Shown: positions 1-64,000 of the stretch, in pieces
How the letters are laid out: each line of letters starts with the position of its first letter
How positions within the stretch are numbered: the stretch's first letter is position 1
From: an uncultured Chloroflexia bacterium
Lineage (GTDB): Bacteria; Chloroflexota; Limnocylindria; Limnocylindrales; CSP1-4
Assembly: GCA_963712745.1 (NCBI GenBank)
Contig: CAVQJC010000017.1
Coordinates: forward strand, 352,001-416,000
Reading direction: 5' to 3'
Length of the DNA stretch: 64,000 nt
Program-made: the position numbers and the translations under genes
Notes under the pieces: generated by a model
What the model saw: the letters and a program-made list of their open reading frames with translations, nothing else
Databases searched by the model: none
Told to the model about the DNA's origin: nothing

Positions 1-2
1 TC

Positions 3-1436
3 GTCTTCCTGGCCATCCTGATCATCGCCCTGTTCATCCCCGTCTACTGGTTCTACGAGAACGGGGTGTCCGCACTCGGCACCGATGGGCGCCTGGCTGC
101 GGAGGCGCAGGATCAGTACGTCACCGACGTCGCTCGTGGCTACGAGCTGTACCTGGCCAACTGCGCCGAATGCCACGGCGACAACGGCCAGGGCGGCGTG
201 GGCCCCAGGCTCAACGACCAGGCCAAGCTCTACAACGTGCTGACCCCTGCCGGCCTCCCCGGATCGGGCCACCTCAACCCCGACTACCTCGACAACGTCC
301 TGACCGTGGGCGGTCGCTACGTGTGTGGTGACCCCGACAGCCTGATGGCTGCCTGGAAGCAGCCCGACGGCCCGCTCAACTACCGCCAGGTGGAGGAGCT
401 CATCACCTGGGTCACGGCCAGCTCGGACGTCGTCTTCGAGCGCCACGTCGTGTCGCATGGTGAGGGCGCCGGGGATCAGGGCGAGCCCGAGTTCGTCTCC
501 GGCTGGCGCGACCCCGACTGGGAGCCGGGACCCGAGGACACGCCCCCACCGGCATGCTGGAAGGCCCCCGCTGGTCTCGTTCCCGGTACCGTCGATTCCG
601 CAGGCACGACCACCACTACCGATGGCGGCACCACCGCGCCGCTGGCCGGTGGCACGCCCGAGGAACCGCGGGTCATCAACATCACCGCCAACGCAGCGCT
701 GCAATTCCTCGACGAGAGCGGCGCGCCCTTGACCAGCATCGAGGCGGTGCCCGGTGAGACCATCGAGTTCGTGGTCGACAACACCGCCGGCTTCGACCAC
801 AACTTCTTCATCGGCACCCCCGACGAGTTGCAGGTGCCGTTCGGGACCACCGACTCCGGCATCGACACCTGGCAGTCGGGCGAGCAGACGCTGACCTGGA
901 CCGTGCCCGAGTCGGGTGCCGATGGGCTGCAGTTCGCCTGCACCGTGCCCGGCCACTACCAGCCGATGCATGGCGACATCGTGATCGCCGGTGGCGGCGG
1001 TGCGGACAGCACGTCCACGACGGAGACCGCGCCGGCCGGGGACGAGGCTACCGACGCCGTCGATGCGCCCTCGTCGGGAGCTGCCACCGGTGGCACGCCC
1101 GAGGAACCGCGGGTCATCAACATCACCGCCAACGCAGCGCTGCAGTTCCTCGACGAGAGCGGCGCGCCCTTGACCAGCATCGAGGCGGTGCCCGGTGAGA
1201 CCATCGAGTTCGTGGTCGACAACACCGCCGGCTTCGACCACAACTTCTTCATCGGCACCCCCGACGAGTTGCAGGTGCCGTTCGGGACCACCGACTCCGG
1301 CATCGACACCTGGCAGTCGGGCGAGCAGACGCTGACCTGGACCGTGCCCGAGTCGGGTGCCGATGGGCTGCAGTTCGCCTGCACCGTGCCCGGCCACTAC
1401 CAGCCGATGCATGGCGACATCGTGATCACGAGCTAG
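3..1436 (+). CDS. Membrane-anchored cytochrome c fused to two cupredoxin (auracyanin/plastocyanin-like) domains; 5' end lies outside the window
   Basis: The frame is open from base 3 (VFLAILIIALFIPVYWF transmembrane segment). It has a heme motif CAECH and two copies of HNF...CTVPGHYQPM type-1 copper ligands. Confidence 0.85.
   Translation, partial: VFLAILIIALFIPVYWFYENGVSALGTDGRLAAEAQDQYVTDVARGYELYLANCAECHGDNGQGGVGPRLNDQAKLYNVLTPAGLPGSGHLNPDYLDNVLTVGGRYVCGDPDSLMAAWKQPDGPLNYRQVEELITWVTASSDVVFERHVVSHGEGAGDQGEPEFVSGWRDPDWEPGPEDTPPPACWKAPAGLVPGTVDSAGTTTTTDGGTTAPLAGGTPEEPRVINITANAALQFLDESGAPLTSIEAVPGETIEFVVDNTAGFDHNFFIGTPDELQVPFGTTDSGIDTWQSGEQTLTWTVPESGADGLQFACTVPGHYQPMHGDIVIAGGGGADSTSTTETAPAGDEATDAVDAPSSGAATGGTPEEPRVINITANAALQFLDESGAPLTSIEAVPGETIEFVVDNTAGFDHNFFIGTPDELQVPFGTTDSGIDTWQSGEQTLTWTVPESGADGLQFACTVPGHYQPMHGDIVITS
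646..1427 (+). repeat. Intragenic direct duplication of the cupredoxin domain (646-986 and 1087-1427)
   Basis: Two 341-bp copies offset by 441 bp. Only one synonymous difference was seen (CAA vs CAG). Confidence 0.9.
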
Positions 1437-1450
1437 GGCAGGGAGAGGAC

Positions 1451-2954
1451 GTGGCACAGCAAGCACTCCCACAGGGCGCCACCCGCCGCCGAGTAGCCTT
1501 CGGGCTGCTGGACGCGGATGGCTGGACCTGGGCCGGGCTGAAGGCGACCTTCTGGTTCCTGTTCATCATCTTCATGCTCGGCGTCGTGCCCAACTGGGCC
1601 TACTACTTCACCACCAGCGAGACCATCACCGTCGGCTACAACTTCGCCTCGATCGTCAATCTCTGTCCGGCCGACAACGAGGATACTACCCTGTCCGGCC
1701 CCGGCCGGGGCGACGAAGCCCTGGCAGCCCTCGCCAGAGCAGCTGGCCCTGCCTGCCGCCCGCTCGGGCTCGTCGGTCTTCCAGAGCGGCTCGACCGTCT
1801 ACCTCATCGGCGGTGCCGTGGACGGCACCGCCACCGACGAGGTGCTCGTGACCGAGGTCACCGAGGAGGGCAACCTCACCGGCTGGACCGCGGGACCGGC
1901 CCTGCCGCAGCCACGCACCGGCGCGGCGGTCGGCATGTACACGGGCGTGCCCTTCGTGATGGGCGGCCTCGATGAGGCCGGCCAGCCCACCGCCACCGTC
2001 TACAAGGGCGTAGTGGAAGAGGGTCTGCTCACCGACTGGGTCCTGGCTGACGGCGAGAACCGCACCGACGAGCTGACGCTGCCCCAGCCACTAAGCGGCG
2101 CCTCGGTGGTGCCCGGCACCAGCGGTTTCATGCTGCTGGGCGGACGCGACGCCAACGGACAGCCGACCAACGGTGTTCACGTGGCCTGGGTCGACGAGGT
2201 CAGCGGCGGCGATCGGCTCCTCGCCTGGGAGCCGCTGGACCCCAACCTCGCTCTGCCGGAGCCACGCACCGGGGCCGTCGCGGCCGCGATCGCGGATTTC
2301 ATCTACGTCATCGGTGGAGAGGGCCCCGATGGCCCCACCGACACCGTCTTCCGCCTGGAGGTCAACGGGCGAGAACCGGCCACCAACGAGGCCGGCGACC
2401 TCGACGGCTGGGCCGTGGCGCCAGAGGACCTGGCGCTGCCGGAGCCGCGCGCCGGGGCCACCATGTTCAGCGCCAATGGCGCGGTCCACGTCATCGGCGG
2501 TTATGGTGCCGAAGGAGTGCCCCAGGAGTCGATGCTGTGGGCCGTGCCGGACACGGGCACCGGAGACTACGACAGCTGGCAGCGCCTCGAGCAGACGGAC
2601 CTGCCCATCGGCACCGCGGCCGCACCCGTCGTCGGCGTCGGTTCGCACGCGTTCATCTTCGGCGGCGAGACGCCTGACGGCACCACCGACGGATCGCTGC
2701 GCTCGGCCATCTCCCCGCGGCCGCCGTTCTTCCAGCTCGGCATCGCCGGTGCCACCATCCCAGGTCTTGCCATCAAGGGCGAGGTGGGACAGCAGCTTGG
2801 CTACCTCATCGCCATGGGTGTGGGCATGACGAACTTCATCATCCTCATCATCATCGGCGTGGCCTTCAGCCGCCCGGAGTCCAGCAAGCGGGTGCTGTCG
2901 CGCCTGTCCGGTGGCCGGCTGCCGATGCCGGAGGAGGAACGCTACCGCTCCTAG
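1451..2954 (+). CDS. Kelch-repeat membrane protein, interrupted by a one-base frameshift near 1685
   Basis: Removing one base at gaggatActaccc joins ORF 1451-1975 to ORF 1818-2954 (NEDLPCPAPAGATKPWQPSPEQLALPAARSG...YLIGG). It has repeated LPxPR...GG Kelch motifs and N- and C-terminal TM helices. Confidence 0.75.
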
Positions 2955-3044
2955 CGCGGTGGCGGGGGTAGCGGCCCGGTTCGTGTGCGGTGGCCTCGTG
3001 GCGTTGTCGCGTGCTCCGCTTCCACTCCCGTCGATCCTCCGGCC

Positions 3045-4262
3045 TCAGTCCACGCGGCGGTAGGCCACCAGTCGGGCGGTACCTGCGTCGTCCACGAGCA
3101 CCGGTCGGAGACCGCCATCCGCGACGGCTGTGTCGCGCACGACGAGGATGCCACCCGACTCGAGGAGGACGCCGAGGTCGGTCGCCGCTCTCCCGGGCGC
3201 GATGACCAGGCGGTAGTGAGCGGCCGGTAGCCTTCGGGATTCGGTGGCCTCGAGGACGAGCCAGTCGAAGCCCGCAGGCATCGCAGCGTCCGGCGGCGGG
3301 CCCAGCCAGGCCGCGACTCCGCCCGGGGCCATGGCCGCAGCGTTCGCCACGAAGGCTTGCCAGCGCTGCTCTGCCATGCGTGCGGCTTCCAGCCCGGCCC
3401 GCTCCCAGTCGTCGATGGCGCGACGCACCGGCTCCAGAGCGGGGCCGCTCGCCCCGTCGAGCATGGCGATGGCGCCCGCACCCGCGTCGAGCCAGCCGGC
3501 AACCTCGCCGGGCTCGCGGGTGAGCCCGCCCCACGCGATGTCGCCCTCAGTGGCCGCGATCCGCCTGGCCACCGGCGGGGCCAGCAGCAGGCGCTCCACG
3601 CCGTTGACGCGAGACCATTCGAGCCAACCCTCGAGGCTTGATCGCGCCAGTGTCTCGGCGCCCAGGGAGGCCCACACCGGGAGTCCGGCCTCGACGGCTT
3701 CGACGATGGCGAGGCGGATCCCGTCTGCTGGGCCTCGGCCCTCGACGAGCAGGAGGTCGGGCTCGGCCTCGGCCAGGATGCCCGCCTGGTCCCGGTAGTC
3801 ACGCTGTGTGGCCGCCTCGCGCGGCAGGATGCGACCGGTGCCCGGGTCGGGGTCGTGGCCCAGCACCGGCAGGCAGGCGGCAACCTGAGGCACCGGCCGC
3901 GCCAGTGGTGGCTCGTGGCCCTGAACCTGGCCCTGAACCTCGCCCTCATCCTGGCGCGGGCCCTCCGTCCGGCGCTCCAGCCCGGCCTCCACGCCCTCGC
4001 GGGCCACGTTCACCGCGTCGGCCGTCCAGACAGCAGCACGGCGCGTCTCAGCCAGGGGCAGGAGCGCCCGGCGATGCGTCAGCCAGGTGGGGGCTACGAC
4101 GACATCGGCCCCGGCCGACACCTGGTCGGCGATGCGCTCGCGAGCTGTGGCGCGGTCGCGCACATGCAGCGGCAGATACCAGTCGGCATCGTCGGGATCG
4201 GTCCGCGCCGGGATGCGCTCGGGCCCGACCGACCCGGCGAGAAGGAGGCGACGCAGTGCCAT
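3045..4262 (-). CDS. Homocysteine S-methyltransferase-like (HMT fold) protein, degenerate
   Basis: Motifs AGADVVVAPTW, AVNVARE and YRDQAGILAEAEPDLLLVE resemble the HMT domain. The GGCCG zinc motif is absent. Start taken at MALRR. Confidence 0.55.
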   Translation of the reverse strand: MALRRLLLAGSVGPERIPARTDPDDADWYLPLHVRDRATARERIADQVSAGADVVVAPTWLTHRRALLPLAETRRAAVWTADAVNVAREGVEAGLERRTEGPRQDEGEVQGQVQGHEPPLARPVPQVAACLPVLGHDPDPGTGRILPREAATQRDYRDQAGILAEAEPDLLLVEGRGPADGIRLAIVEAVEAGLPVWASLGAETLARSSLEGWLEWSRVNGVERLLLAPPVARRIAATEGDIAWGGLTREPGEVAGWLDAGAGAIAMLDGASGPALEPVRRAIDDWERAGLEAARMAEQRWQAFVANAAAMAPGGVAAWLGPPPDAAMPAGFDWLVLEATESRRLPAAHYRLVIAPGRAATDLGVLLESGGILVVRDTAVADGGLRPVLVDDAGTARLVAYRRVD

Positions 4263-4276
4263 GGCGCCAGGGGAGG

Positions 4277-4651
4277 CTAGAGGTCGCCTTCGCCCGGCTC
4301 CGGCTCGCCACTCGAGGTCGGCAAGCCGGCTCCATGCCAGGCCACGATGCCACCGCTCACGTTGCTCACGTTCTCGAATCCGTTGGCGGCCAGGAACTGC
4401 GTGGCATTGTGGCTGCGGCCGCCGGTGCGGCACATCAGTAGCAGCTCGCGGTCGCGCGGCAGGTCCTTGACTCGGCCATTCAGCCGGCCCAGCGGGAGCA
4501 GCACTGCGCCCTTGGCCCGGATCTGCATGTACTCGTTGGGCTCGCGCACGTCGATGATGAGCGCGCCCCCGTCATCGCCCTGCAGTTCCAGGGCCTGCTG
4601 CACGCTGACCGACGGCACACCGCCGCCCATCAGGCTGCGAAAGAACGACAT
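4277..4651 (-). CDS. Rhodanese-like domain protein
   Basis: IIDVREPNEY, catalytic CRTGGRS, GGIVAW. Confidence 0.9.
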   Translation of the reverse strand: MSFFRSLMGGGVPSVSVQQALELQGDDGGALIIDVREPNEYMQIRAKGAVLLPLGRLNGRVKDLPRDRELLLMCRTGGRSHNATQFLAANGFENVSNVSGGIVAWHGAGLPTSSGEPEPGEGDL

Positions 4652-4653
4652 CG

Positions 4654-5043
4654 TTACTCCAACTCGATGAGGGGTTTGCGGCCGGCGATCCCGGCGTCGA
4701 GCTCGTGCCACCAGGCGACGTCATCCTCGCCCAGCTTCCAGCACAGCCAGATCGGACGGCCGTTGGCCAGGGCGGGGAAGTCCACCAGCCCTGAGCCGAT
4801 GTCGCGCAGGGTGATGCCCCAGGCATCGATCCGGGCAACGGACCGCTCCATGCGTCGCACGATCTCGGTCATCTGCTCCTGCTCTCGCTCGAGCTGCGCG
4901 CGATCGATGGCGCCGGGCTGCCGCTGCTGGAGCCGCGACTGGGCGGCCGCGATGATGTCGCGGTCGTCGCGCAGCCTCTCGAGCAGCAGGCGAAGTTCCC
5001 CGAGGCGGTCGTTGGCCGCGTCGAGATCGTAGTAGCTGGTCAC
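4654..5043 (-). CDS. DUF2203 family protein
   Basis: GITLRDIGSGLVDFPA...IWLCWKLGE..VAWWHELDAGIAGRKPL. GTG start at 5043. Confidence 0.85.
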   Translation of the reverse strand: MTSYYDLDAANDRLGELRLLLERLRDDRDIIAAAQSRLQQRQPGAIDRAQLEREQEQMTEIVRRMERSVARIDAWGITLRDIGSGLVDFPALANGRPIWLCWKLGEDDVAWWHELDAGIAGRKPLIELE

Positions 5044-5145
5044 GGCGAGAATTCTCGCACGAGCAGCCGTTTCCGCCCGCGGGTCGCCCGGAGCGGCTGC
5101 CGGACCGTCCGAACGAGGGCCACCTCGCTCGGTAGATTCGACCAC

Positions 5146-6321
5146 ATGAGGCTTGCCGGGCGCATGGAACACATCGGGACCGAGTCGGCCTTCGAGGTCG
5201 GAGCCCGGGTTCGTGCCCAGGCGGCGACGGGCCGCGACATCATCAGCCTCCATATCGGCGAGCCCGACTTCGAGACGCCGCCGAACGTGGTCGAGGCCGC
5301 CCAGCGTGCCCTTGCCGAAGGCCACAACCGGTATGCCCCGCCACTCGGCCTGCCCGTCTTTCGCGAAGCCATCGCGGCCGACTTCGGACGCCGCCGCGGG
5401 GTCGCCCCCGGCCCCGACCGCGTCGTCGTCACGCCTGGCGCCAAGCCCGTGCTGTCGTTCGCCCTGATGGCACTGGCGGGACGTGGTGACGAGGTCATCC
5501 TGCCCGACCCGGGCTTCCCCATCTATGCCTCGATGACGCGCTTCCTCGGGGCCACGCCGGTGCCCCTGCCGCTGCGGCCGGGGAACGACTTCCGCCCCGA
5601 CCTCGACGAGCTGCGCGCTCTCATCTCGCCGCGCACGCGGGTGCTCATCATCAACAGCCCCCACAACCCCACCGGAGGCGTCTGGTCGAAGTCGGACCTC
5701 GAGGGCATCGCCGCGGTGGCCATGGCCCATGACCTGGTGGTCATCAGCGACGAGATCTACTCGCGCATCGTCCACGAGGGCGAGCACCATTCGATCCTCG
5801 AGGTCGACGGCATGGACGAGCGAAGCATCGTCCTCGACGGGCTTTCCAAGGCCTACGCCATGGCCGGCTGGCGCGTTGGCTGGGGCATCCTGCCGGAGTC
5901 GCTGGTGGCGCCCTTCGAGCGCGTGCTCATCAACACCGTCTCCTGCACGGCCACCTACGCTCAGCTCGCGGGGGCCGAGGCGCTCAACGGTCCGCAGGCT
6001 GCGGTCGATGCCATGGTGGCCGAGCTGCGCGCGCGTCGGTCGCTCATCGTGGAGGGCCTGGCCTCGTTCCCGGGCGTGGCGGTACCGATGCCGGCGGGCG
6101 CGTTCTACGTTTTCCCAGACGTGAGTGGTACGGGGCTGGACGGCTCCGCCTTCGCCGATCGGCTGCTGGCCGAGGCTGGCGTGAGCGTCCTCGCCGGAAC
6201 GGGCTTCGGCCTGGCGGCGACCGCGGCCGTGCGCGTCTCGTACGCCAACTCGCGTGCCAACCTGTCGCTGGCCCTCGAGCGCATGGCCGCGTTCCTCGCA
6301 GAGCAGGTCGGCAGCACCTAG
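5146..6321 (+). CDS. PLP-dependent class I aminotransferase (aspartate aminotransferase-like)
   Basis: GEPDF, NSPHNPTG, DEIY and SKAYAMAGWRVG (PLP lysine). Confidence 0.93.
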   Translation: MRLAGRMEHIGTESAFEVGARVRAQAATGRDIISLHIGEPDFETPPNVVEAAQRALAEGHNRYAPPLGLPVFREAIAADFGRRRGVAPGPDRVVVTPGAKPVLSFALMALAGRGDEVILPDPGFPIYASMTRFLGATPVPLPLRPGNDFRPDLDELRALISPRTRVLIINSPHNPTGGVWSKSDLEGIAAVAMAHDLVVISDEIYSRIVHEGEHHSILEVDGMDERSIVLDGLSKAYAMAGWRVGWGILPESLVAPFERVLINTVSCTATYAQLAGAEALNGPQAAVDAMVAELRARRSLIVEGLASFPGVAVPMPAGAFYVFPDVSGTGLDGSAFADRLLAEAGVSVLAGTGFGLAATAAVRVSYANSRANLSLALERMAAFLAEQVGST

Positions 6322-6434
6322 CCGGACCTGCGGGCCAGCGACACGAGCACCAGTGCGGTCATGGTCGCCGCATCCAGGTCGTCGGTCCAGGCTCTCCGGG
6401 CACGATCCGGCCGGGCGCTCGTAGACTTGGCGGC

Positions 6435-6776
6435 GTGATCGTCATCCGCGTGGCCGGCCTCTTCTTCGCGCTCGTGCAGATCACGCTGGCCCTGCGCCTG
6501 GCCCTGCCCTTCCTGGAGGTGCCCGAGGGCCTGGCCGAATACGTCCCCGGGCTCATCGAGCTCACCGACCTGTGGCTGGCGCCCGTCGAGGCCGTGGCCG
6601 ACCGTTTCGAGATCAACGGGGTCGCCGGCGAGATCGTGGAGGTGGGCGATGCCACCATCAGCGGCCCCGAGGAGTTCGAGCCGATGGTCATAGCGGCCAT
6701 GCTCTTCTGGGCTGTGCTGGCCTGGTTCTCGCTCTTCGTCCTGCGGCTGATCTTCCGTCCGGCCGGGGGCAGGTAG
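6435..6776 (+). CDS. Small two-TM membrane protein (YggT-like)
   Basis: Two hydrophobic helices; LTDLWLAP motif resembles YggT; GC3-rich codon use. Confidence 0.5.
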   Translation: MIVIRVAGLFFALVQITLALRLALPFLEVPEGLAEYVPGLIELTDLWLAPVEAVADRFEINGVAGEIVEVGDATISGPEEFEPMVIAAMLFWAVLAWFSLFVLRLIFRPAGGR

Positions 6777-6889
6777 CAGGCGCAGCACCCGTCCCTTCAC
6801 GCGGCCGGCCTGGCGGACAACTCGTCAGGGGCGGAGCGGTACCTTCGGGTCCGGTTCGGTGCGGTCCCACTGAACGTAACTTGGGTCCG

Positions 6890-8419
6890 ATGGCCCAGCA
6901 TGAGACGCCGGGCGCGTTCGAACGCGTCCAGCAACCCGACCCCACCGCCACGGCTCCGGCGTCCTCTCGCTCCCTGCGCTGGGCCATCAGCCGCGGCCAG
7001 CTGTTCATGCTGCTGGCCTTCTTCCTGCCGGCGGTGGCCTCGCTGCTGGCCCCGGTGCTGACGGGGGACATCTCCTACCAGGTGCGGGCGGGCCAGCTCA
7101 TGTTCGAAGCCGGGCGCGTCATCGACACCGACCCGTTCACCTTCACCGTGGCGGGCGAGCCCTGGGTCAACCAGCAGTGGGGCGCCAGCATCGTCTTCGC
7201 GGCCGTCTACGATCTCGTCGGCTGGACCGGCCTGCTGCTCATGCGCGCGCTGCTCGTCGGCTCCGCCTTCGCGCTCGTCTACGCCGCCAACCGCGCGACC
7301 GGCGCCAACCGCATCGTCTCCTCGCTGGTGATGCTGGGCATGTTCGTGGTGGCCGCCACCAACCTGGCCCTACGTTCGCAGATGTTCGGGGTCGTCGGTT
7401 TCGCGGCCGTCGTGGCTCTCCTCGCCTGGCGGCACAAGCATCCTCGCCTGATGTGGCTGATCCCGCTGATCATGATCGCCTGGGCCAACACCCACGGTTC
7501 GTTCTTCATGGGCTGGCTGGCCATCGGACTGGCCGCGCTGGAGGACCTGGTGGCACGGCGACGGCTGGCCGTACAGACCATCGTCGTGGGCGTGGTCTCG
7601 GTGCTGGTCACACTCATCCACCCCTGGGGCGTGGAGATGTGGGCATACGTGGTGGAGCTCTCCTCCAACTCGCTCATCTCTGCGCTGGTGAGCGAGTGGC
7701 AGCCATCGACGCTCCAGACACCCACCGGCATCTTCTTCTTCGCCTCGCTGGCGGTCATGATCCTGTTGCTTCTCGTGCGCGGCCGCGTCATCTCGTGGCT
7801 CCAGCTGGCCTGGCTGGCCGGGCTCGCGCTGCTGAGCCTGATGGCGGTGCGCAACGTGGTCTGGTGGGCCATCGGTGCCGCGCCCATCCTGGCTATCCTC
7901 GTGAGCGGCCTCGAGTTCCGCGGGAGGCGCCTGGGCGATCCTGTCTTCGACGAACCCCGGGGCGCGGGCTACACCGCCATCGCCGGCCTGGCCGGGGTGA
8001 TGGCCCTGCTGGTGCTGCCCATCTGGCGGCCGATCGACCCGCTCTATGGACCCGAGAACGTCGTGCGCTACGCCCCCCGCGGCGTGACCGAGACCCTGCG
8101 CGCCGAAGCCACGACCGGCGACAGGCTCCTGGCCGATCAGCAGTGGGGTTCCTGGTTCGAGCTCGCGCTGCCGGGCGTGCCAGTGATGGTCGACACGCGC
8201 ATCGAGCTCTTCGACGCGGAGGTTTGGGGCGACTACCTGCATGTCCAGGGCGGACGCGAGGACTGGGCCGATATCCTCGACCGCTGGGGCGTCACGTTCG
8301 TGGCGGCCGACGCCGCCAACCGGCAGTTGCTGCCGTTCATCGAGGCGCACCCGGGCTGGGAGTTGCTGCACGAGGACGCGGAGGGCCTCGTCTACCGGCG
8401 CGTGGAGCCGCGGGCCTAG
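6890..8419 (+). CDS. Polytopic membrane protein, probable GT-C fold glycosyltransferase
   Basis: About 11 TM helices; GDISYQVRAG..DPFTFT..W, WANTHGSF, SEWQP and VMVDTRIELF motifs. Confidence 0.6.
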   Translation: MAQHETPGAFERVQQPDPTATAPASSRSLRWAISRGQLFMLLAFFLPAVASLLAPVLTGDISYQVRAGQLMFEAGRVIDTDPFTFTVAGEPWVNQQWGASIVFAAVYDLVGWTGLLLMRALLVGSAFALVYAANRATGANRIVSSLVMLGMFVVAATNLALRSQMFGVVGFAAVVALLAWRHKHPRLMWLIPLIMIAWANTHGSFFMGWLAIGLAALEDLVARRRLAVQTIVVGVVSVLVTLIHPWGVEMWAYVVELSSNSLISALVSEWQPSTLQTPTGIFFFASLAVMILLLLVRGRVISWLQLAWLAGLALLSLMAVRNVVWWAIGAAPILAILVSGLEFRGRRLGDPVFDEPRGAGYTAIAGLAGVMALLVLPIWRPIDPLYGPENVVRYAPRGVTETLRAEATTGDRLLADQQWGSWFELALPGVPVMVDTRIELFDAEVWGDYLHVQGGREDWADILDRWGVTFVAADAANRQLLPFIEAHPGWELLHEDAEGLVYRRVEPRA

Positions 8420-8424
8420 ACAGG

Positions 8425-8952
8425 CTAGATGCTGGTCTGGCTGAGGATCTGCTTGAGTTCCGCGGTGTACGTCCGACCGGCCATCGTGCGGCTCAGCCAC
8501 TCGAGGTAGTTGCGGTCGTAGGCGGCGACCTGTGAGATCGACCAGCCGCGGTATCGGCCGAAGGAGAGCACGCTGCCCGCGGCGACCGGGTAGCGCGGCG
8601 GCGGGCCCGCCTCGCCGTACTGGGCCGAGGCTGGCGTCGGCTCCATCTGTGGGCGCACCGTCCATCCGCCACCGTCGTATTTCAGGTTGGTCGCGCCGGG
8701 CATCGACTGGCGGGCATGGCCGACCAGCTCGCCGTCCTTGGACTTGCCGATGATCTCGTCGTAGCGAGCGCGCTTCTCCCCGTTGCTGAGGATGGCGTAG
8801 GCCTCGTTGATCTGGGCCATCTTCTCGGAGCCTTCGGGGCCGGCATGGTCCGGGTGGTACTGCTTGGCCAGCGCCCGATACGCCGCGTTGATCACTTCGA
8901 TCGTCGCGCTGGGGTGCAGCATCAGTACTTCGTACAGTGTTCGCTCAGCCAT
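8425..8952 (-). CDS. J-domain (DnaJ-like) protein with C-terminal FGRYRG..YLEWL module
   Basis: LYEVL, AYRALAKQYHPD (HPD motif), INEAYAILS. Confidence 0.88.
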   Translation of the reverse strand: MAERTLYEVLMLHPSATIEVINAAYRALAKQYHPDHAGPEGSEKMAQINEAYAILSNGEKRARYDEIIGKSKDGELVGHARQSMPGATNLKYDGGGWTVRPQMEPTPASAQYGEAGPPPRYPVAAGSVLSFGRYRGWSISQVAAYDRNYLEWLSRTMAGRTYTAELKQILSQTSI

Positions 8953-9171
8953 GTATGTCGACTCTAGACGGCCACCTACGACCGTCGTACTAACCCTTTG
9001 GTCCCACGCCCATCGCACCGCGCCGGTGCCAACCGTACCGGGTGGTGCGTCCTGTCAACACGAGGTCACACCAGCGAAGGTGTCAAAGACTCAGCAGTCC
9101 TGTGGATGTTTCCGTGCTTCGGTCACGGGCGGTCTGGCTGAAGTTGGCGAAGGGATGGCCGGGGCGACGTC

Positions 9172-10275
9172 CTAGGACAGCCCATCCCATTCGACGACGC
9201 CGACGAACTCGTCGACGAGGGCGGCGTCGAACTGCCGACCGCGCTCCTGGCGCAATTCGCTCACAGCCTCGGTGATCGAAAGCGGATCCCGGTAGGGACG
9301 GAACTGCGTCATCGCGTCGAAGGCGTCGACGATGCCGATGATGCGGGCTCCTGTGGGGATCTGCTCGCCCACGAGACCGTCCGGATAGCCCTGTCCGTCC
9401 CAGCGCTCGTGGTGGTGGCGGATGATGGGGCCGAGCCGCTCGGCACCCGGGAGCGGCGCCGCGATGCGTTCGCCGATCTCGACATGGCGCCGCACCATCT
9501 CCAGCTCGTCGTCGCTGAGCGGGCCGCGCTTGAGCATGATCGATTCAGAGATGCCGATCCGGCCCAGGTCATGGAGCAGGATGCTATAGGCCACCGCCTG
9601 CAGGTCGGCCGAGGAGAGACCGACGCGCCGGCCCAGCTCCGCGGCCCAGCGTCCGATGCGCTCGGTGTGATTCTGGATGTCGGCATCGCGTGCGTTCATC
9701 TCCTGTGCGAGCGTGGTGATGACGCGGTGCGCTGCCTCCATGCCCAGCAGTGCACGCCGCATGCGCAGGGCTGCCTTGATGCGTGCCAGCAACACGTACG
9801 GGTCGACAGGTTTCATGACCACGTCGTCCGCGCCCTCGCTGAGGGTGGCCATGGCGGTGTCGTGGTGGGTGGGGCTGCTCAGGATGACGATGGGCAGATC
9901 CTGGTAGCGCCGATCACGGTGGACCTTGCGCATGAGGTCAGTGCCACCGGCATCGCCCACACTCATGTCCAGCAGGACCACGTCGATGGCGTGGGCCTCG
10001 AGCGCCTGGAGCACGCCGTCGCCGGTGGTCTCTATGACGGTGTCGTAGCCGTCCTGCTGCAGGACGGAGGCGATGACACGCTGGCTCATCACGTCACGGT
10101 CCGCGACCAGGACTCGGGCGCTGCCGAGGTCGAGCGCGGCAGCGGTCTTGCCGCCGGGCGCGGCCGCTGCATTCGCGAGCGCGGCTGTCATCTCAGGGCT
10201 GCCAGTCAGGTTCACGCCAGTGGGGATGCCGGACGCCTGGCGCGCACCTAGGGCCGATCGCAGGGCGGAAGTCAT
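9172..10275 (-). CDS. Response regulator receiver + HD-GYP cyclic-dinucleotide phosphodiesterase
   Basis: REC domain (LLDMSV, KP), LLHDLG and HHERWDGQGYP. Start codon uncertain. Confidence 0.9.
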   Translation of the reverse strand: MTSALRSALGARQASGIPTGVNLTGSPEMTAALANAAAAPGGKTAAALDLGSARVLVADRDVMSQRVIASVLQQDGYDTVIETTGDGVLQALEAHAIDVVLLDMSVGDAGGTDLMRKVHRDRRYQDLPIVILSSPTHHDTAMATLSEGADDVVMKPVDPYVLLARIKAALRMRRALLGMEAAHRVITTLAQEMNARDADIQNHTERIGRWAAELGRRVGLSSADLQAVAYSILLHDLGRIGISESIMLKRGPLSDDELEMVRRHVEIGERIAAPLPGAERLGPIIRHHHERWDGQGYPDGLVGEQIPTGARIIGIVDAFDAMTQFRPYRDPLSITEAVSELRQERGRQFDAALVDEFVGVVEWDGLS

Positions 10276-10735
10276 GTCGCGCACATAGTCTGGTGACCGC
10301 GGGCACCTGACAATCAGGACCATAGGGCTGGGCCCCGTGAGCCGACAGGCCATGGTGGTTCAAGCCTGCCGCCGGTCGGCGCCGAGGTCCGGTTCGGGCT
10401 GGGTTACAGCGCGCTCGTTCGGGCGATGACCTCACCATTCGTTGCGCAGGTGATGAACGCCTCGTCGACGGTGTGATCCCCTTCCACGGGTCTGTGCCTG
10501 TCGAGGATGACGCTCCTCGAGAGACATCCCGGTTCGAGCGAACGATGGCCATGCTCCGCTAGCCATGGACTTGGACGTCACCATGGGCTGGTCGCGCCTG
10601 CCACAAGACGATGAACCGCATGAGAGCCGTGACGGGCACCGCCACGGCGGCCTTCGTGGCGGTGCGTCTGCGGTCCGAGCATGCATCCCGGGCCCGGCGA
10701 TACGTTGTACGCGGATCGCCGGGCTGTCCGGTGAG

Positions 10736-12031
10736 CTACGAAGTCGCGTCGACCAGCAGGACCACCCGGAAGGTGCCGTCGGCAGGGGAGCCGATGGCAT
10801 AGGCGCTGTAGTTCTTGCCCTTCTCGAGCGACAGGACAGGCAGGTCGGCGATGACCCCCTTCTTGCCCGGCTTGCGGACGTCCAGATCGTAGTCTCCGGC
10901 CTTCAGGGTCAGGTACTCGAGGACATCCTTGTAGGCGATCTTCTTGACGATCGCGGCCTTGGGCTTGGCGCCGTCTGGAGCGATGTCGACCTTGGGTGCG
11001 TCGGCGCTCAGATGACCCACGCGGAGCTTCGCTCTCTTGGCCTCCGTGGCGGTGTCGTCCTCGATGACGCTGGCTTCGATGTTGGCGAGGCTGTTGCTCG
11101 CGATGATGGTCGTACGCGTATCACCTTCGAAGGGAAGCGTCGCATCGATAACGACCGGGCTGTCCTCGAGCGAGCCTCCCGAACCGATGATCTGGATCTG
11201 GTTCTCCCCGACCGGCACGGTGAGGTAGGGCGAACTCAGCCCGAACGGCAGGTTCCCGAAGACACGAACGCCGTTGAGGACGACGTCGATAGGCGGTGCA
11301 TCCGGTGACCCGTGCAGGATGCGCACCTGTGCCGTGGTGGGGATGGAGGCATCGAGCGCTGGGACCACCGTGAACGTCCCGGCTTCAAGGCTGCCGACCG
11401 CGAAGGCGCTGGAACTCGTTCCGGCGGCGAACTCGAGCGGCGGAAGCGTCACGACCGCATCGGTGCTGCCGGCCTCTCGGACCTCGAGTTCATAGCTGCC
11501 GGGCGGAAGGTTCGCGTAGCCGGAGTCGTCCGGGTATGCGAGGTTCGAGATGATGGGGTCACCGCCGACGGGTGCGATGTCCACCGGTGGGGCGTCGAAC
11601 GCGAAGTGGACCACCCGTGCCTGACCCTCACTGACGCTGGGGCTGGGGTCGTCGAGCAGGACCTGCGGAATGATGCCTTCCGCGAGACTGCCGGTGGCTG
11701 CCACGGTGGTGGCTGTGCCCCCCTCGAAGGTGAGTGCTTCATCGATGACCACGGGGCCCTCGACGAGCGACGAGCCGGCGGGCACGACCTGGATCTGGTA
11801 CTCAGCCGCGGGAACTACCAGGTAGTCCGTGATGGAGCCGAACTCGAGCCCTTCGACGACGCGATCGCCGTTGGCGTAGACGTCGACGGCCGGTGCATCG
11901 CCGGAGCCGTGAAGGACCCGCACCTTGGCGCTCTCATCCTGGGCTGCTGTGGCCGCGGGCATGGCCAGGAGCGCCGCAAGTGCCAACGAGCTGGCCAGCA
12001 CCTTGGCACTGCGGATGGTCGATTCGGGCAT
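10736..12031 (-). CDS. Secreted DUF4397-repeat protein
   Basis: Signal peptide; repeated VRVLHGSxDAPxVD units; GAGGAG SD before ATG 12031. Confidence 0.85.
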   Translation of the reverse strand: MPESTIRSAKVLASSLALAALLAMPAATAAQDESAKVRVLHGSGDAPAVDVYANGDRVVEGLEFGSITDYLVVPAAEYQIQVVPAGSSLVEGPVVIDEALTFEGGTATTVAATGSLAEGIIPQVLLDDPSPSVSEGQARVVHFAFDAPPVDIAPVGGDPIISNLAYPDDSGYANLPPGSYELEVREAGSTDAVVTLPPLEFAAGTSSSAFAVGSLEAGTFTVVPALDASIPTTAQVRILHGSPDAPPIDVVLNGVRVFGNLPFGLSSPYLTVPVGENQIQIIGSGGSLEDSPVVIDATLPFEGDTRTTIIASNSLANIEASVIEDDTATEAKRAKLRVGHLSADAPKVDIAPDGAKPKAAIVKKIAYKDVLEYLTLKAGDYDLDVRKPGKKGVIADLPVLSLEKGKNYSAYAIGSPADGTFRVVLLVDATS

Positions 12032-12323
12032 CTGCTCCTCCTCTGCGCAATTCGTCCGTGACGAGCATCGCGCAAGCCGCCGGACCATGAGCGAATTGGC
12101 GCTCGTCGCAACTCGGTGTCGCGAGTGACAGTCCAGCCACTTCGTGAACCCTGATGCTACACCCGTTGCGTGCTTGTTCCAACCCGTGGAGGGTTCGCTC
12201 AACTGCTCTCGGAAAGGTCGGCCTACGAGGGCGTCCAACCGGTGGCAGGCTACGATGCGTTCAGCCCGTCGGAGGCGTTCCCAATGGACGTCATCGGGCA
12301 GCCCCGAACCCCACAGGTAGCCC

Positions 12324-13358
12324 ATGAACACCTTGACTAACGACAGCGAGCCGATCATCCGCACCGAAGACGTGGTCAAGCGTTTCGGCAAGGAGACGTT
12401 GGCGCTCGACGGCGTCAGCATCGCCATCGCGCCAGGCAGCATCTACGGACTGCTCGGCCCCAACGGTGCCGGCAAGACCACGCTCATCCGAGTCCTTACC
12501 ACGCTGCTGGAGCCCGACTCCGGTGGAGCCTGGGTGGCCGGGGTCGACGTACTCACGGACCCGGTCACGGCTCGAACCAGGATAGGCCTGGCCGGTCAGT
12601 CGGCAGCTATCGACGGTTTCCTGACCGGGCGCGAGAACGTGGTCATGATCGGACAGCTCTACGGACTCTCCACCAAGGAGGCCAAGTCTCGAGCGGCCGA
12701 CGTCCTCGATCGCATCGATCTCACCGAGTCCGCCGATCGCCAGGTCAAGACGTATTCGGGCGGCATGCGCCGGCGCCTTGATCTGGCCGCGTCGCTGGTG
12801 GGTCGGCCGGAGGTGATGTTCCTCGACGAGCCCACCACCGGCATCGACCCGCGCAGCCGCATGGACATCTGGGACATCATCCGCGACCTGCAATCGGACG
12901 GCACCACGCTGCTGATGACCACGCAGTACCTCGAGGAGGTCGACTATCTCGCCGACCGCATCGGCGTCATCGACCACGGCAAGCTCATCGCCGAGGGCAC
13001 CGCCAACGAGCTGAAGTCAGAGATCGGCGGCGCGGTCATCGAGGTGGTCGTGCCCGAGGAGCAGCGGGAGCATGCCTCGCAGGTGCTGCGCCGCGTGACC
13101 GCCGAGGAGCCCATGTTCGAACCCAACAAACGTTGCCTGGTGGTACATGCACCGAACGGTTCCCGGACACTGATGGACGTAGTCCGCGCGCTCGACGAGG
13201 CCGGCTTGACGCCAGACGACCTGGAGATGCACAAGCCCACCCTCGATGAGGTCTTCCTGACTCTCACCGGACATGTCGCCGAGACGCCGGTAGATGAGGG
13301 AGACGATGCCAAGCCGAAGGAAGTCGGCCGCTCGCGATTCGGGAGGCGATCACGATGA
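12324..13358 (+). CDS. ABC exporter ATP-binding subunit (DrrA family)
   Basis: Walker A GPNGAGKTT, signature YSGGMRRRLDL, FLDEPTTG, C-terminal LDEVFL. Confidence 0.93.
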   Translation: MNTLTNDSEPIIRTEDVVKRFGKETLALDGVSIAIAPGSIYGLLGPNGAGKTTLIRVLTTLLEPDSGGAWVAGVDVLTDPVTARTRIGLAGQSAAIDGFLTGRENVVMIGQLYGLSTKEAKSRAADVLDRIDLTESADRQVKTYSGGMRRRLDLAASLVGRPEVMFLDEPTTGIDPRSRMDIWDIIRDLQSDGTTLLMTTQYLEEVDYLADRIGVIDHGKLIAEGTANELKSEIGGAVIEVVVPEEQREHASQVLRRVTAEEPMFEPNKRCLVVHAPNGSRTLMDVVRALDEAGLTPDDLEMHKPTLDEVFLTLTGHVAETPVDEGDDAKPKEVGRSRFGRRSR

Positions 13359-14188
13359 CCAGCCCCGTACGATCGACCCCGGCACGCACTTCCATCGGCG
13401 TAGGTCACGCGCTGCGTGACATGCGCATCATCACCAGGCGGAACCTGTTGCGCTTCACGCGCATGCCCCAGCTCCTGGTGTTCGCGACGATCCAGCCGGT
13501 CATGTTCCTGCTGCTCTTCAACTTCGTCTTCGGCGGCGCCATGGCGCTCGGTCTTGCGGGCGGAGGCGACTACATCAACTTCCTGATCCCCGGCATCCTC
13601 GTCCAGACCGTGGTCTTTGGAGCCACCAACACCGCGGTGGGCCTGACCGAGGACCTCAATGGCGGTGTCATCGACCGCTTCCGGTCGTTGCCCATGGCGC
13701 GTTCCGCGGTGATGGGCGGGCGCACGCTCGCGGATCTGGTTCGCAGCGCCGGCGTCCAGGCGCTGATGCTCATCGTGGGCATCATCATCGGCTTCCAGGC
13801 CGGAAGCTGGGTCGGATTGGCGGTCGGCTTCGTGCTGGCTGTGCTCTTCGGCTTCGCGGTGTCGTGGTTCTTCGCCACCATCGGCCTGATCGTGCGCAAC
13901 CCCGAGGCCACGCAGGGCGCCTCGTTCTTCCTGGTCTTCCCATTCGTCTTCGCGAGCTCGGTGTTCGTACCGACCGCCACGATGCCGGACTGGTTGCGGC
14001 TCTTCGCAGAACACCAGCCGGTAACCATCCTGACCAATACCGTGCGCAAGCTGACCTTCCCCGACGTGCCCATCTCTGGGGGCAATTCGATCGAGTCCCT
14101 GCTGCTGCGTTCGGCCCTCTGGATCGTCGGGCTGATCGTGGTCTTCGGCTGGCTCAGCGTCCGCCAATACAAGAAGGTCGTGGCCTGA
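13355..14188 (+). CDS. ABC-2 type permease (DrrB family)
   Basis: GVIDRFRSLPMAR motif; six TM helices; ATGA overlap with the ATPase gene. Confidence 0.92.
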   Translation: MTSPVRSTPARTSIGVGHALRDMRIITRRNLLRFTRMPQLLVFATIQPVMFLLLFNFVFGGAMALGLAGGGDYINFLIPGILVQTVVFGATNTAVGLTEDLNGGVIDRFRSLPMARSAVMGGRTLADLVRSAGVQALMLIVGIIIGFQAGSWVGLAVGFVLAVLFGFAVSWFFATIGLIVRNPEATQGASFFLVFPFVFASSVFVPTATMPDWLRLFAEHQPVTILTNTVRKLTFPDVPISGGNSIESLLLRSALWIVGLIVVFGWLSVRQYKKVVA

Positions 14189-14306
14189 GCTTGCAGCACC
14201 CGCGAGTCCTGGCCACCGGCCGGCCCGATGCACGGCCCAACGGGCGCAGGGACCTGCCGAACCCCCTGTCTCGGATACTCCCGAACCTCTAGCTGCTCAA
14301 CCTCTA

Positions 14307-15415
14307 GTGGTCCGCGTCATTAGTTCGTTGACAGGATGTGCGATGATGGGCGCATGCAGTCATCCGGGTTCTCCATCACCGATGAGGATCGCTTGACCCT
14401 GACGAGGTGGACGAAGGCCACCACGGTGTCCGCGGGCCATGCCGAGCGCGCGGCGATCGTGCTCGCCTGTGCCGACGGCGCGGGCACGTCGGCGACGGCG
14501 CGCCGGCTCGGGATCTCGCGTCCGACGGTCATCAAGTGGCGGGAGCGGTTCGCCGCGCAGGGCATCGCGGGGCTCGATGACGAGCCGCGCTCCGGCCGGC
14601 CCAAGGTCGTCGACGACGCGGCCATCATCGCGGCCACCCTCGATCCGCCACCCGAGCGGCTGGGCGTGACGCACTGGTCGACGCGCCTGTTGGCCCACGA
14701 GATCGGGGTCGGCGATGCCACGGTCGCGAGAGCCTGGCGCCGCTTCCACGTGCAGCCGTGGCGACAGGGCACGTTCAAGTTCTCGACCGACCCCGAGCTC
14801 GAGGCCAAGGTCCGCGACGTGGTCGGGCTCTACCTCGAGCCGCCCGAGCAGGCGATCGTGCTCTGCGTCGACGAGAAGAGCCAGCTCCAGGCCCTCGACC
14901 GGACCCAGCCGATGCTGCCGCTGCGGCCCGGCCAGGTCGAGCGCCGGACGCACGACTACAAGCGGAACGGGATCACGAACCTGTTCGCCGCGCTCGAGGT
15001 GGCCACGGGCAAGGTCACCGATCGCTGCTACGACCGGCACGGCAAGGCCGAGTTCCTCGACTTCCTCAAGCGCGTGGCCAAGGCCTACCCCCGACGGGAG
15101 CTGCACGTGATCCTCGATAACTACCACACCCACAAGCACGACGATGTCGACCGCTGGCTGGCCAAGCACCCCCGGGTGATGCTCCACTTCACCCCGACCT
15201 CGGGCTCGTGGCTCAACCTCGTCGAGGTCTTCTTCGGCATCATCAGCCGTCAGGCGATCCGCCGCGGCTCGTTCGCCAGCGTCCCGGAGCTCGTGGCCGC
15301 CATCCGGGCCTTCATCGATGGCTGGAACGAGCGCTGCCACCCGTTCACCTGGACGAAGACCGCTGACCAGATCCTGCCCCGCGCGACCCGTCAAACGACT
15401 TCAGACGCGGGACAC
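14307..15415 (+). mobile_element. IS630-family insertion sequence
   Basis: Imperfect terminal inverted repeats: left gtggtccgcgtcattagttcgttgac vs right (reverse complement) gtgtcccgcgtctgaagtcgtttgac. Each end is flanked by TA within CTAG (14305-14306, 15416-15417). Confidence 0.9.
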
Positions 15416-15418
15416 TAG
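14336..15418 (+). CDS. IS630 family transposase
   Basis: N-terminal HTH; DDE motifs CVDEKS, ILDNY, SWLNLVE. Start may be the Met at 14354. Confidence 0.95.
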   Translation: MCDDGRMQSSGFSITDEDRLTLTRWTKATTVSAGHAERAAIVLACADGAGTSATARRLGISRPTVIKWRERFAAQGIAGLDDEPRSGRPKVVDDAAIIAATLDPPPERLGVTHWSTRLLAHEIGVGDATVARAWRRFHVQPWRQGTFKFSTDPELEAKVRDVVGLYLEPPEQAIVLCVDEKSQLQALDRTQPMLPLRPGQVERRTHDYKRNGITNLFAALEVATGKVTDRCYDRHGKAEFLDFLKRVAKAYPRRELHVILDNYHTHKHDDVDRWLAKHPRVMLHFTPTSGSWLNLVEVFFGIISRQAIRRGSFASVPELVAAIRAFIDGWNERCHPFTWTKTADQILPRATRQTTSDAGH

Positions 15419-15614
15419 CGCATGGGTAGAGCACGCCGAGTCGCGACTACGGCCAACGGTAGGCCTGCCCCTTTCCACGCTGCAACGCCGCCCTCCGCCA
15501 AGTAGCCCGGTCGCGCCGTCTCGGACCGAAGCCGACGTCAGCGGTATCGTTGGCTGGCCAATCGAACCAGTCTGAGGTCTCCATGTCCGAGCTCTCGCCA
15601 GTGACCGTCTCTCT

Positions 15615-16352
15615 ATGCGGATGAATCGTCTCGTCCGCCGTGCAACCGTGATGGTGGCACTGGTCGCCATCACGCTGACCGCCGCCTCCGGCAGCGCCAT
15701 CGCCGACCCGCCGACCGCACCATCATCCCCAACGTCCGACGACATGAACGATGCGGCCCCGATGCCGACTTCGATGGCGACACCGACGTCCGAACCGGCG
15801 GAGACACCGGGCCAGGAGTCGACCCAGCCCGTCGCGACCGAACCGCGGGATTGCCGGCGACTCACGGACTTCACCGCCGACGACACGGGCACGTGGTTCA
15901 TCGTGAACGACGGCGTCATGGGGGGCCGTTCCGATGGCGGTGGGCTCATCGCTGAGTCGCTGCTGCAATTCGAAGGCAGCGTCGTAACTGCCGGGGGTGG
16001 ATTCACGAGTGCCAGGCTTCGCTTGGAGGGAGACGAACTGGTCGACACCTCCCGCATCGAGATGCGCGTGCGCCCCGATGTACGCACGTACGGCCTCACC
16101 CTGGAGGACGCCGCCGAATTCCGTGGGCGCCTGGTGTCGCACCGAGCCGATCTCGACATCGGCCCTGTCGACAGCGATGGCTGGGCGATCGCCACGGTGG
16201 AGTACGACCAGCTCGTGCCGTCGGTGTTCGGACTGCTCGTCGACGCGCCGCCGTTCGACCCCGCTGCAGCCCGTGAGCTCGGGATAATCATCGCCGATGG
16301 AATCGACGGCGACTTCGCCCTCGACATCGACTGGATCGACGCCTGCTCCTGA
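15615..16352 (+). CDS. Secreted CIA30-family protein
   Basis: WFIVNDGVMGGRS and GGGFTS motifs after a signal peptide and Pro/Thr linker. Confidence 0.8.
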   Translation: MRMNRLVRRATVMVALVAITLTAASGSAIADPPTAPSSPTSDDMNDAAPMPTSMATPTSEPAETPGQESTQPVATEPRDCRRLTDFTADDTGTWFIVNDGVMGGRSDGGGLIAESLLQFEGSVVTAGGGFTSARLRLEGDELVDTSRIEMRVRPDVRTYGLTLEDAAEFRGRLVSHRADLDIGPVDSDGWAIATVEYDQLVPSVFGLLVDAPPFDPAAARELGIIIADGIDGDFALDIDWIDACS

Positions 16353-16410
16353 GTGGCGTCGGCCCCGATGTTCCCGAGTGGCGCTACTGTTCTGATTGAG
16401 TCCGAGACAC

Positions 16411-16525
16411 GGGCCGGTAGCTCAGCAGTCAGAGCAGGGGACTTTTAAGCATTCCGAGCTGAGCGCTGTGCTTCCCTGAGTGGAGGAGCGAGCGAAGCGG
16501 GCACAGTTATCGGCTGTTGGCGAGC
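16411..16525 (+). repeat. tRNA-Lys 5'-half copy 1 (16411-16448) plus conserved 77-nt element end (16449-16525); att-like junction
   Basis: 37/38 identity to 22074-22111, ending at the anticodon loop. The following 77 nt align without gaps to 19087-19163. TACTGT (-10-like) at 16385. Confidence 0.88.
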
Positions 16526-16576
16526 TCGTTCTAGCAGCAGATCAGGTCCACCCCAGAGCACCCCGGGGGCGTCCAG

Positions 16577-16766
16577 CTACTCCTTGTCGGGGTCGATCCC
16601 ACGGGCCCGGAGCATCTCGCGGGGGTCGAGCGTGATGCCCGGCCACTTCTGCGTGAGGCGGCGCTTGGCGTCGGGCGGCACGACCAGGTCCGGATCGATC
16701 TCCAGGTCTCGGAGCCACTGCTCCTGCTGGTCCCTCGATCGCTCGCCGGACGAGCTCGCTTGTCAT
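16577..16766 (-). pseudogene. Small hypothetical protein (about 62 aa) with an apparent one-base frameshift
   Basis: ATG 16766 reads MTSELVRRAIE; after skipping one G it continues DQQEQWLRDLEIDPDLVVPPDAKRRLTQKWPGITLDPREMLRARGIDPDKE* with typical codon usage. Confidence 0.45.
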
Positions 16767-16850
16767 GCGGGGCCGTTCCCTTGACGCGACGGACTTCTCC
16801 GCGTTCCTCCGTCTTGCGTTGCCCACGGGTAGGAGTAATCCATCGGGTGC

Positions 16851-16890
16851 AAGAAGGGACCCGGGCCACCTCGCTGGGCAGGCCCGGGTC
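16851..16890 (-). terminator. Probable intrinsic terminator after the beta-helix gene
   Basis: Stem gacccgggcc/ggcccgggtc followed by ccttctt on the minus strand. Confidence 0.55.
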
Positions 16891-16914
16891 TCGCTGCTTG
16901 TCGCCTGGGTGTGG

Positions 16915-18372
16915 TCAGGCGGCGTCGCAGGTGGTGTTCTCGCCCATCGACGGCGTAGCGTCGTCGTGGATCTTGATGCTGGTCATGCCGCCGCAGGCGC
17001 TGTTGCCGTCGACGCTGGGGCTGGTGTTGGCGCCGATGTCGATGCCCATACCGTCGGCCTCGATCTCGTTGTTCGTGATCTCCGGGGAGCCGCCGCCGAA
17101 GAGGACGATGCCGTTCCAGGTATCGCGGATGGTGTTGTCGATGACCTCGGCATCGCTCCAGGAGACCGAGATGGCGATCATCTCGACAGAGATATCGTTG
17201 CCGCTGACGAGTGGCTGTTCAGTCTCCACGTCCGGGCCACCCTCAGCTGACACGCCATCGCCAGCGCCGGCGCTGACTTGGATGCCGTTGCGCGAGCCGC
17301 TGATGGTGTTGTCGCGGATGACAGGGGCGCCGGCCCTATCGATCTGGATCGCAGACGAGATGGCATAGCCCGTGGCGCCAGTGATGGTGTTGCCCTCGAT
17401 GAGGGCATTGGTCGGAACATCCCCCATGACGCCGCCCACGCTGATGCCGCCTCCGCCGGCCAGGGTGTTGTCTCGGATGACCGTGCTGTCGCCCATGCTG
17501 CCGTAGATGCTCGCGCCGTCGCGCAGATCGTTCCTCGCGATGAGCGGCTCAGCGCTATCCGCTGTCTCGATGCTGCCGCCGTTCACGAGGCTATCAGTGA
17601 GCGTGGCCGTCGAGCCCGACCCGATGAGCAGTCCGAAGTCGGCTCCGTCCAAGACCAGGTCGCTCAGCGTGGGCGACCCACCGTCGACGACGATCGCGCC
17701 CGTGTGACCGGTGACCTCACCCTCGGGGCCGGCGAAGGTCAGCCCGCGGACCTCGGCCTGCGTGTCATCCAACAGGAGTGAGTACGCTACCGTGAACTGC
17801 TGGACAGCCCCGCTCTCGGCGAAGTCGAACGTAGGGCCGCCTTCGGGAATGCTGATGACGACCTTCTCGCGGGGACCGTCACCCGCGACGGTGATGTCCT
17901 TGTCGATGACGATGGCCTCGACGTAGCTGCCAGGCTGCACGAGCACGGTGTCACCCGCAGCGGCCGCAGCCACGGCCTCGGCGATGGTGCTGAAGTCACC
18001 CGAGCCATCGGCGGTCACGACGTGGGTCGAGAGCGCGGCCGCTGGCGGCTGAGTGGGGATGGCGTCGATGACGTTCACCGCCACGGCGGTGATGGCGATG
18101 GCCGCGGTGATGGCCGTGGCGCTGTACATGAGTCGGGACCTCCGGTTCATATGGGGTGGATAGTCGTGATCGGCGGTGCGACGTCTCGCACCTCGGCCAC
18201 GGTCGAACCACCGCCCCAGGAACCGGGCCCTGGTCTGGGGGGTCGTCGGGAGCCGAGACAGGGTCTCGTGCATGATGTGGTCGGTATCGGGGGCCGGCAT
18301 GGCCTCATCACGAGCCGCCAGCCAGCGTCGGACCTGCTCGGCTTCGTGCTCGTTCATCCGTGGGTCGCTCAT
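16915..18372 (-). CDS. Anti-sigma-like membrane protein with extracellular right-handed beta-helix (pectin-lyase/NosD-like) domain
   Basis: About 80-aa cytoplasmic N-terminus, one TM helix, DGSGDFSTIAEAV..GDTVLVQPGSY and repeated I.DNTI beta-helix turns. ATGA overlap with the upstream sigma gene. Confidence 0.75.
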   Translation of the reverse strand: MSDPRMNEHEAEQVRRWLAARDEAMPAPDTDHIMHETLSRLPTTPQTRARFLGRWFDRGRGARRRTADHDYPPHMNRRSRLMYSATAITAAIAITAVAVNVIDAIPTQPPAAALSTHVVTADGSGDFSTIAEAVAAAAAGDTVLVQPGSYVEAIVIDKDITVAGDGPREKVVISIPEGGPTFDFAESGAVQQFTVAYSLLLDDTQAEVRGLTFAGPEGEVTGHTGAIVVDGGSPTLSDLVLDGADFGLLIGSGSTATLTDSLVNGGSIETADSAEPLIARNDLRDGASIYGSMGDSTVIRDNTLAGGGGISVGGVMGDVPTNALIEGNTITGATGYAISSAIQIDRAGAPVIRDNTISGSRNGIQVSAGAGDGVSAEGGPDVETEQPLVSGNDISVEMIAISVSWSDAEVIDNTIRDTWNGIVLFGGGSPEITNNEIEADGMGIDIGANTSPSVDGNSACGGMTSIKIHDDATPSMGENTTCDAA

Positions 18373-18929
18373 GTGCTCGCCTCCGGGCCGCGGCCGAGCG
18401 AGACCGACGGATCGGCACCGGCCATGGCATCGCGGAGTTTGCGCATCGCGTGGTAGAGCCGGGAACGCACGGTTCCCTCGGGGATGTCGAGCGCCCCTGC
18501 GATCTCCGGCAGGGTCATGCCCAGGTAGTGGTGCATCACGACCGCGGCTCGGTGGTCCGTCGAGAGTCCCCGGAAGACGCGCTCAATCTCATCTCGATCG
18601 TGGACTTCCGCATACCCGCCGTGCGTCGCCGGTTCGCGAGTCAGGTCGGTGATGCCGCTCGCTCGCCACCGCTTGGCTCGTCGCGCCTCCGAGTAGCAGG
18701 AGTTGACGAGGACTCGGTAGCTCCAGGCGCCGAATGTGTCGGGCTCGCGCAGCTTGGGCAGCTCCCGCCAGATGCTGAGCAGGGCCTGCTGCGTAGCGTC
18801 TTCCGCCAGGTGTGCGTCGCCGAGGACGCCGCGAGCCACCGCCAGCATTCGGTCGACGACCAATTCGGCCAGCATGGAGAAAGCCCCCTGGTCGCCGGCT
18901 TGCGCTCTGAGCACGAGATCGCGGTCCAT
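18369..18929 (-). CDS. ECF (sigma-70 group IV) sigma factor, cassette 1
   Basis: AQAGDQGAF, AEDATQQALL..W, FGAWSYR; region 4 EIAGALDIPEGTVRSRLYHA. Confidence 0.93.
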   Translation of the reverse strand: MDRDLVLRAQAGDQGAFSMLAELVVDRMLAVARGVLGDAHLAEDATQQALLSIWRELPKLREPDTFGAWSYRVLVNSCYSEARRAKRWRASGITDLTREPATHGGYAEVHDRDEIERVFRGLSTDHRAAVVMHHYLGMTLPEIAGALDIPEGTVRSRLYHAMRKLRDAMAGADPSVSLGRGPEAST

Positions 18930-19048
18930 GCCTCTCCCGATGGTGCACCCGCCTGTCGAGCGCACTTACCCATACAGACGCAGGCGGCCGTGGAACCGAC
19001 TCAATGGTCACGCCAGGACGTGTGTGGGCTAGGCTTGGGGCTTCCACG

Positions 19049-19163
19049 GGGCCGGTAGCTCAGCGGTCAGAGCAGGGGACTTTTTAGCATTCCGGGCTCA
19101 ACGCTGCAGCCCCCTGCGTGGAGGGGCGAGCGTACGGGGCACAGTTATCGTCTGTAGATGAGC
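19049..19163 (+). repeat. tRNA-Lys 5'-half copy 2 (19049-19086) plus conserved 77-nt element end; att-like junction
   Basis: 37/38 identity to the tRNA 5' half; 60/77 identity to 16449-16525 by manual alignment. TAGGCT (-10-like) at 19030. Confidence 0.88.
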
Positions 19164-19334
19164 ACGAGTCACGCGCTCCACAGCGAGGCTCGGCTCTGGC
19201 TGGCGTCAAGGCCCGGCCTCAGCGAGAAATCGAGGGAACAGTTCGGCCTTCCGTTGCCCCATAAGATGCGTACAGGCCATCATCGATACCGGCACCGATG
19301 AGCTGACGGCTACAGACGCCGGATGGGGGGTTCG

Positions 19335-19898
19335 GTGGATTCCGACCTCGTGGTCCAGGCACAGGGCGGCGACCACGCTGCGTTCGAGCGGCTCGCGCTC
19401 GTGGTCAGCGATCGCGTCCATGGCATCGCGTTCAACATCCTGCGCGACTCCGACCAGGCCGAAGACGCCACGCAGCAGACACTCCTGGCCGTCTGGCGGG
19501 ACCTCCCACAGCTACGCGATCCGGCCCGTTTCGAAGCCTGGGTCTACCGGATCGCTGTCCGTGCCTGCCACGCCGAAGCCCGCCGCACCCGGCGCTGGCT
19601 GTCGCTCGTCTCGCCCTGGTCTGGCGGAGGCCCCACGGTCTCTGACGCCGACCTCGATGCGGTCGCCGACCGGGACCAGTTCGACCGAGCCTTCCGTCGC
19701 CTCTCGGTGGACCAGCGCACGGTCATCGTGCTGCACCACTACCTCGGGCTGACGATCGAGCAGGTCGCCGAAACGGTCGGGGTCTCGGATGGCACGGTCA
19801 AATCCCGACTCAGCCGAGCCTGCGCGAGGCTCCGGACGGCCCTGGTGGCCGATGCGACCGACACCGGTGAGACCACACGCATGGGGCTGATCCGATGA
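19335..19898 (+). CDS. ECF sigma factor, cassette 2
   Basis: AQGGDHAAF, AEDATQQTLL..W, FEAWVYR, GTVKSRLSRA. GTG start chosen by homology to cassette 1. Confidence 0.93.
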   Translation: MDSDLVVQAQGGDHAAFERLALVVSDRVHGIAFNILRDSDQAEDATQQTLLAVWRDLPQLRDPARFEAWVYRIAVRACHAEARRTRRWLSLVSPWSGGGPTVSDADLDAVADRDQFDRAFRRLSVDQRTVIVLHHYLGLTIEQVAETVGVSDGTVKSRLSRACARLRTALVADATDTGETTRMGLIR

Positions 19899-21529
19899 GT
19901 GCCGAGCGCGACCTCAACGACATCCTCGAAGCGCGTCTGCGCGACGTCCCACCACTCCGTCCGACAGTCCTCAGCGACGTCTTCGATCAGACCCGGATGA
20001 TGCCGCAGCGCCGACATCGGTGGCCGCTCCATCTCCTCCAAGGTCGCACCGAGCGCCTCACGGATGTATCGGCTACGGATGCGGTTCCTGCTGCAGTTCC
20101 AGATACGGATGGGCGACAGCCCGTAAGGGGGTCCACGATGTTCTCCGCACTCAAGTTCATCGCCGCTGGCGTCATCGTGGCGCTGTTCGGCGGCTTCCTG
20201 CTCGCAGGCCTTCTGACGGTGCCGAGCGACGACGAGGCCCCTCCGGCGGCGGTGACCGAGTCACCCTCGCCTACGACGACCGAGGAGTTGCTCTCGGGCA
20301 TGGTCACGGAGGAAGTCGAGCCGGGGGTGTTCCGGCTCCTCGACGATGGTGCAGGGCACCCCATGGGAGCGGAGGACGTGACCAACTACGCCACACCCTA
20401 CGTCGGCCCTGATGGAGCCGTCTGGGTCCGCGCCGGGGTGAGTGACATGGACGGCGACACCGTGATGTGGCGACTCGGCGTGCCGGGCCGCCACCAGCAG
20501 TCACCGGAGAGAGGCTTCTCCGACCCGTCCGACTTCGCCACGGCCCCTGATGGAACGCTGTGGGTCGCTGGCTACGCCTACCTCTCCTCCTACGATGGCG
20601 ACTCGTGGACCGAGCATCGGGTCGCGAAGGACCCGTCCAGGGAGTGGCCGCCGAATGCCACGGCGGTCGAGGTCTTGCCCGACGGGACCGTCTGGGCGGC
20701 GTGGGAAGACCGCCTCGGGCGACTCGACGCCGAAGGCTGGCACTACCACCACCCCGCCATGGAGGAGGACGAACGGCTATCGGACCTCCGCGTCCTGCCC
20801 GATGGGTCCATCCTCGCCTTCATGTGGCACGGCCGCATGCTCCGCTTCGACGGAGCCGCGTGGCAGGAGGTCCCGATGCCGGACGTCGGTGCGGCGACCC
20901 GCGTCAGCGGCATCCGCATCGGCTCTGATGGCACCCTCTGGGTGCACTTCATCTCACGTTCGACGGCCCCCGTGCGCGGGAGCGAACCGCGGACGGATTG
21001 GTGGGGCAGCGACGAGGTCCCACAGGACCACCTGGCCCGCTTCGACGGCAAAGCGTGGACGACCTACTCGGCCACCGACGGCCTGCCTCGACTCACCCAT
21101 TCGTCCAGACCTGAGCCGGAATGGGACGTGCATCCCGATGGTTCGGTGTGGGTCCTCGCCGACCCGGAGCAGACCACGGTGTCCGACCCTGGTTCACTCC
21201 TGTGGACGCTGATGTCCTTCGATGGCAAGACATGGACCGAGTGGCCTGATGGGATCGAGTTGCTCGATGTCGGAAGCGACAAGGTCGAGTTGCTCGACAT
21301 CGGTCCTGATGGGACCGTCTGGATGGGCAAGCCCGGTCCAGACCACGAGGAGCGCCTCCATCTCGCATCGCTCGACGGCACCACCTGGCGGCAGTACCCA
21401 CGACTCCTAGTCACAGGTGGAGACCCAGACTGGGATAGCCTCGAGGTCGCCCCGGACGGCAGCGTATGGGTGAAGGCCGACGATGACCGCGGCCTCTACG
21501 TCATCACCCCCGAGGCCGTGGCGGAGTAG
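19895..21529 (+). CDS. Anti-sigma-like membrane protein with extracellular beta-propeller repeats
   Basis: About 80-aa N-terminus, TM helix KFIAAGVIVALFGGFLLAG, repeated PDGxxW...FDGxxW blades. ATGA overlap with the sigma gene. Confidence 0.78.
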   Translation: MSAERDLNDILEARLRDVPPLRPTVLSDVFDQTRMMPQRRHRWPLHLLQGRTERLTDVSATDAVPAAVPDTDGRQPVRGSTMFSALKFIAAGVIVALFGGFLLAGLLTVPSDDEAPPAAVTESPSPTTTEELLSGMVTEEVEPGVFRLLDDGAGHPMGAEDVTNYATPYVGPDGAVWVRAGVSDMDGDTVMWRLGVPGRHQQSPERGFSDPSDFATAPDGTLWVAGYAYLSSYDGDSWTEHRVAKDPSREWPPNATAVEVLPDGTVWAAWEDRLGRLDAEGWHYHHPAMEEDERLSDLRVLPDGSILAFMWHGRMLRFDGAAWQEVPMPDVGAATRVSGIRIGSDGTLWVHFISRSTAPVRGSEPRTDWWGSDEVPQDHLARFDGKAWTTYSATDGLPRLTHSSRPEPEWDVHPDGSVWVLADPEQTTVSDPGSLLWTLMSFDGKTWTEWPDGIELLDVGSDKVELLDIGPDGTVWMGKPGPDHEERLHLASLDGTTWRQYPRLLVTGGDPDWDSLEVAPDGSVWVKADDDRGLYVITPEAVAE

Positions 21530-21641
21530 GCTCGCGGCAGACGATCCGGCAGCCCCATGCACATCGGTAGCTACGTGGGCTGAACTGCAGCAAGCGCAGC
21601 CATATCCGCCTAAGAGGGGACCATAGCTGGCCTCTGTTGCT

Positions 21642-21755
21642 CCGTAGAGCCGACAAGTGGACTGCTATCAGCGCACGTCCGGAGGGCTTCCTGAGCGTAG
21701 CTGGAGCCCGTGACGAGGGTCCAGACAGCCGGTGGCTGGTCGATGTGTTCGCGTC
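21642..21755 (+). repeat. About 110-bp repeat, copy A (inverted relative to 22275-22384)
   Basis: ccgtagagccga...gcgcacgtccgga...ctgagcgt..gggtccagac.gccggtggctg matches the reverse complement of 22275-22384. Confidence 0.8.
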
Positions 21756-21942
21756 GAAGGTCGCGGGCATTGCTGGGCATGACCGTCGAGAGGACGTATC
21801 GGGTCAAGCCCTCCACGGCCTTGGCGTACGTCCTGACCGTCTGGTCGGCCATGTTGGCGGCCAGCAGGCTCCGTTCGAAGGATCCGAGATCGACGAGGAG
21901 GGGCGGGGTAGCATGTGCTGCGGTGAGAGCTTCGGCTGGCAT
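21742..21942 (-). pseudogene. Truncated tyrosine recombinase/integrase, N-terminal SAM-like domain only
   Basis: SFERSLLAANMADQTVRTYAKAVEGL...DLRREHI is typical of XerC/D-like N-termini. The ORF breaks where the 110-bp repeat begins. Confidence 0.65.
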
Positions 21943-22073
21943 CGAACGGACCTTTCGCTGGGAGGTGGGCGCCTCCCACGATCACTGTCTGTTCGACCGT
22001 TGCAGCCAGAGATCTTATCGGTGCATGGATCAGCTATCGGCTCTATCGGAGCACGAAACTGGCCAGAAACCTC

Positions 22074-22149
22074 GGGCCGGTAGCTCAGCGGTCAGAGCAG
22101 GGGACTTTTAATCCTCGTGTCCTGGGTTCGAATCCCAGCCGGCTCACCA
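22074..22149 (+). tRNA. tRNA-Lys (anticodon TTT)
   Basis: Full cloverleaf: GGGCCGG/CCGGCTC acceptor stem, GGGGA-CTTTTAA-TCCTC anticodon arm, TTCGAAT T-loop, encoded CCA. Confidence 0.96.
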
Positions 22150-22213
22150 CTTCTTTCGGGTATCCACGCTCCGATGCGAGGTAATCCCTCGCTCGTGCGG
22201 CCTTCCTGGAACG

Positions 22214-22237
22214 GCTGACAGCCACGTTGACAGCAAC
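22214..22237. promoter_or_regulatory. Tandem 12-bp repeat, probable integrase arm-type binding sites
   Basis: gctgacagccac-gttgacagcaac lies about 65 bp downstream of the tRNA 3' end. Confidence 0.5.
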
Positions 22238-22274
22238 GTCAGACGCACTCAGTCGTATGCAGAGCACGTCTGTG

Positions 22275-22384
22275 GACGCGATATCGGACAGCCACCGGCC
22301 GTCTGGACCCTGATTGCGGGCTTCAGCAACGCTCAGCCAGCCTTCCGGACGTGCGCCGGATGCTGTCACTTTTCGGCTCTACGG
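22275..22384 (-). repeat. About 110-bp repeat, copy B
   Basis: Reverse-complement homolog of 21642-21755. Confidence 0.8.
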
Positions 22385-22448
22385 GACTTGAAGAGCTGCT
22401 GGAGAAACCGGTACCGCTGTGCCGGCCGCGGACCTGCGGACCGGTCGA

Positions 22449-24038
22449 TCACCGCTCGGCAAGGCCCGAGTCCGAAGCCGGGAGATCGTCGAACGTGATG
22501 ATCCAGTGGTCACGCTGCCACCCGTTGGACTCCTCGTCCTCGTAGACCGAGTGCGCGATGGTGTTGCCGCTGATCGGAGCGATCCCCGCACCGCCCGCCC
22601 CAAAGGTGTCGGTCTTCAGGCCCAGCGGGACGTTGACCACGGTCGGTTCCGCGGAGTCGGCCGAGTGGAAGACCATGCTGCCACCGGTGAGCTCCACCCA
22701 GGTCGACCCCAACGGGGCCACGAAGAAGGCCTGTGGCCGCTGCGGGACCTGTTGCCATTCGACGCCATCGGATGACACCCACTCCTCCGACTCCTGCCTC
22801 GCCTCGTCGAAGCTCCAGGTCACCACCCCGTTCGGCTTCCGGACGCCCATCTCCGGGTCTGCTGGCAGCAGTCCCTGGACTCCCGCCGGCTCACCGGGTT
22901 CGTCTCCGAGGACTTCACCGAGCGTCCACTCCCCGCCATCTGGCGACGTCCATGTCTGGATCATCCCGTCGGCTCTCATCGCGAGCGCTGTGAAGCCGCC
23001 ATCGGACCCAGACACGACGAAGGCTTGAGTGGACGTCCCGGAGTCGGGCTCGGGCAGCTCGACGGACCCGACTCGACCATCCCGTACGAGTCCCATCTGC
23101 TGTACGGCCGGGGGATAGCCGTCGCCCACGGCCCAGCGCTCGACGAAATCGATGCCCACACCCTCGAGCGTTTTGAGCTCGGCGCCCGTGGCAGCGTCGA
23201 CCACGCGAAGGCCAGCATCGGTCTCCTCGAACCGGAGGGTGGCGTGCTCGTCGTCGTACGCACCCAGGACCCGGTAGCTGCCGTCATCGATGCGCTCGAG
23301 CCGGGCGAACTCGCCACGCTGGTCCTCCCCTTCGGGATGGGACGGTAGCCCCAGGAAGCTCGTGGCGTTCGTCACCCCGAACTCAAGCGGCACGACGATG
23401 GCATCCCCGGAGGCCGCGACACCTCCAAGGTCAAGCCGCCAGTCGATGGCCGCGGGTGAGGGCGGCTCCACGCCGGTCAGGTCGACCGCCTCCCACTCGA
23501 GCGCATCGGTCGATCGCCATAATGACGGCAGAGCGAGGCTGCCGGGCTCGTACGTGGAGAAGTCGTGCGCCGTGAGCCAGTACTCGCCGCCGGCCTGGGT
23601 GAGGCTGAGCTCCTCGAAGTCGGCCTCGATGGGTAGTGGCCTGCGCGTCCACTCAAGCAGGTCCGGCGAGAACCACAGGTGCTGGCAGTTGTGTTCCGAC
23701 GGGCACGGTCCGTAGATGTGGCCGGGCCCGTCGAGCGATACATATCCGCCTTGGACCGGGATAGGGCGCAACACGTCGGGAAGCGACTCTGCATCTCCGC
23801 TCAGATGGACCCAACGCGTGGACCCGAGCGGCGTGTCCAGCGTGTGCGACTCGATGTCCTCCGGGATCTCCGCCGGCAGCTCGATCGGCCGGGTGGTCGT
23901 CGACGACGGCGATGCAGACACACCGACCGCCGGTGCCAACTCGTCGTTCGGCTGGGTCGTCATCACTCCTGCCAGCAGGAAGCCGCCGAACAGGGCCACG
24001 ATGGCACCGGCGACGACGAACTTGGTCGCACTGAACAT
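22449..24038 (-). CDS. Exported Asp-box (BNR) repeat protein; C-terminal part of an anti-sigma-like protein of cassette 3
   Basis: Begins MFSATKFVVAGAIVALFGGFLLAG, nearly identical to the TM of 19895-21529, with a GGAGG SD. Repeats WFSPDLLEW, WRSTDALEW, WTSPDGGEW, WVSSDGVEW. Confidence 0.75.
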   Translation of the reverse strand: MFSATKFVVAGAIVALFGGFLLAGVMTTQPNDELAPAVGVSASPSSTTTRPIELPAEIPEDIESHTLDTPLGSTRWVHLSGDAESLPDVLRPIPVQGGYVSLDGPGHIYGPCPSEHNCQHLWFSPDLLEWTRRPLPIEADFEELSLTQAGGEYWLTAHDFSTYEPGSLALPSLWRSTDALEWEAVDLTGVEPPSPAAIDWRLDLGGVAASGDAIVVPLEFGVTNATSFLGLPSHPEGEDQRGEFARLERIDDGSYRVLGAYDDEHATLRFEETDAGLRVVDAATGAELKTLEGVGIDFVERWAVGDGYPPAVQQMGLVRDGRVGSVELPEPDSGTSTQAFVVSGSDGGFTALAMRADGMIQTWTSPDGGEWTLGEVLGDEPGEPAGVQGLLPADPEMGVRKPNGVVTWSFDEARQESEEWVSSDGVEWQQVPQRPQAFFVAPLGSTWVELTGGSMVFHSADSAEPTVVNVPLGLKTDTFGAGGAGIAPISGNTIAHSVYEDEESNGWQRDHWIITFDDLPASDSGLAER

Positions 24039-24053
24039 GGACTGGAACCTCCC

Positions 24054-24272
24054 TTGCCAGGCGGTGACGAACGCATCGTGGACGGCATCCCTGGCCTCAC
24101 TGGGGTCGCCCAGGATGGCACTGGCGAGCCGATAGCTGTCCGAGAGCTGGCGCGTGGCGAGCCGCCGGAAGGCGACGGCCTTCTCGTCGGCCCGCACGCC
24201 CTCTGCCGGATGGCCAGTGACTTGATCGTCCAGAGCCTGCCTCGTCGTATTGGTGACCGTGCGCGTTGGCAC
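24054..24272 (-). pseudogene. Truncated ECF sigma factor (region 2 only), fused in frame to the downstream gene
   Basis: AFRRLATRQLSDSYRLASAILGDPSEARDAVHDAFVTAW; region 4 is missing. Confidence 0.75.
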
Positions 24273-24354
24273 CCTTCGTTCGGCGTCCACAATGACATGA
24301 CGATCGGCGCACCCGAAACATTCATTCAGAGCTGCCCAACGTGGAGTGTTTGGG

Positions 24355-24615
24355 CGATCGCATGCGGTCTGCTTCTGGCGCTGCTCGAGCACATGCCCGT
24401 ACGTATTCGACGTCAGCACGATCGAGTCGTGCCCGAGGAGGTTCTTCACTTCCTCGAGCGTGAAGCCCTGGGCGAGCAGGAATGTGGCAGCCGAGTGGCG
24501 GAGGTCGTGGAAGCGGCGATGGGGGAGGCCAGCGTTCGGATAGGGCCCGCTGGAAGGCCCGGGTCACCGTCGCCGTATCGAGTGGGTGTGCCTCGGCTCG
24601 TCGTGAAGACGTGCC
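24355..24615 (-). pseudogene. Tyrosine integrase C-terminal catalytic remnant (frameshifted)
   Basis: VFTTSRG, TVTRAFQRAL and RFHDLRHSAATFLLAQG...LLGHDSIVLTSNTYGHV (HxxR, LGH, catalytic Y), spread over shifted frames. Confidence 0.88.
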
Positions 24616-24747
24616 CTGACCGGCTTCAGCGCGACCCTGCAACGAACCGCCACGAGGATGAGCGGCGTGAGGACGAGCCGCCAGTAGTGCGGGGCCGTCC
24701 AGATCTGTTGGGCTGGGAAGAGCCCCCGCTGCGCGAGAGCAGCAGCG

Positions 24748-25437
24748 TCAGCCGCATACAGCGCCGATGCCTTCTCCTGGCTCATGGCCTTGTAGGTGCG
24801 TACCTCGATCGGCGCGCCCGGTTGAGATGGACCTGTGACAACCGCGAGTCACGGTCTCCGGTGGCTTCGTCCGGACACGATCGGGCCGTAACGTTGGGGG
24901 ACGAATGGCGACCAGGCTTGTTGGGCTCCTACGCATGAACCGTCCCCCCGACGCATGACCGTCGGGAGCCTGACGTCGGGTGTCGAACACGATGGATCCG
25001 GGATCCTCGGGGAGGACCATTCCCTCGGACCGCGTGTCGTTCCCGGCGCCGCCGACGAGCAGGTGACCGAACATCTCGAGACTGGCCGCTTCATGACCAT
25101 GGCCGCCGAGATACGCGCCGCTGGTCTGCTGGCCGGCGGTGTCGTGCGCGTGGCCCGCGACGCGGACGCCACCGGCCTCCGGTCCTAGCGGGAATGCGAC
25201 GGGTGTCGAGTCGGCGCTCTTGTGGGTGGGGATAGTCCATGGCGCCAGCGGATCGGCTAACTGGGCATCGTTGCCATCGGACCCGAGTTCGAGGTCCTCC
25301 CAGTCGCTGACGTAGAACTTGATGCCGGCCCACGTCGGCTTCCGCCTTGCCAGCCATTCCAGGCCGGCCCCGAGCAAGAGCATCGGCACGAAGAAGACGA
25401 CGAGCAGGACCGTGAGTTCAAACAGAGCTTCTTGCAC
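24748..25437 (-). CDS. Hypothetical protein with an N-terminal TM helix (C-terminal part doubtful)
   Basis: GTG preceded by an AAGGGAG SD; hydrophobic segment LFELTVLLVVFFVPMLLLG. Confidence 0.3.
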   Translation of the reverse strand: MQEALFELTVLLVVFFVPMLLLGAGLEWLARRKPTWAGIKFYVSDWEDLELGSDGNDAQLADPLAPWTIPTHKSADSTPVAFPLGPEAGGVRVAGHAHDTAGQQTSGAYLGGHGHEAASLEMFGHLLVGGAGNDTRSEGMVLPEDPGSIVFDTRRQAPDGHASGGRFMRRSPTSLVAIRPPTLRPDRVRTKPPETVTRGCHRSISTGRADRGTHLQGHEPGEGIGAVCG

Positions 25438-25773
25438 GAAGCTCTCCCTTTCCACCTGACGGTCGCACGTTGTTGCAGCGGAGTCCGCCACTCGATGCTC
25501 CCGTACGGTGAAGTGTTGCCTCCACGCACCACCGGTGTCATGACGGCCCGTCATCTCCATGGCACCGCCCCATAGGCTTCCCCGACCGTGCCCTCTCGCG
25601 GCTCACGCGAGCGATGGGAGGCTGAGCACCGCCCACCCGGGAAGGCTCGTCGCGGTGACATCATTCCTGGCCGATGCCTTCATGGGACGGTGCTGAACGC
25701 ATCACCGTCGCGGTCGACCGCCTCGCGAAACTGGCGTAGGCTGGGCTCGTCGTACCCCGCCGTGGGGGCTGAC

Positions 25774-26184
25774 ATGAAAGGTGTGGCCGTGCGCTTCGGC
25801 GAACTCAGAGGCCTCACGAGCCTGCCCATCCGCGCGCTCCGTGAGCAGTTCCGCTACGAGGAGGTGCTGACCGTCCTGCCGGTGCAGGACGGGGTCACCG
25901 GACGCGAGACGCTCCTCGTCGCCACGCGCACGATGCTCGCGCTGTTGACCGCGCTGCGCGTGCCCCGTGGCCACTGGATGACACGCTGGGCACCGTGGGA
26001 CACGGTCGCGATCGCCGACCCGGCGGCGCCGCCCGGGCAGGACGATGACGTGTTCCGGCTGACCGTGCTCGTGGGTGGCCAGATGTTCCACGCACAGCTA
26101 CGCGGGGAGCCCGGTCGCAAGGCACTACGCGACTTCGTGGTGGCGGTCCGCACGATGCGGCCGAAGAAGGCCGCGAGGCGGTGA
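25774..26184 (+). CDS. Hypothetical protein
   Basis: Plausible 136-aa globular protein with typical codon usage. Confidence 0.55.
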   Translation: MKGVAVRFGELRGLTSLPIRALREQFRYEEVLTVLPVQDGVTGRETLLVATRTMLALLTALRVPRGHWMTRWAPWDTVAIADPAAPPGQDDDVFRLTVLVGGQMFHAQLRGEPGRKALRDFVVAVRTMRPKKAARR

Positions 26185-26647
26185 GCGCGACCCCTCCCAG
26201 CCACGGCTCGCCTGCCCCGGTCCGGGGCGGGACGTGAGGAGCGGCAGTCGATGGCCGGATCACCGAGGTGCGGTCGACAGCTGACGCGAACGCCACTCAC
26301 GACCCCGCCGCTCCATCAGGCTCGCCGGTCGGTCAGGTGGTCGACGTGCCGGCCGCCGCACTCTCCATCGACCTGCCCGAGCCCTGGTTGGTCGCGATGC
26401 GACTGATGCAGGATGGGTGGGGCTACCGAGCGATACGCGCGCATGACCCGACGACCGGCGCACGGCGAAGCGATGCCGCGATCGTGTGGGTCGGGCATGG
26501 CTCGCTCGGCTCTCGGCCTGGAAGGGCGCGCATCCTCTGCGATCCCGGTCAAAGCGTGGCCTGGGCCACCACTCGCCCAGCAAGTGACCTCGCGGGGTCC
26601 TCCGGACCTTGTCATCGCCAGCGGATCTGTGTCATGTTGGTGCGGCC

Positions 26648-27385
26648 ATGAGCGACCCCCGCAACGACCGACCGCCGCCACCGCCGCCTCCCAGACGGTG
26701 GGATCCGCCACCGCCCGGATACGTACCGCCGCCTGGCCAGTACCCGCCGCCGGTGTACCCTTCGCCGCCTCCGGATGGACCTCCGCCCCCAGGCACGGGA
26801 CCGCAGGCACCGCCGCCCGCAACTCCGCAGCCACCTGCTCCCCTGGCCACCGAACAGCGGCGCGACCGTGGCGGGCTCGTGGCCGGCGTCGTGATCATCG
26901 GCATCGGCGTGTTCTTCCTGCTCGCGCAACTCGTACCCGACATCGGTCGCTCCATCCCGTTGCTCATCGGCCTGGTCTTCCTGGCGGCCTTCGTCGCGAG
27001 GCGCGAGTACGGCTTCCTGGTGGCAGGCTGCATCATCAGCGGTGTCGGTGTCGGCGTCCTGCTCGCGGACACCGTCGACGACCAGTGGTCGGGTGCCGTC
27101 GTGCTGCTCTCGATCGCGGGCGGGTTCATCGCCATCTGGCTCCTGAGCGTGCTGTTCCGGGCGGTCAACAGGGAGTGGCCCAGCGGGCCGAGCCGGGAGG
27201 TCGCCAGTGCTCTCTGGTGGCCGCTGATCCCGGGCGGCATCCTCGCGCTCGTCGCCGTGGTCGTCCTCGCGGAAGAGGGCTTCGAGAGCGATCTGCTGCG
27301 CTGGTGGCCACTGCTCCTCATCGGAGCCGGGGTCGTGGTGCTCATATCCGCTCTGTCGCGTCGGGGATCCGGCCAGGATCGTTAG
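26648..27385 (+). CDS. Proline-rich N-terminus multi-TM membrane protein (LiaF/DUF5668-like)
   Basis: Poly-Pro tract followed by about 6 TM helices with WWPLLLIGAG motifs. Confidence 0.7.
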   Translation: MSDPRNDRPPPPPPPRRWDPPPPGYVPPPGQYPPPVYPSPPPDGPPPPGTGPQAPPPATPQPPAPLATEQRRDRGGLVAGVVIIGIGVFFLLAQLVPDIGRSIPLLIGLVFLAAFVARREYGFLVAGCIISGVGVGVLLADTVDDQWSGAVVLLSIAGGFIAIWLLSVLFRAVNREWPSGPSREVASALWWPLIPGGILALVAVVVLAEEGFESDLLRWWPLLLIGAGVVVLISALSRRGSGQDR

Positions 27386-27501
27386 TCCCTGCCGGCAGGC
27401 GCACGCTCCACGAGCCACCGTCGAGCACCACCGCGAGTCGGGTGATCGTCGACCGGTTGCTGGGCTAGGTGGTCTGACGCCCGATTGGCCGGACTGGACA
27501 C

Positions 27502-28200
27502 TCAGTTGATGGTGTGCGCCAGCCAGCACAGCGAGCCCCTACCTCGGGTCAGGTCCTCGCGGCGTACGAGAGGCCACCTGTCGGGGATGCCTTTCAGTTG
27601 GTGAGCCCCCCTCGCGTCGAAGCCGATGCCCGAGCCGGCCACGAGATCCTTGACCGTCCTGGAGACGAGCACCTCGCCAGGCTGGGCCGTGGCGGCAATG
27701 CGAGCGCCGATGTTGACACCGATGCCCGCGGGCTTGCCGTCCGCGACCTCGAACTCGCCGGTATGCAGACCGGCTCGCACGCCGACGCCGATCTAGTCGA
27801 GGGCCGCGACGATGGCGAGCGCGGCGCGAACCGCCCGTGCCGGCCCATCGAATGAGGCGAAGAAGCCGTCACCCGACGTATCGATCTCCTCACCCGAGTG
27901 TCGCGCCAGGATGCGGCGGACGATCGTGTGGTGACGCTCGACGAGCTCGCGCCACTGTGCATCCCCCAATCGGGCCGCCAGTGCCGTCGACCCCACGATG
28001 TCCGTGAACAGCACCGTCGCCAGGACCCGCTCGCGCTCGACTGACGTACCGAGCCGAGCGATGAACTCCGCCGTAGCAGCTATCGTCGCTTCGTGACACT
28101 CGTCATCGACCCAGGTGTAGAGCCCCCGGAGCGTGGGCAGTCCCACGACTTGTGAGCCAGGGATTCGCTCCGCGATGTAGTGGGCCGGAGCAGGCCGGGC
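27502..28200 (-). pseudogene. Class III adenylate/guanylate cyclase with hydrolase-linker remnant, interrupted by an in-frame TAG
   Basis: VLATVLFTDIVGST, GDGFFASF, then TAG at 27793-27795. The same frame resumes as VRAGLHTGE...GIGVNIGARI...LKGIP. The N-terminal part is degraded. Confidence 0.85.
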
Positions 28201-28343
28201 CGGATGGGGCAGCCGCTGAGCTGCCGACTCGGCACCGCGTCCATCCCCATCCCCATCGCCGCCTGCCGCTGCCGCTCCGCGAGCACATGGCCGTAGGCGT
28301 TCGGGGTCAGAAGACCAGAGCTGTGCCCGAGGAGGTTCCTACG

Positions 28344-28775
28344 TCACCGAGGCGAGGGTGACGCTACTCCCAGCGTTTCGACGGCCTCGGACTCCTCCGC
28401 CGGCACCTCCACAGGCACGGCCACCAACTCCTTCCTGACCTCCGGCTCGCGCGTGATGGCGCTGCGCCGACGACGGCGCAGGGCGGCGATGGCCAATGCC
28501 GACGCTACGGCCAGCGCTGCTACCGCGCCGAGGACGAGCACGGTCCCCAGGATGCTCCGTCCGGCCACGTCGGCGGCCTCGTCGGACATCAGCTGCGGGC
28601 CCGAGGCCTCGGGCGCGAGCTGCGCGGAGAGCAGCTCGCGAGCGGGGATGACGATGGTCGCCTCGGCGGAGGCCCGGGCCTCCTTGCGCCATCTGGCGAC
28701 CGACCTCCGCAGCATGGGCTTCAGCAGCGTGGCCACGAGCACGGCGTTGATGATCGCTCGGATTCCTCTCATCAC
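28344..28775 (-). CDS. Hypothetical membrane protein
   Basis: GGAGG SD; two hydrophobic segments. Confidence 0.55.
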   Translation of the reverse strand: MMRGIRAIINAVLVATLLKPMLRRSVARWRKEARASAEATIVIPARELLSAQLAPEASGPQLMSDEAADVAGRSILGTVLVLGAVAALAVASALAIAALRRRRRSAITREPEVRKELVAVPVEVPAEESEAVETLGVASPSPR

Positions 28776-29605
28776 TGACCTCCTGCAGCGGCGGGCTCTC
28801 CCGCCGTCCCCTGACTCAGCCTCAGCATGATGCAGCGTTCGAGCGCCGACCAGAGCCGGAGGTCATCAGGGCGAGCTTGGGTGGCAGGTGAGGATCCGTG
28901 CCTGAACCAGAGGAGGGTGGTCCCGTCGCGACCGTGCCGCGGGACTCAGGAGCGAGCAGACTTGGCTTGCCGCCCCCGCCCGCGACGCCCTCTCGGCGGC
29001 CGGATAGCCCACGCCATCGCGAGCACCTCTCCGGCGAAGTGGGGTCACAGCGGACCGAGGAGCCGGAAGTCGGCACGCTGGCACGGGGATAAGGCCAGCT
29101 CAAGCGGTCGGGGTGGCCGGAGTGCTAGTTCTCGAGCAGTCTCGTGCTCGCCGGCGTCGCTGGGTTCGGGCTCGCGCTCGTCGGGGTGCCCGCTGGCCGA
29201 GCCTGGCGCGCGATGCGGCAGGCCACCCTGACCGCTTCGACAACGGAAGCTTCCTTCCTCCCCGGATGATCGCTGCAGATGCGCGCGGCACCGACCGCAC
29301 GGCGCGACGTCTGGCCCCCGAGCGTATGGGCAGTGGACTACCATTCGCGCGAGGTGCTAGACCTGCCGAGGAATCGAGCGACAGTCCTCACGGGTGTGTC
29401 GCTGCAGCTCGTCGGGCATCGTCAGACTTCGAGGTGTTACCGTGCCTGCCGCACTCGAAGACGTTGGTCCACTGATGGGTGGACCGGGTCTTGGCCCATC
29501 GTTGATGCTCCATGTCAGCCGACCCGCCACGTCGGTCACGGAGTCACGCCCGGGGCCACTTGATCGAGCAACGCACCGGTCGGCCGAGCCGATCACCGGC
29601 GACTG

Positions 29606-32600
29606 ATGCAGCAACGGCATCCGGGGCCTGGTGGATCACCGATCGTCTCGGGGGTCGCGATGCATCTCGCGGCCGTGATCGTCCTCGTCGCGGTAGGCAT
29701 CTCACTGGCAGTCCTCGCTTCGACCAGACCGAGCTCGTCCGGCGCCGGCGCGCCCGATGAGGCGACGGCCATCGAGACCCTTCCCTATCGCGACGACGCG
29801 GTCGATGCCCCTGCTTTCGACGCAGTGGCCCAGGAGCTGACAGCGTCGTGTACTTCTCCGAGCCACGCATCCTGGTACGTCTTCACTCCCGTCGCCGACA
29901 CCCCGTTGACGGCCTGGGTCATCCCTGACCGAGACGGCTCCACTGTGCTTGATGTCGCTCTCGTGGTCTGGTCCCTGACGGCGGATGGCTCACTCGTCGA
30001 GGCAGGGTGTGTGGACGATCGTGGTGCCGGCGGGGCCGAGCAGCTCGTCCTCACCGCTGCCGGAGAGGGCACCTACTACGTGCAGGCTGCGGCTGTGGAT
30101 CACGAGGGGAGTGTGGGCACACTGACCCTGCTGGCTGATGTTCAGCGCCCGGAGCATGACCTGTTCGCTTTCGCGCGTCGCATGGAGACGACGCCGTATC
30201 GAGACGAAGGCGTGGATGCGATCGGTGCCCGCCGCGAACCCGGAGAGACGATTCCCAGCTGTGTCGACCTCGAGGCAACGACCTGGTATCGCATTTCGGC
30301 GCCACAGGATCTGGTCTTCTCGGCAACGGTCGATCCGGCGCCGGCGGCGGACAACGTCCTCGACGCAGCGATGGCGCTCTATGCCGGGGACACGGTCGAT
30401 GCCCTCCTGGAGGTCGCTTGCGCGGACAGTGCAGGCGTGCGAGGCAAAGAGCACCTGGAGGTGCCCATCCTGGGTGGTGAGGAGTACTGGCTCCAGATCG
30501 GCGCGATCGTGGGCGAAGATTCCGGGCCCGGCGTCTACACCCTGTCTGTCGACGGGCTCCAGGCCATCGAACTGCGGCCGGTGCCGGACACGTTCCTGGG
30601 GGCGGCGCCGCTCATGGTTGACGCCGAGGTGACCTCTGGATTGCCCGTCACGCTGGCGGTGGAGGGCCCTTGTCGGATCAGCGACGGTGCCCTCGTGGCC
30701 GAGGGAGCGGGCCTGTGCACGATCACGGCCTCCCAGGAAGGGGATTCGACCTGGGCTCCGGCCGTACCTGTGACTACGACCCTTCGCGTGAGTCGCGGCA
30801 GGCAGGCGATCGAGCTCGAGCCACTCGACCGAGCCGTCGTGGGTGTGCCGCTCTCCGTGCAGGCCACGGCCGATTCGGGCTTGCCGGTCGTCTTCGAGAC
30901 CAGTGGAAGCTGCCGGGTCGCGCAAGGCACCTTGCTCGCAGACGGCTCGGGCACTTGCACCATCACCGCTTCTCAGCCGGGTGATGCCGACTGGGCCCCG
31001 GCCGAGCCGGTCACCACCAGCGTGCTCGTCGGCCGTGGCCAGCAGGAGATCGAGCTCGACCTGCCACGGGCCACGAGGACTGGTGCGGTTCCCCTCGAGC
31101 TCGTGGCCACGACCAGCTCCGGCCTGCCGGTGGCCCTCGAGGCGGACGGCCCCTGCCGGCTCGGCGACGACGGCCTCGTCGCGACCGGGGCCGGGGCCTG
31201 CACCATCACCGCCACCCAGGATGGCGACGTCGACTGGGCCCCGGCCGAGCCGGTCACCACCACGCTGCGCATCGGCCGCGGGCGCCAGTCCATCGAGCTC
31301 GAGCCCATCGACGAGCCCACCTTCGGTGATCCACCCCTCGAGCTCATGGCCACGACCAGCTCCGGCCTGCCGGTGGCCCTCGAGGCGGACGGCCCCTGCC
31401 GGCTCGGCGACGACGGCCTCGTCGCGACCGGGGCCGGGGCCTGCACCATCACCGCCACCCAGGGCGGCGACGTCGACTGGGCTCCGGCCGAGCCGGTCAG
31501 CAGACGCCTGACCATCGCCCCCGCCGGCCAGGCCATCGAGTTGGTGCCCATCGACGACGTCGTCGTGGGTGGCTCGGCCGTACTGGCCGCCACCAGCGAC
31601 TCGGGCCTGCCGGTGGCCCTCGAAGCAAGCGGACCGTGCCTCCTCGATGGCTCCTTGCTGCGTGCCCTCGGCACCGGTGCCTGCACCATCACCGCTTCTC
31701 AGGGCGGTGATGCCGACTGGGCCCCGGCCGAGCCGGTCACCACCACGCTGCGCATCGGCCGCGGGCGCCAGTCCATCGAGCTCGAGCCCATCGACGAGCC
31801 CACCTTCGGTGATCCACCCCTCGAGCTCAGCGCCACGACCAGCTCCGGCCTGCCGGTGGCCCTCGAGGCGGACGGCCCCTGCCGGCTCGGCGACGACGGC
31901 CTCGTCGCGACCGGGGCCGGGGCCTGCACCATCACCGCCACCCAGGATGGCGACGTCGACTGGGCCCCGGCCGAGCCGGTCACCACCACGCTGCGCATCG
32001 GCCGCGGGCGCCAGTCCATCGAGCTCGAGCCCATCGACGAGCCCACCTTCGGTGATCCACCCCTCGAGCTCATGGCCACGACCAGCTCCGGCCTGCCGGT
32101 GGCCCTCGAGGCGGACGGCCCCTGCCGGCTCGGCGACGACGGCCTCGTCGCGACCGGGGCCGGGGCCTGCACCATCACCGCCACCCAGGGCGGCGACGTC
32201 GACTGGGCTCCGGCCGAGCCGGTCAGCAGACGCCTGACCATCGCCCCCGCCGGCCAGGCCATCGAGTTGGTGCCCATCGACGACGTCGTCGTGGGTGGCT
32301 CGGCCGTACTGGCCGCCACCAGCGACTCGGGCCTGCCGGTGGCCCTCGAAGCAAGCGGACCGTGCCTCCTCGATGGCTCCTTGCTGCGTGCCCTCGGCAC
32401 CGGTGCCTGCACCATCACCGCTTCTCAGGGCGGTGATGCCGACTGGGCCCCGGCCGAGCCGGTCACCACCACGCTGCGCATCGGCCGCGGGCGCCAGTCC
32501 ATCGAGCTCGAGCCCATCGACGAGCCCACCTTCGGTGATCCACCCCTCGAGCTGAACGCCACCAGCGACTCCGGCCTGCCGGTGGCCCTCGAGGCGGACG

Positions 32601-33787
32601 GCCCCTGCCGGCTCGGCGACGACGGCCTCGTCGCGACCGGGGCCGGGGCCTGCACCATCACCGCCACCCAGGATGGCGACGTCGACTGGGCCCCGGCCGA
32701 GCCGGTCACCACCACGCTGCGTATCGGCCGCGGGCGCCAGTCCATCGAGCTCGAACCCATCGACGAGCGCCTGCTTGGCGATGGTCCCGTCGAGCTGCAA
32801 GCCGCCTCCAGCTCAGGTCTCCCCATCACCTACTCGGCTGAGGGCCCATGTGATGTCAAGGACGGCATCCTGAAGCTGCGTGATGCGGGCCGCTGCACGG
32901 TGACCGCTTCACAGCCGGGCGGCGGGGACTGGGAGCCAGCCGACGCTTCGACCTCGTTCCGGATCGTCGGCCCTATCACGGATCGGAGACAAGACATGAC
33001 CGGCAACGTCGCGATGTCGCCGCCGGGCACGCTACTGGGCGACGGCGCGCAGATCACAGCGGGATTCGAACCCGACGGTCCGCAGACCCACTACTTCGCC
33101 ATCGCGCTCGATGAGTCAGAGGTCCTCGAGATCGCTGTCTCCCAACCGGGCACGGCCTGGAGCATCGCCGAGCCGACGGCGCTGACCACGGGAGAGACCA
33201 CATGGCAGGACATCGAGATCGATCCCGAAACCTCGGTCGCTCGCTGGGTGGCCAACGAGAGCGGCATTCACTCCATCCGGGTTACCGGTGACGGGCCTGG
33301 TCCCGACGACGGCTCGACATACACGATGCAGGTCCGAGTCGACCCGGACAGCCGCGACGAAGCAGAGAGCGCTCTGCTCGACAGCGTGCGGTCGTTCAAG
33401 TGCAAGCTCCTCACGAATCGTGACCGCGAGGCCTTCGTTGCCGGCGCGCTCGCTGGCGTGCGCTGTCTCCGCCCGAGGCCGGACGTGTACGAGCTGCAGC
33501 TGTACACGTTTCCGGACGGGCAACGGCTCCGCGCGCTCCACCGGGCACGCGTGGATGAAGTTAGCCCGGAGCTCGTCGCGACCGCGGATGCCTGCCGGCT
33601 TGGTCAGCGGGGTGTGACCACATGGGCACACGGCCGGGTCGCCTGTTGGACGCCAGATGGACAGATGCGGGCGGTCCTGCACTGGACCGACTTGCGCACG
33701 AACACGTATGGCATCCTCCGCACCGACGTCGAGGCCAACCGCCGACGATTCGCCCGCTGGCGCGCCCTACGCGAAACGATCGCCTGA
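29606..33787 (+). CDS. Large exported repetitive surface protein: 2 PPC-like beta domains, 10 Cys-pair Ig-like repeats, C-terminal Cys-rich domain
   Basis: N-terminal hydrophobic leader; ten units of about 80 aa, Q.I...SGLPV...GPC...GxCTITAxQxGDxxWxPAxPV. Confidence 0.8.
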   Translation: MQQRHPGPGGSPIVSGVAMHLAAVIVLVAVGISLAVLASTRPSSSGAGAPDEATAIETLPYRDDAVDAPAFDAVAQELTASCTSPSHASWYVFTPVADTPLTAWVIPDRDGSTVLDVALVVWSLTADGSLVEAGCVDDRGAGGAEQLVLTAAGEGTYYVQAAAVDHEGSVGTLTLLADVQRPEHDLFAFARRMETTPYRDEGVDAIGARREPGETIPSCVDLEATTWYRISAPQDLVFSATVDPAPAADNVLDAAMALYAGDTVDALLEVACADSAGVRGKEHLEVPILGGEEYWLQIGAIVGEDSGPGVYTLSVDGLQAIELRPVPDTFLGAAPLMVDAEVTSGLPVTLAVEGPCRISDGALVAEGAGLCTITASQEGDSTWAPAVPVTTTLRVSRGRQAIELEPLDRAVVGVPLSVQATADSGLPVVFETSGSCRVAQGTLLADGSGTCTITASQPGDADWAPAEPVTTSVLVGRGQQEIELDLPRATRTGAVPLELVATTSSGLPVALEADGPCRLGDDGLVATGAGACTITATQDGDVDWAPAEPVTTTLRIGRGRQSIELEPIDEPTFGDPPLELMATTSSGLPVALEADGPCRLGDDGLVATGAGACTITATQGGDVDWAPAEPVSRRLTIAPAGQAIELVPIDDVVVGGSAVLAATSDSGLPVALEASGPCLLDGSLLRALGTGACTITASQGGDADWAPAEPVTTTLRIGRGRQSIELEPIDEPTFGDPPLELSATTSSGLPVALEADGPCRLGDDGLVATGAGACTITATQDGDVDWAPAEPVTTTLRIGRGRQSIELEPIDEPTFGDPPLELMATTSSGLPVALEADGPCRLGDDGLVATGAGACTITATQGGDVDWAPAEPVSRRLTIAPAGQAIELVPIDDVVVGGSAVLAATSDSGLPVALEASGPCLLDGSLLRALGTGACTITASQGGDADWAPAEPVTTTLRIGRGRQSIELEPIDEPTFGDPPLELNATSDSGLPVALEADGPCRLGDDGLVATGAGACTITATQDGDVDWAPAEPVTTTLRIGRGRQSIELEPIDERLLGDGPVELQAASSSGLPITYSAEGPCDVKDGILKLRDAGRCTVTASQPGGGDWEPADASTSFRIVGPITDRRQDMTGNVAMSPPGTLLGDGAQITAGFEPDGPQTHYFAIALDESEVLEIAVSQPGTAWSIAEPTALTTGETTWQDIEIDPETSVARWVANESGIHSIRVTGDGPGPDDGSTYTMQVRVDPDSRDEAESALLDSVRSFKCKLLTNRDREAFVAGALAGVRCLRPRPDVYELQLYTFPDGQRLRALHRARVDEVSPELVATADACRLGQRGVTTWAHGRVACWTPDGQMRAVLHWTDLRTNTYGILRTDVEANRRRFARWRALRETIA
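31091..32768 (+). repeat. Near-identical 726-bp tandem duplication (about 2.3 copies) built from 243/243/240-bp subunits
   Basis: cccctcgagct recurs at 31091, 31817 and 32543. Shadow ORFs repeat with a 726-bp offset. Confidence 0.9.
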
Positions 33788-34111
33788 CCCCCGGGTCTCC
33801 AACGCGAAGGATGACGCCGAGGACCTGAGAAGCGGTACGCTCATCGATGAGCCGGCCTCCTATGCAGCCATCTGGGTCCTCCTCGTGCGCCGCCAACCAC
33901 CCGCCGGTGACCGATCGTTGATGGATCCAGGAGCGGGCCCGTCAGGTCCGCGAATCGTGTAAGACCACCGAGAAGGGCGACGCCGCGTATCCCATCCCCG
34001 TGCCATGCTTGGAGCACCGTCAGTAGCCCGGATGCGGGCCGACCGCCAGCACGATCGAAAGGAGGATGGGGAAACGTGTCCGCACCGCGGAACGCGCGCT
34101 TCTGACCACAG

Positions 34112-34456
34112 ATGGCCAAAGCCAAGTACCTGGGACCCGCCGACCGTCTCGGGCTGTACGAGCGACTCGTGGCCTCGGTGGCTGGTGTCGAGCGCAAAGG
34201 GGCCGCCAACCCCTACACGTCGCGAAACGGGCACATGACGAGCTTCATCGACAAGGAGGGCGAAGTCTCCATCCGACTCGATCAGGCCGATCGGGAGAAG
34301 TTCATCGAGCGGTACGGCTCCCACATCGCGATGCAGTACGGCAGACAGATGAGGGACTTCGTGGTCGTACCCCCCAGTCTGTTGGAGCGCCAGGATGAGC
34401 TCCGGCCCTGGTTCGTCCTCAGCTGGGAGTGGGTCGGGACCCTTGGACCGAAGTAG
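34112..34456 (+). CDS. TfoX/MmcQ-like small protein
   Basis: YTSRNGHMTSF...QYGRQMRDFVVVP..L.....L.PW pattern. Confidence 0.6.
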   Translation: MAKAKYLGPADRLGLYERLVASVAGVERKGAANPYTSRNGHMTSFIDKEGEVSIRLDQADREKFIERYGSHIAMQYGRQMRDFVVVPPSLLERQDELRPWFVLSWEWVGTLGPK

Positions 34457-34473
34457 GACCCTACACGCCGCGA

Positions 34474-35637
34474 CTACAGCTCCGGGGTAGAACCGCAGGC
34501 GGCGACGGGCCGACCGAAGCGCTTGAACAGGGCCGTGGGTCGTCCGTCGGCCCTCGGTTCCGCCCACTTTGCGAGCGTCTTGAGATCATCGTCCTGACCG
34601 AGCACGGCGATGTACAGGGTCGGGTATCCGATCTGTGCCCCACCCGCCTTCAGGTCGCGGCAGCCATCCCACGGTGGCACGACGTAGCGGAGGTTGGCGC
34701 GGCCATCCTCGTTGACGTAGCAGCCAGACAGCTGGATAGCTCCCGTGAAGTACACGACTCCGGGCCTGCCCCTCGCACAGCTCGCACCTCCGCGGGGCTT
34801 CGCGCCGTAGGTGACCATGCGCTCCTCCAAGACAGCCGTGGCATCCGGTCCGTCCATCAGGTAGTAGGCCATGTCCCGGACCTTCCCGGTCTCAGGCTTG
34901 CACTGCAGGGCGGCGACCGTGCCGCTGGGGTTCTGCTCGCGGCGTGGCTCGCAGGTCTGCCGGATGCCCGACGGGATAGCCGTGCGCAGGACCTTCTCGG
35001 CCGCGGTGAAGGCCGGGTTCTTCGTCTTGCTGGCCGCGGCTGCCGACGCCTTCAGGCTGTCGACCTGAGCTTCAAGTGCCTTGATGCGGGCGGGCAGCGT
35101 CCCGATACGCACGCTGTCGAGGCGCTTCTCGATGCGGTCGAGGTCCGCCCGCTGAGCCTCGAGGAGGGCGACCAGCCCAGCGATGTCGCTGCTCGTGAGC
35201 CCTGCGACCGGCTGTGCGAACTCCAGGATGACCGTGCCGGTCGCATCGGAGAGCCGCAGCATGTCGTCAGCGATGGCCCAGCTGGACACTTGGGGGAGAG
35301 CGGCCCCGTAGCCGGCTTCCACGGCTGCGGCGTCGCCGACGCACGCCGCCTGGGTCATGGTCAGGGTATCCCCGATGCCCAAGGCCTCACCCTCGATCTC
35401 GTAGCTGCCGCTGAACCGGTTGCAGCCTCCTGAGCCGCTGGCCACGCCGTCTTCGAGCAGGAGGGTGGCATCGATGTTCCAGGGGACGGAGGTCAACAGA
35501 CCATCGTCGTCGTAGGCGGTCAGGTCCCAGCGCTCGCCTTCCGGTCCGGCCAGTCCTGGTAGGGCCGCAGCAGCGGTCGGGATGGTGATGGCGAGTAACG
35601 CCGCAAGTAGCATTCGCGGCCAACGTTCTCCGATCAT
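34474..35637 (-). CDS. Secreted META-domain protein with coiled coil and C-terminal Cys-rich domain
   Basis: Signal peptide; SGSGGCNRFSGSY...TMTQAAC META motif; AAGGAGG SD. Confidence 0.85.
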   Translation of the reverse strand: MIGERWPRMLLAALLAITIPTAAAALPGLAGPEGERWDLTAYDDDGLLTSVPWNIDATLLLEDGVASGSGGCNRFSGSYEIEGEALGIGDTLTMTQAACVGDAAAVEAGYGAALPQVSSWAIADDMLRLSDATGTVILEFAQPVAGLTSSDIAGLVALLEAQRADLDRIEKRLDSVRIGTLPARIKALEAQVDSLKASAAAASKTKNPAFTAAEKVLRTAIPSGIRQTCEPRREQNPSGTVAALQCKPETGKVRDMAYYLMDGPDATAVLEERMVTYGAKPRGGASCARGRPGVVYFTGAIQLSGCYVNEDGRANLRYVVPPWDGCRDLKAGGAQIGYPTLYIAVLGQDDDLKTLAKWAEPRADGRPTALFKRFGRPVAACGSTPEL

Positions 35638-35881
35638 GGGACACCCTCCTTCGACTTCAGGCTGTCTTCTGGCGCACGAGGCCGTGCTCGCCATCATCTC
35701 CACTCGAACGCGGGCCAGCGTGTCTGATGCCCCACGCCCGCAGGGTTGCATCATCGGTACTCCTCGTGACCTCTGAGGTGCCGCCCATTCTCGGCGTCAG
35801 GCTCAAGGGGTCAAGGGCGGGACGCGCCCGCGACGAGCCTGCCTGCGAGGACCCGATCGGACTGGGTCTTGACACCTGGCC

Positions 35882-35907
35882 TATACTGAATGATGAATCA
35901 CCATTCA
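35882..35907 (+). promoter_or_regulatory. -10 box (TATACT) overlapping a probable TetR operator TGAATG-N9-CATTCA
   Basis: Inverted repeat 35887-35892/35902-35907, about 40 bp upstream of tetR. Confidence 0.6.
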
Positions 35908-35947
35908 CTTATGAGGGACACGATGGAAGACCGGGGGGTGGCCTGAG

Positions 35948-36604
35948 ATGCCGCGGATCAGCAAGGATCGGGAGGAGGAGGTCCGTCGCCGGATCCTCGA
36001 GGCTGGCATCACCGTGTTCGAACAGCGGGGCTTTGCCCGGGCGAGCATGACGGCGATCGCGGCCGAGGCGGGGATGTCCGCCGGGGCGACGTACACATAT
36101 TTCAGCAGCAAGGAGGAGCTGTTCCTCGCCGCTTTCGGAGCGCTCGTCGAGGAGGAGGAGCAGGTGCTGCAGGAGGCCATCGCCCAGAGCCCGGTGACCG
36201 CGTATGCCGTCGATCTGGCCGTCGACTACATGGCCCAGGTAGCGGCCGGTGGCCACGACTTCCGTGGGGCAGGGGCCAACTTCCTGCTTCACGCCTGGAC
36301 GAGCGCCGACGAGAATGCAGCACTACGAGAGATGCTCCTCCGCCGCAGGCGACAGGCCAGCGCCTTGGCGCGCTCGGTCATCGATGGTGCCATCTCCCGT
36401 GGTGAGCTCCCGGCAGACCTCGACCCCGACGGGCTCGCCCTCGGACTGGTCTCGATGTTTGACGGGCTCTTCCTCCAGCGCGCGGAGCGCGGCCAGTCCT
36501 TCTCGGTCGAAGATGCCCGTCGGCAGGCCCGCGCGGTCATCGAAGCGATGCTCCGCTCACCCCAGACAGCCGACGGTTCGGAGAACGCAGGTGGCCAGCC
36601 ATGA
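35948..36604 (+). CDS. TetR/AcrR family regulator
   Basis: RRRILEAG..F...GF..ASMTAIAAEAGMSAGATYTYFSSKEELF. Confidence 0.93.
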   Translation: MPRISKDREEEVRRRILEAGITVFEQRGFARASMTAIAAEAGMSAGATYTYFSSKEELFLAAFGALVEEEEQVLQEAIAQSPVTAYAVDLAVDYMAQVAAGGHDFRGAGANFLLHAWTSADENAALREMLLRRRRQASALARSVIDGAISRGELPADLDPDGLALGLVSMFDGLFLQRAERGQSFSVEDARRQARAVIEAMLRSPQTADGSENAGGQP

Positions 36605-37059
36605 CCACCCAGCCCATCTCGGTAGCGGCCCGGACCACCACGCCCGGCGCCACCATCATCTCCGTCTCCCTGGTGGTCGCCTACGCCATCCTGCTGGCGA
36701 CCATGCTCGAACGTGGGCACGCCGCCGGAGGCGAGATCTGGGGGCTCATCGCCACGGTCGTGGGTCTGGCCGCCAGCATCCTCACGCTTGTCGTGCTCCA
36801 CTCGAGTCGCCGAGCCGTTCGTGTGGCGGTCGTGGTTCTCTGGATGTTCGTGCTGTCGCTGGGCGTGACGGGCACGCTCGACCACGCCGCCCCCGTGCTC
36901 GTCGAGTACCTCGATCAGCGGCCACGACCGCCCCTCGTACCGCTCGTCTATGCGGTCTTCGGCATGGTCGGTATCTGGGTCGTCGTGGCGAACCGACGGA
37001 GCCAGCGACGGGCGGGGCGACTCCCGCGAGAGCAAGAGCACGAGCAGGAGCACGAGTGA
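36601..37059 (+). CDS. Four-TM membrane protein
   Basis: Hydrophobic helices; ATGA coupling to tetR. Confidence 0.65.
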   Translation: MTTQPISVAARTTTPGATIISVSLVVAYAILLATMLERGHAAGGEIWGLIATVVGLAASILTLVVLHSSRRAVRVAVVVLWMFVLSLGVTGTLDHAAPVLVEYLDQRPRPPLVPLVYAVFGMVGIWVVVANRRSQRRAGRLPREQEHEQEHE

Positions 37060-37892
37060 TGAGGGCCACTGTCCACACCCGCGCGGAACTCCGCGCCTTC
37101 GCGCTCCTCGTGGGCCTGTGCTCCCTTCCGTTCTGGATCGCTGGCGCCGTGTCGGGCGCGACGGTCACGAGCACGCTGTCCATCGCGTCCCTCATGGTGG
37201 TGGCCCCGTTCATCGCGGGCGTCGCACTCACCTGGCGTTGGGTAGGCGCTCGCGGCGTCCGCTCACTGCTGCTGCGGGCCATCGACCCGCGCCTGCCTCG
37301 CGGTGCCGGCTGGTACCTGCCCGTGCTCCTGCTCATGCCCGCAGCACTCGTGCTGGAGGTCGCGGCGATCCGCTTCAGCGGGCGTATGGTGCCGGCTTTC
37401 GAGGTCGTGCCGGCCGCGGTCCTTGCAGATCTTGCGGTCTTCTGGGTGGCGGCGACCCTGGAGGAAGTGGGGTGGACCGGCTTCGCGACCGACCGCCTCC
37501 AGGCAGGCAGGAGCGCCCTGGCTTCCGCCGTCGTCCTTGGTGTCGGCTGGGCCCTGTGGCACGTGCCCGCGATGCTGGACATGCCGGCCGGGCACTCGTG
37601 GTCCTGGATCATGCTCCAGTGCGCCAACCTTGTCGCGATGCGCGTTCTCATCGTCTGGGTCTACAACGCGTCGGGACGCAGCCTGTTCGCGGCCATCGCC
37701 TTCCACGCCGTGTACAACGTCTGCACCATCACCCTGTTCCCGGTGTACGGCTCACACTATGACCCCCTCGTGGCCGGCATCGTGCTCGCGGCCATCGCGA
37801 TCGCCGTCATCCGGGTCTGGACCCCGGCCACACTCTCGACCTTGCGTGGGCGAACAGCCTCGCCCGCGGCCGCGTCGGGCGTCGGAAGTTAG
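37059..37892 (+). CDS. CPBP/CAAX (Abi) intramembrane metalloprotease
   Basis: EEVGWTG, WALWH and FHAVYN motifs. Confidence 0.9.
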   Translation: MRATVHTRAELRAFALLVGLCSLPFWIAGAVSGATVTSTLSIASLMVVAPFIAGVALTWRWVGARGVRSLLLRAIDPRLPRGAGWYLPVLLLMPAALVLEVAAIRFSGRMVPAFEVVPAAVLADLAVFWVAATLEEVGWTGFATDRLQAGRSALASAVVLGVGWALWHVPAMLDMPAGHSWSWIMLQCANLVAMRVLIVWVYNASGRSLFAAIAFHAVYNVCTITLFPVYGSHYDPLVAGIVLAAIAIAVIRVWTPATLSTLRGRTASPAAASGVGS

Positions 37893-37953
37893 CCAAGAGG
37901 CACAAGAGCGGGGCCTGGGCCCTGGTCCGGTGCCCGGCTCGCCGGGCCCCGCA

Positions 37954-38433
37954 TCAGCCAGGGTCCTTGGCCAGACCCTCCACGACCTCTCCGCCCAGTG
38001 CGGTCAAGATGCCTGGCGGACCCAGCACCTTTCGGTCCCGACTGCCACCGCCGAGGATGATTCGCGGCCGCTCCATGACCCGCGCGTCCACCCACAGCGG
38101 CAGCTCCGGCGGCAGGCCGATCGGGGTCACGCCGCCGATGGCCATGCCCGTGAGCTGCTGGGTCTCCTCGGCGCCGGCGAACGACGCCTTGCGCGCCTCG
38201 AGTCGCTTCCTGACCGTCTTGTTGACATCCAGCCTGGTCGTGGCCAGCACGACGCAGGCCGCGTACACCGGCGGGTCAGCCTTCCCCACCACCAGGATCG
38301 TGTTGGCCGAGTCCTCGAGCTCGAAACCATAGGCCGCGCAGAACTCAGCCGTGTCGGCCAGGGCTGGGTCGCACGCGAAGAGCTCGTATTCGACAGCCAG
38401 CGACTCCAGCCGCTCCACGAGTTGGTCGCTCAC
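37954..38433 (-). CDS. YbaK/EbsC aminoacyl-tRNA deacylase family
   Basis: TGMAIGGVTPIG and GGGSRDRK; GTG start after GGAGGAG. Confidence 0.88.
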   Translation of the reverse strand: MSDQLVERLESLAVEYELFACDPALADTAEFCAAYGFELEDSANTILVVGKADPPVYAACVVLATTRLDVNKTVRKRLEARKASFAGAEETQQLTGMAIGGVTPIGLPPELPLWVDARVMERPRIILGGGSRDRKVLGPPGILTALGGEVVEGLAKDPG

Positions 38434-38627
38434 AGCCCTGCTTGCTCCTCCGTCTTCGCCAGGTGCCGATGGTACGGCCTCTCGCGAGGTCTGCTCGCCT
38501 GGTGAGCGATGACGACGCAGGCGAGCCTCGGGCGTGATGGCCATGGTCGCATGATGTGATGTTCCACTGACCCTGGGAACTACAGCCTCGACGATCCTGC
38601 CATGAGCCTGGACGTTCCTGACCTGTT

Positions 38628-38664
38628 GTGATAGCGTTACCACCGAGCGTGATAACGATACCAC
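38628..38664. promoter_or_regulatory. Two tandem LacI-type operators
   Basis: GTGATAGCGTTACCAC (38628-38643) and GTGATAACGATACCAC (38649-38664) are CG-centred pseudo-palindromes with a 21-bp period, upstream of an operon encoding a LacI protein. Confidence 0.75.
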
Positions 38665-38714
38665 CCAACAGCGCTCCGACGTACCGCCGCAAGCTCGACC
38701 AGAGAGGACGACCG

Positions 38715-39776
38715 ATGACGCAGCCCTTCACCGACACCATCCCCGGCACCGAGGTGCAGCGGGGCATGAACAAGGACGACCTGATCGTCATCGCCGGCGC
38801 CGGCGGGTTCATCGCCGGCTCGCTCACCCGCTACTTCGCCGAGCAGGGCTACACCAACATCCGGGCTATCGACCGCAAGCCGCTGCCCGACTGGTACCTG
38901 CGCGTGCCGGGCGTCGAGTCCCTCTCAGCCGACCTCAGCGTGGAGGCCAACGCCATCGAGGCGGTCAAGGGTGCCACCGAGGTCTACAACCTTGCGGCCG
39001 ACATGGGTGGCATGGGCTTCATCGAGAACTTCCGCGTCGAATGCCTGCGCAGCATCCTCGTCAACACGCACCTGACCGAGGCCTCCTACCGCGCCGGTGT
39101 CCAGCGCTACTTCTTCAGCTCGTCGGCCTGCGCCTACAACACCGACCTGCAGAAGAACCCCGACGTCATCGCGCTCAAGGAGTCCGACGCCTACCCGGCC
39201 ATGGCCGAGCGCGGCTACGGCTGGGAGAAGCTCATCAGCGAGATGTTCTGCGAGGAGTACTGGGCGGAGCGACAGCTTGAGACGCACATCGCCCGCTTCC
39301 ACAACATCTACGGCCCCAACGGCACCTGGTTCGGCGGTCGCGAGAAGGCCCCCGCGGCGATGTGCCGCAAGGTGCTTGAGGCCCAGGACAGCGGCGACAT
39401 GCGCATCGAGATCTGGGGCGACGGCGAGCAGACCCGCTCGTTCTGCTACATCGACGACTGCCTCCACGGCATCGACCGCATCATGCACAGCCCCGAGCTC
39501 ATCGCCACGCCCATCAACCTCGGCTCCAGCGAGCTGGTCTCGATCAACAAGCTGGTCGACATCGTCGAGGACATCGCGGACGTGAAGCTCGAGCGCGAGT
39601 ACGACCTCGACGCGCCCAAGGGCGTGGCCGGGCGCAACAGCGATAACACCTTCATCCAGGAGGTCCTCGGCTGGGAGCCCAACACGCCGCTGCGCGAAGG
39701 CATGGCCGAGACCTACGCCTGGATCAGCGAGCAATTCGCCGCCCGCAAGGCCGGCAAGCGCGTGGTCGAGGGCTAG
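38715..39776 (+). CDS. GDP-mannose 3,5-epimerase-like NAD-dependent epimerase
   Basis: GAGGFI, LAADMGGMGFI, SSACAY, YGWEK, RFHNIYGP, GGREKAPAAMCRK, WGDGEQTRSF and GRNSDN are signature motifs of GME. Confidence 0.88.
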   Translation: MTQPFTDTIPGTEVQRGMNKDDLIVIAGAGGFIAGSLTRYFAEQGYTNIRAIDRKPLPDWYLRVPGVESLSADLSVEANAIEAVKGATEVYNLAADMGGMGFIENFRVECLRSILVNTHLTEASYRAGVQRYFFSSSACAYNTDLQKNPDVIALKESDAYPAMAERGYGWEKLISEMFCEEYWAERQLETHIARFHNIYGPNGTWFGGREKAPAAMCRKVLEAQDSGDMRIEIWGDGEQTRSFCYIDDCLHGIDRIMHSPELIATPINLGSSELVSINKLVDIVEDIADVKLEREYDLDAPKGVAGRNSDNTFIQEVLGWEPNTPLREGMAETYAWISEQFAARKAGKRVVEG

Positions 39777-39780
39777 CCTC

Positions 39781-40593
39781 ATGACCGCGGAAACCGCGGC
39801 CACCACTGCGCCGGCGGCCCTGCAGGAGGCGATCGGGCACTTCCCCTACCGGCTGCAGATGGCTGGCGGCTGGATCGACCAGCCCTTCGTCTCCGAGCGT
39901 CTTCCCGAACCGCCCGGCTCGATGGTGGTGGTCTCGCTCCACCCCACCACTCGTTACATGGACCGCAGCGGCATGGCCACCGGGACACGGGTCGTGGCTC
40001 GTGGTCTGTGGGGCGACGAGCTCCCGGACGATCGCCCTGCCGAGGTGCTCGTTCGCGAGCTCTACCAGGCCGAGAACGAGGGCCAGGCCGCCCCGTCGGG
40101 CTCGCAGGACATGTGCGGTCTCATCTACCCGGGCATCAGCCGGCTCGACTACGACGCCTCGGTGGAAGGTGGCTGGTTCCCGGCGCACGTCGAGTCCACC
40201 TCCGATCCCGGGGTCGTGGCCTGGTTGGAGCAGGTCATCCACCTCGTCCCGGTCGGCCCTCGCCCGGTCGGCTACGACCCCCTGGGCGTGAAGAACCTCG
40301 ACCCCGCCTGGGTCGCCCGACTGGGCCACAGCGGCCGGGCCTGCTATGAGGCCATCGTGGCCATGGACCTCGAGGCGCTGGGCGAGTCGCTCAACGAGTG
40401 CTCGCGCGCCTGGGCTGCGATCTTGCCGCAGGTCTTCGAGCACCCGGCTATCAACATCGACCTGCACGGGCTGCTCGCCGGCTATGCAGCCGCCTACCCC
40501 GGGGCCATGTACTCCGGCTGCGGCGGCGGCTACGTCATCGTCGCCTCGGACACCCCGCCGCCCGGATCGGCTCGCATCGCGGTGCGTGCGTGA
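39781..40593 (+). CDS. GHMP-kinase-like sugar kinase
   Basis: PYRLQMAGGWID, SGMATGT, SGSQD and SGCGGGY motifs. Confidence 0.75.
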   Translation: MTAETAATTAPAALQEAIGHFPYRLQMAGGWIDQPFVSERLPEPPGSMVVVSLHPTTRYMDRSGMATGTRVVARGLWGDELPDDRPAEVLVRELYQAENEGQAAPSGSQDMCGLIYPGISRLDYDASVEGGWFPAHVESTSDPGVVAWLEQVIHLVPVGPRPVGYDPLGVKNLDPAWVARLGHSGRACYEAIVAMDLEALGESLNECSRAWAAILPQVFEHPAINIDLHGLLAGYAAAYPGAMYSGCGGGYVIVASDTPPPGSARIAVRA

Positions 40594-41396
40594 CCGCGCG
40601 CGTCGTCGTCGAGCACAGCCTCGACGACCTTCGCTCGGACGACGTGCGGTTTCTGCAGGAGGCCGCGCGCCATGGGCCGGTCCACGTGCGCATCCCGGAC
40701 GACGAGCTGATGCAGGAGCTCAGCGGGGGGCTCCCCAAGTTCCCCGTGTCCGAGCGCCTCTTCCTGGCCGAGTCGCTGCGCTGGGTATCGAGCGCCGAGG
40801 CCGTGAGCCGGCCGCTTGCCGACGCGCCGGATGCGTCCATGGCCGCCGACTCCGTGCTCGTCGCGAGGGGAGAGGACTCGGTCCTCCGCACCGCGGCGGC
40901 CGCAGCGGGCGTGCCCGTCATCGCGGTGTGGCCCGATGATCGGGCGGGCTTCCCCGTCATCGAGCCCTATCCGGTCCCGTCCGGCACGCCCGGCGTCATC
41001 GTCACCGGCTGCTTCGACTGGCTCCACTCCGGACACATCCGCTTCTTCATGGACGCGGCTGCGTACGGCGCGCTCACCGTGGTGGTGGGCAGCGATCGCA
41101 ACGTGGCCCTGCTTAAGGGCGAGGGTCATCCGCTTCAGCGCGAGGAGGAGCGGCGTTACATGGTCGGCTCGACGGCACCGGTCTATCTCTGCCTGGTGTC
41201 CTCGGGCTCAGGCTGGATGGACGCCGAGCCCGAGATCGACCTCATCCGACCGACCTACTACGTCGTCAACGAGGACGGCGACCAGCCGGAGAAGCGGGAG
41301 TTCTGCCGGGCGCACGGGATCGAGTACGTGGTGCTCGAACGCGTGCCGCACGCGGGGCTGCCAGCCCGCTCGAGCACAGACCTGAGAGGCTTCTAG
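40590..41396 (+). CDS. Tandem cytidylyltransferase-family (RfaE/TagD-like) nucleotidyltransferase
   Basis: C-terminal domain GCFDWLHSGH (HxGH) with a RSST end; degenerate N-terminal copy (HSLDDLRSDD). Confidence 0.82.
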   Translation: MTARVVVEHSLDDLRSDDVRFLQEAARHGPVHVRIPDDELMQELSGGLPKFPVSERLFLAESLRWVSSAEAVSRPLADAPDASMAADSVLVARGEDSVLRTAAAAAGVPVIAVWPDDRAGFPVIEPYPVPSGTPGVIVTGCFDWLHSGHIRFFMDAAAYGALTVVVGSDRNVALLKGEGHPLQREEERRYMVGSTAPVYLCLVSSGSGWMDAEPEIDLIRPTYYVVNEDGDQPEKREFCRAHGIEYVVLERVPHAGLPARSSTDLRGF

Positions 41397-41408
41397 GAGG
41401 AGGCAGCG

Positions 41409-42407
41409 ATGCCGACCCTGACCGATGTCGCCAGGCGCGCAGGCGTCTCGCCGATGACCGTCTCGCGCGTGGTGAACGGCTCGGGCCCCGTCAGCCCCGA
41501 GTTGCGGACACGCGTGGAGCAGGCCGTGGCCGAGACGGGATACGTGCCCAACACGGTCGCACGCAACCTGCGTGTCCGCCGCACCGACACCATCGCGCTG
41601 GTGATGCCGGACATGACCAACCCCTTCTTCACGGCGCTGGCGCAGGGCGTCGAGACAGCCGCGCGTGAGGCCGGTATCTCGCTGCTGCTGGCCAACACCG
41701 ATCAACGCGAGGACGAGGAGGAGCGACTGGTGCGGGCGCTGCTGCAGCGGCAGATCGACGGCCTGCTCATCATCCCCGCAGGCTCCTGTATCGAGACCGT
41801 CCGGCTTTGCCGCGACCAGGGCGTGCCCCTGGTCGTGGTCGACCGCCGCCCGGAACGCCCTGGTGCAGACGTCGTCCGTGCCGACGCCGAGGGCGGCGCG
41901 CTCGAGCTCGGGCGACTCATGGTCGGGCTGGGCCATCGGTACGCCGCGGTCCTGACCGGCCCACCGACCGTGCCCACTGCCGTGGATCGCGCCGCCGGCT
42001 TCGCCCGAGCCTTCGAGGACGCCGGGCTGCCGGGACCGCTGGTCATCCACGGCGAGTTCACCATCGACAGCGGCCACGAGATGGCGGGCGAGGCCATGAG
42101 CGAGTCACCAAGGCCGACGGCGCTCTTCGCGGCCAACAACTTCATCGCCATCGGCGTGCAGCACGGCCTGGAGGAGCTCGGCCTGCGTGTGCCGGAGGAC
42201 GTGGCTCTGGTGGGCATGGACGACCTGCCCAGCGCGATGGTCACGTTCCCGTTCCTGACCGTGGTAGCCCAGCCGGCCGTCGAGATGGGCCGACGTGCCG
42301 TGGGTCTCCTGCTCGATCGCCTGGCCCATCCCGATCGCCCGGCCGACGAGGTGGTACTCCCGACGGAGCTCGTCATCCGTCGCTCCAGCGGCGGACGCAT
42401 CGCTTGA
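41409..42407 (+). CDS. LacI family transcriptional regulator
   Basis: TLTDVARRAGVSPMTVSRVVN, YVPNTVARNL. Confidence 0.95.
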   Translation: MPTLTDVARRAGVSPMTVSRVVNGSGPVSPELRTRVEQAVAETGYVPNTVARNLRVRRTDTIALVMPDMTNPFFTALAQGVETAAREAGISLLLANTDQREDEEERLVRALLQRQIDGLLIIPAGSCIETVRLCRDQGVPLVVVDRRPERPGADVVRADAEGGALELGRLMVGLGHRYAAVLTGPPTVPTAVDRAAGFARAFEDAGLPGPLVIHGEFTIDSGHEMAGEAMSESPRPTALFAANNFIAIGVQHGLEELGLRVPEDVALVGMDDLPSAMVTFPFLTVVAQPAVEMGRRAVGLLLDRLAHPDRPADEVVLPTELVIRRSSGGRIA

Positions 42408-42436
42408 CCGGCCCGACCCGTCAGACTGGTCGGAGC

Positions 42437-43657
42437 ATGACCCCGCGAACCGGCTACGTGACCCACCTCGAGGCCGCCATCGACGGCACCGTGCTGCCCG
42501 CGGGCAGCATCCAGACCACCCACCAGGGCCGGCCACTGTGGGTGCGCTACGACCTCGAAGCGCTGCGAGCGACGGTCGACCGCGACGCCTGGCGCGAGCG
42601 GCCGGCCGGGATGTGGCGCTACGCCGAGCTGCTGCCGTTGGCCGATCAGGACCATCGGGTCTCGCTGGGTGAGACGACGACGCCCCTGCTCGAAGCGCCA
42701 CACCTGGCCGCGCACCTTGGGCTGCGCGACCTGCTCATCAAGGACGAGTCGCGCCTGCCCACCGGCTCCTTCAAGGCGCGGGGCATGGCCGTGGCGGTCT
42801 CGATGGCGCGCGCGCTGGGCATCGAGCGCCTGGCCGCGCCCACTGCCGGCAACGCCGGGGGAGCCCTTGCCGCGTACGCCGCCCGTGCCGGCATGGAGGC
42901 ATACGTGTTCATGCCTGCCGACACGCCCATGGTCAACCGCTACGAGGCGGCCCTCTACGGCGCCCACGCCTACCTCGTCGACGGCTTCATCAACGACTGC
43001 GGAGCCATCGTTCGCGACGGCGTCGAGCCGATGGGCTGGTTCGACATGAGCACGCTCAAGGAGCCGTATCGCATCGAGGGCAAGAAGACGATGGGCCTGG
43101 AGCTGGCCGACCAGCTCGACTGGCGACTGCCCGACGTCGTGCTCTATCCCACCGGCGGCGGCACCGGGCTCATCGGCATGTGGAAGGCCTTTGCCGAGCT
43201 CGACGCGCTGGGCTGGCTTGACGCGCCGAAGAGGCCGCGGCTCCTCTCGGTCCAGTCGGACGGCTGCTCGCCCATCGCAGATGCCTGGGCGGCCGGCGAG
43301 CGATTTGCCGCACCGGCCATCGACCCCCAGACGGTCGCGAGCGGGATCCGCGTTCCCGTCGCTGTCGGCGACTTCATGATCCTCGATGCCGTACGCGAGT
43401 CGGGTGGTGCCGCGCTCACGGCGGAGGAGGGGAGGCTGGTCGAGTGGATGCGCCTGGCCAACCGGCTCGAGGGCATCGCGCTCTGCCCGGAGGCCGCCGC
43501 CTGCGTGGGCGTGCTCGAGGGGCTCGTCCGCAGCGGCCAGGTCGACCCCGACGAGCAGGTCGTCATCTTCAACACGGGTGCGGCCCAGAAGTACGTCGAG
43601 GCCATGTCCGCCGAACTCCCCACGGTGGAATCGCCGGTGGACTACCAGGCGCTCTGA
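42437..43657 (+). CDS. thrC: Threonine synthase
   Basis: LGETTTPL, PTGSFKARG (PLP lysine), TAGNAG, YRIEGKKT, PTGGGTG. Confidence 0.85.
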   Translation: MTPRTGYVTHLEAAIDGTVLPAGSIQTTHQGRPLWVRYDLEALRATVDRDAWRERPAGMWRYAELLPLADQDHRVSLGETTTPLLEAPHLAAHLGLRDLLIKDESRLPTGSFKARGMAVAVSMARALGIERLAAPTAGNAGGALAAYAARAGMEAYVFMPADTPMVNRYEAALYGAHAYLVDGFINDCGAIVRDGVEPMGWFDMSTLKEPYRIEGKKTMGLELADQLDWRLPDVVLYPTGGGTGLIGMWKAFAELDALGWLDAPKRPRLLSVQSDGCSPIADAWAAGERFAAPAIDPQTVASGIRVPVAVGDFMILDAVRESGGAALTAEEGRLVEWMRLANRLEGIALCPEAAACVGVLEGLVRSGQVDPDEQVVIFNTGAAQKYVEAMSAELPTVESPVDYQAL

Positions 43658-43666
43658 GCGCGAACG

Positions 43667-44164
43667 CTAGCCTGAGCGGCCCACGCGCTCGGGATGCCAG
43701 AAACCCTGGTGCACCACGGCTGCCTCCGGCAGGTCAGCGGGTCCCTCGACCGCGATCACCCGCTGGCCGGCGGCCAGCACGGTCCGCGCGGGCAGATGCA
43801 TGGTGGGATTCTCGGCGTCGGCCCCGGTGAGGGCCCCGAGCTGCGCTTCGGCAAGGGCATAGACGACGCGCCCGATGCCGCTCCAGTAGATGGCTCCGGA
43901 GCACATCGCGCAGGGCTCGGTGCTGCTGTAGAGCGTGGTCGGGGCCAGCTCGGCCTCGGTGAACGAGCGAGAGGCCAGGCGCACCAGGTTGAGCTCCGCG
44001 TGCGCGGTGACGTCGCGGTCGACGGTGACGGTGTTGCCGGCTTCGAGCAGGACGTCGCCGCTGGCGTTGGCGAGAACGGCTCCGAAGGGATGGTTGCCGA
44101 CCTCGCGGGCCCGGCGCGCCACGTCGATGGCCAGCCGCAGCAGGCGCAGGTCGGTCTCGGTCAT
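43667..44164 (-). CDS. Nucleoside/nucleobase deaminase (TadA/guanine deaminase-like)
   Basis: HAE and EPCAMC zinc motifs. Confidence 0.9.
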   Translation of the reverse strand: MTETDLRLLRLAIDVARRAREVGNHPFGAVLANASGDVLLEAGNTVTVDRDVTAHAELNLVRLASRSFTEAELAPTTLYSSTEPCAMCSGAIYWSGIGRVVYALAEAQLGALTGADAENPTMHLPARTVLAAGQRVIAVEGPADLPEAAVVHQGFWHPERVGRSG

Positions 44165-45042
44165 GCCGGCCCTTTCCAGACGCGCTCGGGCCGTTCGGTC
44201 AGGCCCAGCTCCTCGAGCACGTCGATGATCTCGTAGTCGGAGCGGTACCAGGCGCGGATATTGGCCGAACCGGTCTCCGACAGGTCGGTGGGCGTGTCGT
44301 CCGGAGCGCGATTCGCGCTCCGGGGGTCGGCCGGCAGCCGGCAACGATCGGGCAGCCCGATGAGCGCGCGCAGCCGCTCGAAATCATCACTGAGCGTCTC
44401 CTGCCAGCCGACCAGCAGGATCTGGCCTCGCCGCTTTCGCAGTAAAGCGGGCGAGCCGAGCCAGACCGCGAAGGTCGTGCGCACGTGGCGGATGTCGTGC
44501 ATCGCGGCAACAGCTGCGCGTCGTTCGGCCGCGTCGTCCGATGACAGGGCCACCGCCAGCTTGTCGGGCGTGTCGAAGCGCCGGAAGGCTATTCGCTCCT
44601 TCTTCGACCAGGGCGAATCGTGGCGCGGCTTGCCCTGTCGCAACCGGGACATGAAGCCCGACACGTAGCGACCGACCGGGTCGCGCAGCACGAAGACCAC
44701 GTCATCCCGCGGCGGGATGCGCCGGAGGTCGATGTGGTGCGAATGGGTCAGGATGCGCGTGCCGGGCGCCACATCCTGGTAGACGCTGCGGACGCCACGG
44801 ATGTCACCACGGATGGCGTCCTTCACGGCCGAGCCGCCGGTCTTGCCGATGTGGATGATGTGGATCACTCGCTGACGCCGCAGCCGGCCCTCGATCGACT
44901 GGATCCACGGCTTCAGCAGGCGCTTGCGCATGCGCAGCCACTGCCGCAGTCGCCGCAGTCGTCGCTTCACGGGTTGGCTGATCTGGTCGTTCGCACGGTC
45001 GCCCGATTCTAGTGCTGCGCGCGTCAGCGGCGGTCCTGCCAT
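44161..45042 (-). CDS. Sulfotransferase-family protein
   Basis: HIGKTGGSAV (PAPS 5'-PSB-like) and LRDPVGRYVS (3'-PB-like). Start uncertain (alternative 44931). Confidence 0.7.
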   Translation of the reverse strand: MAGPPLTRAALESGDRANDQISQPVKRRLRRLRQWLRMRKRLLKPWIQSIEGRLRRQRVIHIIHIGKTGGSAVKDAIRGDIRGVRSVYQDVAPGTRILTHSHHIDLRRIPPRDDVVFVLRDPVGRYVSGFMSRLRQGKPRHDSPWSKKERIAFRRFDTPDKLAVALSSDDAAERRAAVAAMHDIRHVRTTFAVWLGSPALLRKRRGQILLVGWQETLSDDFERLRALIGLPDRCRLPADPRSANRAPDDTPTDLSETGSANIRAWYRSDYEIIDVLEELGLTERPERVWKGPA

Positions 45043-45064
45043 GCTTCGAAGGCAAGGAGGGGAC

Positions 45065-45871
45065 ATGCCGACACGATCCATCGAGCTCATCCGACACCCG
45101 TTGCGGGTCCGTACGCTCGAGGTTCGTACCGTCAAGCACCCTGGCCCGCTGTACGGCCTCATCACGCTCAGCGGTGACGACCTTGCCGACTTCGAGACGC
45201 CCAGCCCGACAGACCACGTCGGGGTGATCCCGCCGCTGCCCTCGGGCGAGCTCGTGTTGCCGGAGGTGGCCGACGGGCGGCTGCGCTGGCCGGCCGGGGA
45301 GCGGCCGCCGATGCGCGAGTACACCGTGCGGCGTTTCGACCGCGAGGCGCGCGAGCTGGACGTGCGCATCCTGCTCCACGGCAACGGCCCCCTCGCCCGC
45401 TGGGCAGCCCAGGCCGCGCCCGGCGACAGGGTCGGGGTGGTGGGGCCGCGCGTGTCGAAGGTCATGCCCGGGGGCTTCGCCAACTACCTGCTGGTGGGCG
45501 ATCTCACGGCCGTCCCGGCCATCGCGCGCTGGCTGAGCGTGCTGCCCGGGGGCGCGATGGCCCAGGTACTCATCGCCGCGCGCTCCGAGGAGGACGTCGT
45601 CGAGCTCAAGTGCGCCGAGCCCATCTCCGTGCTCTGGCTGACCGAGGCGCTGATGCCGGAGGCCGACTGGCTGCCACCCGCGGTCGCCGCCACGAGCCTC
45701 CACTCGCGCGACACGTTCGCCTGGGCTGCCGGCGAGGCCGTGGCCATGCGCGAGGTGCGCCGGGTCCTGCTCGAGCAGCACGGCTTGCCCTCGGAGAACG
45801 TCAAGGTCACCGGCTACTGGCGCCGGGACGAACCGGACTTCGACTACGACGCCCCGCTCGTCGCAGGATGA
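45065..45871 (+). CDS. Siderophore-interacting protein (ViuB/YqjH family)
   Basis: MREYTVRRFD, LLVGDLTAVPAI, WAAGEA, GYWR. Confidence 0.9.
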   Translation: MPTRSIELIRHPLRVRTLEVRTVKHPGPLYGLITLSGDDLADFETPSPTDHVGVIPPLPSGELVLPEVADGRLRWPAGERPPMREYTVRRFDREARELDVRILLHGNGPLARWAAQAAPGDRVGVVGPRVSKVMPGGFANYLLVGDLTAVPAIARWLSVLPGGAMAQVLIAARSEEDVVELKCAEPISVLWLTEALMPEADWLPPAVAATSLHSRDTFAWAAGEAVAMREVRRVLLEQHGLPSENVKVTGYWRRDEPDFDYDAPLVAG

Positions 45872-45881
45872 CCCAGGGCCG

Positions 45882-47030
45882 CTATCCGGGCGCCGACACG
45901 CGGTAGATGATGCCGGCCTTGTCGTCCGAGACGTAGAGCGCGCCGTCCGCGCCGACGATGACGCCGGCTGGACGGCCAGTGGCATCGCCGGTCTCGCGGT
46001 CGAGGAAGCCGCCCACCAGGACCTCTGGCGGGCCGCTGGGACCGTCGTCCCAGGGCAACCACAACACCTCGTAGCCGACCTTCTCGGATCGGTTCCAGGA
46101 GCCGTGGAAGGCGATGACCGCGCCGTCTTGCCAGAAGGTGATGCCCAGCGGGGCCGCGTGCGCCTGGAACGTCGCCACGGGCGGCGTCACGCCGTCGCAG
46201 CCGACCAGACCATTGTCGGGATCGGGTTCGTCCCCGAGGTCGGGGTCGACGATGTCGCCCGCGTGGCATCGCGGCCAGCCGGCGTGGGCCCCGTCAACGA
46301 GCCGATAGAGCGTCTCAGGCGGGATGTCGTCGCCCATGAGGTCGCGGCCATTGTTCGTGGCCCACGCCTCGCCGGTGGCAGGATCGACGGCCACGCCGAC
46401 CGCGTTGCGCAGGCCGCGCATCAGGACACGCCATGTCCCACCGTCCGCCGGAGCGGTGATGACGCTGGCGCGCTCCTCGTCCTCCTCCCAGCATACGTTG
46501 CAGGTGGAGCCGACGCTGACGAGCAACGAGCCGTCGGGCATGACGGCGACCGTGCGCGTCGAGTGTCCGCCACCACCCGAGTACTCGAGCATGGTCTCCC
46601 TGGCCTGCTCGTGCAGGTCTTCATCGAGCTCGACCCCGAAGAGCGAGCCGCTGCCGGCCACCAGCAGCCTGCCGTCGTCGGCGAAAGCCAGCGAGTGGGC
46701 CGAGTCGTAGCCCTCGCCCACCAGGATGTGCTCGTCAGCGGCGCCGTCGCCATCGCGGTCTGGCAGGGCCACCACCCGGTCCGCGCCCTGCTCAGCCACG
46801 AACAGGGTGCCATCGTCGGCCAGCGCCATGAAGCGCGGATGAGCGAGCCCGCTCGCGAACACGCTGGAACGGTAGTCATCCGGCAGCACGAGCTCGGTCT
46901 CGCCCGGCAGACCGCGGTCGAAGCTCAGGCCCATGGCCTGCAGGATGGGCTCGCGGAACGTCCACGCTCCCACCATCAGGAAGCTGATGACGAAGACCGC
47001 GAACAGCCCCAGGCGGATGATCCGTTTCAT
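45882..47030 (-). CDS. PQQ-dependent sugar/sorbosone dehydrogenase family
   Basis: GSTCNVC, GLRNAVG, HAAPLG, HGSWNRS, GRPAGV..DGALYVSDD. Confidence 0.88.
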   Translation of the reverse strand: MKRIIRLGLFAVFVISFLMVGAWTFREPILQAMGLSFDRGLPGETELVLPDDYRSSVFASGLAHPRFMALADDGTLFVAEQGADRVVALPDRDGDGAADEHILVGEGYDSAHSLAFADDGRLLVAGSGSLFGVELDEDLHEQARETMLEYSGGGGHSTRTVAVMPDGSLLVSVGSTCNVCWEEDEERASVITAPADGGTWRVLMRGLRNAVGVAVDPATGEAWATNNGRDLMGDDIPPETLYRLVDGAHAGWPRCHAGDIVDPDLGDEPDPDNGLVGCDGVTPPVATFQAHAAPLGITFWQDGAVIAFHGSWNRSEKVGYEVLWLPWDDGPSGPPEVLVGGFLDRETGDATGRPAGVIVGADGALYVSDDKAGIIYRVSAPG

Positions 47031-47055
47031 GTCACCTCCCGCGGCCGTCGCTGCC

Positions 47056-47379
47056 TTAGCCACCCCGCTTCAGCAGCGTCAGGAGAAGCACCAGTGGTGT
47101 CTGGGCCACCACGCTGTGGGGAGTGTTGGCAGGCATGTGGATCCACGTGCCCGGCCCTCCCTCGACGGTCTCGTCGTCCAGGGTGATGGTGGCATGGCCC
47201 TCGACCACTTCCAGTGTCACCGGCACCGGCGCGGTGTGATCCGACAGCTGCTGACCGGTCGCGAAGGAGAAGTGTACGACGCGGACGTCGTCGTCATTGT
47301 AGATAGCGCGGCTAACGATACCGTCGGCCGGCGTTTCCACCGGCGATCTCAGGTCGACGATGGTGCAGTCGGAACTCAT
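47056..47379 (-). CDS. Cupin domain protein
   Basis: GQQLSDHTAP...MPANTPHSV. Confidence 0.88.
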   Translation of the reverse strand: MSSDCTIVDLRSPVETPADGIVSRAIYNDDDVRVVHFSFATGQQLSDHTAPVPVTLEVVEGHATITLDDETVEGGPGTWIHMPANTPHSVVAQTPLVLLLTLLKRGG

Positions 47380-47409
47380 GGTCCTCTCCTGTCTGGCGGG
47401 CTGTCCCTC

Positions 47410-47742
47410 GAAGCCCTAGCTCCTTCACGAACCAGTGTCTGGCGAACGGTTCGTCGTTGAACCGAGGGAACTCGCGGTAGCCATGACCACGGTACATGGC
47501 CAGGGCAGGGGTCAGCTGATGCCAGGGTCGAGCAGCTTGAGCGCGCCACAACCGACCGGGCCAACGTCGTCACGGAAGACGAGCACGAGCCCGAGGCGGC
47601 GGGTGAGCTCATCGAGACCCAGTGGCAGCGCCTCATCGACGACGTATCCGAAGCGCTCGCCGAGCTCGGTGCAATACCGCTCGACGCAGCACAGAACGTC
47701 TTCGCTGTCGGCGGGCTCCTCGCTGGTCACGTAGTCGGCCAT
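47410..47742 (-). pseudogene. GNAT acetyltransferase remnant with internal deletion/frameshift
   Basis: RYCTELGERF...PVGCGALK, then in a shifted frame AMYRGHGYREFPRFNDEPFARHWFVK. The acetyl-CoA motif A is missing. Confidence 0.7.
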
Positions 47743-47781
47743 GCGACGATGAGCAACGCCTCATCGCCGTACCATCGGCGG

Positions 47782-49710
47782 ATGACCCGAAGGCAGACGC
47801 TTCCCTACGGCTCATGGCCGTCACCCATCAGCATCGACCTGGCCGTCGGCTCCTCGCGCGGGTTGTCCGAGCCGCGCCAGGACGGCGAGGACATCTACCT
47901 CCTCGAGTCGCGGCCCGACGAGGCCGGCCGGGTGGCACTGTTGCGGCGCACGCCCGACGGGGTCACGGAGGACATGGCTCCGGAGCTGAACGTGCGCACA
48001 CGCGCACACGAATACGGCGGCGGCGCCTACATGGTCGCCGACGGCATCATCGTCTTCTGCGAGTTCGCGGAGAACCGCCTGCTGCTCAAGCGCTCGGCCG
48101 GCGCGCCCATCGAGGAGCTCGTCACCGACCCGGCGCTGCGCTTCGCCGACATGGCTATCGACACTGCCCGCGACCGTGTCATCAGCGTGGTCGAGGACCA
48201 GCACGAGTCGGCCATCGGCGCACGCAACCTGCTCGCGGCGGTCTCGTTCGACGGTACCTATGTCGAGCTGGCCTCGGGATACGACTTCTACTCTGACCCG
48301 GTGCTGAGCCCCGACGGCAGGGCCCTCGCCTTCGTCACCTGGGACTTCCCCCAGATGCCCTGGGACGGGACCGATCTGTGGGTGGCCGCCATCGAGCCCG
48401 ACGGCAGCCTCGGGCAGCCGGTCCATGTCGCAGGTGGCAGCGCGGAATTGGTCATCCAGCCGAAGTGGGCGCCTGACGGTTCGCTGCTCTACGTCTCCGA
48501 CCGCAGTGACTGGTGGAACATCTATCGATGGCGCGAGGGGTTGGCCGGCTCGTCGGCGCTGGCACCGTTGGAGGCGGAGGTCGGTGGGCCTCAATGGGTC
48601 TTCGGGCTGTCCGAGTACGACGTTGACGACGACGGCACGGTCGTTGCCTTCGCTCATGGGCCGGGCGGTGCCAGCCTGATCGCGGTGGCTCCGGGCCAGG
48701 CGCCGCGGGAGATCCCCTTTGCCGCGGATGGACTCGCCTATGTGCGCGTGGCAGGCGGGATGGTGACGGCCATCGCCGGTGCCTTCACCAAGCCTTCCGC
48801 GCTCGTGCGTATCGAGCTTGCAGGCGGTGGCCAAGAACGGCTGCGTGAGTCGAGCACCCTCGACATCGACGCCACCTACCTCTCCAGCCCACAGCACATC
48901 TCGTTCCCGACCACCGGAGGTCGCCGGGCCTACGCCTGGTACTACCCGCCGGCCAACCCGGACGTGGTGGCGCCGGAGGGAGAGCGGCCGCCGCTGGTGG
49001 TGATGTCACACGGCGGCCCCACCAGCCAGGCGCGGACGTCGCTGAGCCTGGGCCGTCAGGCCTTCACCAGCCGGGGTATTGCCGTCGTCGACGTCGACTA
49101 CGGCGGCTCGACCGGGTACGGCCGCGCCTACCGTGACCAGCTGCGCGAACAGTGGGGCATCGTCGACGTGGACGACTGCACCGCGGCTGCCACCTGGCTG
49201 TCTGAGCAGGGCCTGGCCGATCCCGGGCGCCTGGCCATCCGCGGTGGCAGTGCCGGCGGCTACACCACGCTCGCGACGCTGTGCTTCAAGGATGTCTTCA
49301 GCGCTGGCACCTCGTTCTACGGCCTGGGTGACCTGGCGGCCTTCACGGACACCACACACAAGTTCGAATCGCGCTACATGGACTACCTCGTCGGACCGTA
49401 TCCGGAGATGGCAGGGCGCTACCGTGAGCGTTCGCCGGACGAGCACTCGGAGCGGATCTCGTGTCCGGTGCTGGTGATGCAGGGCGCTGACGACAAGATC
49501 GTGCCGCCCTCGCAGGCAGAAGGCATCGTGCGCGCGTTGGCGAAGAATGGATTGCCCCATGCCTACATCCTGTTCGAGGGCGAGGGTCACGGCTTCCGCA
49601 TGGCTGCCAACCAGCGGCGCGCGCTGGAGGCCGAGCTCTCGTTCTACGCCCAGGTCTTCGGCTTCGAGTTGGCCGACGACTTCGTGCCGCTCGAGGTCAC
49701 GGGGCTGTAG
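47782..49710 (+). CDS. S9 family peptidase (dipeptidyl aminopeptidase/acylaminoacyl peptidase)
   Basis: PYGSWPSPI, HGGPT, GGSAGG nucleophile, D (DDKIV), GEGHGF. Confidence 0.93.
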   Translation: MTRRQTLPYGSWPSPISIDLAVGSSRGLSEPRQDGEDIYLLESRPDEAGRVALLRRTPDGVTEDMAPELNVRTRAHEYGGGAYMVADGIIVFCEFAENRLLLKRSAGAPIEELVTDPALRFADMAIDTARDRVISVVEDQHESAIGARNLLAAVSFDGTYVELASGYDFYSDPVLSPDGRALAFVTWDFPQMPWDGTDLWVAAIEPDGSLGQPVHVAGGSAELVIQPKWAPDGSLLYVSDRSDWWNIYRWREGLAGSSALAPLEAEVGGPQWVFGLSEYDVDDDGTVVAFAHGPGGASLIAVAPGQAPREIPFAADGLAYVRVAGGMVTAIAGAFTKPSALVRIELAGGGQERLRESSTLDIDATYLSSPQHISFPTTGGRRAYAWYYPPANPDVVAPEGERPPLVVMSHGGPTSQARTSLSLGRQAFTSRGIAVVDVDYGGSTGYGRAYRDQLREQWGIVDVDDCTAAATWLSEQGLADPGRLAIRGGSAGGYTTLATLCFKDVFSAGTSFYGLGDLAAFTDTTHKFESRYMDYLVGPYPEMAGRYRERSPDEHSERISCPVLVMQGADDKIVPPSQAEGIVRALAKNGLPHAYILFEGEGHGFRMAANQRRALEAELSFYAQVFGFELADDFVPLEVTGL

Positions 49711-49783
49711 CGCGACGAAGATCGACGACCGCCCGAGGAGGTCGGGCGGTCGTCGTGCAAGAGGGAGGGAGGGGAATGGTCGT

Positions 49784-50437
49784 CTAGGCGTCGGTGGTGG
49801 CAGCCGCCGCGTCGTCGGTCGCGATCTCGCCGGAATCCTCTTCGGTGGCATCCTGGGGCTCTGCCTCAGAAGCCTCCGCGTCATCGGCCGGCTGGACCAC
49901 CACGCGCGAGGCCACGAAGTCGCCGCCATCCTCGGAGTCCGACCAGACGACGATCTGGGCGCCGGCCTCGATGTCGGCCAGCTCGACTTCTGTCGGGACC
50001 ATGCGCTGGCGGCTCCAGCCGCCTCGCTCGACCGTCTGCTCCTCGAGGGCCACGATCGAGGTCTCATCGTCGATGGTCACGGTTACCGCCTCACCGCTCC
50101 CGAGCGCGAAACTGAGTCCGTCGTCGGCGGCGCTCTCGACCACGCCCTGCTCGACACGTCGGGTGGCCACGCCGTCGGCCGTCTGGATGGTGACCTCCTG
50201 GCGCTGGAACTCGTCAAGCCCACCGCGAAGCGGGCCGCCCATCCCACCACGCACACCCGGCATGTTCCTGGGGCCCATCTCCGCCCCGATGCCGGCCTTG
50301 CCGCGCATGTCGCGCATGCCGCGTTCACCGCGATCGCCGCGGTCCCCCGGGTGTGCCGAGACAGCAGCGGTGGCGGCGATGACCAGCGCGAGGGTGGCGC
50401 CGGATACCGTCATGAGTCTGGTCCTGTGATCGTGCAT
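49784..50437 (-). CDS. Secreted hypothetical protein (Gly/Met-rich linker, DUF5666-like beta domain, acidic tail)
   Basis: Signal peptide ending AVSA; V.IDDET.I...LADIEAGAQIVV pattern. Confidence 0.6.
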   Translation of the reverse strand: MHDHRTRLMTVSGATLALVIAATAAVSAHPGDRGDRGERGMRDMRGKAGIGAEMGPRNMPGVRGGMGGPLRGGLDEFQRQEVTIQTADGVATRRVEQGVVESAADDGLSFALGSGEAVTVTIDDETSIVALEEQTVERGGWSRQRMVPTEVELADIEAGAQIVVWSDSEDGGDFVASRVVVQPADDAEASEAEPQDATEEDSGEIATDDAAAATTDA

Positions 50438-50616
50438 ATCGTCATTGACCTCACTTGCAGCTCGACGGCACGCCTGGGGCATGCCGGCCGGCCGGATGGC
50501 GCGACGGCAAGAACGGTGGAAGTCGGGCGTATGTCTCGACCGAGGGCGGTGTAAGGGCGGCGTAAGCCTGGTGCGACACGCCCGGAAGCGGGGAACTGGC
50601 CAGGAGTCGGAGCCCG

Positions 50617-50625
50617 TGGTATAGT
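50617..50625 (+). promoter_or_regulatory. Extended -10 promoter of tRNA-Met
   Basis: TGGTATAGT ends just upstream of the tRNA. Confidence 0.6.
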
Positions 50626-50630
50626 CCCTG

Positions 50631-50705
50631 GGCGAGGTGGAGCAGTGGTAGCTCATCGGGCTCATAACCCGAAGGTCGGCGGTTCGAATCCGTCCCTCGC
50701 AACCA
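50631..50705 (+). tRNA. tRNA-Met (CAT), initiator type
   Basis: Cloverleaf with CAT anticodon, three consecutive G-C pairs in the anticodon stem, 1:72 mismatch, CCA end. Confidence 0.95.
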
Positions 50706-50719
50706 AAGATTCCTGACGT

Positions 50720-50755
50720 GAGAACCCCGGGTCCCGCCCCCGGGGTTTTCCTTTT
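50720..50755 (+). terminator. Intrinsic terminator
   Basis: Stem gagaaccccggg/cccggggttttc followed by a T-rich tract. Confidence 0.8.
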
Positions 50756-50841
50756 GGCGCGGGAACCGTCGGAGTGGCTCGTGTAACCGGTCGGAAGGGC
50801 CCTCGGGAATCGACCTGGATCGGACCTAGGCTCGGAACACG

Positions 50842-52164
50842 ATGATTGCCCGTGCCACCACCCTGCTGATCCTCTCCGCCCTCCTCATCGCGTTGGCGTT
50901 GCCGGTCGCTGCGCAAGAAGCACCCAGTATCGAGCCGAGCCCGTCGTCAAGCCCGGTTGGCAGCAGTGAGGATGCCCCGGTCGCCAGTGGCCAGACCACG
51001 GCGCCTGCTTCGATCTCGTCGGAGCCGACGCCGCGTCAGCTGCCTGTCGACGTTCCGGTAGCTGAAGGCCCGGTCGTTCAGGCCGTGCTCTTCTTCGCGC
51101 CCACCTGCGGCCATTGCCACTACGTCATCACCGAGTTCCTGCCGGGACTCTTCGAGGAGACCGGAGGCCAGCCGTCGATCACCTTCGACCAGTCGGTCCT
51201 GCCGGGCGAGCCATCCTTCTACCTCATGAGCAACGGACGGCTCCAACTGCTGCTCGTCGACGTCAGCCAACCCGTTGGCAGCGCCATGTTCGGTGCCGAT
51301 TCCGAACGCCTGGGCATGGACCGTGCGGGCGTGCCTCGGCTCGATGTCCAGGACATCTACCTGGTGGGTTCGGGCGACATCCCCGATCGGTTCCCCACGA
51401 TGGTCGATGAAGGTCTGGCCGGCGGAGGTATCGGGTGGCCGTCGGTGCCGGACCTCGATACCGCCATCGCGCCGTTCCTGGCCGAAGGCAGTGTGGCCGT
51501 GGTCGAACCGGACGGCCGTGAGGACGGGGAGGACGAGGCGGTCGTCATCCCGGTCGGGGACGACCGCGGCCCACTGGACAGGTTCGGCGACGATCCCGTC
51601 GGCAACGGCATCTCGGTGGTCGTGCTCATCGTCCTCGTGGCGAGCCTCGTGGCGGCGCCACTGCTCGCCGCTCGTGGCTCACTGCCCTCCTTCCCGGCCT
51701 GGTTCGTCCCGGTCCTCGCCATCGTCGGGATCGGCGTGGCGGCCTACCTGGCCAACGTCGAGACCAGCGGCAGCGAGGCCGTCTGCGGTCCGGTGGGTGA
51801 CTGCAATGCCGTGCAGGAGAGCGAGTACGCGGAGCTCTTCGGCGTCCCCATCGGTGTGCTCGGCGTCATCGGCTACCTGTTGGTCGGCGGCCTCTGGCTC
51901 GTCTCGCGCCTGGCCTCGGGGGCGGTCGCCGACTGGGCCATCCTGCTCATCGCCGTGGGTGCCTTTGGGGGCACGCTCTTCAGCGCCTACCTGACGTTCC
52001 TGGAGCCGTTCGTCATCGGTGCGACCTGCATGTGGTGCATCAGCTCGGCGCTCGTGATGATGGCGCTCCTGTGGGTCAGCGCCGGTCCAGCCTGGTCTGC
52101 CTGGCGCAGGTTGCGGGGCGACTCCGATCCGATCTCGCCGGCTGGAATCCCCGCCAGCACCTGA
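50842..52164 (+). CDS. Thioredoxin-like domain fused to vitamin K epoxide reductase (VKOR)
   Basis: Signal peptide, CGHC, then VKOR motifs CGPVGDCNAVQES..FGVP and CMWC. Confidence 0.88.
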   Translation: MIARATTLLILSALLIALALPVAAQEAPSIEPSPSSSPVGSSEDAPVASGQTTAPASISSEPTPRQLPVDVPVAEGPVVQAVLFFAPTCGHCHYVITEFLPGLFEETGGQPSITFDQSVLPGEPSFYLMSNGRLQLLLVDVSQPVGSAMFGADSERLGMDRAGVPRLDVQDIYLVGSGDIPDRFPTMVDEGLAGGGIGWPSVPDLDTAIAPFLAEGSVAVVEPDGREDGEDEAVVIPVGDDRGPLDRFGDDPVGNGISVVVLIVLVASLVAAPLLAARGSLPSFPAWFVPVLAIVGIGVAAYLANVETSGSEAVCGPVGDCNAVQESEYAELFGVPIGVLGVIGYLLVGGLWLVSRLASGAVADWAILLIAVGAFGGTLFSAYLTFLEPFVIGATCMWCISSALVMMALLWVSAGPAWSAWRRLRGDSDPISPAGIPAST

Positions 52165-52366
52165 CTCGATGGACCATCGTTTCAGTACGTCCGACGGGCT
52201 CCCGCGTTGCTCGCCCCACGAGCAAACGCAACCCTTCAGCAGCCACGTATGCCGATCCTGCTCGCCGGCTGCACAGCGCTGACAAACTGGCTCACCCCAC
52301 GAGCAGAACCCGACGATCCCGTCGCAGGCCCGTCGAGTTCGCTCATCTAGGGAGCAGAGGTGGTCA

Positions 52367-52476
52367 CGAGCCTATCGGGCGAGCGGTGTCGAGTCTATCG
52401 GGCGAGCGGTGTCGAGCCTATCGGGCGAGCGGTGTCGAGCCTATCGGGCGAGCGGTGTCGAGCCTATCGGGCGAGC
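52367..52476. repeat. 23-bp tandem repeat (about 4.8 copies)
   Basis: Unit cgagcctatcgggcgagcggtgt, head-to-tail, one substitution. Confidence 0.92.
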
Positions 52477-52481
52477 AGGCT

Positions 52482-53348
52482 CTAGCGGCGCCAGAAGTCC
52501 CGGGGATCGGATCGGGGCTTGAAGCCAGCGGCTTCGGCTACGGCCACGGCTTCGCCGAACCCCCGCCCGACCGCATCGGGCGCGTGAGCGTCGGAGCCGA
52601 AGCAGACGGCACCGCCGCCGACCTCATGCCACCAGCGCACGATGAGTGGATCGAGCGGCAGGCGCGTATTGATCTCCAGGACGCGGCCGGATGCTGCGAG
52701 CGCCGCCAGCGTCTCGCGATACTCGGCCTCGAATACGCGCGGGTCGTGTCGCCGGCCCGCGCGTCGGATCTGCCGCACCAGGTAGTCGATGTGGGCCACG
52801 ACCTCGAACTCCTGGCTGGCCTCGATCATGGTCGTGGCCTCAGCGAGGTACTCACGCACCGCGGTCGCCTCGGCCGCACCGCTGATACGGTCGCTGTGGA
52901 ACCACTCGTCGATGGCTCGGATGGCCCCATCGACCCGCACCGAATGGACGGAGCCCAGCACTCGTTCGAACCGGCCCGACGCCAGGATTCCGGCGACGAG
53001 CTCGGGAAACCAATGCGGCTCGCCGATCTCGATGCCGGTCAGGATGTGCAGGGACCCGAACCGCTCACGGCAGCGGTCGATCGACTCGAAGTAGCCCTCC
53101 AGGTCGATGCGCGGCGGGTAGAAGGTGGAGTCGGCCTCGACGTAGTGGGCACCAGCTCGAGGGAACATATGCAGTGACTCGCGAGGCACGAACCACGACG
53201 TCAGGTCGAGGTGCTCGGTGAAGGCGATCGAGGGCAGGCCCAGCTCGACGGCCCGGGCACAGGCGTCGGCCATCGAGCCGCGCACGCCCGCATCCCAGGA
53301 GAACTGGCTGTGAACATGGCCGTCAGGCGGCGGTCCGGGTTGGGTCAC
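52482..53348 (-). CDS. PHP-domain phosphatase (HisJ/histidinol-phosphatase family)
   Basis: DGHVHS, AFTEH, GSVH, AHID, GSDAH. GTGA overlap with the upstream regulator. Confidence 0.88.
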   Translation of the reverse strand: MTQPGPPPDGHVHSQFSWDAGVRGSMADACARAVELGLPSIAFTEHLDLTSWFVPRESLHMFPRAGAHYVEADSTFYPPRIDLEGYFESIDRCRERFGSLHILTGIEIGEPHWFPELVAGILASGRFERVLGSVHSVRVDGAIRAIDEWFHSDRISGAAEATAVREYLAEATTMIEASQEFEVVAHIDYLVRQIRRAGRRHDPRVFEAEYRETLAALAASGRVLEINTRLPLDPLIVRWWHEVGGGAVCFGSDAHAPDAVGRGFGEAVAVAEAAGFKPRSDPRDFWRR

Positions 53349-54766
53349 CCCTCTACTCTGACACGGCTGGAGGTGAGGGCTTCGACCACCAGGTCCAGCT
53401 CCCGCTCGCCGGTCGCGACCAGGTCGAGCACGAGCCCGCGCTGTGGGTCCGGCCGCTGCTGGTAGTAGCTGAGTGCCTCGCAGCTGACGCCGTCCCGCTT
53501 CAGCGTCTGCGCCACCTCCACGTCGTCGGGCAGGTCGGCGCGGATGCACAGGCTGAGCCCGGCATCGAGGCCGCTGACGCGCAGGCCGGGGGCGGCTGCG
53601 GCCAGTCGCTGCGCCAGGCGCTGGCGCTGCTTGCGGTAGTCCACGCGACTGGCCCGAAGGTGGCGGTCGAAGTCACCGCTGCGCAGGAGCTCGGCGAAGG
53701 CGGCCTGGCTCAGCACCCCCGTACCCAGGTCGAATGCCGCTTTGTGTCTGACCGTCTCATCGATGAGTGACGGCGGCAGCACCAACCAGCCCAGGCGCAG
53801 TCCGGGGGCGAGCGTCTTGGAGATCGACGAGCCGCTCACGACGCGGTCCGGCGCAAAGGGCTGGAGCGAGCCGACCGGGTCGCTGTCGTAGCGGTACTCG
53901 GCGTCGTAGTCGTCCTCGATGATGAAGCGTCCGTCCGCGGAACGGACCCATTCGAGCAACTGGCGGCGACGCTCGGGAGCGAGCACGACGCCCGTGGGGT
54001 AGTGATGGGCCGGGGTAACCAGCACCGCCTCTGCCCCAGCGCGGTCCAGCTCCTCGACGCGCAGGCCCTGCTCGTCCACGCCGACCGGAGGGGTGGGCAT
54101 GCCCCAGTGGCGAAGCTGATCGCGGGCGCCGGTGGATCCGGGCTCCTCGACGGCGATGGCTCGGACGCCATGCCCCGGCAGCACGCGTGCCAGCAGCGCG
54201 AAGCCCTGGGCGAACCCGTTGACGATGAGGATGTCGTCGCTGATCGCTCGGAGGCCGCGGACGCGACCGAGATAGGCGGCCAGCTCGGCTCGCAGTGGCT
54301 CGTAGCCCTGGGGATGGCCGTAGCGCAGCTCCGCGTCGGGCAACGACTCGAGCGTGCGACGATAGGCGCGAAGCCAGGTGCGGCGTGGGAACAGGCCGGT
54401 GTCTGGCAGGCCCGGGTTGTGACGCACCGGCGAGGGCCGCTCGCTCCCTCCTGGACGGGCGCTGGTGGGCGTGGCCCCGATCTCTCCCACCCTCGTGCCC
54501 GAACCGCGCCGGCTCACGAGGTAGCCCTCGGCGTCGAGTTGCTCGTAGACCGCTACCACCACCCCGCGCGAGACGCCCAGGTCGGCGGCCAGGGCACGGG
54601 TCGACGGCAGCCGCACCCCCGGCCGCAGGGCTCCGCCGCGCACCGCTTCGCGGAGTTGGTCGCAGAGCGTTGTGGCCCACCGCCCCCGGGCTGTCCCGCG
54701 GACCGACACGGACAGATCTCGGCCGATAGTGGTCCAGTCTGAGGATGGTGAAGTGGCCCTGTGCAT
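53345..54766 (-). CDS. MocR/GabR family PLP-dependent GntR regulator
   Basis: LPSTRALAADLGVSRG HTH; EDDYDAEYRY; SKTLAPGLRLGW. Confidence 0.93.
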   Translation of the reverse strand: MHRATSPSSDWTTIGRDLSVSVRGTARGRWATTLCDQLREAVRGGALRPGVRLPSTRALAADLGVSRGVVVAVYEQLDAEGYLVSRRGSGTRVGEIGATPTSARPGGSERPSPVRHNPGLPDTGLFPRRTWLRAYRRTLESLPDAELRYGHPQGYEPLRAELAAYLGRVRGLRAISDDILIVNGFAQGFALLARVLPGHGVRAIAVEEPGSTGARDQLRHWGMPTPPVGVDEQGLRVEELDRAGAEAVLVTPAHHYPTGVVLAPERRRQLLEWVRSADGRFIIEDDYDAEYRYDSDPVGSLQPFAPDRVVSGSSISKTLAPGLRLGWLVLPPSLIDETVRHKAAFDLGTGVLSQAAFAELLRSGDFDRHLRASRVDYRKQRQRLAQRLAAAAPGLRVSGLDAGLSLCIRADLPDDVEVAQTLKRDGVSCEALSYYQQRPDPQRGLVLDLVATGERELDLVVEALTSSRVRVEG

Positions 54767-54775
54767 CGGTCCACT
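54729..54775. promoter_or_regulatory. Probable MocR binding boxes
   Basis: TGGTCC, TGGCCC and inverted GGTCCA boxes at the divergent mocR/eamA junction. Confidence 0.5.
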
Positions 54776-54795
54776 CTGCCACTACCGTGGACGCC

Positions 54796-55716
54796 ATGCA
54801 GTCCCGAGCCTTCGGCGCCTTCGCTGCGTTCAGCGCCATGTTCGCGGTGGGGGCGGGCGTGACCGTATCGGCCGAGCTCGTCGACTACCCGCTCTTCGCG
54901 GGGCAGGCCGTGCGCTACGGGGTCGCCGCCGCGCTCCTCGTGGCGGCGGTGTTCGTACTGCGCCGGCCCGTTCCGCGTCCGGCGGGCGGCGAGTGGCTGT
55001 GGCTCATCGGCGTGGCCGTCACCGGCCTGGTCATCTTCAACGTGGCGGTCATCCGTGCGGTCGAGCACTCCGAGCCGGCGGCGGTCGCGATACTCATCGG
55101 GGCCGTGCCGCTGGTGCTGCTGATGGCCGAGTCGATACGGCTGCGACGCCGACCGCCGTCAGTGCTGGTCGCGGGTGCCGCGCTTGTGGTCATCGGTGCC
55201 GCCCTCGTGCAGGGCGGTGGCCGGACCACGGTCGAGGGCCTGGCCTGGGCCGCCGTCGCGTTGCTGTGCGAGGCGGCCTTCACGCTGCTGGCAGTGCCGG
55301 TGCTGGGCCGGTTGGGCGCGGTCGGCGTCTCCATCCACACATGCTGGATAGCGGCGCTGATGCTCGGCGGCCTGGCCCTCGCCATCGATGGCACCGGCGC
55401 CTTGCCGGCGATGCACGGCGGGGCCATCATGGCCTTGGCCTACCTCGCCATCGTGCAGACGGCCATCGCCTTCTCGCTCTGGTACGGGTCGGTCGGCATC
55501 CTGGGCCCCGCGGTCGCGGGGCTGTTCGCGGGCGTGATGCCCATCGCCGCCGCCATCACCGGCGTCATCCCCGGCCTGACCACGTTGACCCCCGTGGTCA
55601 TCGGTGGTGCTGTCCTCGTGGGCATCGGCATCGCTCTGGGCCTCAGCGCCCGGCTGGGCAGGAGGGCCTCGCCGACCGCCGAGGCGCGACCGACGGGCCT
55701 GCTCTCCGACGGCTGA
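54796..55716 (+). CDS. EamA/DMT family transporter
   Basis: About ten TM helices in two EamA repeats; divergent from mocR. Confidence 0.88.
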   Translation: MQSRAFGAFAAFSAMFAVGAGVTVSAELVDYPLFAGQAVRYGVAAALLVAAVFVLRRPVPRPAGGEWLWLIGVAVTGLVIFNVAVIRAVEHSEPAAVAILIGAVPLVLLMAESIRLRRRPPSVLVAGAALVVIGAALVQGGGRTTVEGLAWAAVALLCEAAFTLLAVPVLGRLGAVGVSIHTCWIAALMLGGLALAIDGTGALPAMHGGAIMALAYLAIVQTAIAFSLWYGSVGILGPAVAGLFAGVMPIAAAITGVIPGLTTLTPVVIGGAVLVGIGIALGLSARLGRRASPTAEARPTGLLSDG

Positions 55717-55729
55717 ATGCCGTCGCTGC

Positions 55730-56551
55730 TCAACGGCTGATCGAGCGGTACCTGCGCACGCCCAGCGGCGCGAACACCGCCAGTAGCACCACGTACCAGC
55801 CGATCGTGACGAGGACGGGCATCTCCGCGGGCAGGCCGCTGGCTGGGAAGGGGTTGGGGTTGCCCCACAGCTCGCGGAGCGAGGCCGTGAGCGTGCTCAC
55901 CGGGTTCCAGGCCGCGATCGGCTGCAGCCAGTCGGGCAGCGTACCGATGGGCACGAAGACGTTGGAGATGAAGGTCAGGGGCAGGATGACGATGAAGGAG
56001 ACCTGCTGCGCCACTTCCACGCTGGGTAGCCGCAGCCCGAGCCACACCCCGACCCACGACATCACGAAGGCGTAGGCGAGCGCGAGCACGACGCCGACGA
56101 GGAAGGCCGGGATACCGTTGTTGACCGACCAGCCCACGACCAGGCCGCTGAGCATGAGCACGACGAGGATGCCGCCGTTGTAGATGACATCGGACACCGA
56201 ACGGCCGAAGAGCACGGCCGAGCGTGCCATCGGCAGCGAGCGGAAGCGGTCGATGATGCCCTTGTTGAGGTCCTCGGTCATGCCGATGGCCGTCGTCGCC
56301 GAGGCGAACGTCAGCGTCTGCACGAAGATGCCGGGCATGAGGTACTCGGCGTAGCTCGCGCCGCCCGGCAGCGGGATGGCGCCGCCGAACACGACCGTGA
56401 ACAGCAGCACGAACATGATGGACTGGATGATGGCGAAGATGGCCAGCTCGGGGATCCGCGGGATCCGCTTGAGGTAGCGCCAGGTGATGATGAGTCCGTC
56501 GCTGAGCGCGTCGCGCCAGGTGTCACCGGCGACCGGCGTCTGTGTGCTCAT
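55730..56551 (-). CDS. ABC-2 permease (DrrB family)
   Basis: GIIDRFRSLPMAR; six TM helices. Confidence 0.92.
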   Translation of the reverse strand: MSTQTPVAGDTWRDALSDGLIITWRYLKRIPRIPELAIFAIIQSIMFVLLFTVVFGGAIPLPGGASYAEYLMPGIFVQTLTFASATTAIGMTEDLNKGIIDRFRSLPMARSAVLFGRSVSDVIYNGGILVVLMLSGLVVGWSVNNGIPAFLVGVVLALAYAFVMSWVGVWLGLRLPSVEVAQQVSFIVILPLTFISNVFVPIGTLPDWLQPIAAWNPVSTLTASLRELWGNPNPFPASGLPAEMPVLVTIGWYVVLLAVFAPLGVRRYRSISR

Positions 56552-57558
56552 GGCGCCACCTCCTCGACGTCCTCTGCGTGGATGAGATGCGCTGCATCCT
56601 TCTCCTCGGCCTCCGCGACATGCCCGGTCAACGTCAGGAAGACGTCATCGAGCGTGGGCCGGCGCATGCTGATGTCGTCGACGGCGATGTCGGCCTCGTC
56701 CAGGTCGCGGAAGACGGCGAAGAGCTTCTCGGCACCGCCGCCGGCCGCCACGCTCAGCTGTCGGGTCGCTTCCTCGACGGCGATGTCGCCGTCGCCGTGC
56801 CGCGCCAGCACGCTCTCGACGAAGGGGATGTCCTCGAGACGGTGCAGATGCACCTCGATGCGCTCACCCCCGACCTGCCGCTTGAGCTCCCTGGCTGTGC
56901 CCTCCGCGATGATGCGACCGTGGTCGACGACCGCGATGGTGTCGGCCAGCTCGTCGGCTTCCTCGAGGTACTGCGTCGTCAGCAGCAGGGTCGTGCCCTG
57001 GGCTACGAGGTCGCGGATGACCTCCCACATGCCCAGCCGGCTGCGCGGATCGAGCCCGGTGGTGGGCTCGTCGAGGATGAGTAGCCGCGGACGGCCGATG
57101 AGCGCGCTCGCCAGGTCGAGCCGCCGCCGCATCCCGCCCGAGTACGTCTTGATGGTGCGGTTGGCCGCATCCATGAGGTCGAACCGCTCCAGCAGCTCGT
57201 CCGCCCGGGCCCTGGCCTCCTTCGAAGAGAGCCGGTAGAGGCGACCGAAGAGCCACAGGTTCTCGCGCCCGGTGAGGTTGTCGTCCACCGCGGCGTACTG
57301 ACCGGACAGGCCGATGATGTGCCGCACCTCCTGGGCCTGGGCGACCACGTCCAGGCCGGCCACGGTGGCCCGGCCCGCATCCGGGCGCAGCAGGGTCGCG
57401 ATGATGCGGACGGTGGTGGTCTTGCCCGCACCGTTGGGGCCGAGCAGTCCGAGGACGCTGCCCTCGGGCACGCTCAGGTCGAGCCCGTCGAGTGCTCGTA
57501 CCTCGCTCTTGCGGGAGCGGTAGACCTTGACCAGACCTTCAGCTTCGATGATCGCCAC
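56548..57558 (-). CDS. ABC exporter ATPase (DrrA family)
   Basis: GPNGAGKTT, YSGGMRRRLDL, LDEPTTGLDP, LDDVFL. Confidence 0.93.
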   Translation of the reverse strand: MAIIEAEGLVKVYRSRKSEVRALDGLDLSVPEGSVLGLLGPNGAGKTTTVRIIATLLRPDAGRATVAGLDVVAQAQEVRHIIGLSGQYAAVDDNLTGRENLWLFGRLYRLSSKEARARADELLERFDLMDAANRTIKTYSGGMRRRLDLASALIGRPRLLILDEPTTGLDPRSRLGMWEVIRDLVAQGTTLLLTTQYLEEADELADTIAVVDHGRIIAEGTARELKRQVGGERIEVHLHRLEDIPFVESVLARHGDGDIAVEEATRQLSVAAGGGAEKLFAVFRDLDEADIAVDDISMRRPTLDDVFLTLTGHVAEAEEKDAAHLIHAEDVEEVAP

Positions 57559-57661
57559 GCACGGCACCTGCGCTGTCAGAGAACCAGCCCCCAGGAGGCG
57601 GGAGCATAGCGTGGAAACGGCGATGGCAAGGCCGGCGGTCCTTGGAGGCTACGATGGGCTC

Positions 57662-58471
57662 ATGGCCCGATCCGGCGATCGCTACACCCATGGGCACCAC
57701 GAATCGGTGCTGGACTCGCACCGCTCGCGTACGGCGGCCGACTCGGCGGCCTATCTCCTGCCTCACTTGGCCAGCGGCCAGCGGCTGCTCGACCTTGGCT
57801 GCGGCCCCGGCACCATCACGGCCGACCTCGCGGAGCTGGTGGATCCCGGCGAGGTGGTCGCGCTCGACCGCGAGGCGGACGTCCTCGAAGTCGCGACCCG
57901 GACGTTCAGCGCTCGTGCCCTGGAGAACGTGACCACCACCGTAGGAGATGTCTACGCACTCGACTTCGACGACGACGCATTCGACGTCGTGCACGCACAC
58001 CAGCTGCTGCAGCACCTGTCTGACCCGGTAGCCGCGCTGATGGAGATGCGTCGGGTGGTCCGGCCCGGCGGCATCGTGGCCGCTCGCGACGCCGACTATG
58101 CCGCCATGACCTGGGCGCCAGCGGAACCCAGGATGGAGCGCTGGCTCCAGGTCTACCGCGATGTCGCGCGCGGTAACGGTGCCGAGCCCGATGCCGGGCG
58201 ACATCTCCTGGGTTGGGCCCAGGCCGCCGGCTTCTCGCAGGTCGAGCCCGCGGCGTCCGTCTGGCTCTTCGCCGAGCCCCAACGGCGAAGGTGGTGGGCG
58301 GACACCTGGGCGCGGCGAACGACCGACTCCGCGGTCGCCGAGCAAGCGCTGGAACTCGGTATCGCCACCAGCGAGGAGCTCGCGGGGCTGGCGGATGGCT
58401 GGCGCTCCTGGGCGGCGCAGCCCGACGCCTGGTTCGTGGTCGTGCACGGCGAGATCCTGGCCAGGCCCTGA
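57662..58471 (+). CDS. Class I SAM-dependent methyltransferase (UbiE-like)
   Basis: YTHGHHESVL, LLDLGCGPG, FDVVHAHQLLQHL. Confidence 0.9.
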   Translation: MARSGDRYTHGHHESVLDSHRSRTAADSAAYLLPHLASGQRLLDLGCGPGTITADLAELVDPGEVVALDREADVLEVATRTFSARALENVTTTVGDVYALDFDDDAFDVVHAHQLLQHLSDPVAALMEMRRVVRPGGIVAARDADYAAMTWAPAEPRMERWLQVYRDVARGNGAEPDAGRHLLGWAQAAGFSQVEPAASVWLFAEPQRRRWWADTWARRTTDSAVAEQALELGIATSEELAGLADGWRSWAAQPDAWFVVVHGEILARP

Positions 58472-58630
58472 GCGCGTGCGATCGGACCAGGCACCCGGCA
58501 GGCGATACGTCTGGGCACGCCGATCCATACCCGCGCCAAGGGTCCGTCGCTCGCCGTCAGTGCGGTCCCCGGCTGAGGGCGTGGCAGCCGTGCGGGCGGG
58601 GCGGCCGGAGAACGCGATAAGGTCTCCTGC

Positions 58631-60946
58631 GTGATGCTTCCCATCGCGGTCGCTTCAGGCTTCGTCCTGGCGCTGCTCGTGCCGCTCGTTCGTCGCCTGC
58701 TGGGCCGCTTCGCCATCATCGTGTTCGTGGCCCTGCCGGCCCTGCTGGCCCTGCTCTTCGTGGGCCTCGCGCCGGGGGTCATCGACGGCGAGCCCGTGCG
58801 CTGGTCGCGCGAGTGGGTGCCTCAGCTCGACCTCTCGCTCTCGTTCTCGCTCGATGGGCTCTCGTTGCTCTTCGCCCTGCTCATCACGGGTGTCGGTGTG
58901 GCGGTCATCCTCTATGCCGAGCGCTACCTCCACGGCCACCCCGAGCTCGACCGTTTCCACGCGCTCGCACTCGCGTTCATGGCCTCGATGCTGGGCCTGG
59001 TGCTGGCCGACGACCTCCTGCTGGTGCTCGTCTTCTGGGGCCTGACGGGTGTCACGTCCTACCTGCTCATCGGCTTCGAGCACACCATCGGCACTTCCCG
59101 GCTCTCAGCCCAGCAGGCGCTCATCGTTACCGTCAGCGGCGAGCTGGCGATGATCGCCGGGCTGGTGCTGCTGGGCTACGCCGCCGACACCTTCACCATC
59201 TCGCAGGTCCTCGGGGCGGGGGAGGCGGTGCAGGCCGATGTGCGCTACGGCCTGCTGACCTTCCTCATCCTGCTCGGCGCGCTGGCCAAGTCGGCCCAGT
59301 TCCCCTTCCACTTCTGGCTGCCCAACGCGATGGCCGCGCCGACACCGGTCAGCGCCTACCTCCACTCGGCCACGATGGTCACGGCCGGCGTCTACCTCGT
59401 GTCGCGCCTCACGCCGGTCCTGGGCGGCACCGAGCTGTGGACCGTCCTGCTCGTGGTCAGCGGCGGGCTGACCATGCTCATCGGCAACATCCTCGCCTTG
59501 CGGCAGCACGACCTCAAGCTGGTGCTGGCCTACTCCACGGTGGGCGCACTGGGCACGATGATGCTGCTGGTCGGTCTCGGCTCACAGACGGCCTTCGTGG
59601 CGGCCATGGCCCTGTTGCTGGCGCACGCGTTGTACAAGGCCGGCCTCTTCCTTGTCACCGGCATCGTCGACCACGAGATGGGCACGCGCGAGCTGGACCG
59701 CTTCAGCGGCCTGGCCCGCATCATGCCCCTGACCGCCGTGGCGGCTGCGCTGGGGGCGGTGTCGATGGCCGGCATCCCGCCGATGATCGGGTTCGCCGCC
59801 AAGGAGCTCGGGCTCAAGGCTGCACTCGCGACCGACGAGTCGACCCTGCTCGTAACGGCAGCACTCGTGGTCGCTGGCATGGCCACCGTGGGTGTGGCGG
59901 CCATCGCCAGCCTGGGGCCCTTCGCCGGGCGCTTGCGGACTGTTCGCGACGGCGGCCACGACCCCACCTGGGCGATGTGGCTGGGTCCCCTCGTCCTGGG
60001 CCTGATCGGCGTGCTCGCGGGCCTGATCCCGGCGCTCGGCTCGGGGCCGCTCGTGGCTTCGGCCGCGGAGGCCATCGGTGGCAGTGGCGCCAAGTACGGC
60101 GTCGAGCCGTGGTACGGGGTGGACCTGGCGCTGGGCCTGAGCCTCGCCAGCATCGCCCTCGGCGCCATCATCTTCTGGCGGCGCTTGAACGTTCGTGAGC
60201 TCGTTGGCCGTATCGATCTGGGGTATCGCATCGGACCCGAGAAGGTCTACGTGCTGCTTGAGCTGGCCATGCTCTCCACCGCCAAACGGGTCACTGCCTG
60301 GCTCCAGAACGGGCACCTGCGGTTCTACCTGTTTGTCGTCGTGACCACGCTCGTCGTTCTCGTGTGGCTGGTGCTGCTGTACGCGGGCGGGGTGCCGGCC
60401 ATCGAGCTGGACCGAGACGTCTATCCCTGGGAGGCCATCATCGCCGCACTCATCGTGGGCGGCGCCGCGGTGGCCGTGACCTCGCGTTCGCGACTGGGCG
60501 TGGTGACGGCGCTGGGCGTGGTGGGCTACAGCATCGCCCTGGTCTACCTGCTCTTCAGCGCGCCCGACCTGGCCATCGCCCAGATCCTCGTCGAGACCCT
60601 GACGGTGCTCCTGTTCGTGCTGGTCTTCTATCACATGCCCCGCTTCGGAGCGGAGACCGCTCGCTCTTCACGGCTGCGGGACGGCGCCATCGCCGCACTG
60701 GCCGGGTCGCTGGTGACGATCTTCGTGCTCATCGCCAGTGGGACCGTCACCGACCCCATATCGGTGTTCTTCCTGGAGAACAGCCAGCCGCTGGCCAAGG
60801 GTCAGAACGTGGTCAATACCATCATCGTCGACTTCCGGGCGCTCGACACGCTTGCCGAGGTGGCGGTCCTGGCCATCGCCGGTTTCGGCGTCTACGCGCT
60901 GCTGAAGCTGCGTTCACGCAGGCAGAGCGAGGAGGGTCAGAGTTGA
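58631..60946 (+). CDS. mrpA: Multisubunit Na+/H+ antiporter subunit A
   Basis: [31 protein letters not shown]; [15 protein letters not shown]. Confidence 0.95.
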
Positions 60947-61362
60947 GAGGGCTCATCCTGCCGACCGCCACCGCCTACCTCATGCCGGTGCTGCTGCTGT
61001 TCTCCCTCTTCCTGCTGCTGCGGGGTCACAACGAGCCGGGCGGTGGCTTCGCCGGCGGCCTCGTCGCGGCCTCGGCCTTCGTGTTGCTCTCAATCGCCAG
61101 CGGCGTGAAGGCCGCTCGACGGGCACTGCACGTCGATCCTCGCAGCCTCATCGGGGGCGGCCTGCTGGTCATGATCCTGAGCGGATTCGTGGCCCCGCTG
61201 GCCTACGGCGAACCCTACCTCACCGCGCACTGGTGGCCGCTGCCGCTGGGGAGATACGAGGTCGCCCTGGGCACGCCGCTCCTCTTCGACATCGGCGTCT
61301 ACCTCGCGGTGGCCGGCACGATCCTGCTCATCACGTTCTCGCTCGAGGAGGAGGGCACGTGA
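60943..61362 (+). CDS. mrpB: Na+/H+ antiporter subunit B
   Basis: [17 protein letters not shown]; TTG start overlapping the mrpA stop. Confidence 0.92.
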
Positions 61363-61709
61363 CCGTTCTGCTGGCGATCGTGGCCGGGGTGCTCTTCGCC
61401 GCGGCCATCTATCTCATGCTCCGACGCTCGGTGCTGAAGCTGGCGCTGGGCCTGTCGCTGCTGGCCAACGCGGCCAACCTGGTCATCTTCGCCGCCGCCG
61501 GCCTGACCCGGGGACAGCCACCGCTGGTGCCCGAGGGTGCCACCACACCACCACCGGGGGCGGCCGACCCGTTGCCGCAGGCGATGGTGCTCACTGCCAT
61601 CGTCATCGGCTTCAGCGTGCTCGCTTTCACCCTGACGTTGATGCACCGGGTATACCAGGAAGGCGGCTCCGACGACGTCGACGACCTGTCTGAGGCGGAC
61701 ATCCAGTGA
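61359..61709 (+). CDS. mrpC: Na+/H+ antiporter subunit C
   Basis: [17 protein letters not shown]. Confidence 0.93.
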
Positions 61710-63253
61710 ACGCCATCGTTCTGCTGCCGGTGCTGGTGCCGCTCATGGCGGCCGCGCTCGGGCTCGTGGCCTGGCGCTCGGGGCGAGCGCAGCGCGCCAT
61801 CGCCGTGGCCGGGTCGGCGGCCCTGCTGGCGGTCGCAGTCGTGCTGCTCGTGGTCGTGGAGCGTGACGGCATCCAGACCCTCCAGGTCGGCGCGTGGCAG
61901 GCACCCTTCGGCATCACCATGGTGGCCGACCTCTTCAGCGCCATCCTGGTCGTGCTCGCGGGCGTGCTGGCCGTGGCCATCGTGGTCTACTCCACCGCGT
62001 CCATCGATCGGGGGCGCGAGCACTTCGCCTACTACCCGCTGACGATGGTGCTGCTCGCGGGCGTCTGTGGCACATTCCTCACGGGGGACCTGTTCAACCT
62101 CTATGTCTGGTTCGAGGTGCTGCTCATCGCCTCGTTCGTGCTGCTGGCGCTCGGCGGTGAACGCGCCCAGCTCGAGGGCGCCCTCAAGTACGTGGCTCTC
62201 AACCTCGTGGCCTCGGCGGTGCTGCTGGTGACGATCGGCGTCATCTACGGGCTCACCGGCACCGTCAACCTGGCTCACCTCCACGAGCGCATGGCCCAGG
62301 TCGCGCCGGCCGGCCTGGTGCCCGCCATCGCGGCCATGCTGCTCATCGCCTTCGGCATCAAGGCCGCGCTGGTGCCGCTGTTCTTCTGGCTGCCGGCCTC
62401 GTATCACACGCCGCCGGTGGCGGTCTCGGCGCTGTTCAGTGGCCTGCTCACCAAGGTCGGCATCTACGCGCTCGTGCGCGTCTTCACGCTCCTCTTCGCC
62501 GACCAGGCGGCCGACTTCCAGCCACTGCTGCTGGTGGTGGCAGCGCTGACCATGGTCATCGGCGTCTTGGGTGCGGTGGCCCAGCACGAGATGCGAAGGC
62601 TGCTCTCGTTCCATATCATCAGCCAGATCGGCTACCTCGTGATGGGCCTGGCCCTCTTCACGGTCTCGGCCATGGCCGGGCTCATCTACTTCCTGGTGCA
62701 CGTGGCCCTGGCCAAGTCGACCCTGTTCCTCGTAGCCGGCGCGGTGAAGCAGCTGACCGGCTCGTTCGAGCTGTCCCAGACAGGTGGGTTGTGGGTGCTC
62801 AAGCCAGGCCTGGCGGTGCTCTTCGGTGTCGCCGCCATGGCCCTCGCAGGCATCCCGCCATTCAGCGGCTTCCTGGCCAAGCTCGCGCTCATCGAGGCCG
62901 GCCTGGCGGTCGACCACGTGCTCATCGTGCTGGTCGCCCTGGGCGTGAGCCTGCTGACGCTGTACTCGATGCTCAAGATCTGGAACGCCGCCTTCTGGAA
63001 GCCGCTGCCGACCGACCTGGAGCCCTTCGCCCACGGCGCCGCGGCTGTGACTCCCGAGACGGTGGCCGGGACCCGGCTGGCGGTGGCGATGGTGGCCCCG
63101 ATCGTGCTACTGGTGGCCTGCACCGTGGGCCTGACGGTGGCCGCGGGTCCGGCCTTCGAGCTGGTCGATGCGGCGGCTGTGCAGCTGATGGAGCCGGCCG
63201 GCTACGTCGAGGCCGTGCTCGGCCCGGGCGCCAGCGCCGGGGGTGCGCCGTGA
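61706..63253 (+). CDS. mrpD: Na+/H+ antiporter subunit D
   Basis: [31 protein letters not shown]. Confidence 0.94.
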
Positions 63254-63279
63254 GCGCCGGGGGTGCGCCGTGAGCGCCG
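63233..63279 (+). repeat. 20-bp tandem duplication at the mrpD/mrpE junction
   Basis: agcgccgggggtgcgccgtg x2, then agcgccg. Confidence 0.9.
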
Positions 63280-63773
63280 ACCTGCGCCGTATCTCGGCGG
63301 CAGCGATGTTCGCGGCCAACCTGCTGCTGGCCCTGGTGTGGGTGGCCATGAGCGGCCACTTCGAGTCGGCCAACCTGCTCGTCGGCTTCGCCTTCGGCTA
63401 CGCCGTGCTCTACCTGCTCCAGCGCGTGACGGGCAGCTCGTCGTACTTCGCCAAGTCGGTGGCGCTGGTCCGATTCGTCGGCTTCTACGTCGTGGAGATG
63501 GTGCTGGCCAACGTCCGTGTGGCCATCGACGTGGTCACGCCGGACGCGCGCCGGCAGCCGGGCATCGTGGCCGTGCCGCTGGAGGCCCGGACCGACGTGG
63601 AGATCACGGTGTTGTCCAACCTCATCACGATGACCCCGGGCTCGCTCAGCGTTGACGTCTCCGACGACCGCAGCGTCATCTACGTGCACTCGATGTTCGT
63701 GGACGATCCCGACCAGCTGCGGCGGACCATCAAGGATGACCTGGAGCGGCGGGTGCTGGAGCTGCTTCGATGA
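63270..63773 (+). CDS. mrpE: Na+/H+ antiporter subunit E
   Basis: NLITMTPGSL, YVHSM. Confidence 0.92.
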   Translation: MSADLRRISAAAMFAANLLLALVWVAMSGHFESANLLVGFAFGYAVLYLLQRVTGSSSYFAKSVALVRFVGFYVVEMVLANVRVAIDVVTPDARRQPGIVAVPLEARTDVEITVLSNLITMTPGSLSVDVSDDRSVIYVHSMFVDDPDQLRRTIKDDLERRVLELLR

Positions 63774-64000
63774 ACGTGTCGGGCGTCCCCGATGTGGTCA
63801 TCGAGCTGGCCCTGCTGTCGTTGGCGCTGGCCATGGCGCTCACGTTCGTGCGCCTCGTGCGTGGGCCAAGCCTCATGGATCGCGTGGTCGCGCTCGAGCT
63901 CATCGCCAGCCTTGTCGCGGGGATCGTGGCGGTCTTCGCCATCGGCACCGACGACCCCGCGCTCATCGACGTGGCCATCGCCCTCGCGCTGGTCGCTTTC
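63770..64000 (+). CDS. mrpF: Na+/H+ antiporter subunit F (runs off the window)
   Basis: MNVSG...RLVRGPSLMDRVVALE; ATGA overlap with mrpE. Confidence 0.9.
   Translation, partial: MNVSGVPDVVIELALLSLALAMALTFVRLVRGPSLMDRVVALELIASLVAGIVAVFAIGTDDPALIDVAIALALVAF

What the first reader, a model, noticed from the sequence alone, without database searches (positions are those of the whole stretch)
16449..19163. Conserved 77-nt sequence fused to each tRNA half at the anticodon loop
16449-16525 and 19087-19163 align without gaps at 60/77 positions (manual count) and start exactly where tRNA identity stops. Both can form a short hairpin (gcttc..ggagc vs gcccc..ggggc, one apparent compensatory change), followed by gcgagcg and gggcacagttatcg. 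The divergence points to two independent insertions of related elements rather than a recent duplication. Each half also has a TAnnnT box upstream, so a chimeric half-tRNA small RNA could be transcribed (inference).
Basis: partly seen in the sequence, partly recalled or inferred. Interest (0 to 1): 0.7.

Follow-up and report, generated by a model that had tools for sequence, protein, structure and literature searches.

The report
Integration scars at a tRNA-Lys gene
The two conserved 77-base stretches are the left ends of two small mobile DNA elements that inserted one after the other into the anticodon loop of a tRNA-Lys gene, a known kind of genomic-island scar and probably not a new RNA.

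Summary
Positions 16449-16525 and 19087-19163 match at 60 of 77 positions, and each starts where a 38-nt 5' half of tRNA-Lys(UUU) ends. The intact gene lies at 22074-22149.

Three genomes of the same genus have the empty site: the same upstream gene, an intact tRNA-Lys, and the same downstream flank. The window therefore carries a 5.66-kb insertion in the anticodon loop. It consists of two stacked elements, each carrying an ECF sigma/anti-sigma pair. Each element begins with the ~75-nt motif and ends with its own copy of the tRNA 5' half.

The motif family occurs in 20 of 49 genomes of the genus. It always abuts a displaced half of tRNA-Lys, Gly, Arg or Val, and always points towards the intact tRNA.

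Related apparently intact elements carry a 313-aa Xer-like tyrosine integrase beside the tRNA. One such element has 39-nt perfect repeats plus the motif. A truncated copy of this integrase sits at window 21610-21942.

I found no support for an RNA role: no Rfam hit, no excess folding stability, no consensus structure in 84 copies, and no covariation above shuffles.

Most cassettes are small (about 0.7-3 kb) and lack an integrase. They may be moved in trans, as integron cassettes are, but this is unproven.

The parts
16411..16448 (+). Displaced 5' half of tRNA-Lys(UUU), acceptor arm through the full anticodon loop. This is the original chromosomal half, left behind at the outer junction (attL).
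   Evidence: 37/38 identical to the intact gene. The upstream flank is collinear with the empty sites of G027, G029 and G066.
16449..16525 (+). Motif copy A: the conserved ~75-nt left end of element A, on the element side of the crossover.
   Evidence: Matches model R1 at 66 bits, E 8e-18. 60/77 identical to copy B.
16449..19086 (.). Element A (2,638 bp): motif, cargo, and its own tRNA-Lys 5' half. No integrase trace was found.
   Evidence: Its orthologue in G013 is the only element there; 93% identity over 3.3 kb including flanks. tblastn with 11 family integrases found nothing in it at E<=1e-3.
16915..18372 (-). Cargo of A: 485-aa protein with a right-handed beta-helix domain. It is likely the anti-sigma/sensor partner of the adjacent sigma factor (the partner role is inferred).
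   Evidence: Pfam Beta_helix 6e-18, NosD 2e-10.
18369..18965 (-). Cargo of A: ECF-type sigma factor, 198 aa.
   Evidence: Pfam Sigma70_r2 1e-12, Sigma70_r4_2 5e-14.
19049..19086 (+). Second displaced 5' half of tRNA-Lys. Element A brought it in, and element B displaced it when it inserted. The loop carries one change, A to T.
   Evidence: 36 of its first 36 nt are identical to the intact gene, and 37/38 overall.
19087..19163 (+). Motif copy B: the conserved left end of element B.
   Evidence: Matches model R1 at 63.7 bits, E 4e-17.
19087..22111 (.). Element B (3,025 bp): motif, cargo, truncated integrase, and the tRNA 5' half that now forms the first 38 nt of the working gene.
   Evidence: Geometry. 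Its tRNA-proximal 360 bp is 76% identical to the corresponding end in G005.
19323..19898 (+). Cargo of B: ECF-type sigma factor, 191 aa.
   Evidence: Pfam Sigma70_r2 8e-14, Sigma70_r4_2 6e-16.
19895..21529 (+). Cargo of B: 544-aa protein overlapping the sigma gene stop. Probably an anti-sigma/sensor protein (inferred).
   Evidence: Only a weak Reg_prop match, 1e-3 and below the cut-off. Internal repeats D7, D9 and D16.
21610..21942 (-). Truncated integrase. Only about 60 N-terminal residues of the family's tyrosine recombinase remain (homology 21739-21927). It reads away from the tRNA, as in intact elements.
   Evidence: blastp to 10 of 11 family integrases, E 3e-10 to 4e-5. tblastn E 7e-8. 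There is no Pfam hit on the 110-aa ORF.
22074..22149 (+). Intact tRNA-Lys(UUU). Positions 22074-22111 were supplied by element B; 22112-22149 are chromosomal.
   Evidence: ARAGORN and Rfam at 68.5 bits. It is the only tRNA-Lys(UUU) found in the assembly.
22150..22245 (+). Chromosomal flank downstream of the tRNA, shared with empty-site genomes and with G014.

Best explanation
The two 77-nt stretches are the element-side ends of two related integrative elements. In the excised circle this arm lies just beyond the crossover point of attP. The elements inserted one after the other, by site-specific recombination, into the anticodon loop of the single tRNA-Lys(UUU) gene.

Each element has the layout [~75-nt motif][cargo][integrase, lost or truncated here][tRNA 5' half including the 7-nt loop]. 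Integration joins the element's 5' half to the chromosomal 3' half, so the tRNA stays intact. The previous 5' half is pushed upstream, where it abuts the incoming element's motif. Two rounds give the observed order: [5' half][motif A][cargo A][5' half][motif B][cargo B][integrase remnant][intact tRNA].

The enzyme is a simple Xer-like tyrosine recombinase of about 313 aa, encoded next to the tRNA half and read away from it.

What is shown:
- the insertion and its geometry;
- the motif family and its constant association with tRNA halves;
- the association with this integrase family.

What is inferred:
- crossover occurs inside the 7-nt loop;
- the motif binds the integrase or an accessory protein, or controls integrase expression from the excised circle.

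In this genome the elements are probably immobile relics. Element B has only an integrase stump, and no intact family integrase was found in the assembly.
For: 1. Empty sites. G027, G029 and G066 have the same CIA30-domain gene flank running straight into an intact tRNA-Lys, then the same downstream flank as window 22150-22245. Identity with the window's outer junction stops exactly at the end of the anticodon loop.

2. Layout. There are three copies of the 5' half and one 3' half. Orphans lie upstream in the same orientation.

3. Modularity. G013 has only element A, and G014 has a different 1.4-kb cargo (an APH-like kinase) between the same kind of junction and tRNA-Lys.

4. Family.
- Model R1 finds the motif in 20 of 49 genomes of the genus, 44 hits.
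- It finds 84 hits in 66 fetched sources; some of these sources overlap or are orthologous, so the 84 are not independent copies.
- By my reading, 26 of 32 hits in 30 loci directly follow a clear tRNA half, 2 more follow a decayed half, and 4 follow none.
- All 31 hits on 22 metagenome contigs follow at least the anticodon-arm part of a tRNA.
- The targets are Lys-UUU, Gly-CCC, Gly-UCC, Arg-UCG and Val-GAC.
- Wherever both were on the fetched stretch, the intact tRNA lies downstream of the motif.

5. Integrase.
- A fragment next to tRNA-Gly in L064 led to full-length homologs in 12 of 49 genomes.
- All 12 fetched loci have a tRNA gene within the 1.5-kb flanks.
- L117 holds an apparently intact element: 39-nt perfect repeat, motif directly after the orphan half, about 17 kb of cargo, then a 313-aa integrase. 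Its Pfam domains are Phage_int_SAM_1 plus Phage_integrase.
- L114, L115 and L121 also have perfect 39-44-nt repeats.

6. An integrase remnant lies in the window at the predicted place and orientation.

7. In L074 the orphan halves decay with distance from the tRNA: 100, 97.8, 93.2, 95.6 and 93.0% identity. This fits stepwise accretion at the tRNA.
Against: - No integrase trace was found in element A.
- No family integrase was found anywhere in the window's genome with the L064 fragment at E<=1e-5. The assembly is 84.6% complete.
- The motif is not universal in the family. nhmmer at E<=1 found it in only 1 of 12 integrase-bearing loci (L117). By eye it is recognisable in L115 and L119 but not in L114 or L121.
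- In 7 of those 12 loci no displaced tRNA fragment was found within the 20 kb fetched.
- The integrase has no arm-binding domain. Direct binding of the motif by the integrase is therefore a guess.
- No excised circle and no empty-site joint were seen in the four public runs laid on the region. These were contigs only.
- The first ~10 nt of the motif do not mimic the 3' arm of the anticodon stem, so the element-side core site is not evident from sequence.
Confidence: 0.85

Rival explanations
1. Integron-like cassette platform. This refines the best explanation and does not exclude it. The small integrase-less units, each [motif + one to three genes + tRNA half], are themselves the mobile units. 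They would be captured at the tRNA and excised as circles by a family integrase supplied in trans. The [tRNA half + motif] junction would play the part that attC plays in integrons.
For: - Cassettes of 668-1,391 bp hold one or two complete small genes and show no integrase homology.
- Spacings between consecutive motif starts in the arrays include 669, 742 and 811 bp. All are too short for a 313-aa integrase gene.
- Many integrase-less cassettes are bounded by orphan halves 100% identical to the intact tRNA. Examples: L084 47/47 twice, L081 three times, L074 46/46, L076 38/38.
- The same cassette occurs with different neighbours. L024 vs L092 share 84% over 645 bp with unrelated cassettes on both sides. 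One cassette shared by L022, L081 and L092 is followed by different cassettes.
- tblastn with 11 family integrases over all arrays found remnants only in L018, L064/L066 and the window. Weaker short matches occurred in L074 and L078.
Against: - No circular cassette junction was seen.
- 15 of the 20 motif-positive genomes have no family integrase by the query used.
- Loss and reshuffling can also come from homologous recombination between the ~115-bp direct repeats. Perfect halves could be kept by gene conversion from the intact tRNA.
- Element B in the window and the L064/L066 and L072 elements do show decayed integrases. Decay of autonomous elements therefore does happen.
Confidence: 0.35
2. 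The tRNA 5' half plus the 77 nt is transcribed from the tRNA promoter as a structured chimeric small RNA with its own function.
For: - The outer copy (16411) keeps the native tRNA upstream region, so transcription into the motif is plausible.
- Short hairpins can be drawn. One pair of copies shows a two-sided change: CCCCT/AGGGG in copy B against CTCCT/AGGAG in G013 (read by eye).
- A contig from an RNA library covers a half+motif junction (record 9). Such libraries can contain DNA, so this does not show transcription.
Against: - No Rfam family matches.
- Folding energy is no better than shuffles, with z from -0.46 to +1.11 over both strands.
- RNAalifold gives 0 pairs on 84 copies.
- The hairpin is paired in only 64% or 48% of cells, and covariation is not above shuffles.
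- In the Gly and Val arrays the motif abuts the reverse complement of a 3' half. No tRNA promoter reads into it there.
- No promoter-like or terminator-like site was found.
Confidence: 0.07
3. Local tandem duplication of a chromosomal segment containing the tRNA half, followed by divergence, with no mobile element involved.
For: The two units are adjacent and direct, with similar spacing of 2,638 and 3,025 bp.
Against: - Outside the half and motif the two units share no collinear similarity, and their sigma genes lie on opposite strands.
- The motif occurs at other tRNA genes on other contigs and in other genomes.
- G013 has one unit, and G027, G029 and G066 have none.
- An integrase remnant is present.
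Confidence: 0.02

Closest known systems
Genomic islands integrated in tRNA/tmRNA genes by tyrosine integrases, as defined by the Islander database (PMC4383910; I saw the abstract and passages from 'find', including Table 1)
   Same: The target gene is split and restored by the island. A displaced tDNA fragment marks the far end. The site is centred on the anticodon. Tandem arrays occur. Table 1 lists 2,083 islands with an anticodon-centred site and 125 tandems of two or more.
   Different: The displaced piece here is the 5' half, which is the minority case (159 of 3,919 islands against 3,760 with a 3' fragment in that table). Most units here lack an integrase, so Islander's integrase filter would reject them. 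A shared ~75-nt arm is conserved across elements with different tRNA targets.
Anticodon-loop sublocation of tRNA-targeting integrases (Williams 2002, NAR 30:866). I did not read the paper itself; I saw it cited in PMC4383910 and summarised in passages of bioRxiv 10.1101/2020.11.02.365908.
   Same: Identity between element and target ends at the border of the 7-nt anticodon loop, flanked by the symmetric stem arms.
   Different: Both polarities occur within one motif family: 5'-half carriers for Lys, Arg and one Gly-UCC copy, and 3'-half carriers for Gly and Val. The Klebsiella preprint mentions only one clade that integrates upstream of its tDNA.
Tycheposons of Prochlorococcus (bioRxiv 10.1101/2020.12.28.424599; passages from 'find' only)
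   Same: These are tRNA-specific tyrosine recombinases, each tied to its tRNA. Repeated integration at one tRNA pushes older elements inward. Islands hold partial tRNAs and fragmented integrases.
   Different: Different phylum and habitat. Whether the integrases are related was not tested, as no tycheposon sequence was at hand. That text does not describe a conserved ~75-nt arm next to the tRNA fragment in the passages I saw.
Integrons (recalled knowledge; no paper read)
   Same: Arrays of small, mostly promoterless-looking cassettes of one to a few genes, each bounded by a recombination site. The newest lies nearest the insertion point. The same cassette occurs in different neighbourhoods. 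Cargo includes acetyltransferase-like and toxin-antitoxin-like genes (those two names read by eye from translations).
   Different: No integrase gene sits next to the insertion point. The insertion point is a tRNA gene, not attI. The junction does not fold as a conserved hairpin. NCBIfam integron integrase scores 37 bits against a cut-off of 265.
Simple (arm-less) tyrosine integrases such as mycobacteriophage Brujita Int (PDB 5vfz; classification in PMC8138268, passages from 'find')
   Same: The protein has a core-binding SAM-like domain plus a catalytic domain only, about 313 aa. It matches 5vfz at E 6e-9 and XerD 1a0p at 2e-22. Simple recombinases on mobile elements are the minority: 27 phages against 410, and 12 ICEs against 211, in that paper.
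   Different: It is below every curated Xer cut-off. Its subgroup in that classification was not determined.
CIMEs: integrase-less elements bounded by att sites and mobilised by a related ICE (recalled knowledge; no paper read)
   Same: Cargo-only units flanked by functional-looking att sites, stacked next to the target.
   Different: The units here are much smaller, target tRNA anticodon loops, and have no shown mobilisation.

Membership tests
tDNA-integrated genomic island (Islander criteria) | An intact tDNA plus a displaced fragment of it in the same orientation, with a 5' fragment lying upstream | tested here: met
   Fragments at 16411-16448 and 19049-19086 lie upstream of the intact gene at 22074-22149, all on the + strand.
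tDNA-integrated genomic island (Islander criteria) | An integrase gene inside each island | tested here: inconclusive
   Element B holds only a remnant of about 60 residues. Element A holds none. Related elements hold full-length genes.
tDNA-integrated genomic island (Islander criteria) | Unoccupied target in relatives, with flanks collinear across the insertion | tested here: met
   G027, G029 and G066.
Anticodon-loop class of tRNA integration sites | Element/target identity ends at the anticodon loop | tested here: met
   Identity stops after the 7-nt loop in the Lys, Gly, Arg and Val copies. The exact strand-exchange positions were not tested.
Tyrosine recombinase (Pfam PF00589) | Catalytic domain above the curated cut-off | tested here: met
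   L117 integrase scores 78.3 bits against a cut-off of 27.1, with Phage_int_SAM_1 at 48.3 bits. The window remnant itself has no Pfam hit.
XerC/XerD chromosome-dimer resolvases | Score above the NCBIfam equivalog cut-off | tested here: not met
   XerC 150 bits against 335, and XerD 138 against 330. The genome has its own two strong Xer-like genes on contig C4.
Integron | Integron-type integrase adjacent to the cassette insertion site | tested here: not met
   No recombinase flanks the arrays. The integron integrase model scores 37 bits against 265.
Integron | Cassette-borne site that folds as an imperfect hairpin (attC) | tested here: not met
   The 120-nt half+motif units fold no better than shuffles when folded as RNA. 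There is no consensus structure. DNA parameters were not tried.
Structured non-coding RNA | Rfam match or a conserved, covarying secondary structure | tested here: not met
Tycheposon | Integrase belonging to the tycheposon recombinase clades | not tested

The most novel reading that the evidence does not exclude
The tRNA genes of this Chloroflexota genus serve as anchors for an integron-like gene-capture system. Integrase-less cassettes of about 0.7-3 kb, each [75-nt arm + one to three genes + tRNA half], would be inserted at the anticodon loop, excised and reshuffled in trans by small Xer-like integrases. The [tRNA half + arm] junction would be the cassette recombination site. The cassettes spread ECF sigma/anti-sigma pairs, a heliorhodopsin, hydrolases and other accessory genes.
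Probability: 0.35. Interest if true: 0.65.

Novelty: new member of a known kind. Interest (0 to 1): 0.35.

Why it matters
As given, the finding is explained by a well-known process. Genomic islands insert into tRNA genes and leave displaced gene fragments behind. This removes the case for a new chimeric tRNA-derived RNA.

Three points are of modest wider interest.
- It documents the uncommon polarity in which the island replaces the promoter-proximal half of the tRNA. The element must then also provide the signals that express an apparently single-copy tRNA.
- It defines a searchable ~75-nt marker. The marker finds such junctions at five or more tRNA species across a poorly studied, uncultured Chloroflexota genus and in sediment, soil and wetland metagenomes.
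- It exposes arrays of very small integrase-less cassettes rich in ECF sigma/anti-sigma pairs. If these are moved in trans, they would be a tRNA-anchored counterpart of integron cassettes, driven by a minimal tyrosine recombinase. That pairing would be a compact site-specific integration tool.

Tried and rejected
RNA reading.
- The Rfam gathering scan of the whole window found only the two intact tRNAs.
- Single-sequence folds of both units on both strands were unremarkable.
- RNAalifold on 84 copies gave no pairs.
- No promoter or terminator consensus was found.

Coding reading of the 77 nt. The 17 differences between the copies show no three-base periodicity (my count). I dropped this idea.

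Recombinase hunt that failed at first.
- Pfam on ORFs inside and around the window elements and the arrays of G000, L024, L028, L073, L060, L065 and L076 found only cargo.
- PF00589 and PF00239 scans of the own genome, and a PF00589 scan of five other genomes, found no recombinase next to the arrays. Serine recombinases in those five genomes were not scanned.
- The 586-aa integrase on contig C12 has no motif or tRNA near it.
- The lead finally came from tblastn with the genome's own Xer-like proteins.

The integrase C-terminal fragment at window 24366-24560(-) lies 2.2 kb beyond the tRNA and points towards it. That does not fit the family layout, and its kinship is ambiguous: 41% to the L072 fragment and 45-48% to the Xer-like proteins. 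I left it out of the model.

Public reads.
- No run holds more than 0.30 of the sampled words.
- All four runs laid were contigs.
- The two 'goes back' joints are best read as related strains with a different or mosaic motif after element A, not as circles.
- No joint skips the insertion.
- Nothing can be said about transcription, starts or ends.

Clustering of ORFs around the motifs gave cargo families, with sigma factors the largest cluster, and no shared recombinase.

Literature. The paper search for cassette arrays at anticodon loops gave nothing relevant (terms 'anticodon loop', 'integration', 'tRNA fragments', 'gene cassettes', 'tandem'). I make no claim that the cassette reading is absent from print beyond that one search and the tycheposon search. 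Supplementary files were not consulted. The Islander and tycheposon supplements may list comparable cases.


Full report
THE OBSERVATION

The region holds three copies of the first 38 nt of tRNA-Lys(UUU), running from the acceptor arm through the whole 7-nt anticodon loop. They lie at 16411-16448, 19049-19086 and 22074-22111. Only the last continues into a complete gene, 22074-22149.

The sequences that follow the first two copies, 16449-16525 and 19087-19163, align without gaps at exactly 60 of 77 positions. Random 77-mer pairs of the window average 21.9 matches, with a maximum of 39 in 20,000 draws. Similarity fades after about 80 nt.

WHAT LIES BETWEEN THE COPIES

The interval 16449-19048 encodes an ECF sigma factor (18369-18965, minus strand) and a 485-aa beta-helix protein (16915-18372, minus strand). 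The interval 19087-22073 encodes another ECF sigma factor (19323-19898, plus strand) and a 544-aa protein (19895-21529, plus strand). Apart from the half and the motif, the two intervals are not collinear, and their sigma genes face opposite ways.

THE SITE IS AN INSERTION

Searching the genus with the upstream flank found three genomes: G027, G029 and G066. In each, the same CIA30-domain gene flank runs directly into an intact tRNA-Lys(UUU), followed by the flank that in the window lies at 22150-22245.

In the alignment, the window's outer junction is identical to the empty sites up to the last base of the anticodon loop and unrelated after it. So 16449-22111 (5.66 kb) is inserted DNA.

The insertion is modular.
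- G013 has only the first unit (93% identity over 3.3 kb) and then the intact tRNA.
- G014 has the same kind of junction followed by a single APH-like kinase gene and the tRNA, 1.4 kb in all.

The window therefore carries two elements. Element A is 16449-19086 and element B is 19087-22111. Each starts with the motif and ends with a tRNA 5' half. B inserted into the tRNA that A had restored.

THE MOTIF IS A FAMILY MARKER

An HMM of five Lys-type copies picked up weaker relatives on another contig of the same genome. Four lie next to reverse-complemented 3' halves of tRNA-Gly(CCC). One lies next to a 5' half of tRNA-Arg(UCG), 11 kb upstream of the intact tRNA-Arg.

A degenerate core pattern found 8 contigs of Chloroflexi/Chloroflexota MAGs and 22 metagenome contigs.

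A sequence-only model (R1, built from 17 copies) found the following:
- the motif in 20 of 49 genomes of the genus, 44 hits at E<=0.001;
- 84 hits in the 66 sources I had fetched, some of which overlap or are orthologous.

Association with tRNA halves:
- By my reading, 26 of 32 hits in 30 loci directly follow a clear tRNA half. Two more follow a decayed half and four follow none.
- All 31 hits on the metagenome contigs follow at least the anticodon arm of a tRNA.
- The targets are Lys-UUU, Gly-CCC, Gly-UCC, Arg-UCG and Val-GAC. Motif-like sequence also lies beside Pro and Gln fragments.

The geometry is constant. Reading along the motif, the order is orphan half including the full loop, then motif, then cargo, then intact tRNA. 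The tRNA can lie either way. Lys, Arg and one Gly-UCC copy keep a 5' half. The Gly and Val arrays keep a 3' half. This fits a recombinase that uses the symmetric anticodon stem-loop.

The conserved blocks are three GAGCG-containing stretches and CAGTTA, lying 15-65 nt from the junction.

THE RECOMBINASE

No recombinase lies inside or beside most arrays. tblastn with the genome's own Xer-like proteins found two fragments. One is an N-terminal piece 93 nt from tRNA-Gly(UCC) in L064. The other is a C-terminal piece about 1 kb from a motif in L072.

The L064 piece recovered homologs in 12 of 49 genomes, with 16 matches. All 12 fetched loci contain a tRNA gene next to the match: Arg-UCG seven times, Gly-UCC twice, and Pro, Ala and Val once each.

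With 20 kb of context, 5 of 12 loci show a displaced tRNA fragment at the far end.
- L114, L115 and L117: 39 nt, 100% identical.
- L121: 44 nt, 100% identical.
- L119: 20 nt.
- In the other seven loci none was found in the stretch fetched.

L117 is the clearest case. It has the orphan 5' half of tRNA-Arg, the motif directly after it, about 17 kb of cargo, a 313-aa integrase reading away from the tRNA, and then the intact tRNA. The motif is recognisable by eye in L115 and L119 but not in L114 or L121.

The integrase has a SAM-like core-binding domain and a catalytic domain only.
- It scores far below the curated XerC, XerD and integron-integrase cut-offs.
- Its nearest solved relatives are XerD, XerA and the arm-less Brujita phage integrase.
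- Such simple recombinases are the minority on mobile elements (PMC8138268, passages).

THE WINDOW'S OWN INTEGRASE REMNANT

The 110-aa ORF at 21610-21942 (minus strand) lies 130 nt upstream of the intact tRNA-Lys and reads away from it. Over its first ~68 residues it aligns with the N-termini of 10 of 11 family integrases, E 3e-10 to 4e-5. This is the place and orientation seen in intact elements.

The same truncated end is shared with G005, 76% over 371 bp, so the truncation is old. Element A has no trace of an integrase. No intact family integrase was found in this 84.6%-complete assembly.

THE RNA IDEA

Nothing supports it.
- There is no Rfam family.
- Folding energies are within the shuffle distribution on both strands.
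- No consensus pairs are predicted on 84 copies.
- No promoter-like or terminator-like sites were found.
- In the Gly and Val arrays the motif follows the antisense of a tRNA 3' half. There a tRNA-promoter-driven chimera is impossible.

Transcription as such remains untested.

HOW IT MOST LIKELY WORKS

Shown:
- insertion in the anticodon loop with restoration of the gene;
- stacking of two elements;
- a motif that marks the element side of the junction across many tRNA targets;
- a dedicated simple tyrosine integrase family positioned next to the element's tRNA half.

Inferred:
- Strand exchange occurs within the 7-nt loop.
- The motif is an accessory part of attP. It could hold binding sites for extra integrase protomers or a directionality factor.
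- Alternatively, the motif is a control region that lies upstream of the integrase only in the excised circle. That would make integrase expression depend on excision.
- Because the element replaces the promoter-proximal half, it must also supply the upstream signals for the only tRNA-Lys(UUU) found in the assembly. The three upstream regions are unrelated.

THE CASSETTE QUESTION

Most units are small and lack an integrase.
- Units of 668-1,391 bp hold one or two complete genes with no integrase homology.
- Many are bounded by orphan halves 100% identical to the intact tRNA.
- In L074 identity falls with distance from the tRNA, as expected for stepwise accretion.
- The same cassette occurs with different neighbours in different contigs.
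- A heliorhodopsin cassette is shared by seven tRNA-Gly(CCC) loci, and different cassettes lie between it and the tRNA in the arrays examined (L020, L060, L062, L074).

This pattern resembles integron arrays and suggests mobilisation in trans. Three things keep it open.
- Homologous recombination between the ~115-bp repeats could produce similar patterns.
- So could gene conversion and clean decay of autonomous elements.
- No circular cassette was seen.

COMPARISON WITH WHAT IS KNOWN

The finding fits the definition of tDNA-integrated islands used by Islander. That database already records anticodon-centred sites (2,083), tandem arrays (125) and the rarer 5'-fragment class (159 of 3,919) (PMC4383910, Table 1 as seen in passages). 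Stacked elements with partial tRNAs and broken integrases are also described for tycheposons (bioRxiv 10.1101/2020.12.28.424599, passages).

It is not an integron. No adjacent integron-type integrase is present, and the junction does not fold as a hairpin site.

VERDICT

- The small-RNA inference is unsupported.
- The feature is a new member of a known kind.
- The open and more interesting possibility is that the integrase-less cassettes form a tRNA-anchored capture system.

Noticed in passing
window 21642-21744 and 22283-22384: An inverted repeat of about 100 nt (80-94% complementary) brackets the integrase stump and the intact tRNA-Lys. The left arm is the non-integrase tail of the truncated ORF. 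The right arm lies just past the conserved chromosomal flank and is not in the empty-site genomes. It may mark the rearrangement that truncated the integrase.
   Followed up: partly
window 24366-24560 (-): The C-terminal ~60 residues of a tyrosine integrase (HxLRH...LGH...Y) are read in frame into the 666-aa ORF 22449-24449. A related 81-nt stretch is repeated at 28258-28338. The stretch 24.5-29.6 kb has few confident ORFs and includes an adenylate-cyclase fragment at 27793-28146(-). It looks like a decayed island downstream of the tRNA.
   Followed up: partly
window 14336-15418 (+): An IS630-like transposase (DDE_3 plus HTH domains) lies 1 kb upstream of the first tRNA half. The stretch 9035-15787 is not shared with G013 or G014.
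   Followed up: no
G000 contig C20:652.6-660.5 kb (L020): A second array in the same genome has four motif copies beside tRNA-Gly(CCC) 3' halves. One cassette encodes a heliorhodopsin (L020:9267-10337, Pfam 8e-75) and is conserved in seven loci of the genus. The others encode ECF sigma factors. The array runs off the contig end.
   Followed up: partly
all arrays: ECF sigma factors and their partners are by far the commonest cargo. The largest ORF cluster has 53 members in 15 loci. The cluster may include shadow ORFs.
   Followed up: no
G000 contig C20:1-11226 (L019): An 11-kb unit lies between a perfect 38-nt tRNA-Arg(UCG) 5' half plus motif and the intact tRNA-Arg at the contig start. Its cargo includes an Mrr-like restriction endonuclease with a helicase-like part, a methyltransferase, an alpha/beta hydrolase and an HTH regulator. 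No integrase was found.
   Followed up: partly
L063 (G068:C10) 9547-9654: ARAGORN calls a second tRNA-Gln(CUG) that overlaps a motif copy on the opposite strand, 3 kb from another tRNA-Gln(CUG). This may be a further target or a chimeric call.
   Followed up: no
copies A, B and G013 (alignment A2); X2 contig joint 19127->16486: The G013 copy of motif A is a mosaic. Its first half resembles window copy B and its second half is identical to copy A. A public contig shows the same mosaic. This suggests recombination or conversion between motif copies.
   Followed up: no
L074 2628-3589 and L092 1198-1936: By eye, small cassettes look like an antitoxin plus PIN-type toxin pair and a GNAT-type acetyltransferase. 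These names are read from the translations and were not tested against Pfam.
   Followed up: no
L076 5121-6293 (G064): The single-gene cassette at tRNA-Lys in G064 encodes a Pfam Beta-lactamase-fold (PF00144) serine hydrolase. It is bounded by a perfect 38-nt orphan half.
   Followed up: no

Follow-up and report, generated by a model that had tools for sequence, protein, structure and literature searches.

A tandem stack of two probably decayed integrative elements with ECF sigma factor cargo beside a tRNA-Lys gene of an uncultured Limnocylindrales bacterium

Mobile elements that accumulate beside tRNA or tmRNA genes have been described in several forms, and what follows is limited to the available portions of the published accounts. 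To enter the Islander collection, an island must be 2 kb or longer and contain an integrase gene; a 5' tDNA fragment is present in 159 of the 3919 islands, and the tandems of two or more islands number 125 (PMC4383910). In CIMEs, decay leaves cargo flanked by att sites, and a later element can enter a retained att site, which gives tandems of decayed and live elements, an accretion concept that comes from Firmicutes ICEs and IMEs integrating at the 3' ends of genes (PMC5704250). The tycheposons of Prochlorococcus are small cargo-carrying or satellite-like elements that use specific tRNAs and possess a tyrosine recombinase and often a helicase/primase; partial tRNAs lie between successive integrations, and degenerate remnants and fragmented integrases make additive islands beside the tRNA (bioRxiv 10.1101/2020.12.28.424599). 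At ssrA in Dehalococcoides, multiple islands stand in tandem, with directly repeated pieces of the target RNA gene as their boundaries. These islands depend on a serine recombinase and a 20-bp repeat taken from the 3' end of the tmRNA and are found on the downstream side of the gene; 15 that have no integration module were put forward as cis-mobilizable elements, and rdhA is a recurrent class of cargo (PMC3146451). For the archaeal integrases of the pTN3-like type, the attB site is the 5' half of a tRNA gene (PMC8371274).

Here, we analysed a stretch of 64,000 nt from the genome of an uncultured Chloroflexota bacterium, referred to as the window. It holds one tRNA-Lys(TTT) gene (ARAGORN; 68.5 bits against RF00005 with Infernal; Table 1). 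Positions 1-38 of this tRNA, which end with the last base of the anticodon loop, occur three times on the plus strand with start-to-start distances of 2638 and 3025 nt, and only the last copy, which has no mismatch, continues into a whole tRNA; none of 100 shuffles gave a match. Copies 1 and 2 share a longer repeat of 118 nt, made up of the half-tRNA and about 80 nt beyond it (83% identity), which an earlier reading of this DNA from its sequence only had overlooked. The identity ends exactly after the anticodon loop, where copies 1 and 2 run into a common extension of about 70 nt (ext1 and ext2), and from this end of identity we infer the probable position of the crossover. A same-strand end fragment of the 5' type upstream of an intact tDNA agrees with the tDNA and fragment part of the Islander definition. 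No second match to the 3' 38-mer or 25-mer of the tRNA was seen in the window at up to three mismatches, and nhmmer with an ext profile returned two copies in the window and no older ones. Neither a promoter for the rebuilt tRNA nor terminators were predicted in a scan of 16200-22400. The motif T[GA]AACTGGC was considered as a -10 box and dropped because the neighbouring GAGCACGAAA motif is also found beside tRNA 3' ends. The tRNA, together with the P arm and the integrase remnant before it, is enclosed by an inverted repeat with arms at 21642..21744 and 22283-22384 (about 80% complementary).

Table 1. Features of the tRNA-Lys array and its surroundings, in window coordinates
Feature	Position	Strand	Remarks
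Response-regulator/HD gene	9172-10353		homologue near tRNA-Lys in G152
CIA30-domain gene, left flank of array	15615..16352	+	Pfam CIA30
Copy 1 of tRNA-Lys 5' half	16411..16448	+	1 mismatch; displaced fragment, attL of unit 1
ext1, arm of about 70 nt beside the anticodon-loop crossover	16449..16520	+	ends in CAGTTATCGGCTGT; putative P' arm of attP
Partner 1, 485 aa	16915..18372	-	Pfam Beta_helix and NosD; 4-nt overlap with sigma 1
ECF sigma 1	18369..18965	-	Sigma70_r2 and r4_2; NCBIfam sigma70-ECF 74.7 bits (cut-off 42.9)
Unit 1 right end	18966..19048		canonical P-arm motifs missing (compared with relatives' P arms)
Copy 2 of tRNA-Lys 5' half	19049..19086	+	1 mismatch; attL of unit 2
ext2	19087..19158	+	copy 2 and ext2 94.5% identical over 110 nt to the half-tRNA and ext of G197
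ECF sigma 2	19323..19898	+	sigma domains; 44% identical to sigma 1
Partner 2, 544 aa	19895..21529	+	4-nt overlap with sigma 2; weak Reg_prop match; internal repeats
Xer-like integrase remnant, N-terminal 68 aa	21739..21942	-	tblastn 46% to a relative's intact integrase, E 3e-13
Canonical P arm of unit 2	21943..22073		motifs CTTATCGG.., CAGCTATCGGCTCT and GGAGCACGAAAC; compared with 23 P arms
Intact tRNA-Lys(TTT)	22074..22149	+	attR of unit 2; 5' half probably element-borne
Broken third module, one fused frame	22449..24449	-	integrase C-terminus, sigma region-2 piece, TM, 460-aa outer domain
Second-type integrase, C-terminal remnant	24368..24649	-	SAM_3 and Phage_integrase

The two intervals, unit 1 and unit 2 from left to right, each contain one ECF sigma factor gene and the overlapping gene of a membrane partner. 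Partner 1 has a cytoplasmic N-terminus, a single hydrophobic (TM) stretch and a right-handed beta-helix domain, and partner 2 combines a single TM stretch with an outer domain that is rich in repeats and propeller-like. A sigma factor with regions 2 and 4 and a co-transcribed membrane partner are the features by which ECF sigma/anti-sigma pairs are recognized, and both pairs show them in their domains and 4-nt gene overlaps. As neither partner matches any known anti-sigma domain family, it is their context that makes them putative anti-sigma/sensor proteins. In the fused frame on the 3' side of the tRNA, residues 1-30 are an integrase C-terminus and residues ~87-134 a fragment of sigma region 2, and the TM segment is 54% identical to that of partner 2. 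The integrase remnant in unit 2 was also detected with an integrase profile (E 1.4e-11) and, in another search, at 45% identity; it starts 131 nt from the tRNA 5' end, a spacing like that in the intact element of G129 described below. The remnant on the 3' side belongs to a second type of integrase, which is intact 1.5-3.5 kb 3' of tRNA-Lys in genomes of the same genus. Two integrase queries and an integrase profile revealed no intact tyrosine recombinase in the window, and the search of the source genome (84.55% complete) for an intact cognate integrase, a check that the sequence-only reading had proposed, returned none. Among the scanned loci, the profile matched only the window, L041 and L095, besides the other integrase type. 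An apparently intact ORF for an IS630-type DDE transposase is present at 14336-15418, just outside the array.

Relatives of the elements were found in MAGs titled Chloroflexota or Ca. Limnocylindrales. Their integrase is small and Xer-like. It scores 66.6 bits against the integron-integrase model (cut-off 265), shows only Xer-like similarity, below cut-offs, in NCBIfam, and all matches in a plasmid tblastn search had less than 60% identity (about 30% among the matches listed), several of them being annotated as XerC/XerD. At 21 of 30 integrase loci, the tRNA 5' end faces the start of the divergently oriented integrase gene at a distance of about 100-260 nt; the tRNA 3' end faces the integrase gene at two loci, and no tRNA lies within the 1.5-kb flank at the remaining seven. 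In the intact integrated element of G129 (L041), a half-tRNA with ext lies at 165-269, the body of 7.9 kb includes a DnaB_N/AAA_25 helicase gene, and the gene of the 309-aa integrase (6975-7904, minus strand) starts 129 nt from a tRNA-Lys at 8034. A free, circular form is present in IMG/VR (L186); its record is 9828 bp long, the two ends share an exact repeat of 127 bp, and it also carries HK97-type capsid and HNH genes. It contains no whole tRNA; its integrase gene (1678-2676, minus strand), a P arm, the 5' half of tRNA-Met (2744-2780) and ext (2781-2850) stand side by side, which is the layout expected of attP. In the relatives, this layout consists of an integrase gene pointing away, a P arm of about 100-260 bp, a tRNA fragment ending with the anticodon loop and a P' arm, the ext, of about 70 bp. 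The tycheposon-like combination of a tyrosine recombinase with a replication or packaging module, partial-tRNA flanks and cargo is present in relatives, and the window holds remnants of it only. An ext model matched in 62 of 151 family genomes and in 32 of 49 genera, behind sense 5' halves of tRNA-Lys(TTT), tRNA-Lys(CTT), tRNA-Met, tRNA-Arg and tRNA-Thr and behind reverse-complemented 3' halves of tRNA-Gly(TCC), tRNA-Gly(CCC) and tRNA-Thr. Because it also flanks reverse-complemented 3' halves, ext is best taken as a DNA arm, and its pattern on both halves fits an arm next to a presumably symmetric core.

A comparison of relatives for an empty site or cassette variation had also been proposed, and the locus does vary. 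The CIA30 flank is orthologous in G197, a genome of the same genus (81% nucleotide identity over 714 nt to L039, through the junction; 67% at the protein level), where it is followed by a single, different unit with a beta-lactamase-family gene. In G152, also of this genus, a homologue of the response-regulator/HD gene lies 218 nt upstream of the tRNA, and there is no half-tRNA copy. The arm directly behind the CIA30 flank in G197 is of the ext2 type. This is at odds with the simple expectation that the age of a unit increases with its distance from the tRNA and calls for attL integration, independent acquisition or recombination between copies. Public contigs of other samples span the ext-to-cargo and cargo-to-half junctions. 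One X3 contig joins 19127 to 16486 and could be derived from a strain with a hybrid ext or from recombination between ext copies; it is given no weight in either direction. No public sequencing run held more than 28% of the locus words, and the excision junctions that the sequence-only reading had suggested looking for in reads, or any deletion joint at the att boundaries, were not seen in the public Logan contigs, which are short.

We propose, with a probability of roughly 0.8, that two decayed integrative elements belonging to one family lie in tandem at 16411-22149. In the case of tRNA-Lys(TTT), such an element would carry the 5' half as its tRNA fragment, so that strand exchange within or beside the anticodon loop would join the 5' half of the element to the chromosomal 3' half. 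The element-borne 5' half would then have to supply the promoter, and the native 5' half would be moved to the far junction, with ext behind it. A second element would have integrated into one of the resulting att sites, and deletions would have taken most of the integrase gene from unit 2 and all of the integrase gene and the P arm from unit 1, so that two ECF sigma/anti-sigma-like pairs were left over as cargo. On the 3' side of the same tRNA, the integrase remnant of another type and the broken third sigma pair are probably what is left of a separate, classical island. The sequence-only reading had correctly described the three half-tRNAs in one orientation with only the last complete, the oppositely oriented sigma and single-TM partner pairs in the two intervals, the broken third pair and the two integrase remnants. 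Its proposal that elements with their own tRNA 5' half integrated serially at the anticodon loop, with the tRNA rebuilt at the right junction, is supported by the attP layout of the circular form, by the integrase gene beside the rebuilt tRNA 5' end in intact relatives and by the variation seen in G197 and G152. It had also called the elements non-autonomous; since unit 2 retains 68 integrase codons, at least this unit is a decayed autonomous element, with the integrase N-terminus in the expected place and orientation and both ext2 and a canonical P arm kept. Unit 1 keeps ext1 and has a non-canonical right end, and as it contains neither an integrase remnant nor a canonical P arm, ext1 is the one feature that ties it to the family.

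The units could instead be integrase-less cassettes by design (CIME-like or integron-like). Each would be made up of an ext, its cargo, a P arm and a tRNA half, the integrase of a co-resident or incoming element would act in trans to capture and excise it, and the arrays would be a reshufflable gene stock. Many arrays of 1.2-3.3-kb units have no integrase remnant: G008 has five ext copies followed by an 11-kb element with an integrase gene, G052 and G150 have three copies each, two adjacent ones in G052 being identical over the compared stretch, and contig C20 of the source genome has four. Several such units retain about 110 nt of canonical P arm, and both arms are intact in unit 2 of the window. 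However, the truncated integrase in unit 2 is a direct sign of decay, unit 1 could not be excised as a unit because it has no P arm, and P arms are missing from other integrase-less units as well. Furthermore, no free integrase-less circle was seen, the sole circular form found carrying an integrase gene, and the public contigs show no excision joint. We consider this explanation unlikely. Most small units of relatives have no integrase remnant, and as several of them have canonical P arms, some units of the family may have been without an integrase from the start and not as a result of decay. It is tempting, though doubtful, to go further. In this speculative view, a single family of Xer-like integrases in Limnocylindria-type Chloroflexota would treat the anticodon stem-loop of eight or more tRNA species as a symmetric core that works in both orientations, with displacement of either the 5' or the 3' half. 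The resulting integron-like arrays would consist of 1-3-kb integrase-less units with both arms, reshuffled in trans by any co-resident member, and ECF sigma-plus-sensor modules would be a preferred exchangeable cargo in the genus.

This leads to the cargo, which might be specifically gathered by the elements as a dedicated sigma/anti-sigma cassette system. The delimited units of the source genome are those of the tRNA-Lys array and of a Gly-CCC array on contig C20, and four of the six contain a sigma/partner pair (two of two and two of four, respectively); two further pairs are located just left of the C20 array and one broken pair 3' of tRNA-Lys. Five of the 45 Sigma70_r4_2 matches of the genome fall within about 21 kb, and units around tRNA-Thr in G037 likewise have ECF sigma factors. 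In contrast, units of other genomes carry a beta-lactamase-family hydrolase, a Na/Ca exchanger, trypsin, alpha/beta hydrolases, AbiE, a reverse transcriptase, a radical-SAM enzyme, TetR/Crp/LuxR/IclR regulators and heliorhodopsin. The five array-borne sigma factors are scattered on the ECF tree of the source genome (five changes needed; 500 of 500 shuffles do as well), the partners have paralog-level relatives only (at most 45% identity), and no orthologous cassette with either partner protein was present elsewhere in 200 family genomes. Since the sigma factors were the reason for picking the window, the C20 array is the sole independent sample. A dedicated system thus appears very unlikely, and the sigma pairs are rather to be seen as accessory regulatory cargo of an ordinary kind that is frequent in the arrays of the source genome. 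That half-tRNA and ext form a functional RNA gene, tRNA-like or structured, rather than a recombination scar would be in line with the conservation of some 70 nt of non-coding ext in 32 genera, and small C-run/G-run hairpins can be drawn by eye in individual copies. But RNAalifold found no consensus structure in the ext of 18 copies (seven pairs in total, four of them the tRNA D stem, none compensatory), and Rfam returned nothing at the repeats at E<=1. In addition, the occurrence of ext behind reverse-complemented 3' halves means that its orientation with respect to the transcribed tRNA varies, and the ext motif CAGTTATnnGCT is found twice more in the P arm, as might be expected of arm-type binding sites, so that an RNA gene is highly improbable. 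The source being a MAG (completeness 84.55%, contamination 5.03%), the repeated halves could also be an assembly or binning artefact, as the sequence-only reading had considered. This is hardly credible, because the three copies differ by point changes, each with unique flanks, and the same layout is seen again in many independent assemblies and in a circular viral contig; the junction from CIA30 through half-tRNA to ext is orthologous in another assembly, and public contigs of other samples cover the junctions on either side of the cargo.

The locus illustrates how accessory ECF sigma factor and sensor modules pile up beside a tRNA gene in an uncultured, little-studied lineage. The element family has a compact, searchable signature, namely a half-tRNA with the 70-nt arm behind it, which gives island boundaries to the base after the integrase is lost, in cases that Islander-like tools discard. 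The use of the anticodon loop in both orientations and the many integrase-less units that retain arms raise the question of whether such arrays are only graveyards or stocks from which genes can be exchanged; the window itself represents an ordinary, decayed case of the element family.

The sequence-only reading knew of no described system of this kind and spoke of an integron-like stock of sigma-plus-sensor modules. The over-representation of such modules in the arrays of the source genome stands, whereas a dedicated system does not, the cargo in relatives being diverse. Like integrons, the locus is an ordered array of short gene units with a repeated recombination site in between, but there is no resident integron-type integrase (intI beside attI), the integrase travels with the element, ext has no conserved, attC-like folded hairpin (18 copies), and the units carry their own regulators in both orientations, the two cassettes of the window pointing in opposite directions. 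Judged by the same portions of the literature as above, Islander 5'-fragment islands, CIME accretion, Dehalococcoides ssrA arrays and tycheposons are described systems to which the locus can be related. As in Islander islands, a tyrosine integrase would split the tRNA gene, the element would restore it, the gene at the locus scoring as a full tRNA, and a same-orientation fragment marks the far end. However, the family studied here uses the anticodon loop in either orientation, and as neither unit of the window has an intact integrase (68 N-terminal codons in unit 2, none in unit 1), Islander would filter out the array. The att-flanked decayed cargo and the proposed entry of a further element into a retained att site would be shared with CIME accretion, whereas no conjugation or mobilisation genes were seen at the locus, and unit 1, having lost one arm, is not even a CIME. 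With the tycheposons, it has in common tRNA-targeting tyrosine-recombinase elements with cargo, integrations separated by partial tRNAs and integrase fragments; the hosts here are Chloroflexota/Ca. Limnocylindrales MAGs and not Prochlorococcus, and a conserved 70-nt P' arm and the use of both halves of one tRNA were not found in the available part of the tycheposon description (bioRxiv 10.1101/2020.12.28.424599). Tandem arrangement, target-RNA repeats, islands with no module and one recurring cargo class are likewise features of the Dehalococcoides ssrA islands, from which the locus differs by its tyrosine integrase, the tRNA 5' half and the upstream position of the units. The 5' half is also the target of pTN3-like integrases, but these belong to archaeal plasmids and viruses. 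The stack at tRNA-Lys is a rarer, mirror-image form of the known tRNA-anchored type of genomic island.

The tRNA-Lys(TTT) gene of the window was found with ARAGORN and scores 68.5 bits with Infernal. Its first 38 nt, through to the end of the anticodon loop, recur twice upstream on the same strand with one mismatch each, and no match was obtained in 100 shuffles. The three copies, whose starts are 2638 and 3025 nt apart, are the only ones in the whole assembly, and a search for a tRNA-Lys 3' fragment across the window found none elsewhere. The two upstream copies run past position 38, so that the half-tRNA and the conserved arm behind it, ext, form a common 118-nt repeat with 83% identity. Each of the two intervals, units 1 and 2, contains one ECF sigma gene with a 4-nt overlap with a partner, a putative anti-sigma/sensor with a single hydrophobic stretch; its large outer domain is a beta-helix in unit 1 and repeat-rich in unit 2. 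The pairs of the two units are oriented oppositely. The fused ORF 3' of the tRNA, whose TM segment is 54% identical to that of partner 2, is a sigma/partner pair broken through internal deletion. As the repeats, the gene pairs, the broken third pair and both integrase remnants were all recovered, the description of this locus in the sequence-only reading is correct.

Coordinates of features in the window and in related arrays
Feature	Position	Strand	Description
IS630-type transposase ORF	14336-15418		360 aa, intact-looking; DDE_3 and HTH domains
tRNA-Lys half, copy 1	16411 (start)	+	followed by ext1
60-aa open frame	16584-16766	-	C-terminal end ...RARGIDPDKE
Right end of unit 1	18966-19048		P-arm motifs absent
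tRNA-Lys half, copy 2	19049 (start)	+	followed by ext2
Inverted repeat	21642-21744 / 22283-22384		~103 nt, about 80% complementary
Integrase remnant, N-terminal, Xer-like	21739-21942	-	first 68 codons, 46% identical to G129 integrase
P arm of unit 2	21943-22073		full set of P-arm motifs
tRNA-Lys(TTT)	22074-22149	+	third half-tRNA copy, within whole gene
Broken third module	22449-24449	-	ORF 3' of tRNA; integrase C-terminus, ~40 aa of sigma region 2 and TM segment fused
Integrase remnant, C-terminal, second type	24368-24649	-	SAM_3 + catalytic-domain type
Second G000 array (L098)	C20:648000-660466		four units of 1.3-2.9 kb
Heliorhodopsin gene	L098:7267-8337		in one unit of the C20 array
Reverse transcriptase	L094 (G008:C10:920000-939999), 13674-15200		array cargo
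AbiEii/AbiEi pair	L096 (G052:C29), 2408-4059		array cargo

The integrase of this family is a simple Xer-like recombinase with SAM_4/SAM_1 and catalytic domains, which scores 170.8 bits against the XerC model (cut-off 335) and 66.6 bits against the integron-integrase model (cut-off 265). Homologues at E<=1e-30 are present in 84 of 201 family genomes. At 21 of the 30 best integrase loci the 5' end of a tRNA gene points toward the integrase start (Gly-TCC 6, Met 5, Lys-TTT 3, Arg-CCG 3, Lys-CTT 2, His 1, Val 1); the 3' end does so at two, and at seven the tRNA is absent from the 1.5-kb flank. Three motifs are common to the P arms, the stretches from integrase to tRNA, namely two CAGTTATnnGCTnT boxes, GTGGTCAAGC and GAGCACGAAA adjoining the tRNA, and ext terminates in the same CAGTTATCGGCTGT box as the P arms. 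An attP with an element-borne tRNA 5' half had been predicted, and it is present in the IMG/VR record L186, the free form (9828 bp, exact 127-bp terminal repeat, classed as direct terminal repeats). In this record the integrase gene (minus strand), the P arm, the tRNA-Met 5' half and ext are contiguous, and a whole tRNA is absent. L186, which also carries an HK97-type capsid gene (6730-7950) and an HNH gene (44-481), is a circular, satellite-like element bearing attP.

A model built from ext alone matched 62 of 151 family genomes, spread over 32 of 49 genera; RNAalifold found no structure in ext and an Rfam search gave no match. As ext follows both sense 5' halves (Lys-TTT, Lys-CTT, Met, Arg, Thr) and reverse-complemented 3' halves (Gly-TCC, Gly-CCC, Thr), the layout is fixed relative to the integrase and not to tRNA transcription. 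At locus L100 of G037 (C4:1602000-1620000), 5'-half-type units lie upstream of tRNA-Thr(CGT) (11594-11668; ext at 5295 and 8029) and a 3'-half-type unit lies downstream (ext at 14343, minus strand), and one element family inserts at both sides of a single tRNA gene. In our reading, ext is the P' arm of attP and the anticodon stem-loop next to it is a symmetric core, with presumed binding proteins and cut sites. The unpublished genomes G082, G139 and G194 are counted in the half-tRNA-plus-ext, integrase-homologue and ext-model tallies, and two of the 21 integrase-tRNA pairs (L068 and L077) come from unpublished genomes; the conclusions are independent of them.

In a search of 201 same-family genomes, half-tRNA-plus-ext copies were found upstream of tRNA-Lys in several genera, and the relatives with this junction are MAGs of Chloroflexota / Ca. 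Limnocylindrales or Limnocylindria. The proposed cross-genome comparison revealed both cassette variation and a site lacking the repeat. In G197, from the same genus, a CIA30 flank orthologous to that of the window (81% over 714 nt) is followed by one half-tRNA with ext, a beta-lactamase-family gene and the tRNA, that is, a single unit with different cargo. In G152, a homologue of the response-regulator/HD gene of the window (9172-10353) lies 218 nt upstream of the tRNA and the half-tRNA copy is absent. A whole unit is found in G129: behind half-tRNA and ext comes a body of 7.9 kb that encodes a DnaB_N/AAA_25 helicase, and a 309-aa tyrosine recombinase starts 129 nt from the tRNA 5' end and is directed away from it. 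Two records from uncultured Actinomycetes MAGs (L194 and L199) contain a tRNA-Lys 5' half followed by sequence with only the first ~22-nt ext pattern (GCC..GGCGT.A.CGCTG), which suggests that more distant elements of this 5'-half layout exist outside the family.

On the 3' side of tRNA-Lys, a second integrase type (SAM_3 plus catalytic domain, 344-376 aa) lies at a distance of 1.5-3.5 kb and is oriented toward the tRNA in G152, G094 and G184; in G116 and G169 this position is occupied by truncated forms, and only its C-terminus is retained in the window. The stretch 3' of tRNA-Lys in the window is a remnant of a classical 3'-side island, whose far boundary was not found in the tRNA 3' fragment search of the window.

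Small-unit arrays are common across relatives. The G008 array has five ext copies, spaced 1.6-3.3 kb apart, and then an 11-kb integrase-bearing element adjoining tRNA-Gly; G052 and G150 have three ext copies each. In the second array of G000, the genome of the window, five reverse-complemented tRNA-Gly(CCC) 3' halves bound the units; four are followed by ext, and the fifth is truncated where the contig ends. An integrase profile from 30 sequences, run over all six frames of the array loci, picked up the remnant in the window and, as intact genes, those of L041 (in G129) and L095; beyond these it gave only weak matches to the other integrase type. Of the integrase-less units, several retain a canonical P arm of ~110 nt and others are without it; those with the arm speak for trans-mobilisable units, a reading that we consider unlikely for the family. 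In the window, unit 2 can be shown to be an autonomous element that has decayed, and one arm is gone from unit 1. The Xer-like remnant in unit 2 starts 131 nt from the tRNA, in the place and orientation of the intact G129 integrase, and with 68 integrase codons left the term non-autonomous used in the sequence-only reading does not apply to at least this unit. The circle or excision junctions it proposed to look for were sought in public contigs, and no excision joint was found there. In one 1.3-kb public contig (run X3), which joins 19127 to 16486, an ext2-like arm is continued after its first 41 nt by ext1 and unit 1; the contig may come from a strain whose arm is hybrid, or it may have arisen through recombination of ext copies. 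Since the G197 arm straight behind the CIA30 flank is of the ext2 type (94.5% identical), an order with the oldest unit furthest from the tRNA needs integration at attL, independent acquisition or inter-copy recombination.

Further features were noted around the array. The IS630-type ORF belongs to the variable region upstream, where it has an ABC-2 transporter pair on one side and the CIA30 gene on the other. The 60-aa frame between ext1 and partner 1, without a match in Pfam, PHROG or NCBIfam, may derive from the tail end of an element gene that has been lost. The inverted repeat encloses the Xer-like remnant and the P arm together with the tRNA and the 133 nt that follow the tRNA on its 3' side. 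Its outer ends read CGGCTCTACGG, similar to the P-arm box GGCTCTATCGG, and the repeat may be the trace of an inversion or of a secondary att site.

The units had also been regarded as a sigma-enriched stock, which is true in part. ECF sigma pairs are frequent in G000, where they occupy four of six delimited units, two of them in the C20 array, with two more pairs left of that array and the broken one 3' of tRNA-Lys. Five of the 45 Sigma70_r4_2 matches of this genome fall within about 21 kb. As the window was chosen for its sigmas, the C20 array is the sole independent sample; it has three such matches in 12.5 kb versus ~0.13 expected by our own arithmetic from the genome count. In relatives, however, the cargo includes hydrolases, transporters, a protease, TetR/Crp/LuxR/IclR regulators, AbiE, reverse transcriptase, a radical-SAM enzyme and ATPases, and one C20 unit carries a heliorhodopsin gene; unit cargo is diverse and this is not a sigma-only system. 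Defence-type cargo was seen in the L094 and L096 arrays, DUF4143 ATPases among it, and the live element beside the G008 array additionally carries a C-5 methylase and a resolvase. In a tree of 36 of the 44 G000 sigma-profile matches (>=120 profile positions; eight shorter ones excluded) and two from G037 and G152, the five array sigmas are dispersed, requiring 5 changes, likewise in 500 of 500 shuffles. In 200 genomes, nothing closer than paralog-level relatives (<=45% identity) was found for their partners. The sigma pairs come from a lineage-specific expansion; they are accessory modules of diverse kinds and do not form a single mobile sigma family.

The claim that no such system has been described did not survive comparison with five precedents, as far as the consulted parts of the sources go. 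The Islander study reports a 5' fragment in 159 of 3919 islands and 125 tandems, an integrase being mandatory for each island (PMC4383910). CIME accretion is described in a review (PMC5704250), and the Dehalococcoides ssrA islands are tandem and repeat-delimited, with 15 lacking an integration module and a recurrent cargo class (PMC3146451). Tycheposon islands are described in a preprint (bioRxiv 10.1101/2020.12.28.424599), and the attB of pTN3-like integrases is a 5' half (PMC8371274). In those parts of the five descriptions we did not meet the fixed order of integrase, P arm, tRNA fragment and ext in both orientations and across eight or more tRNA species, nor the conserved P' arm or a host lineage in Chloroflexota / Ca. 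Limnocylindrales. Based on the Islander 5' fragments, CIMEs, ssrA islands, tycheposons and pTN3-like attB sites, the locus is a rarer, mirror-image form of an already described kind of island.
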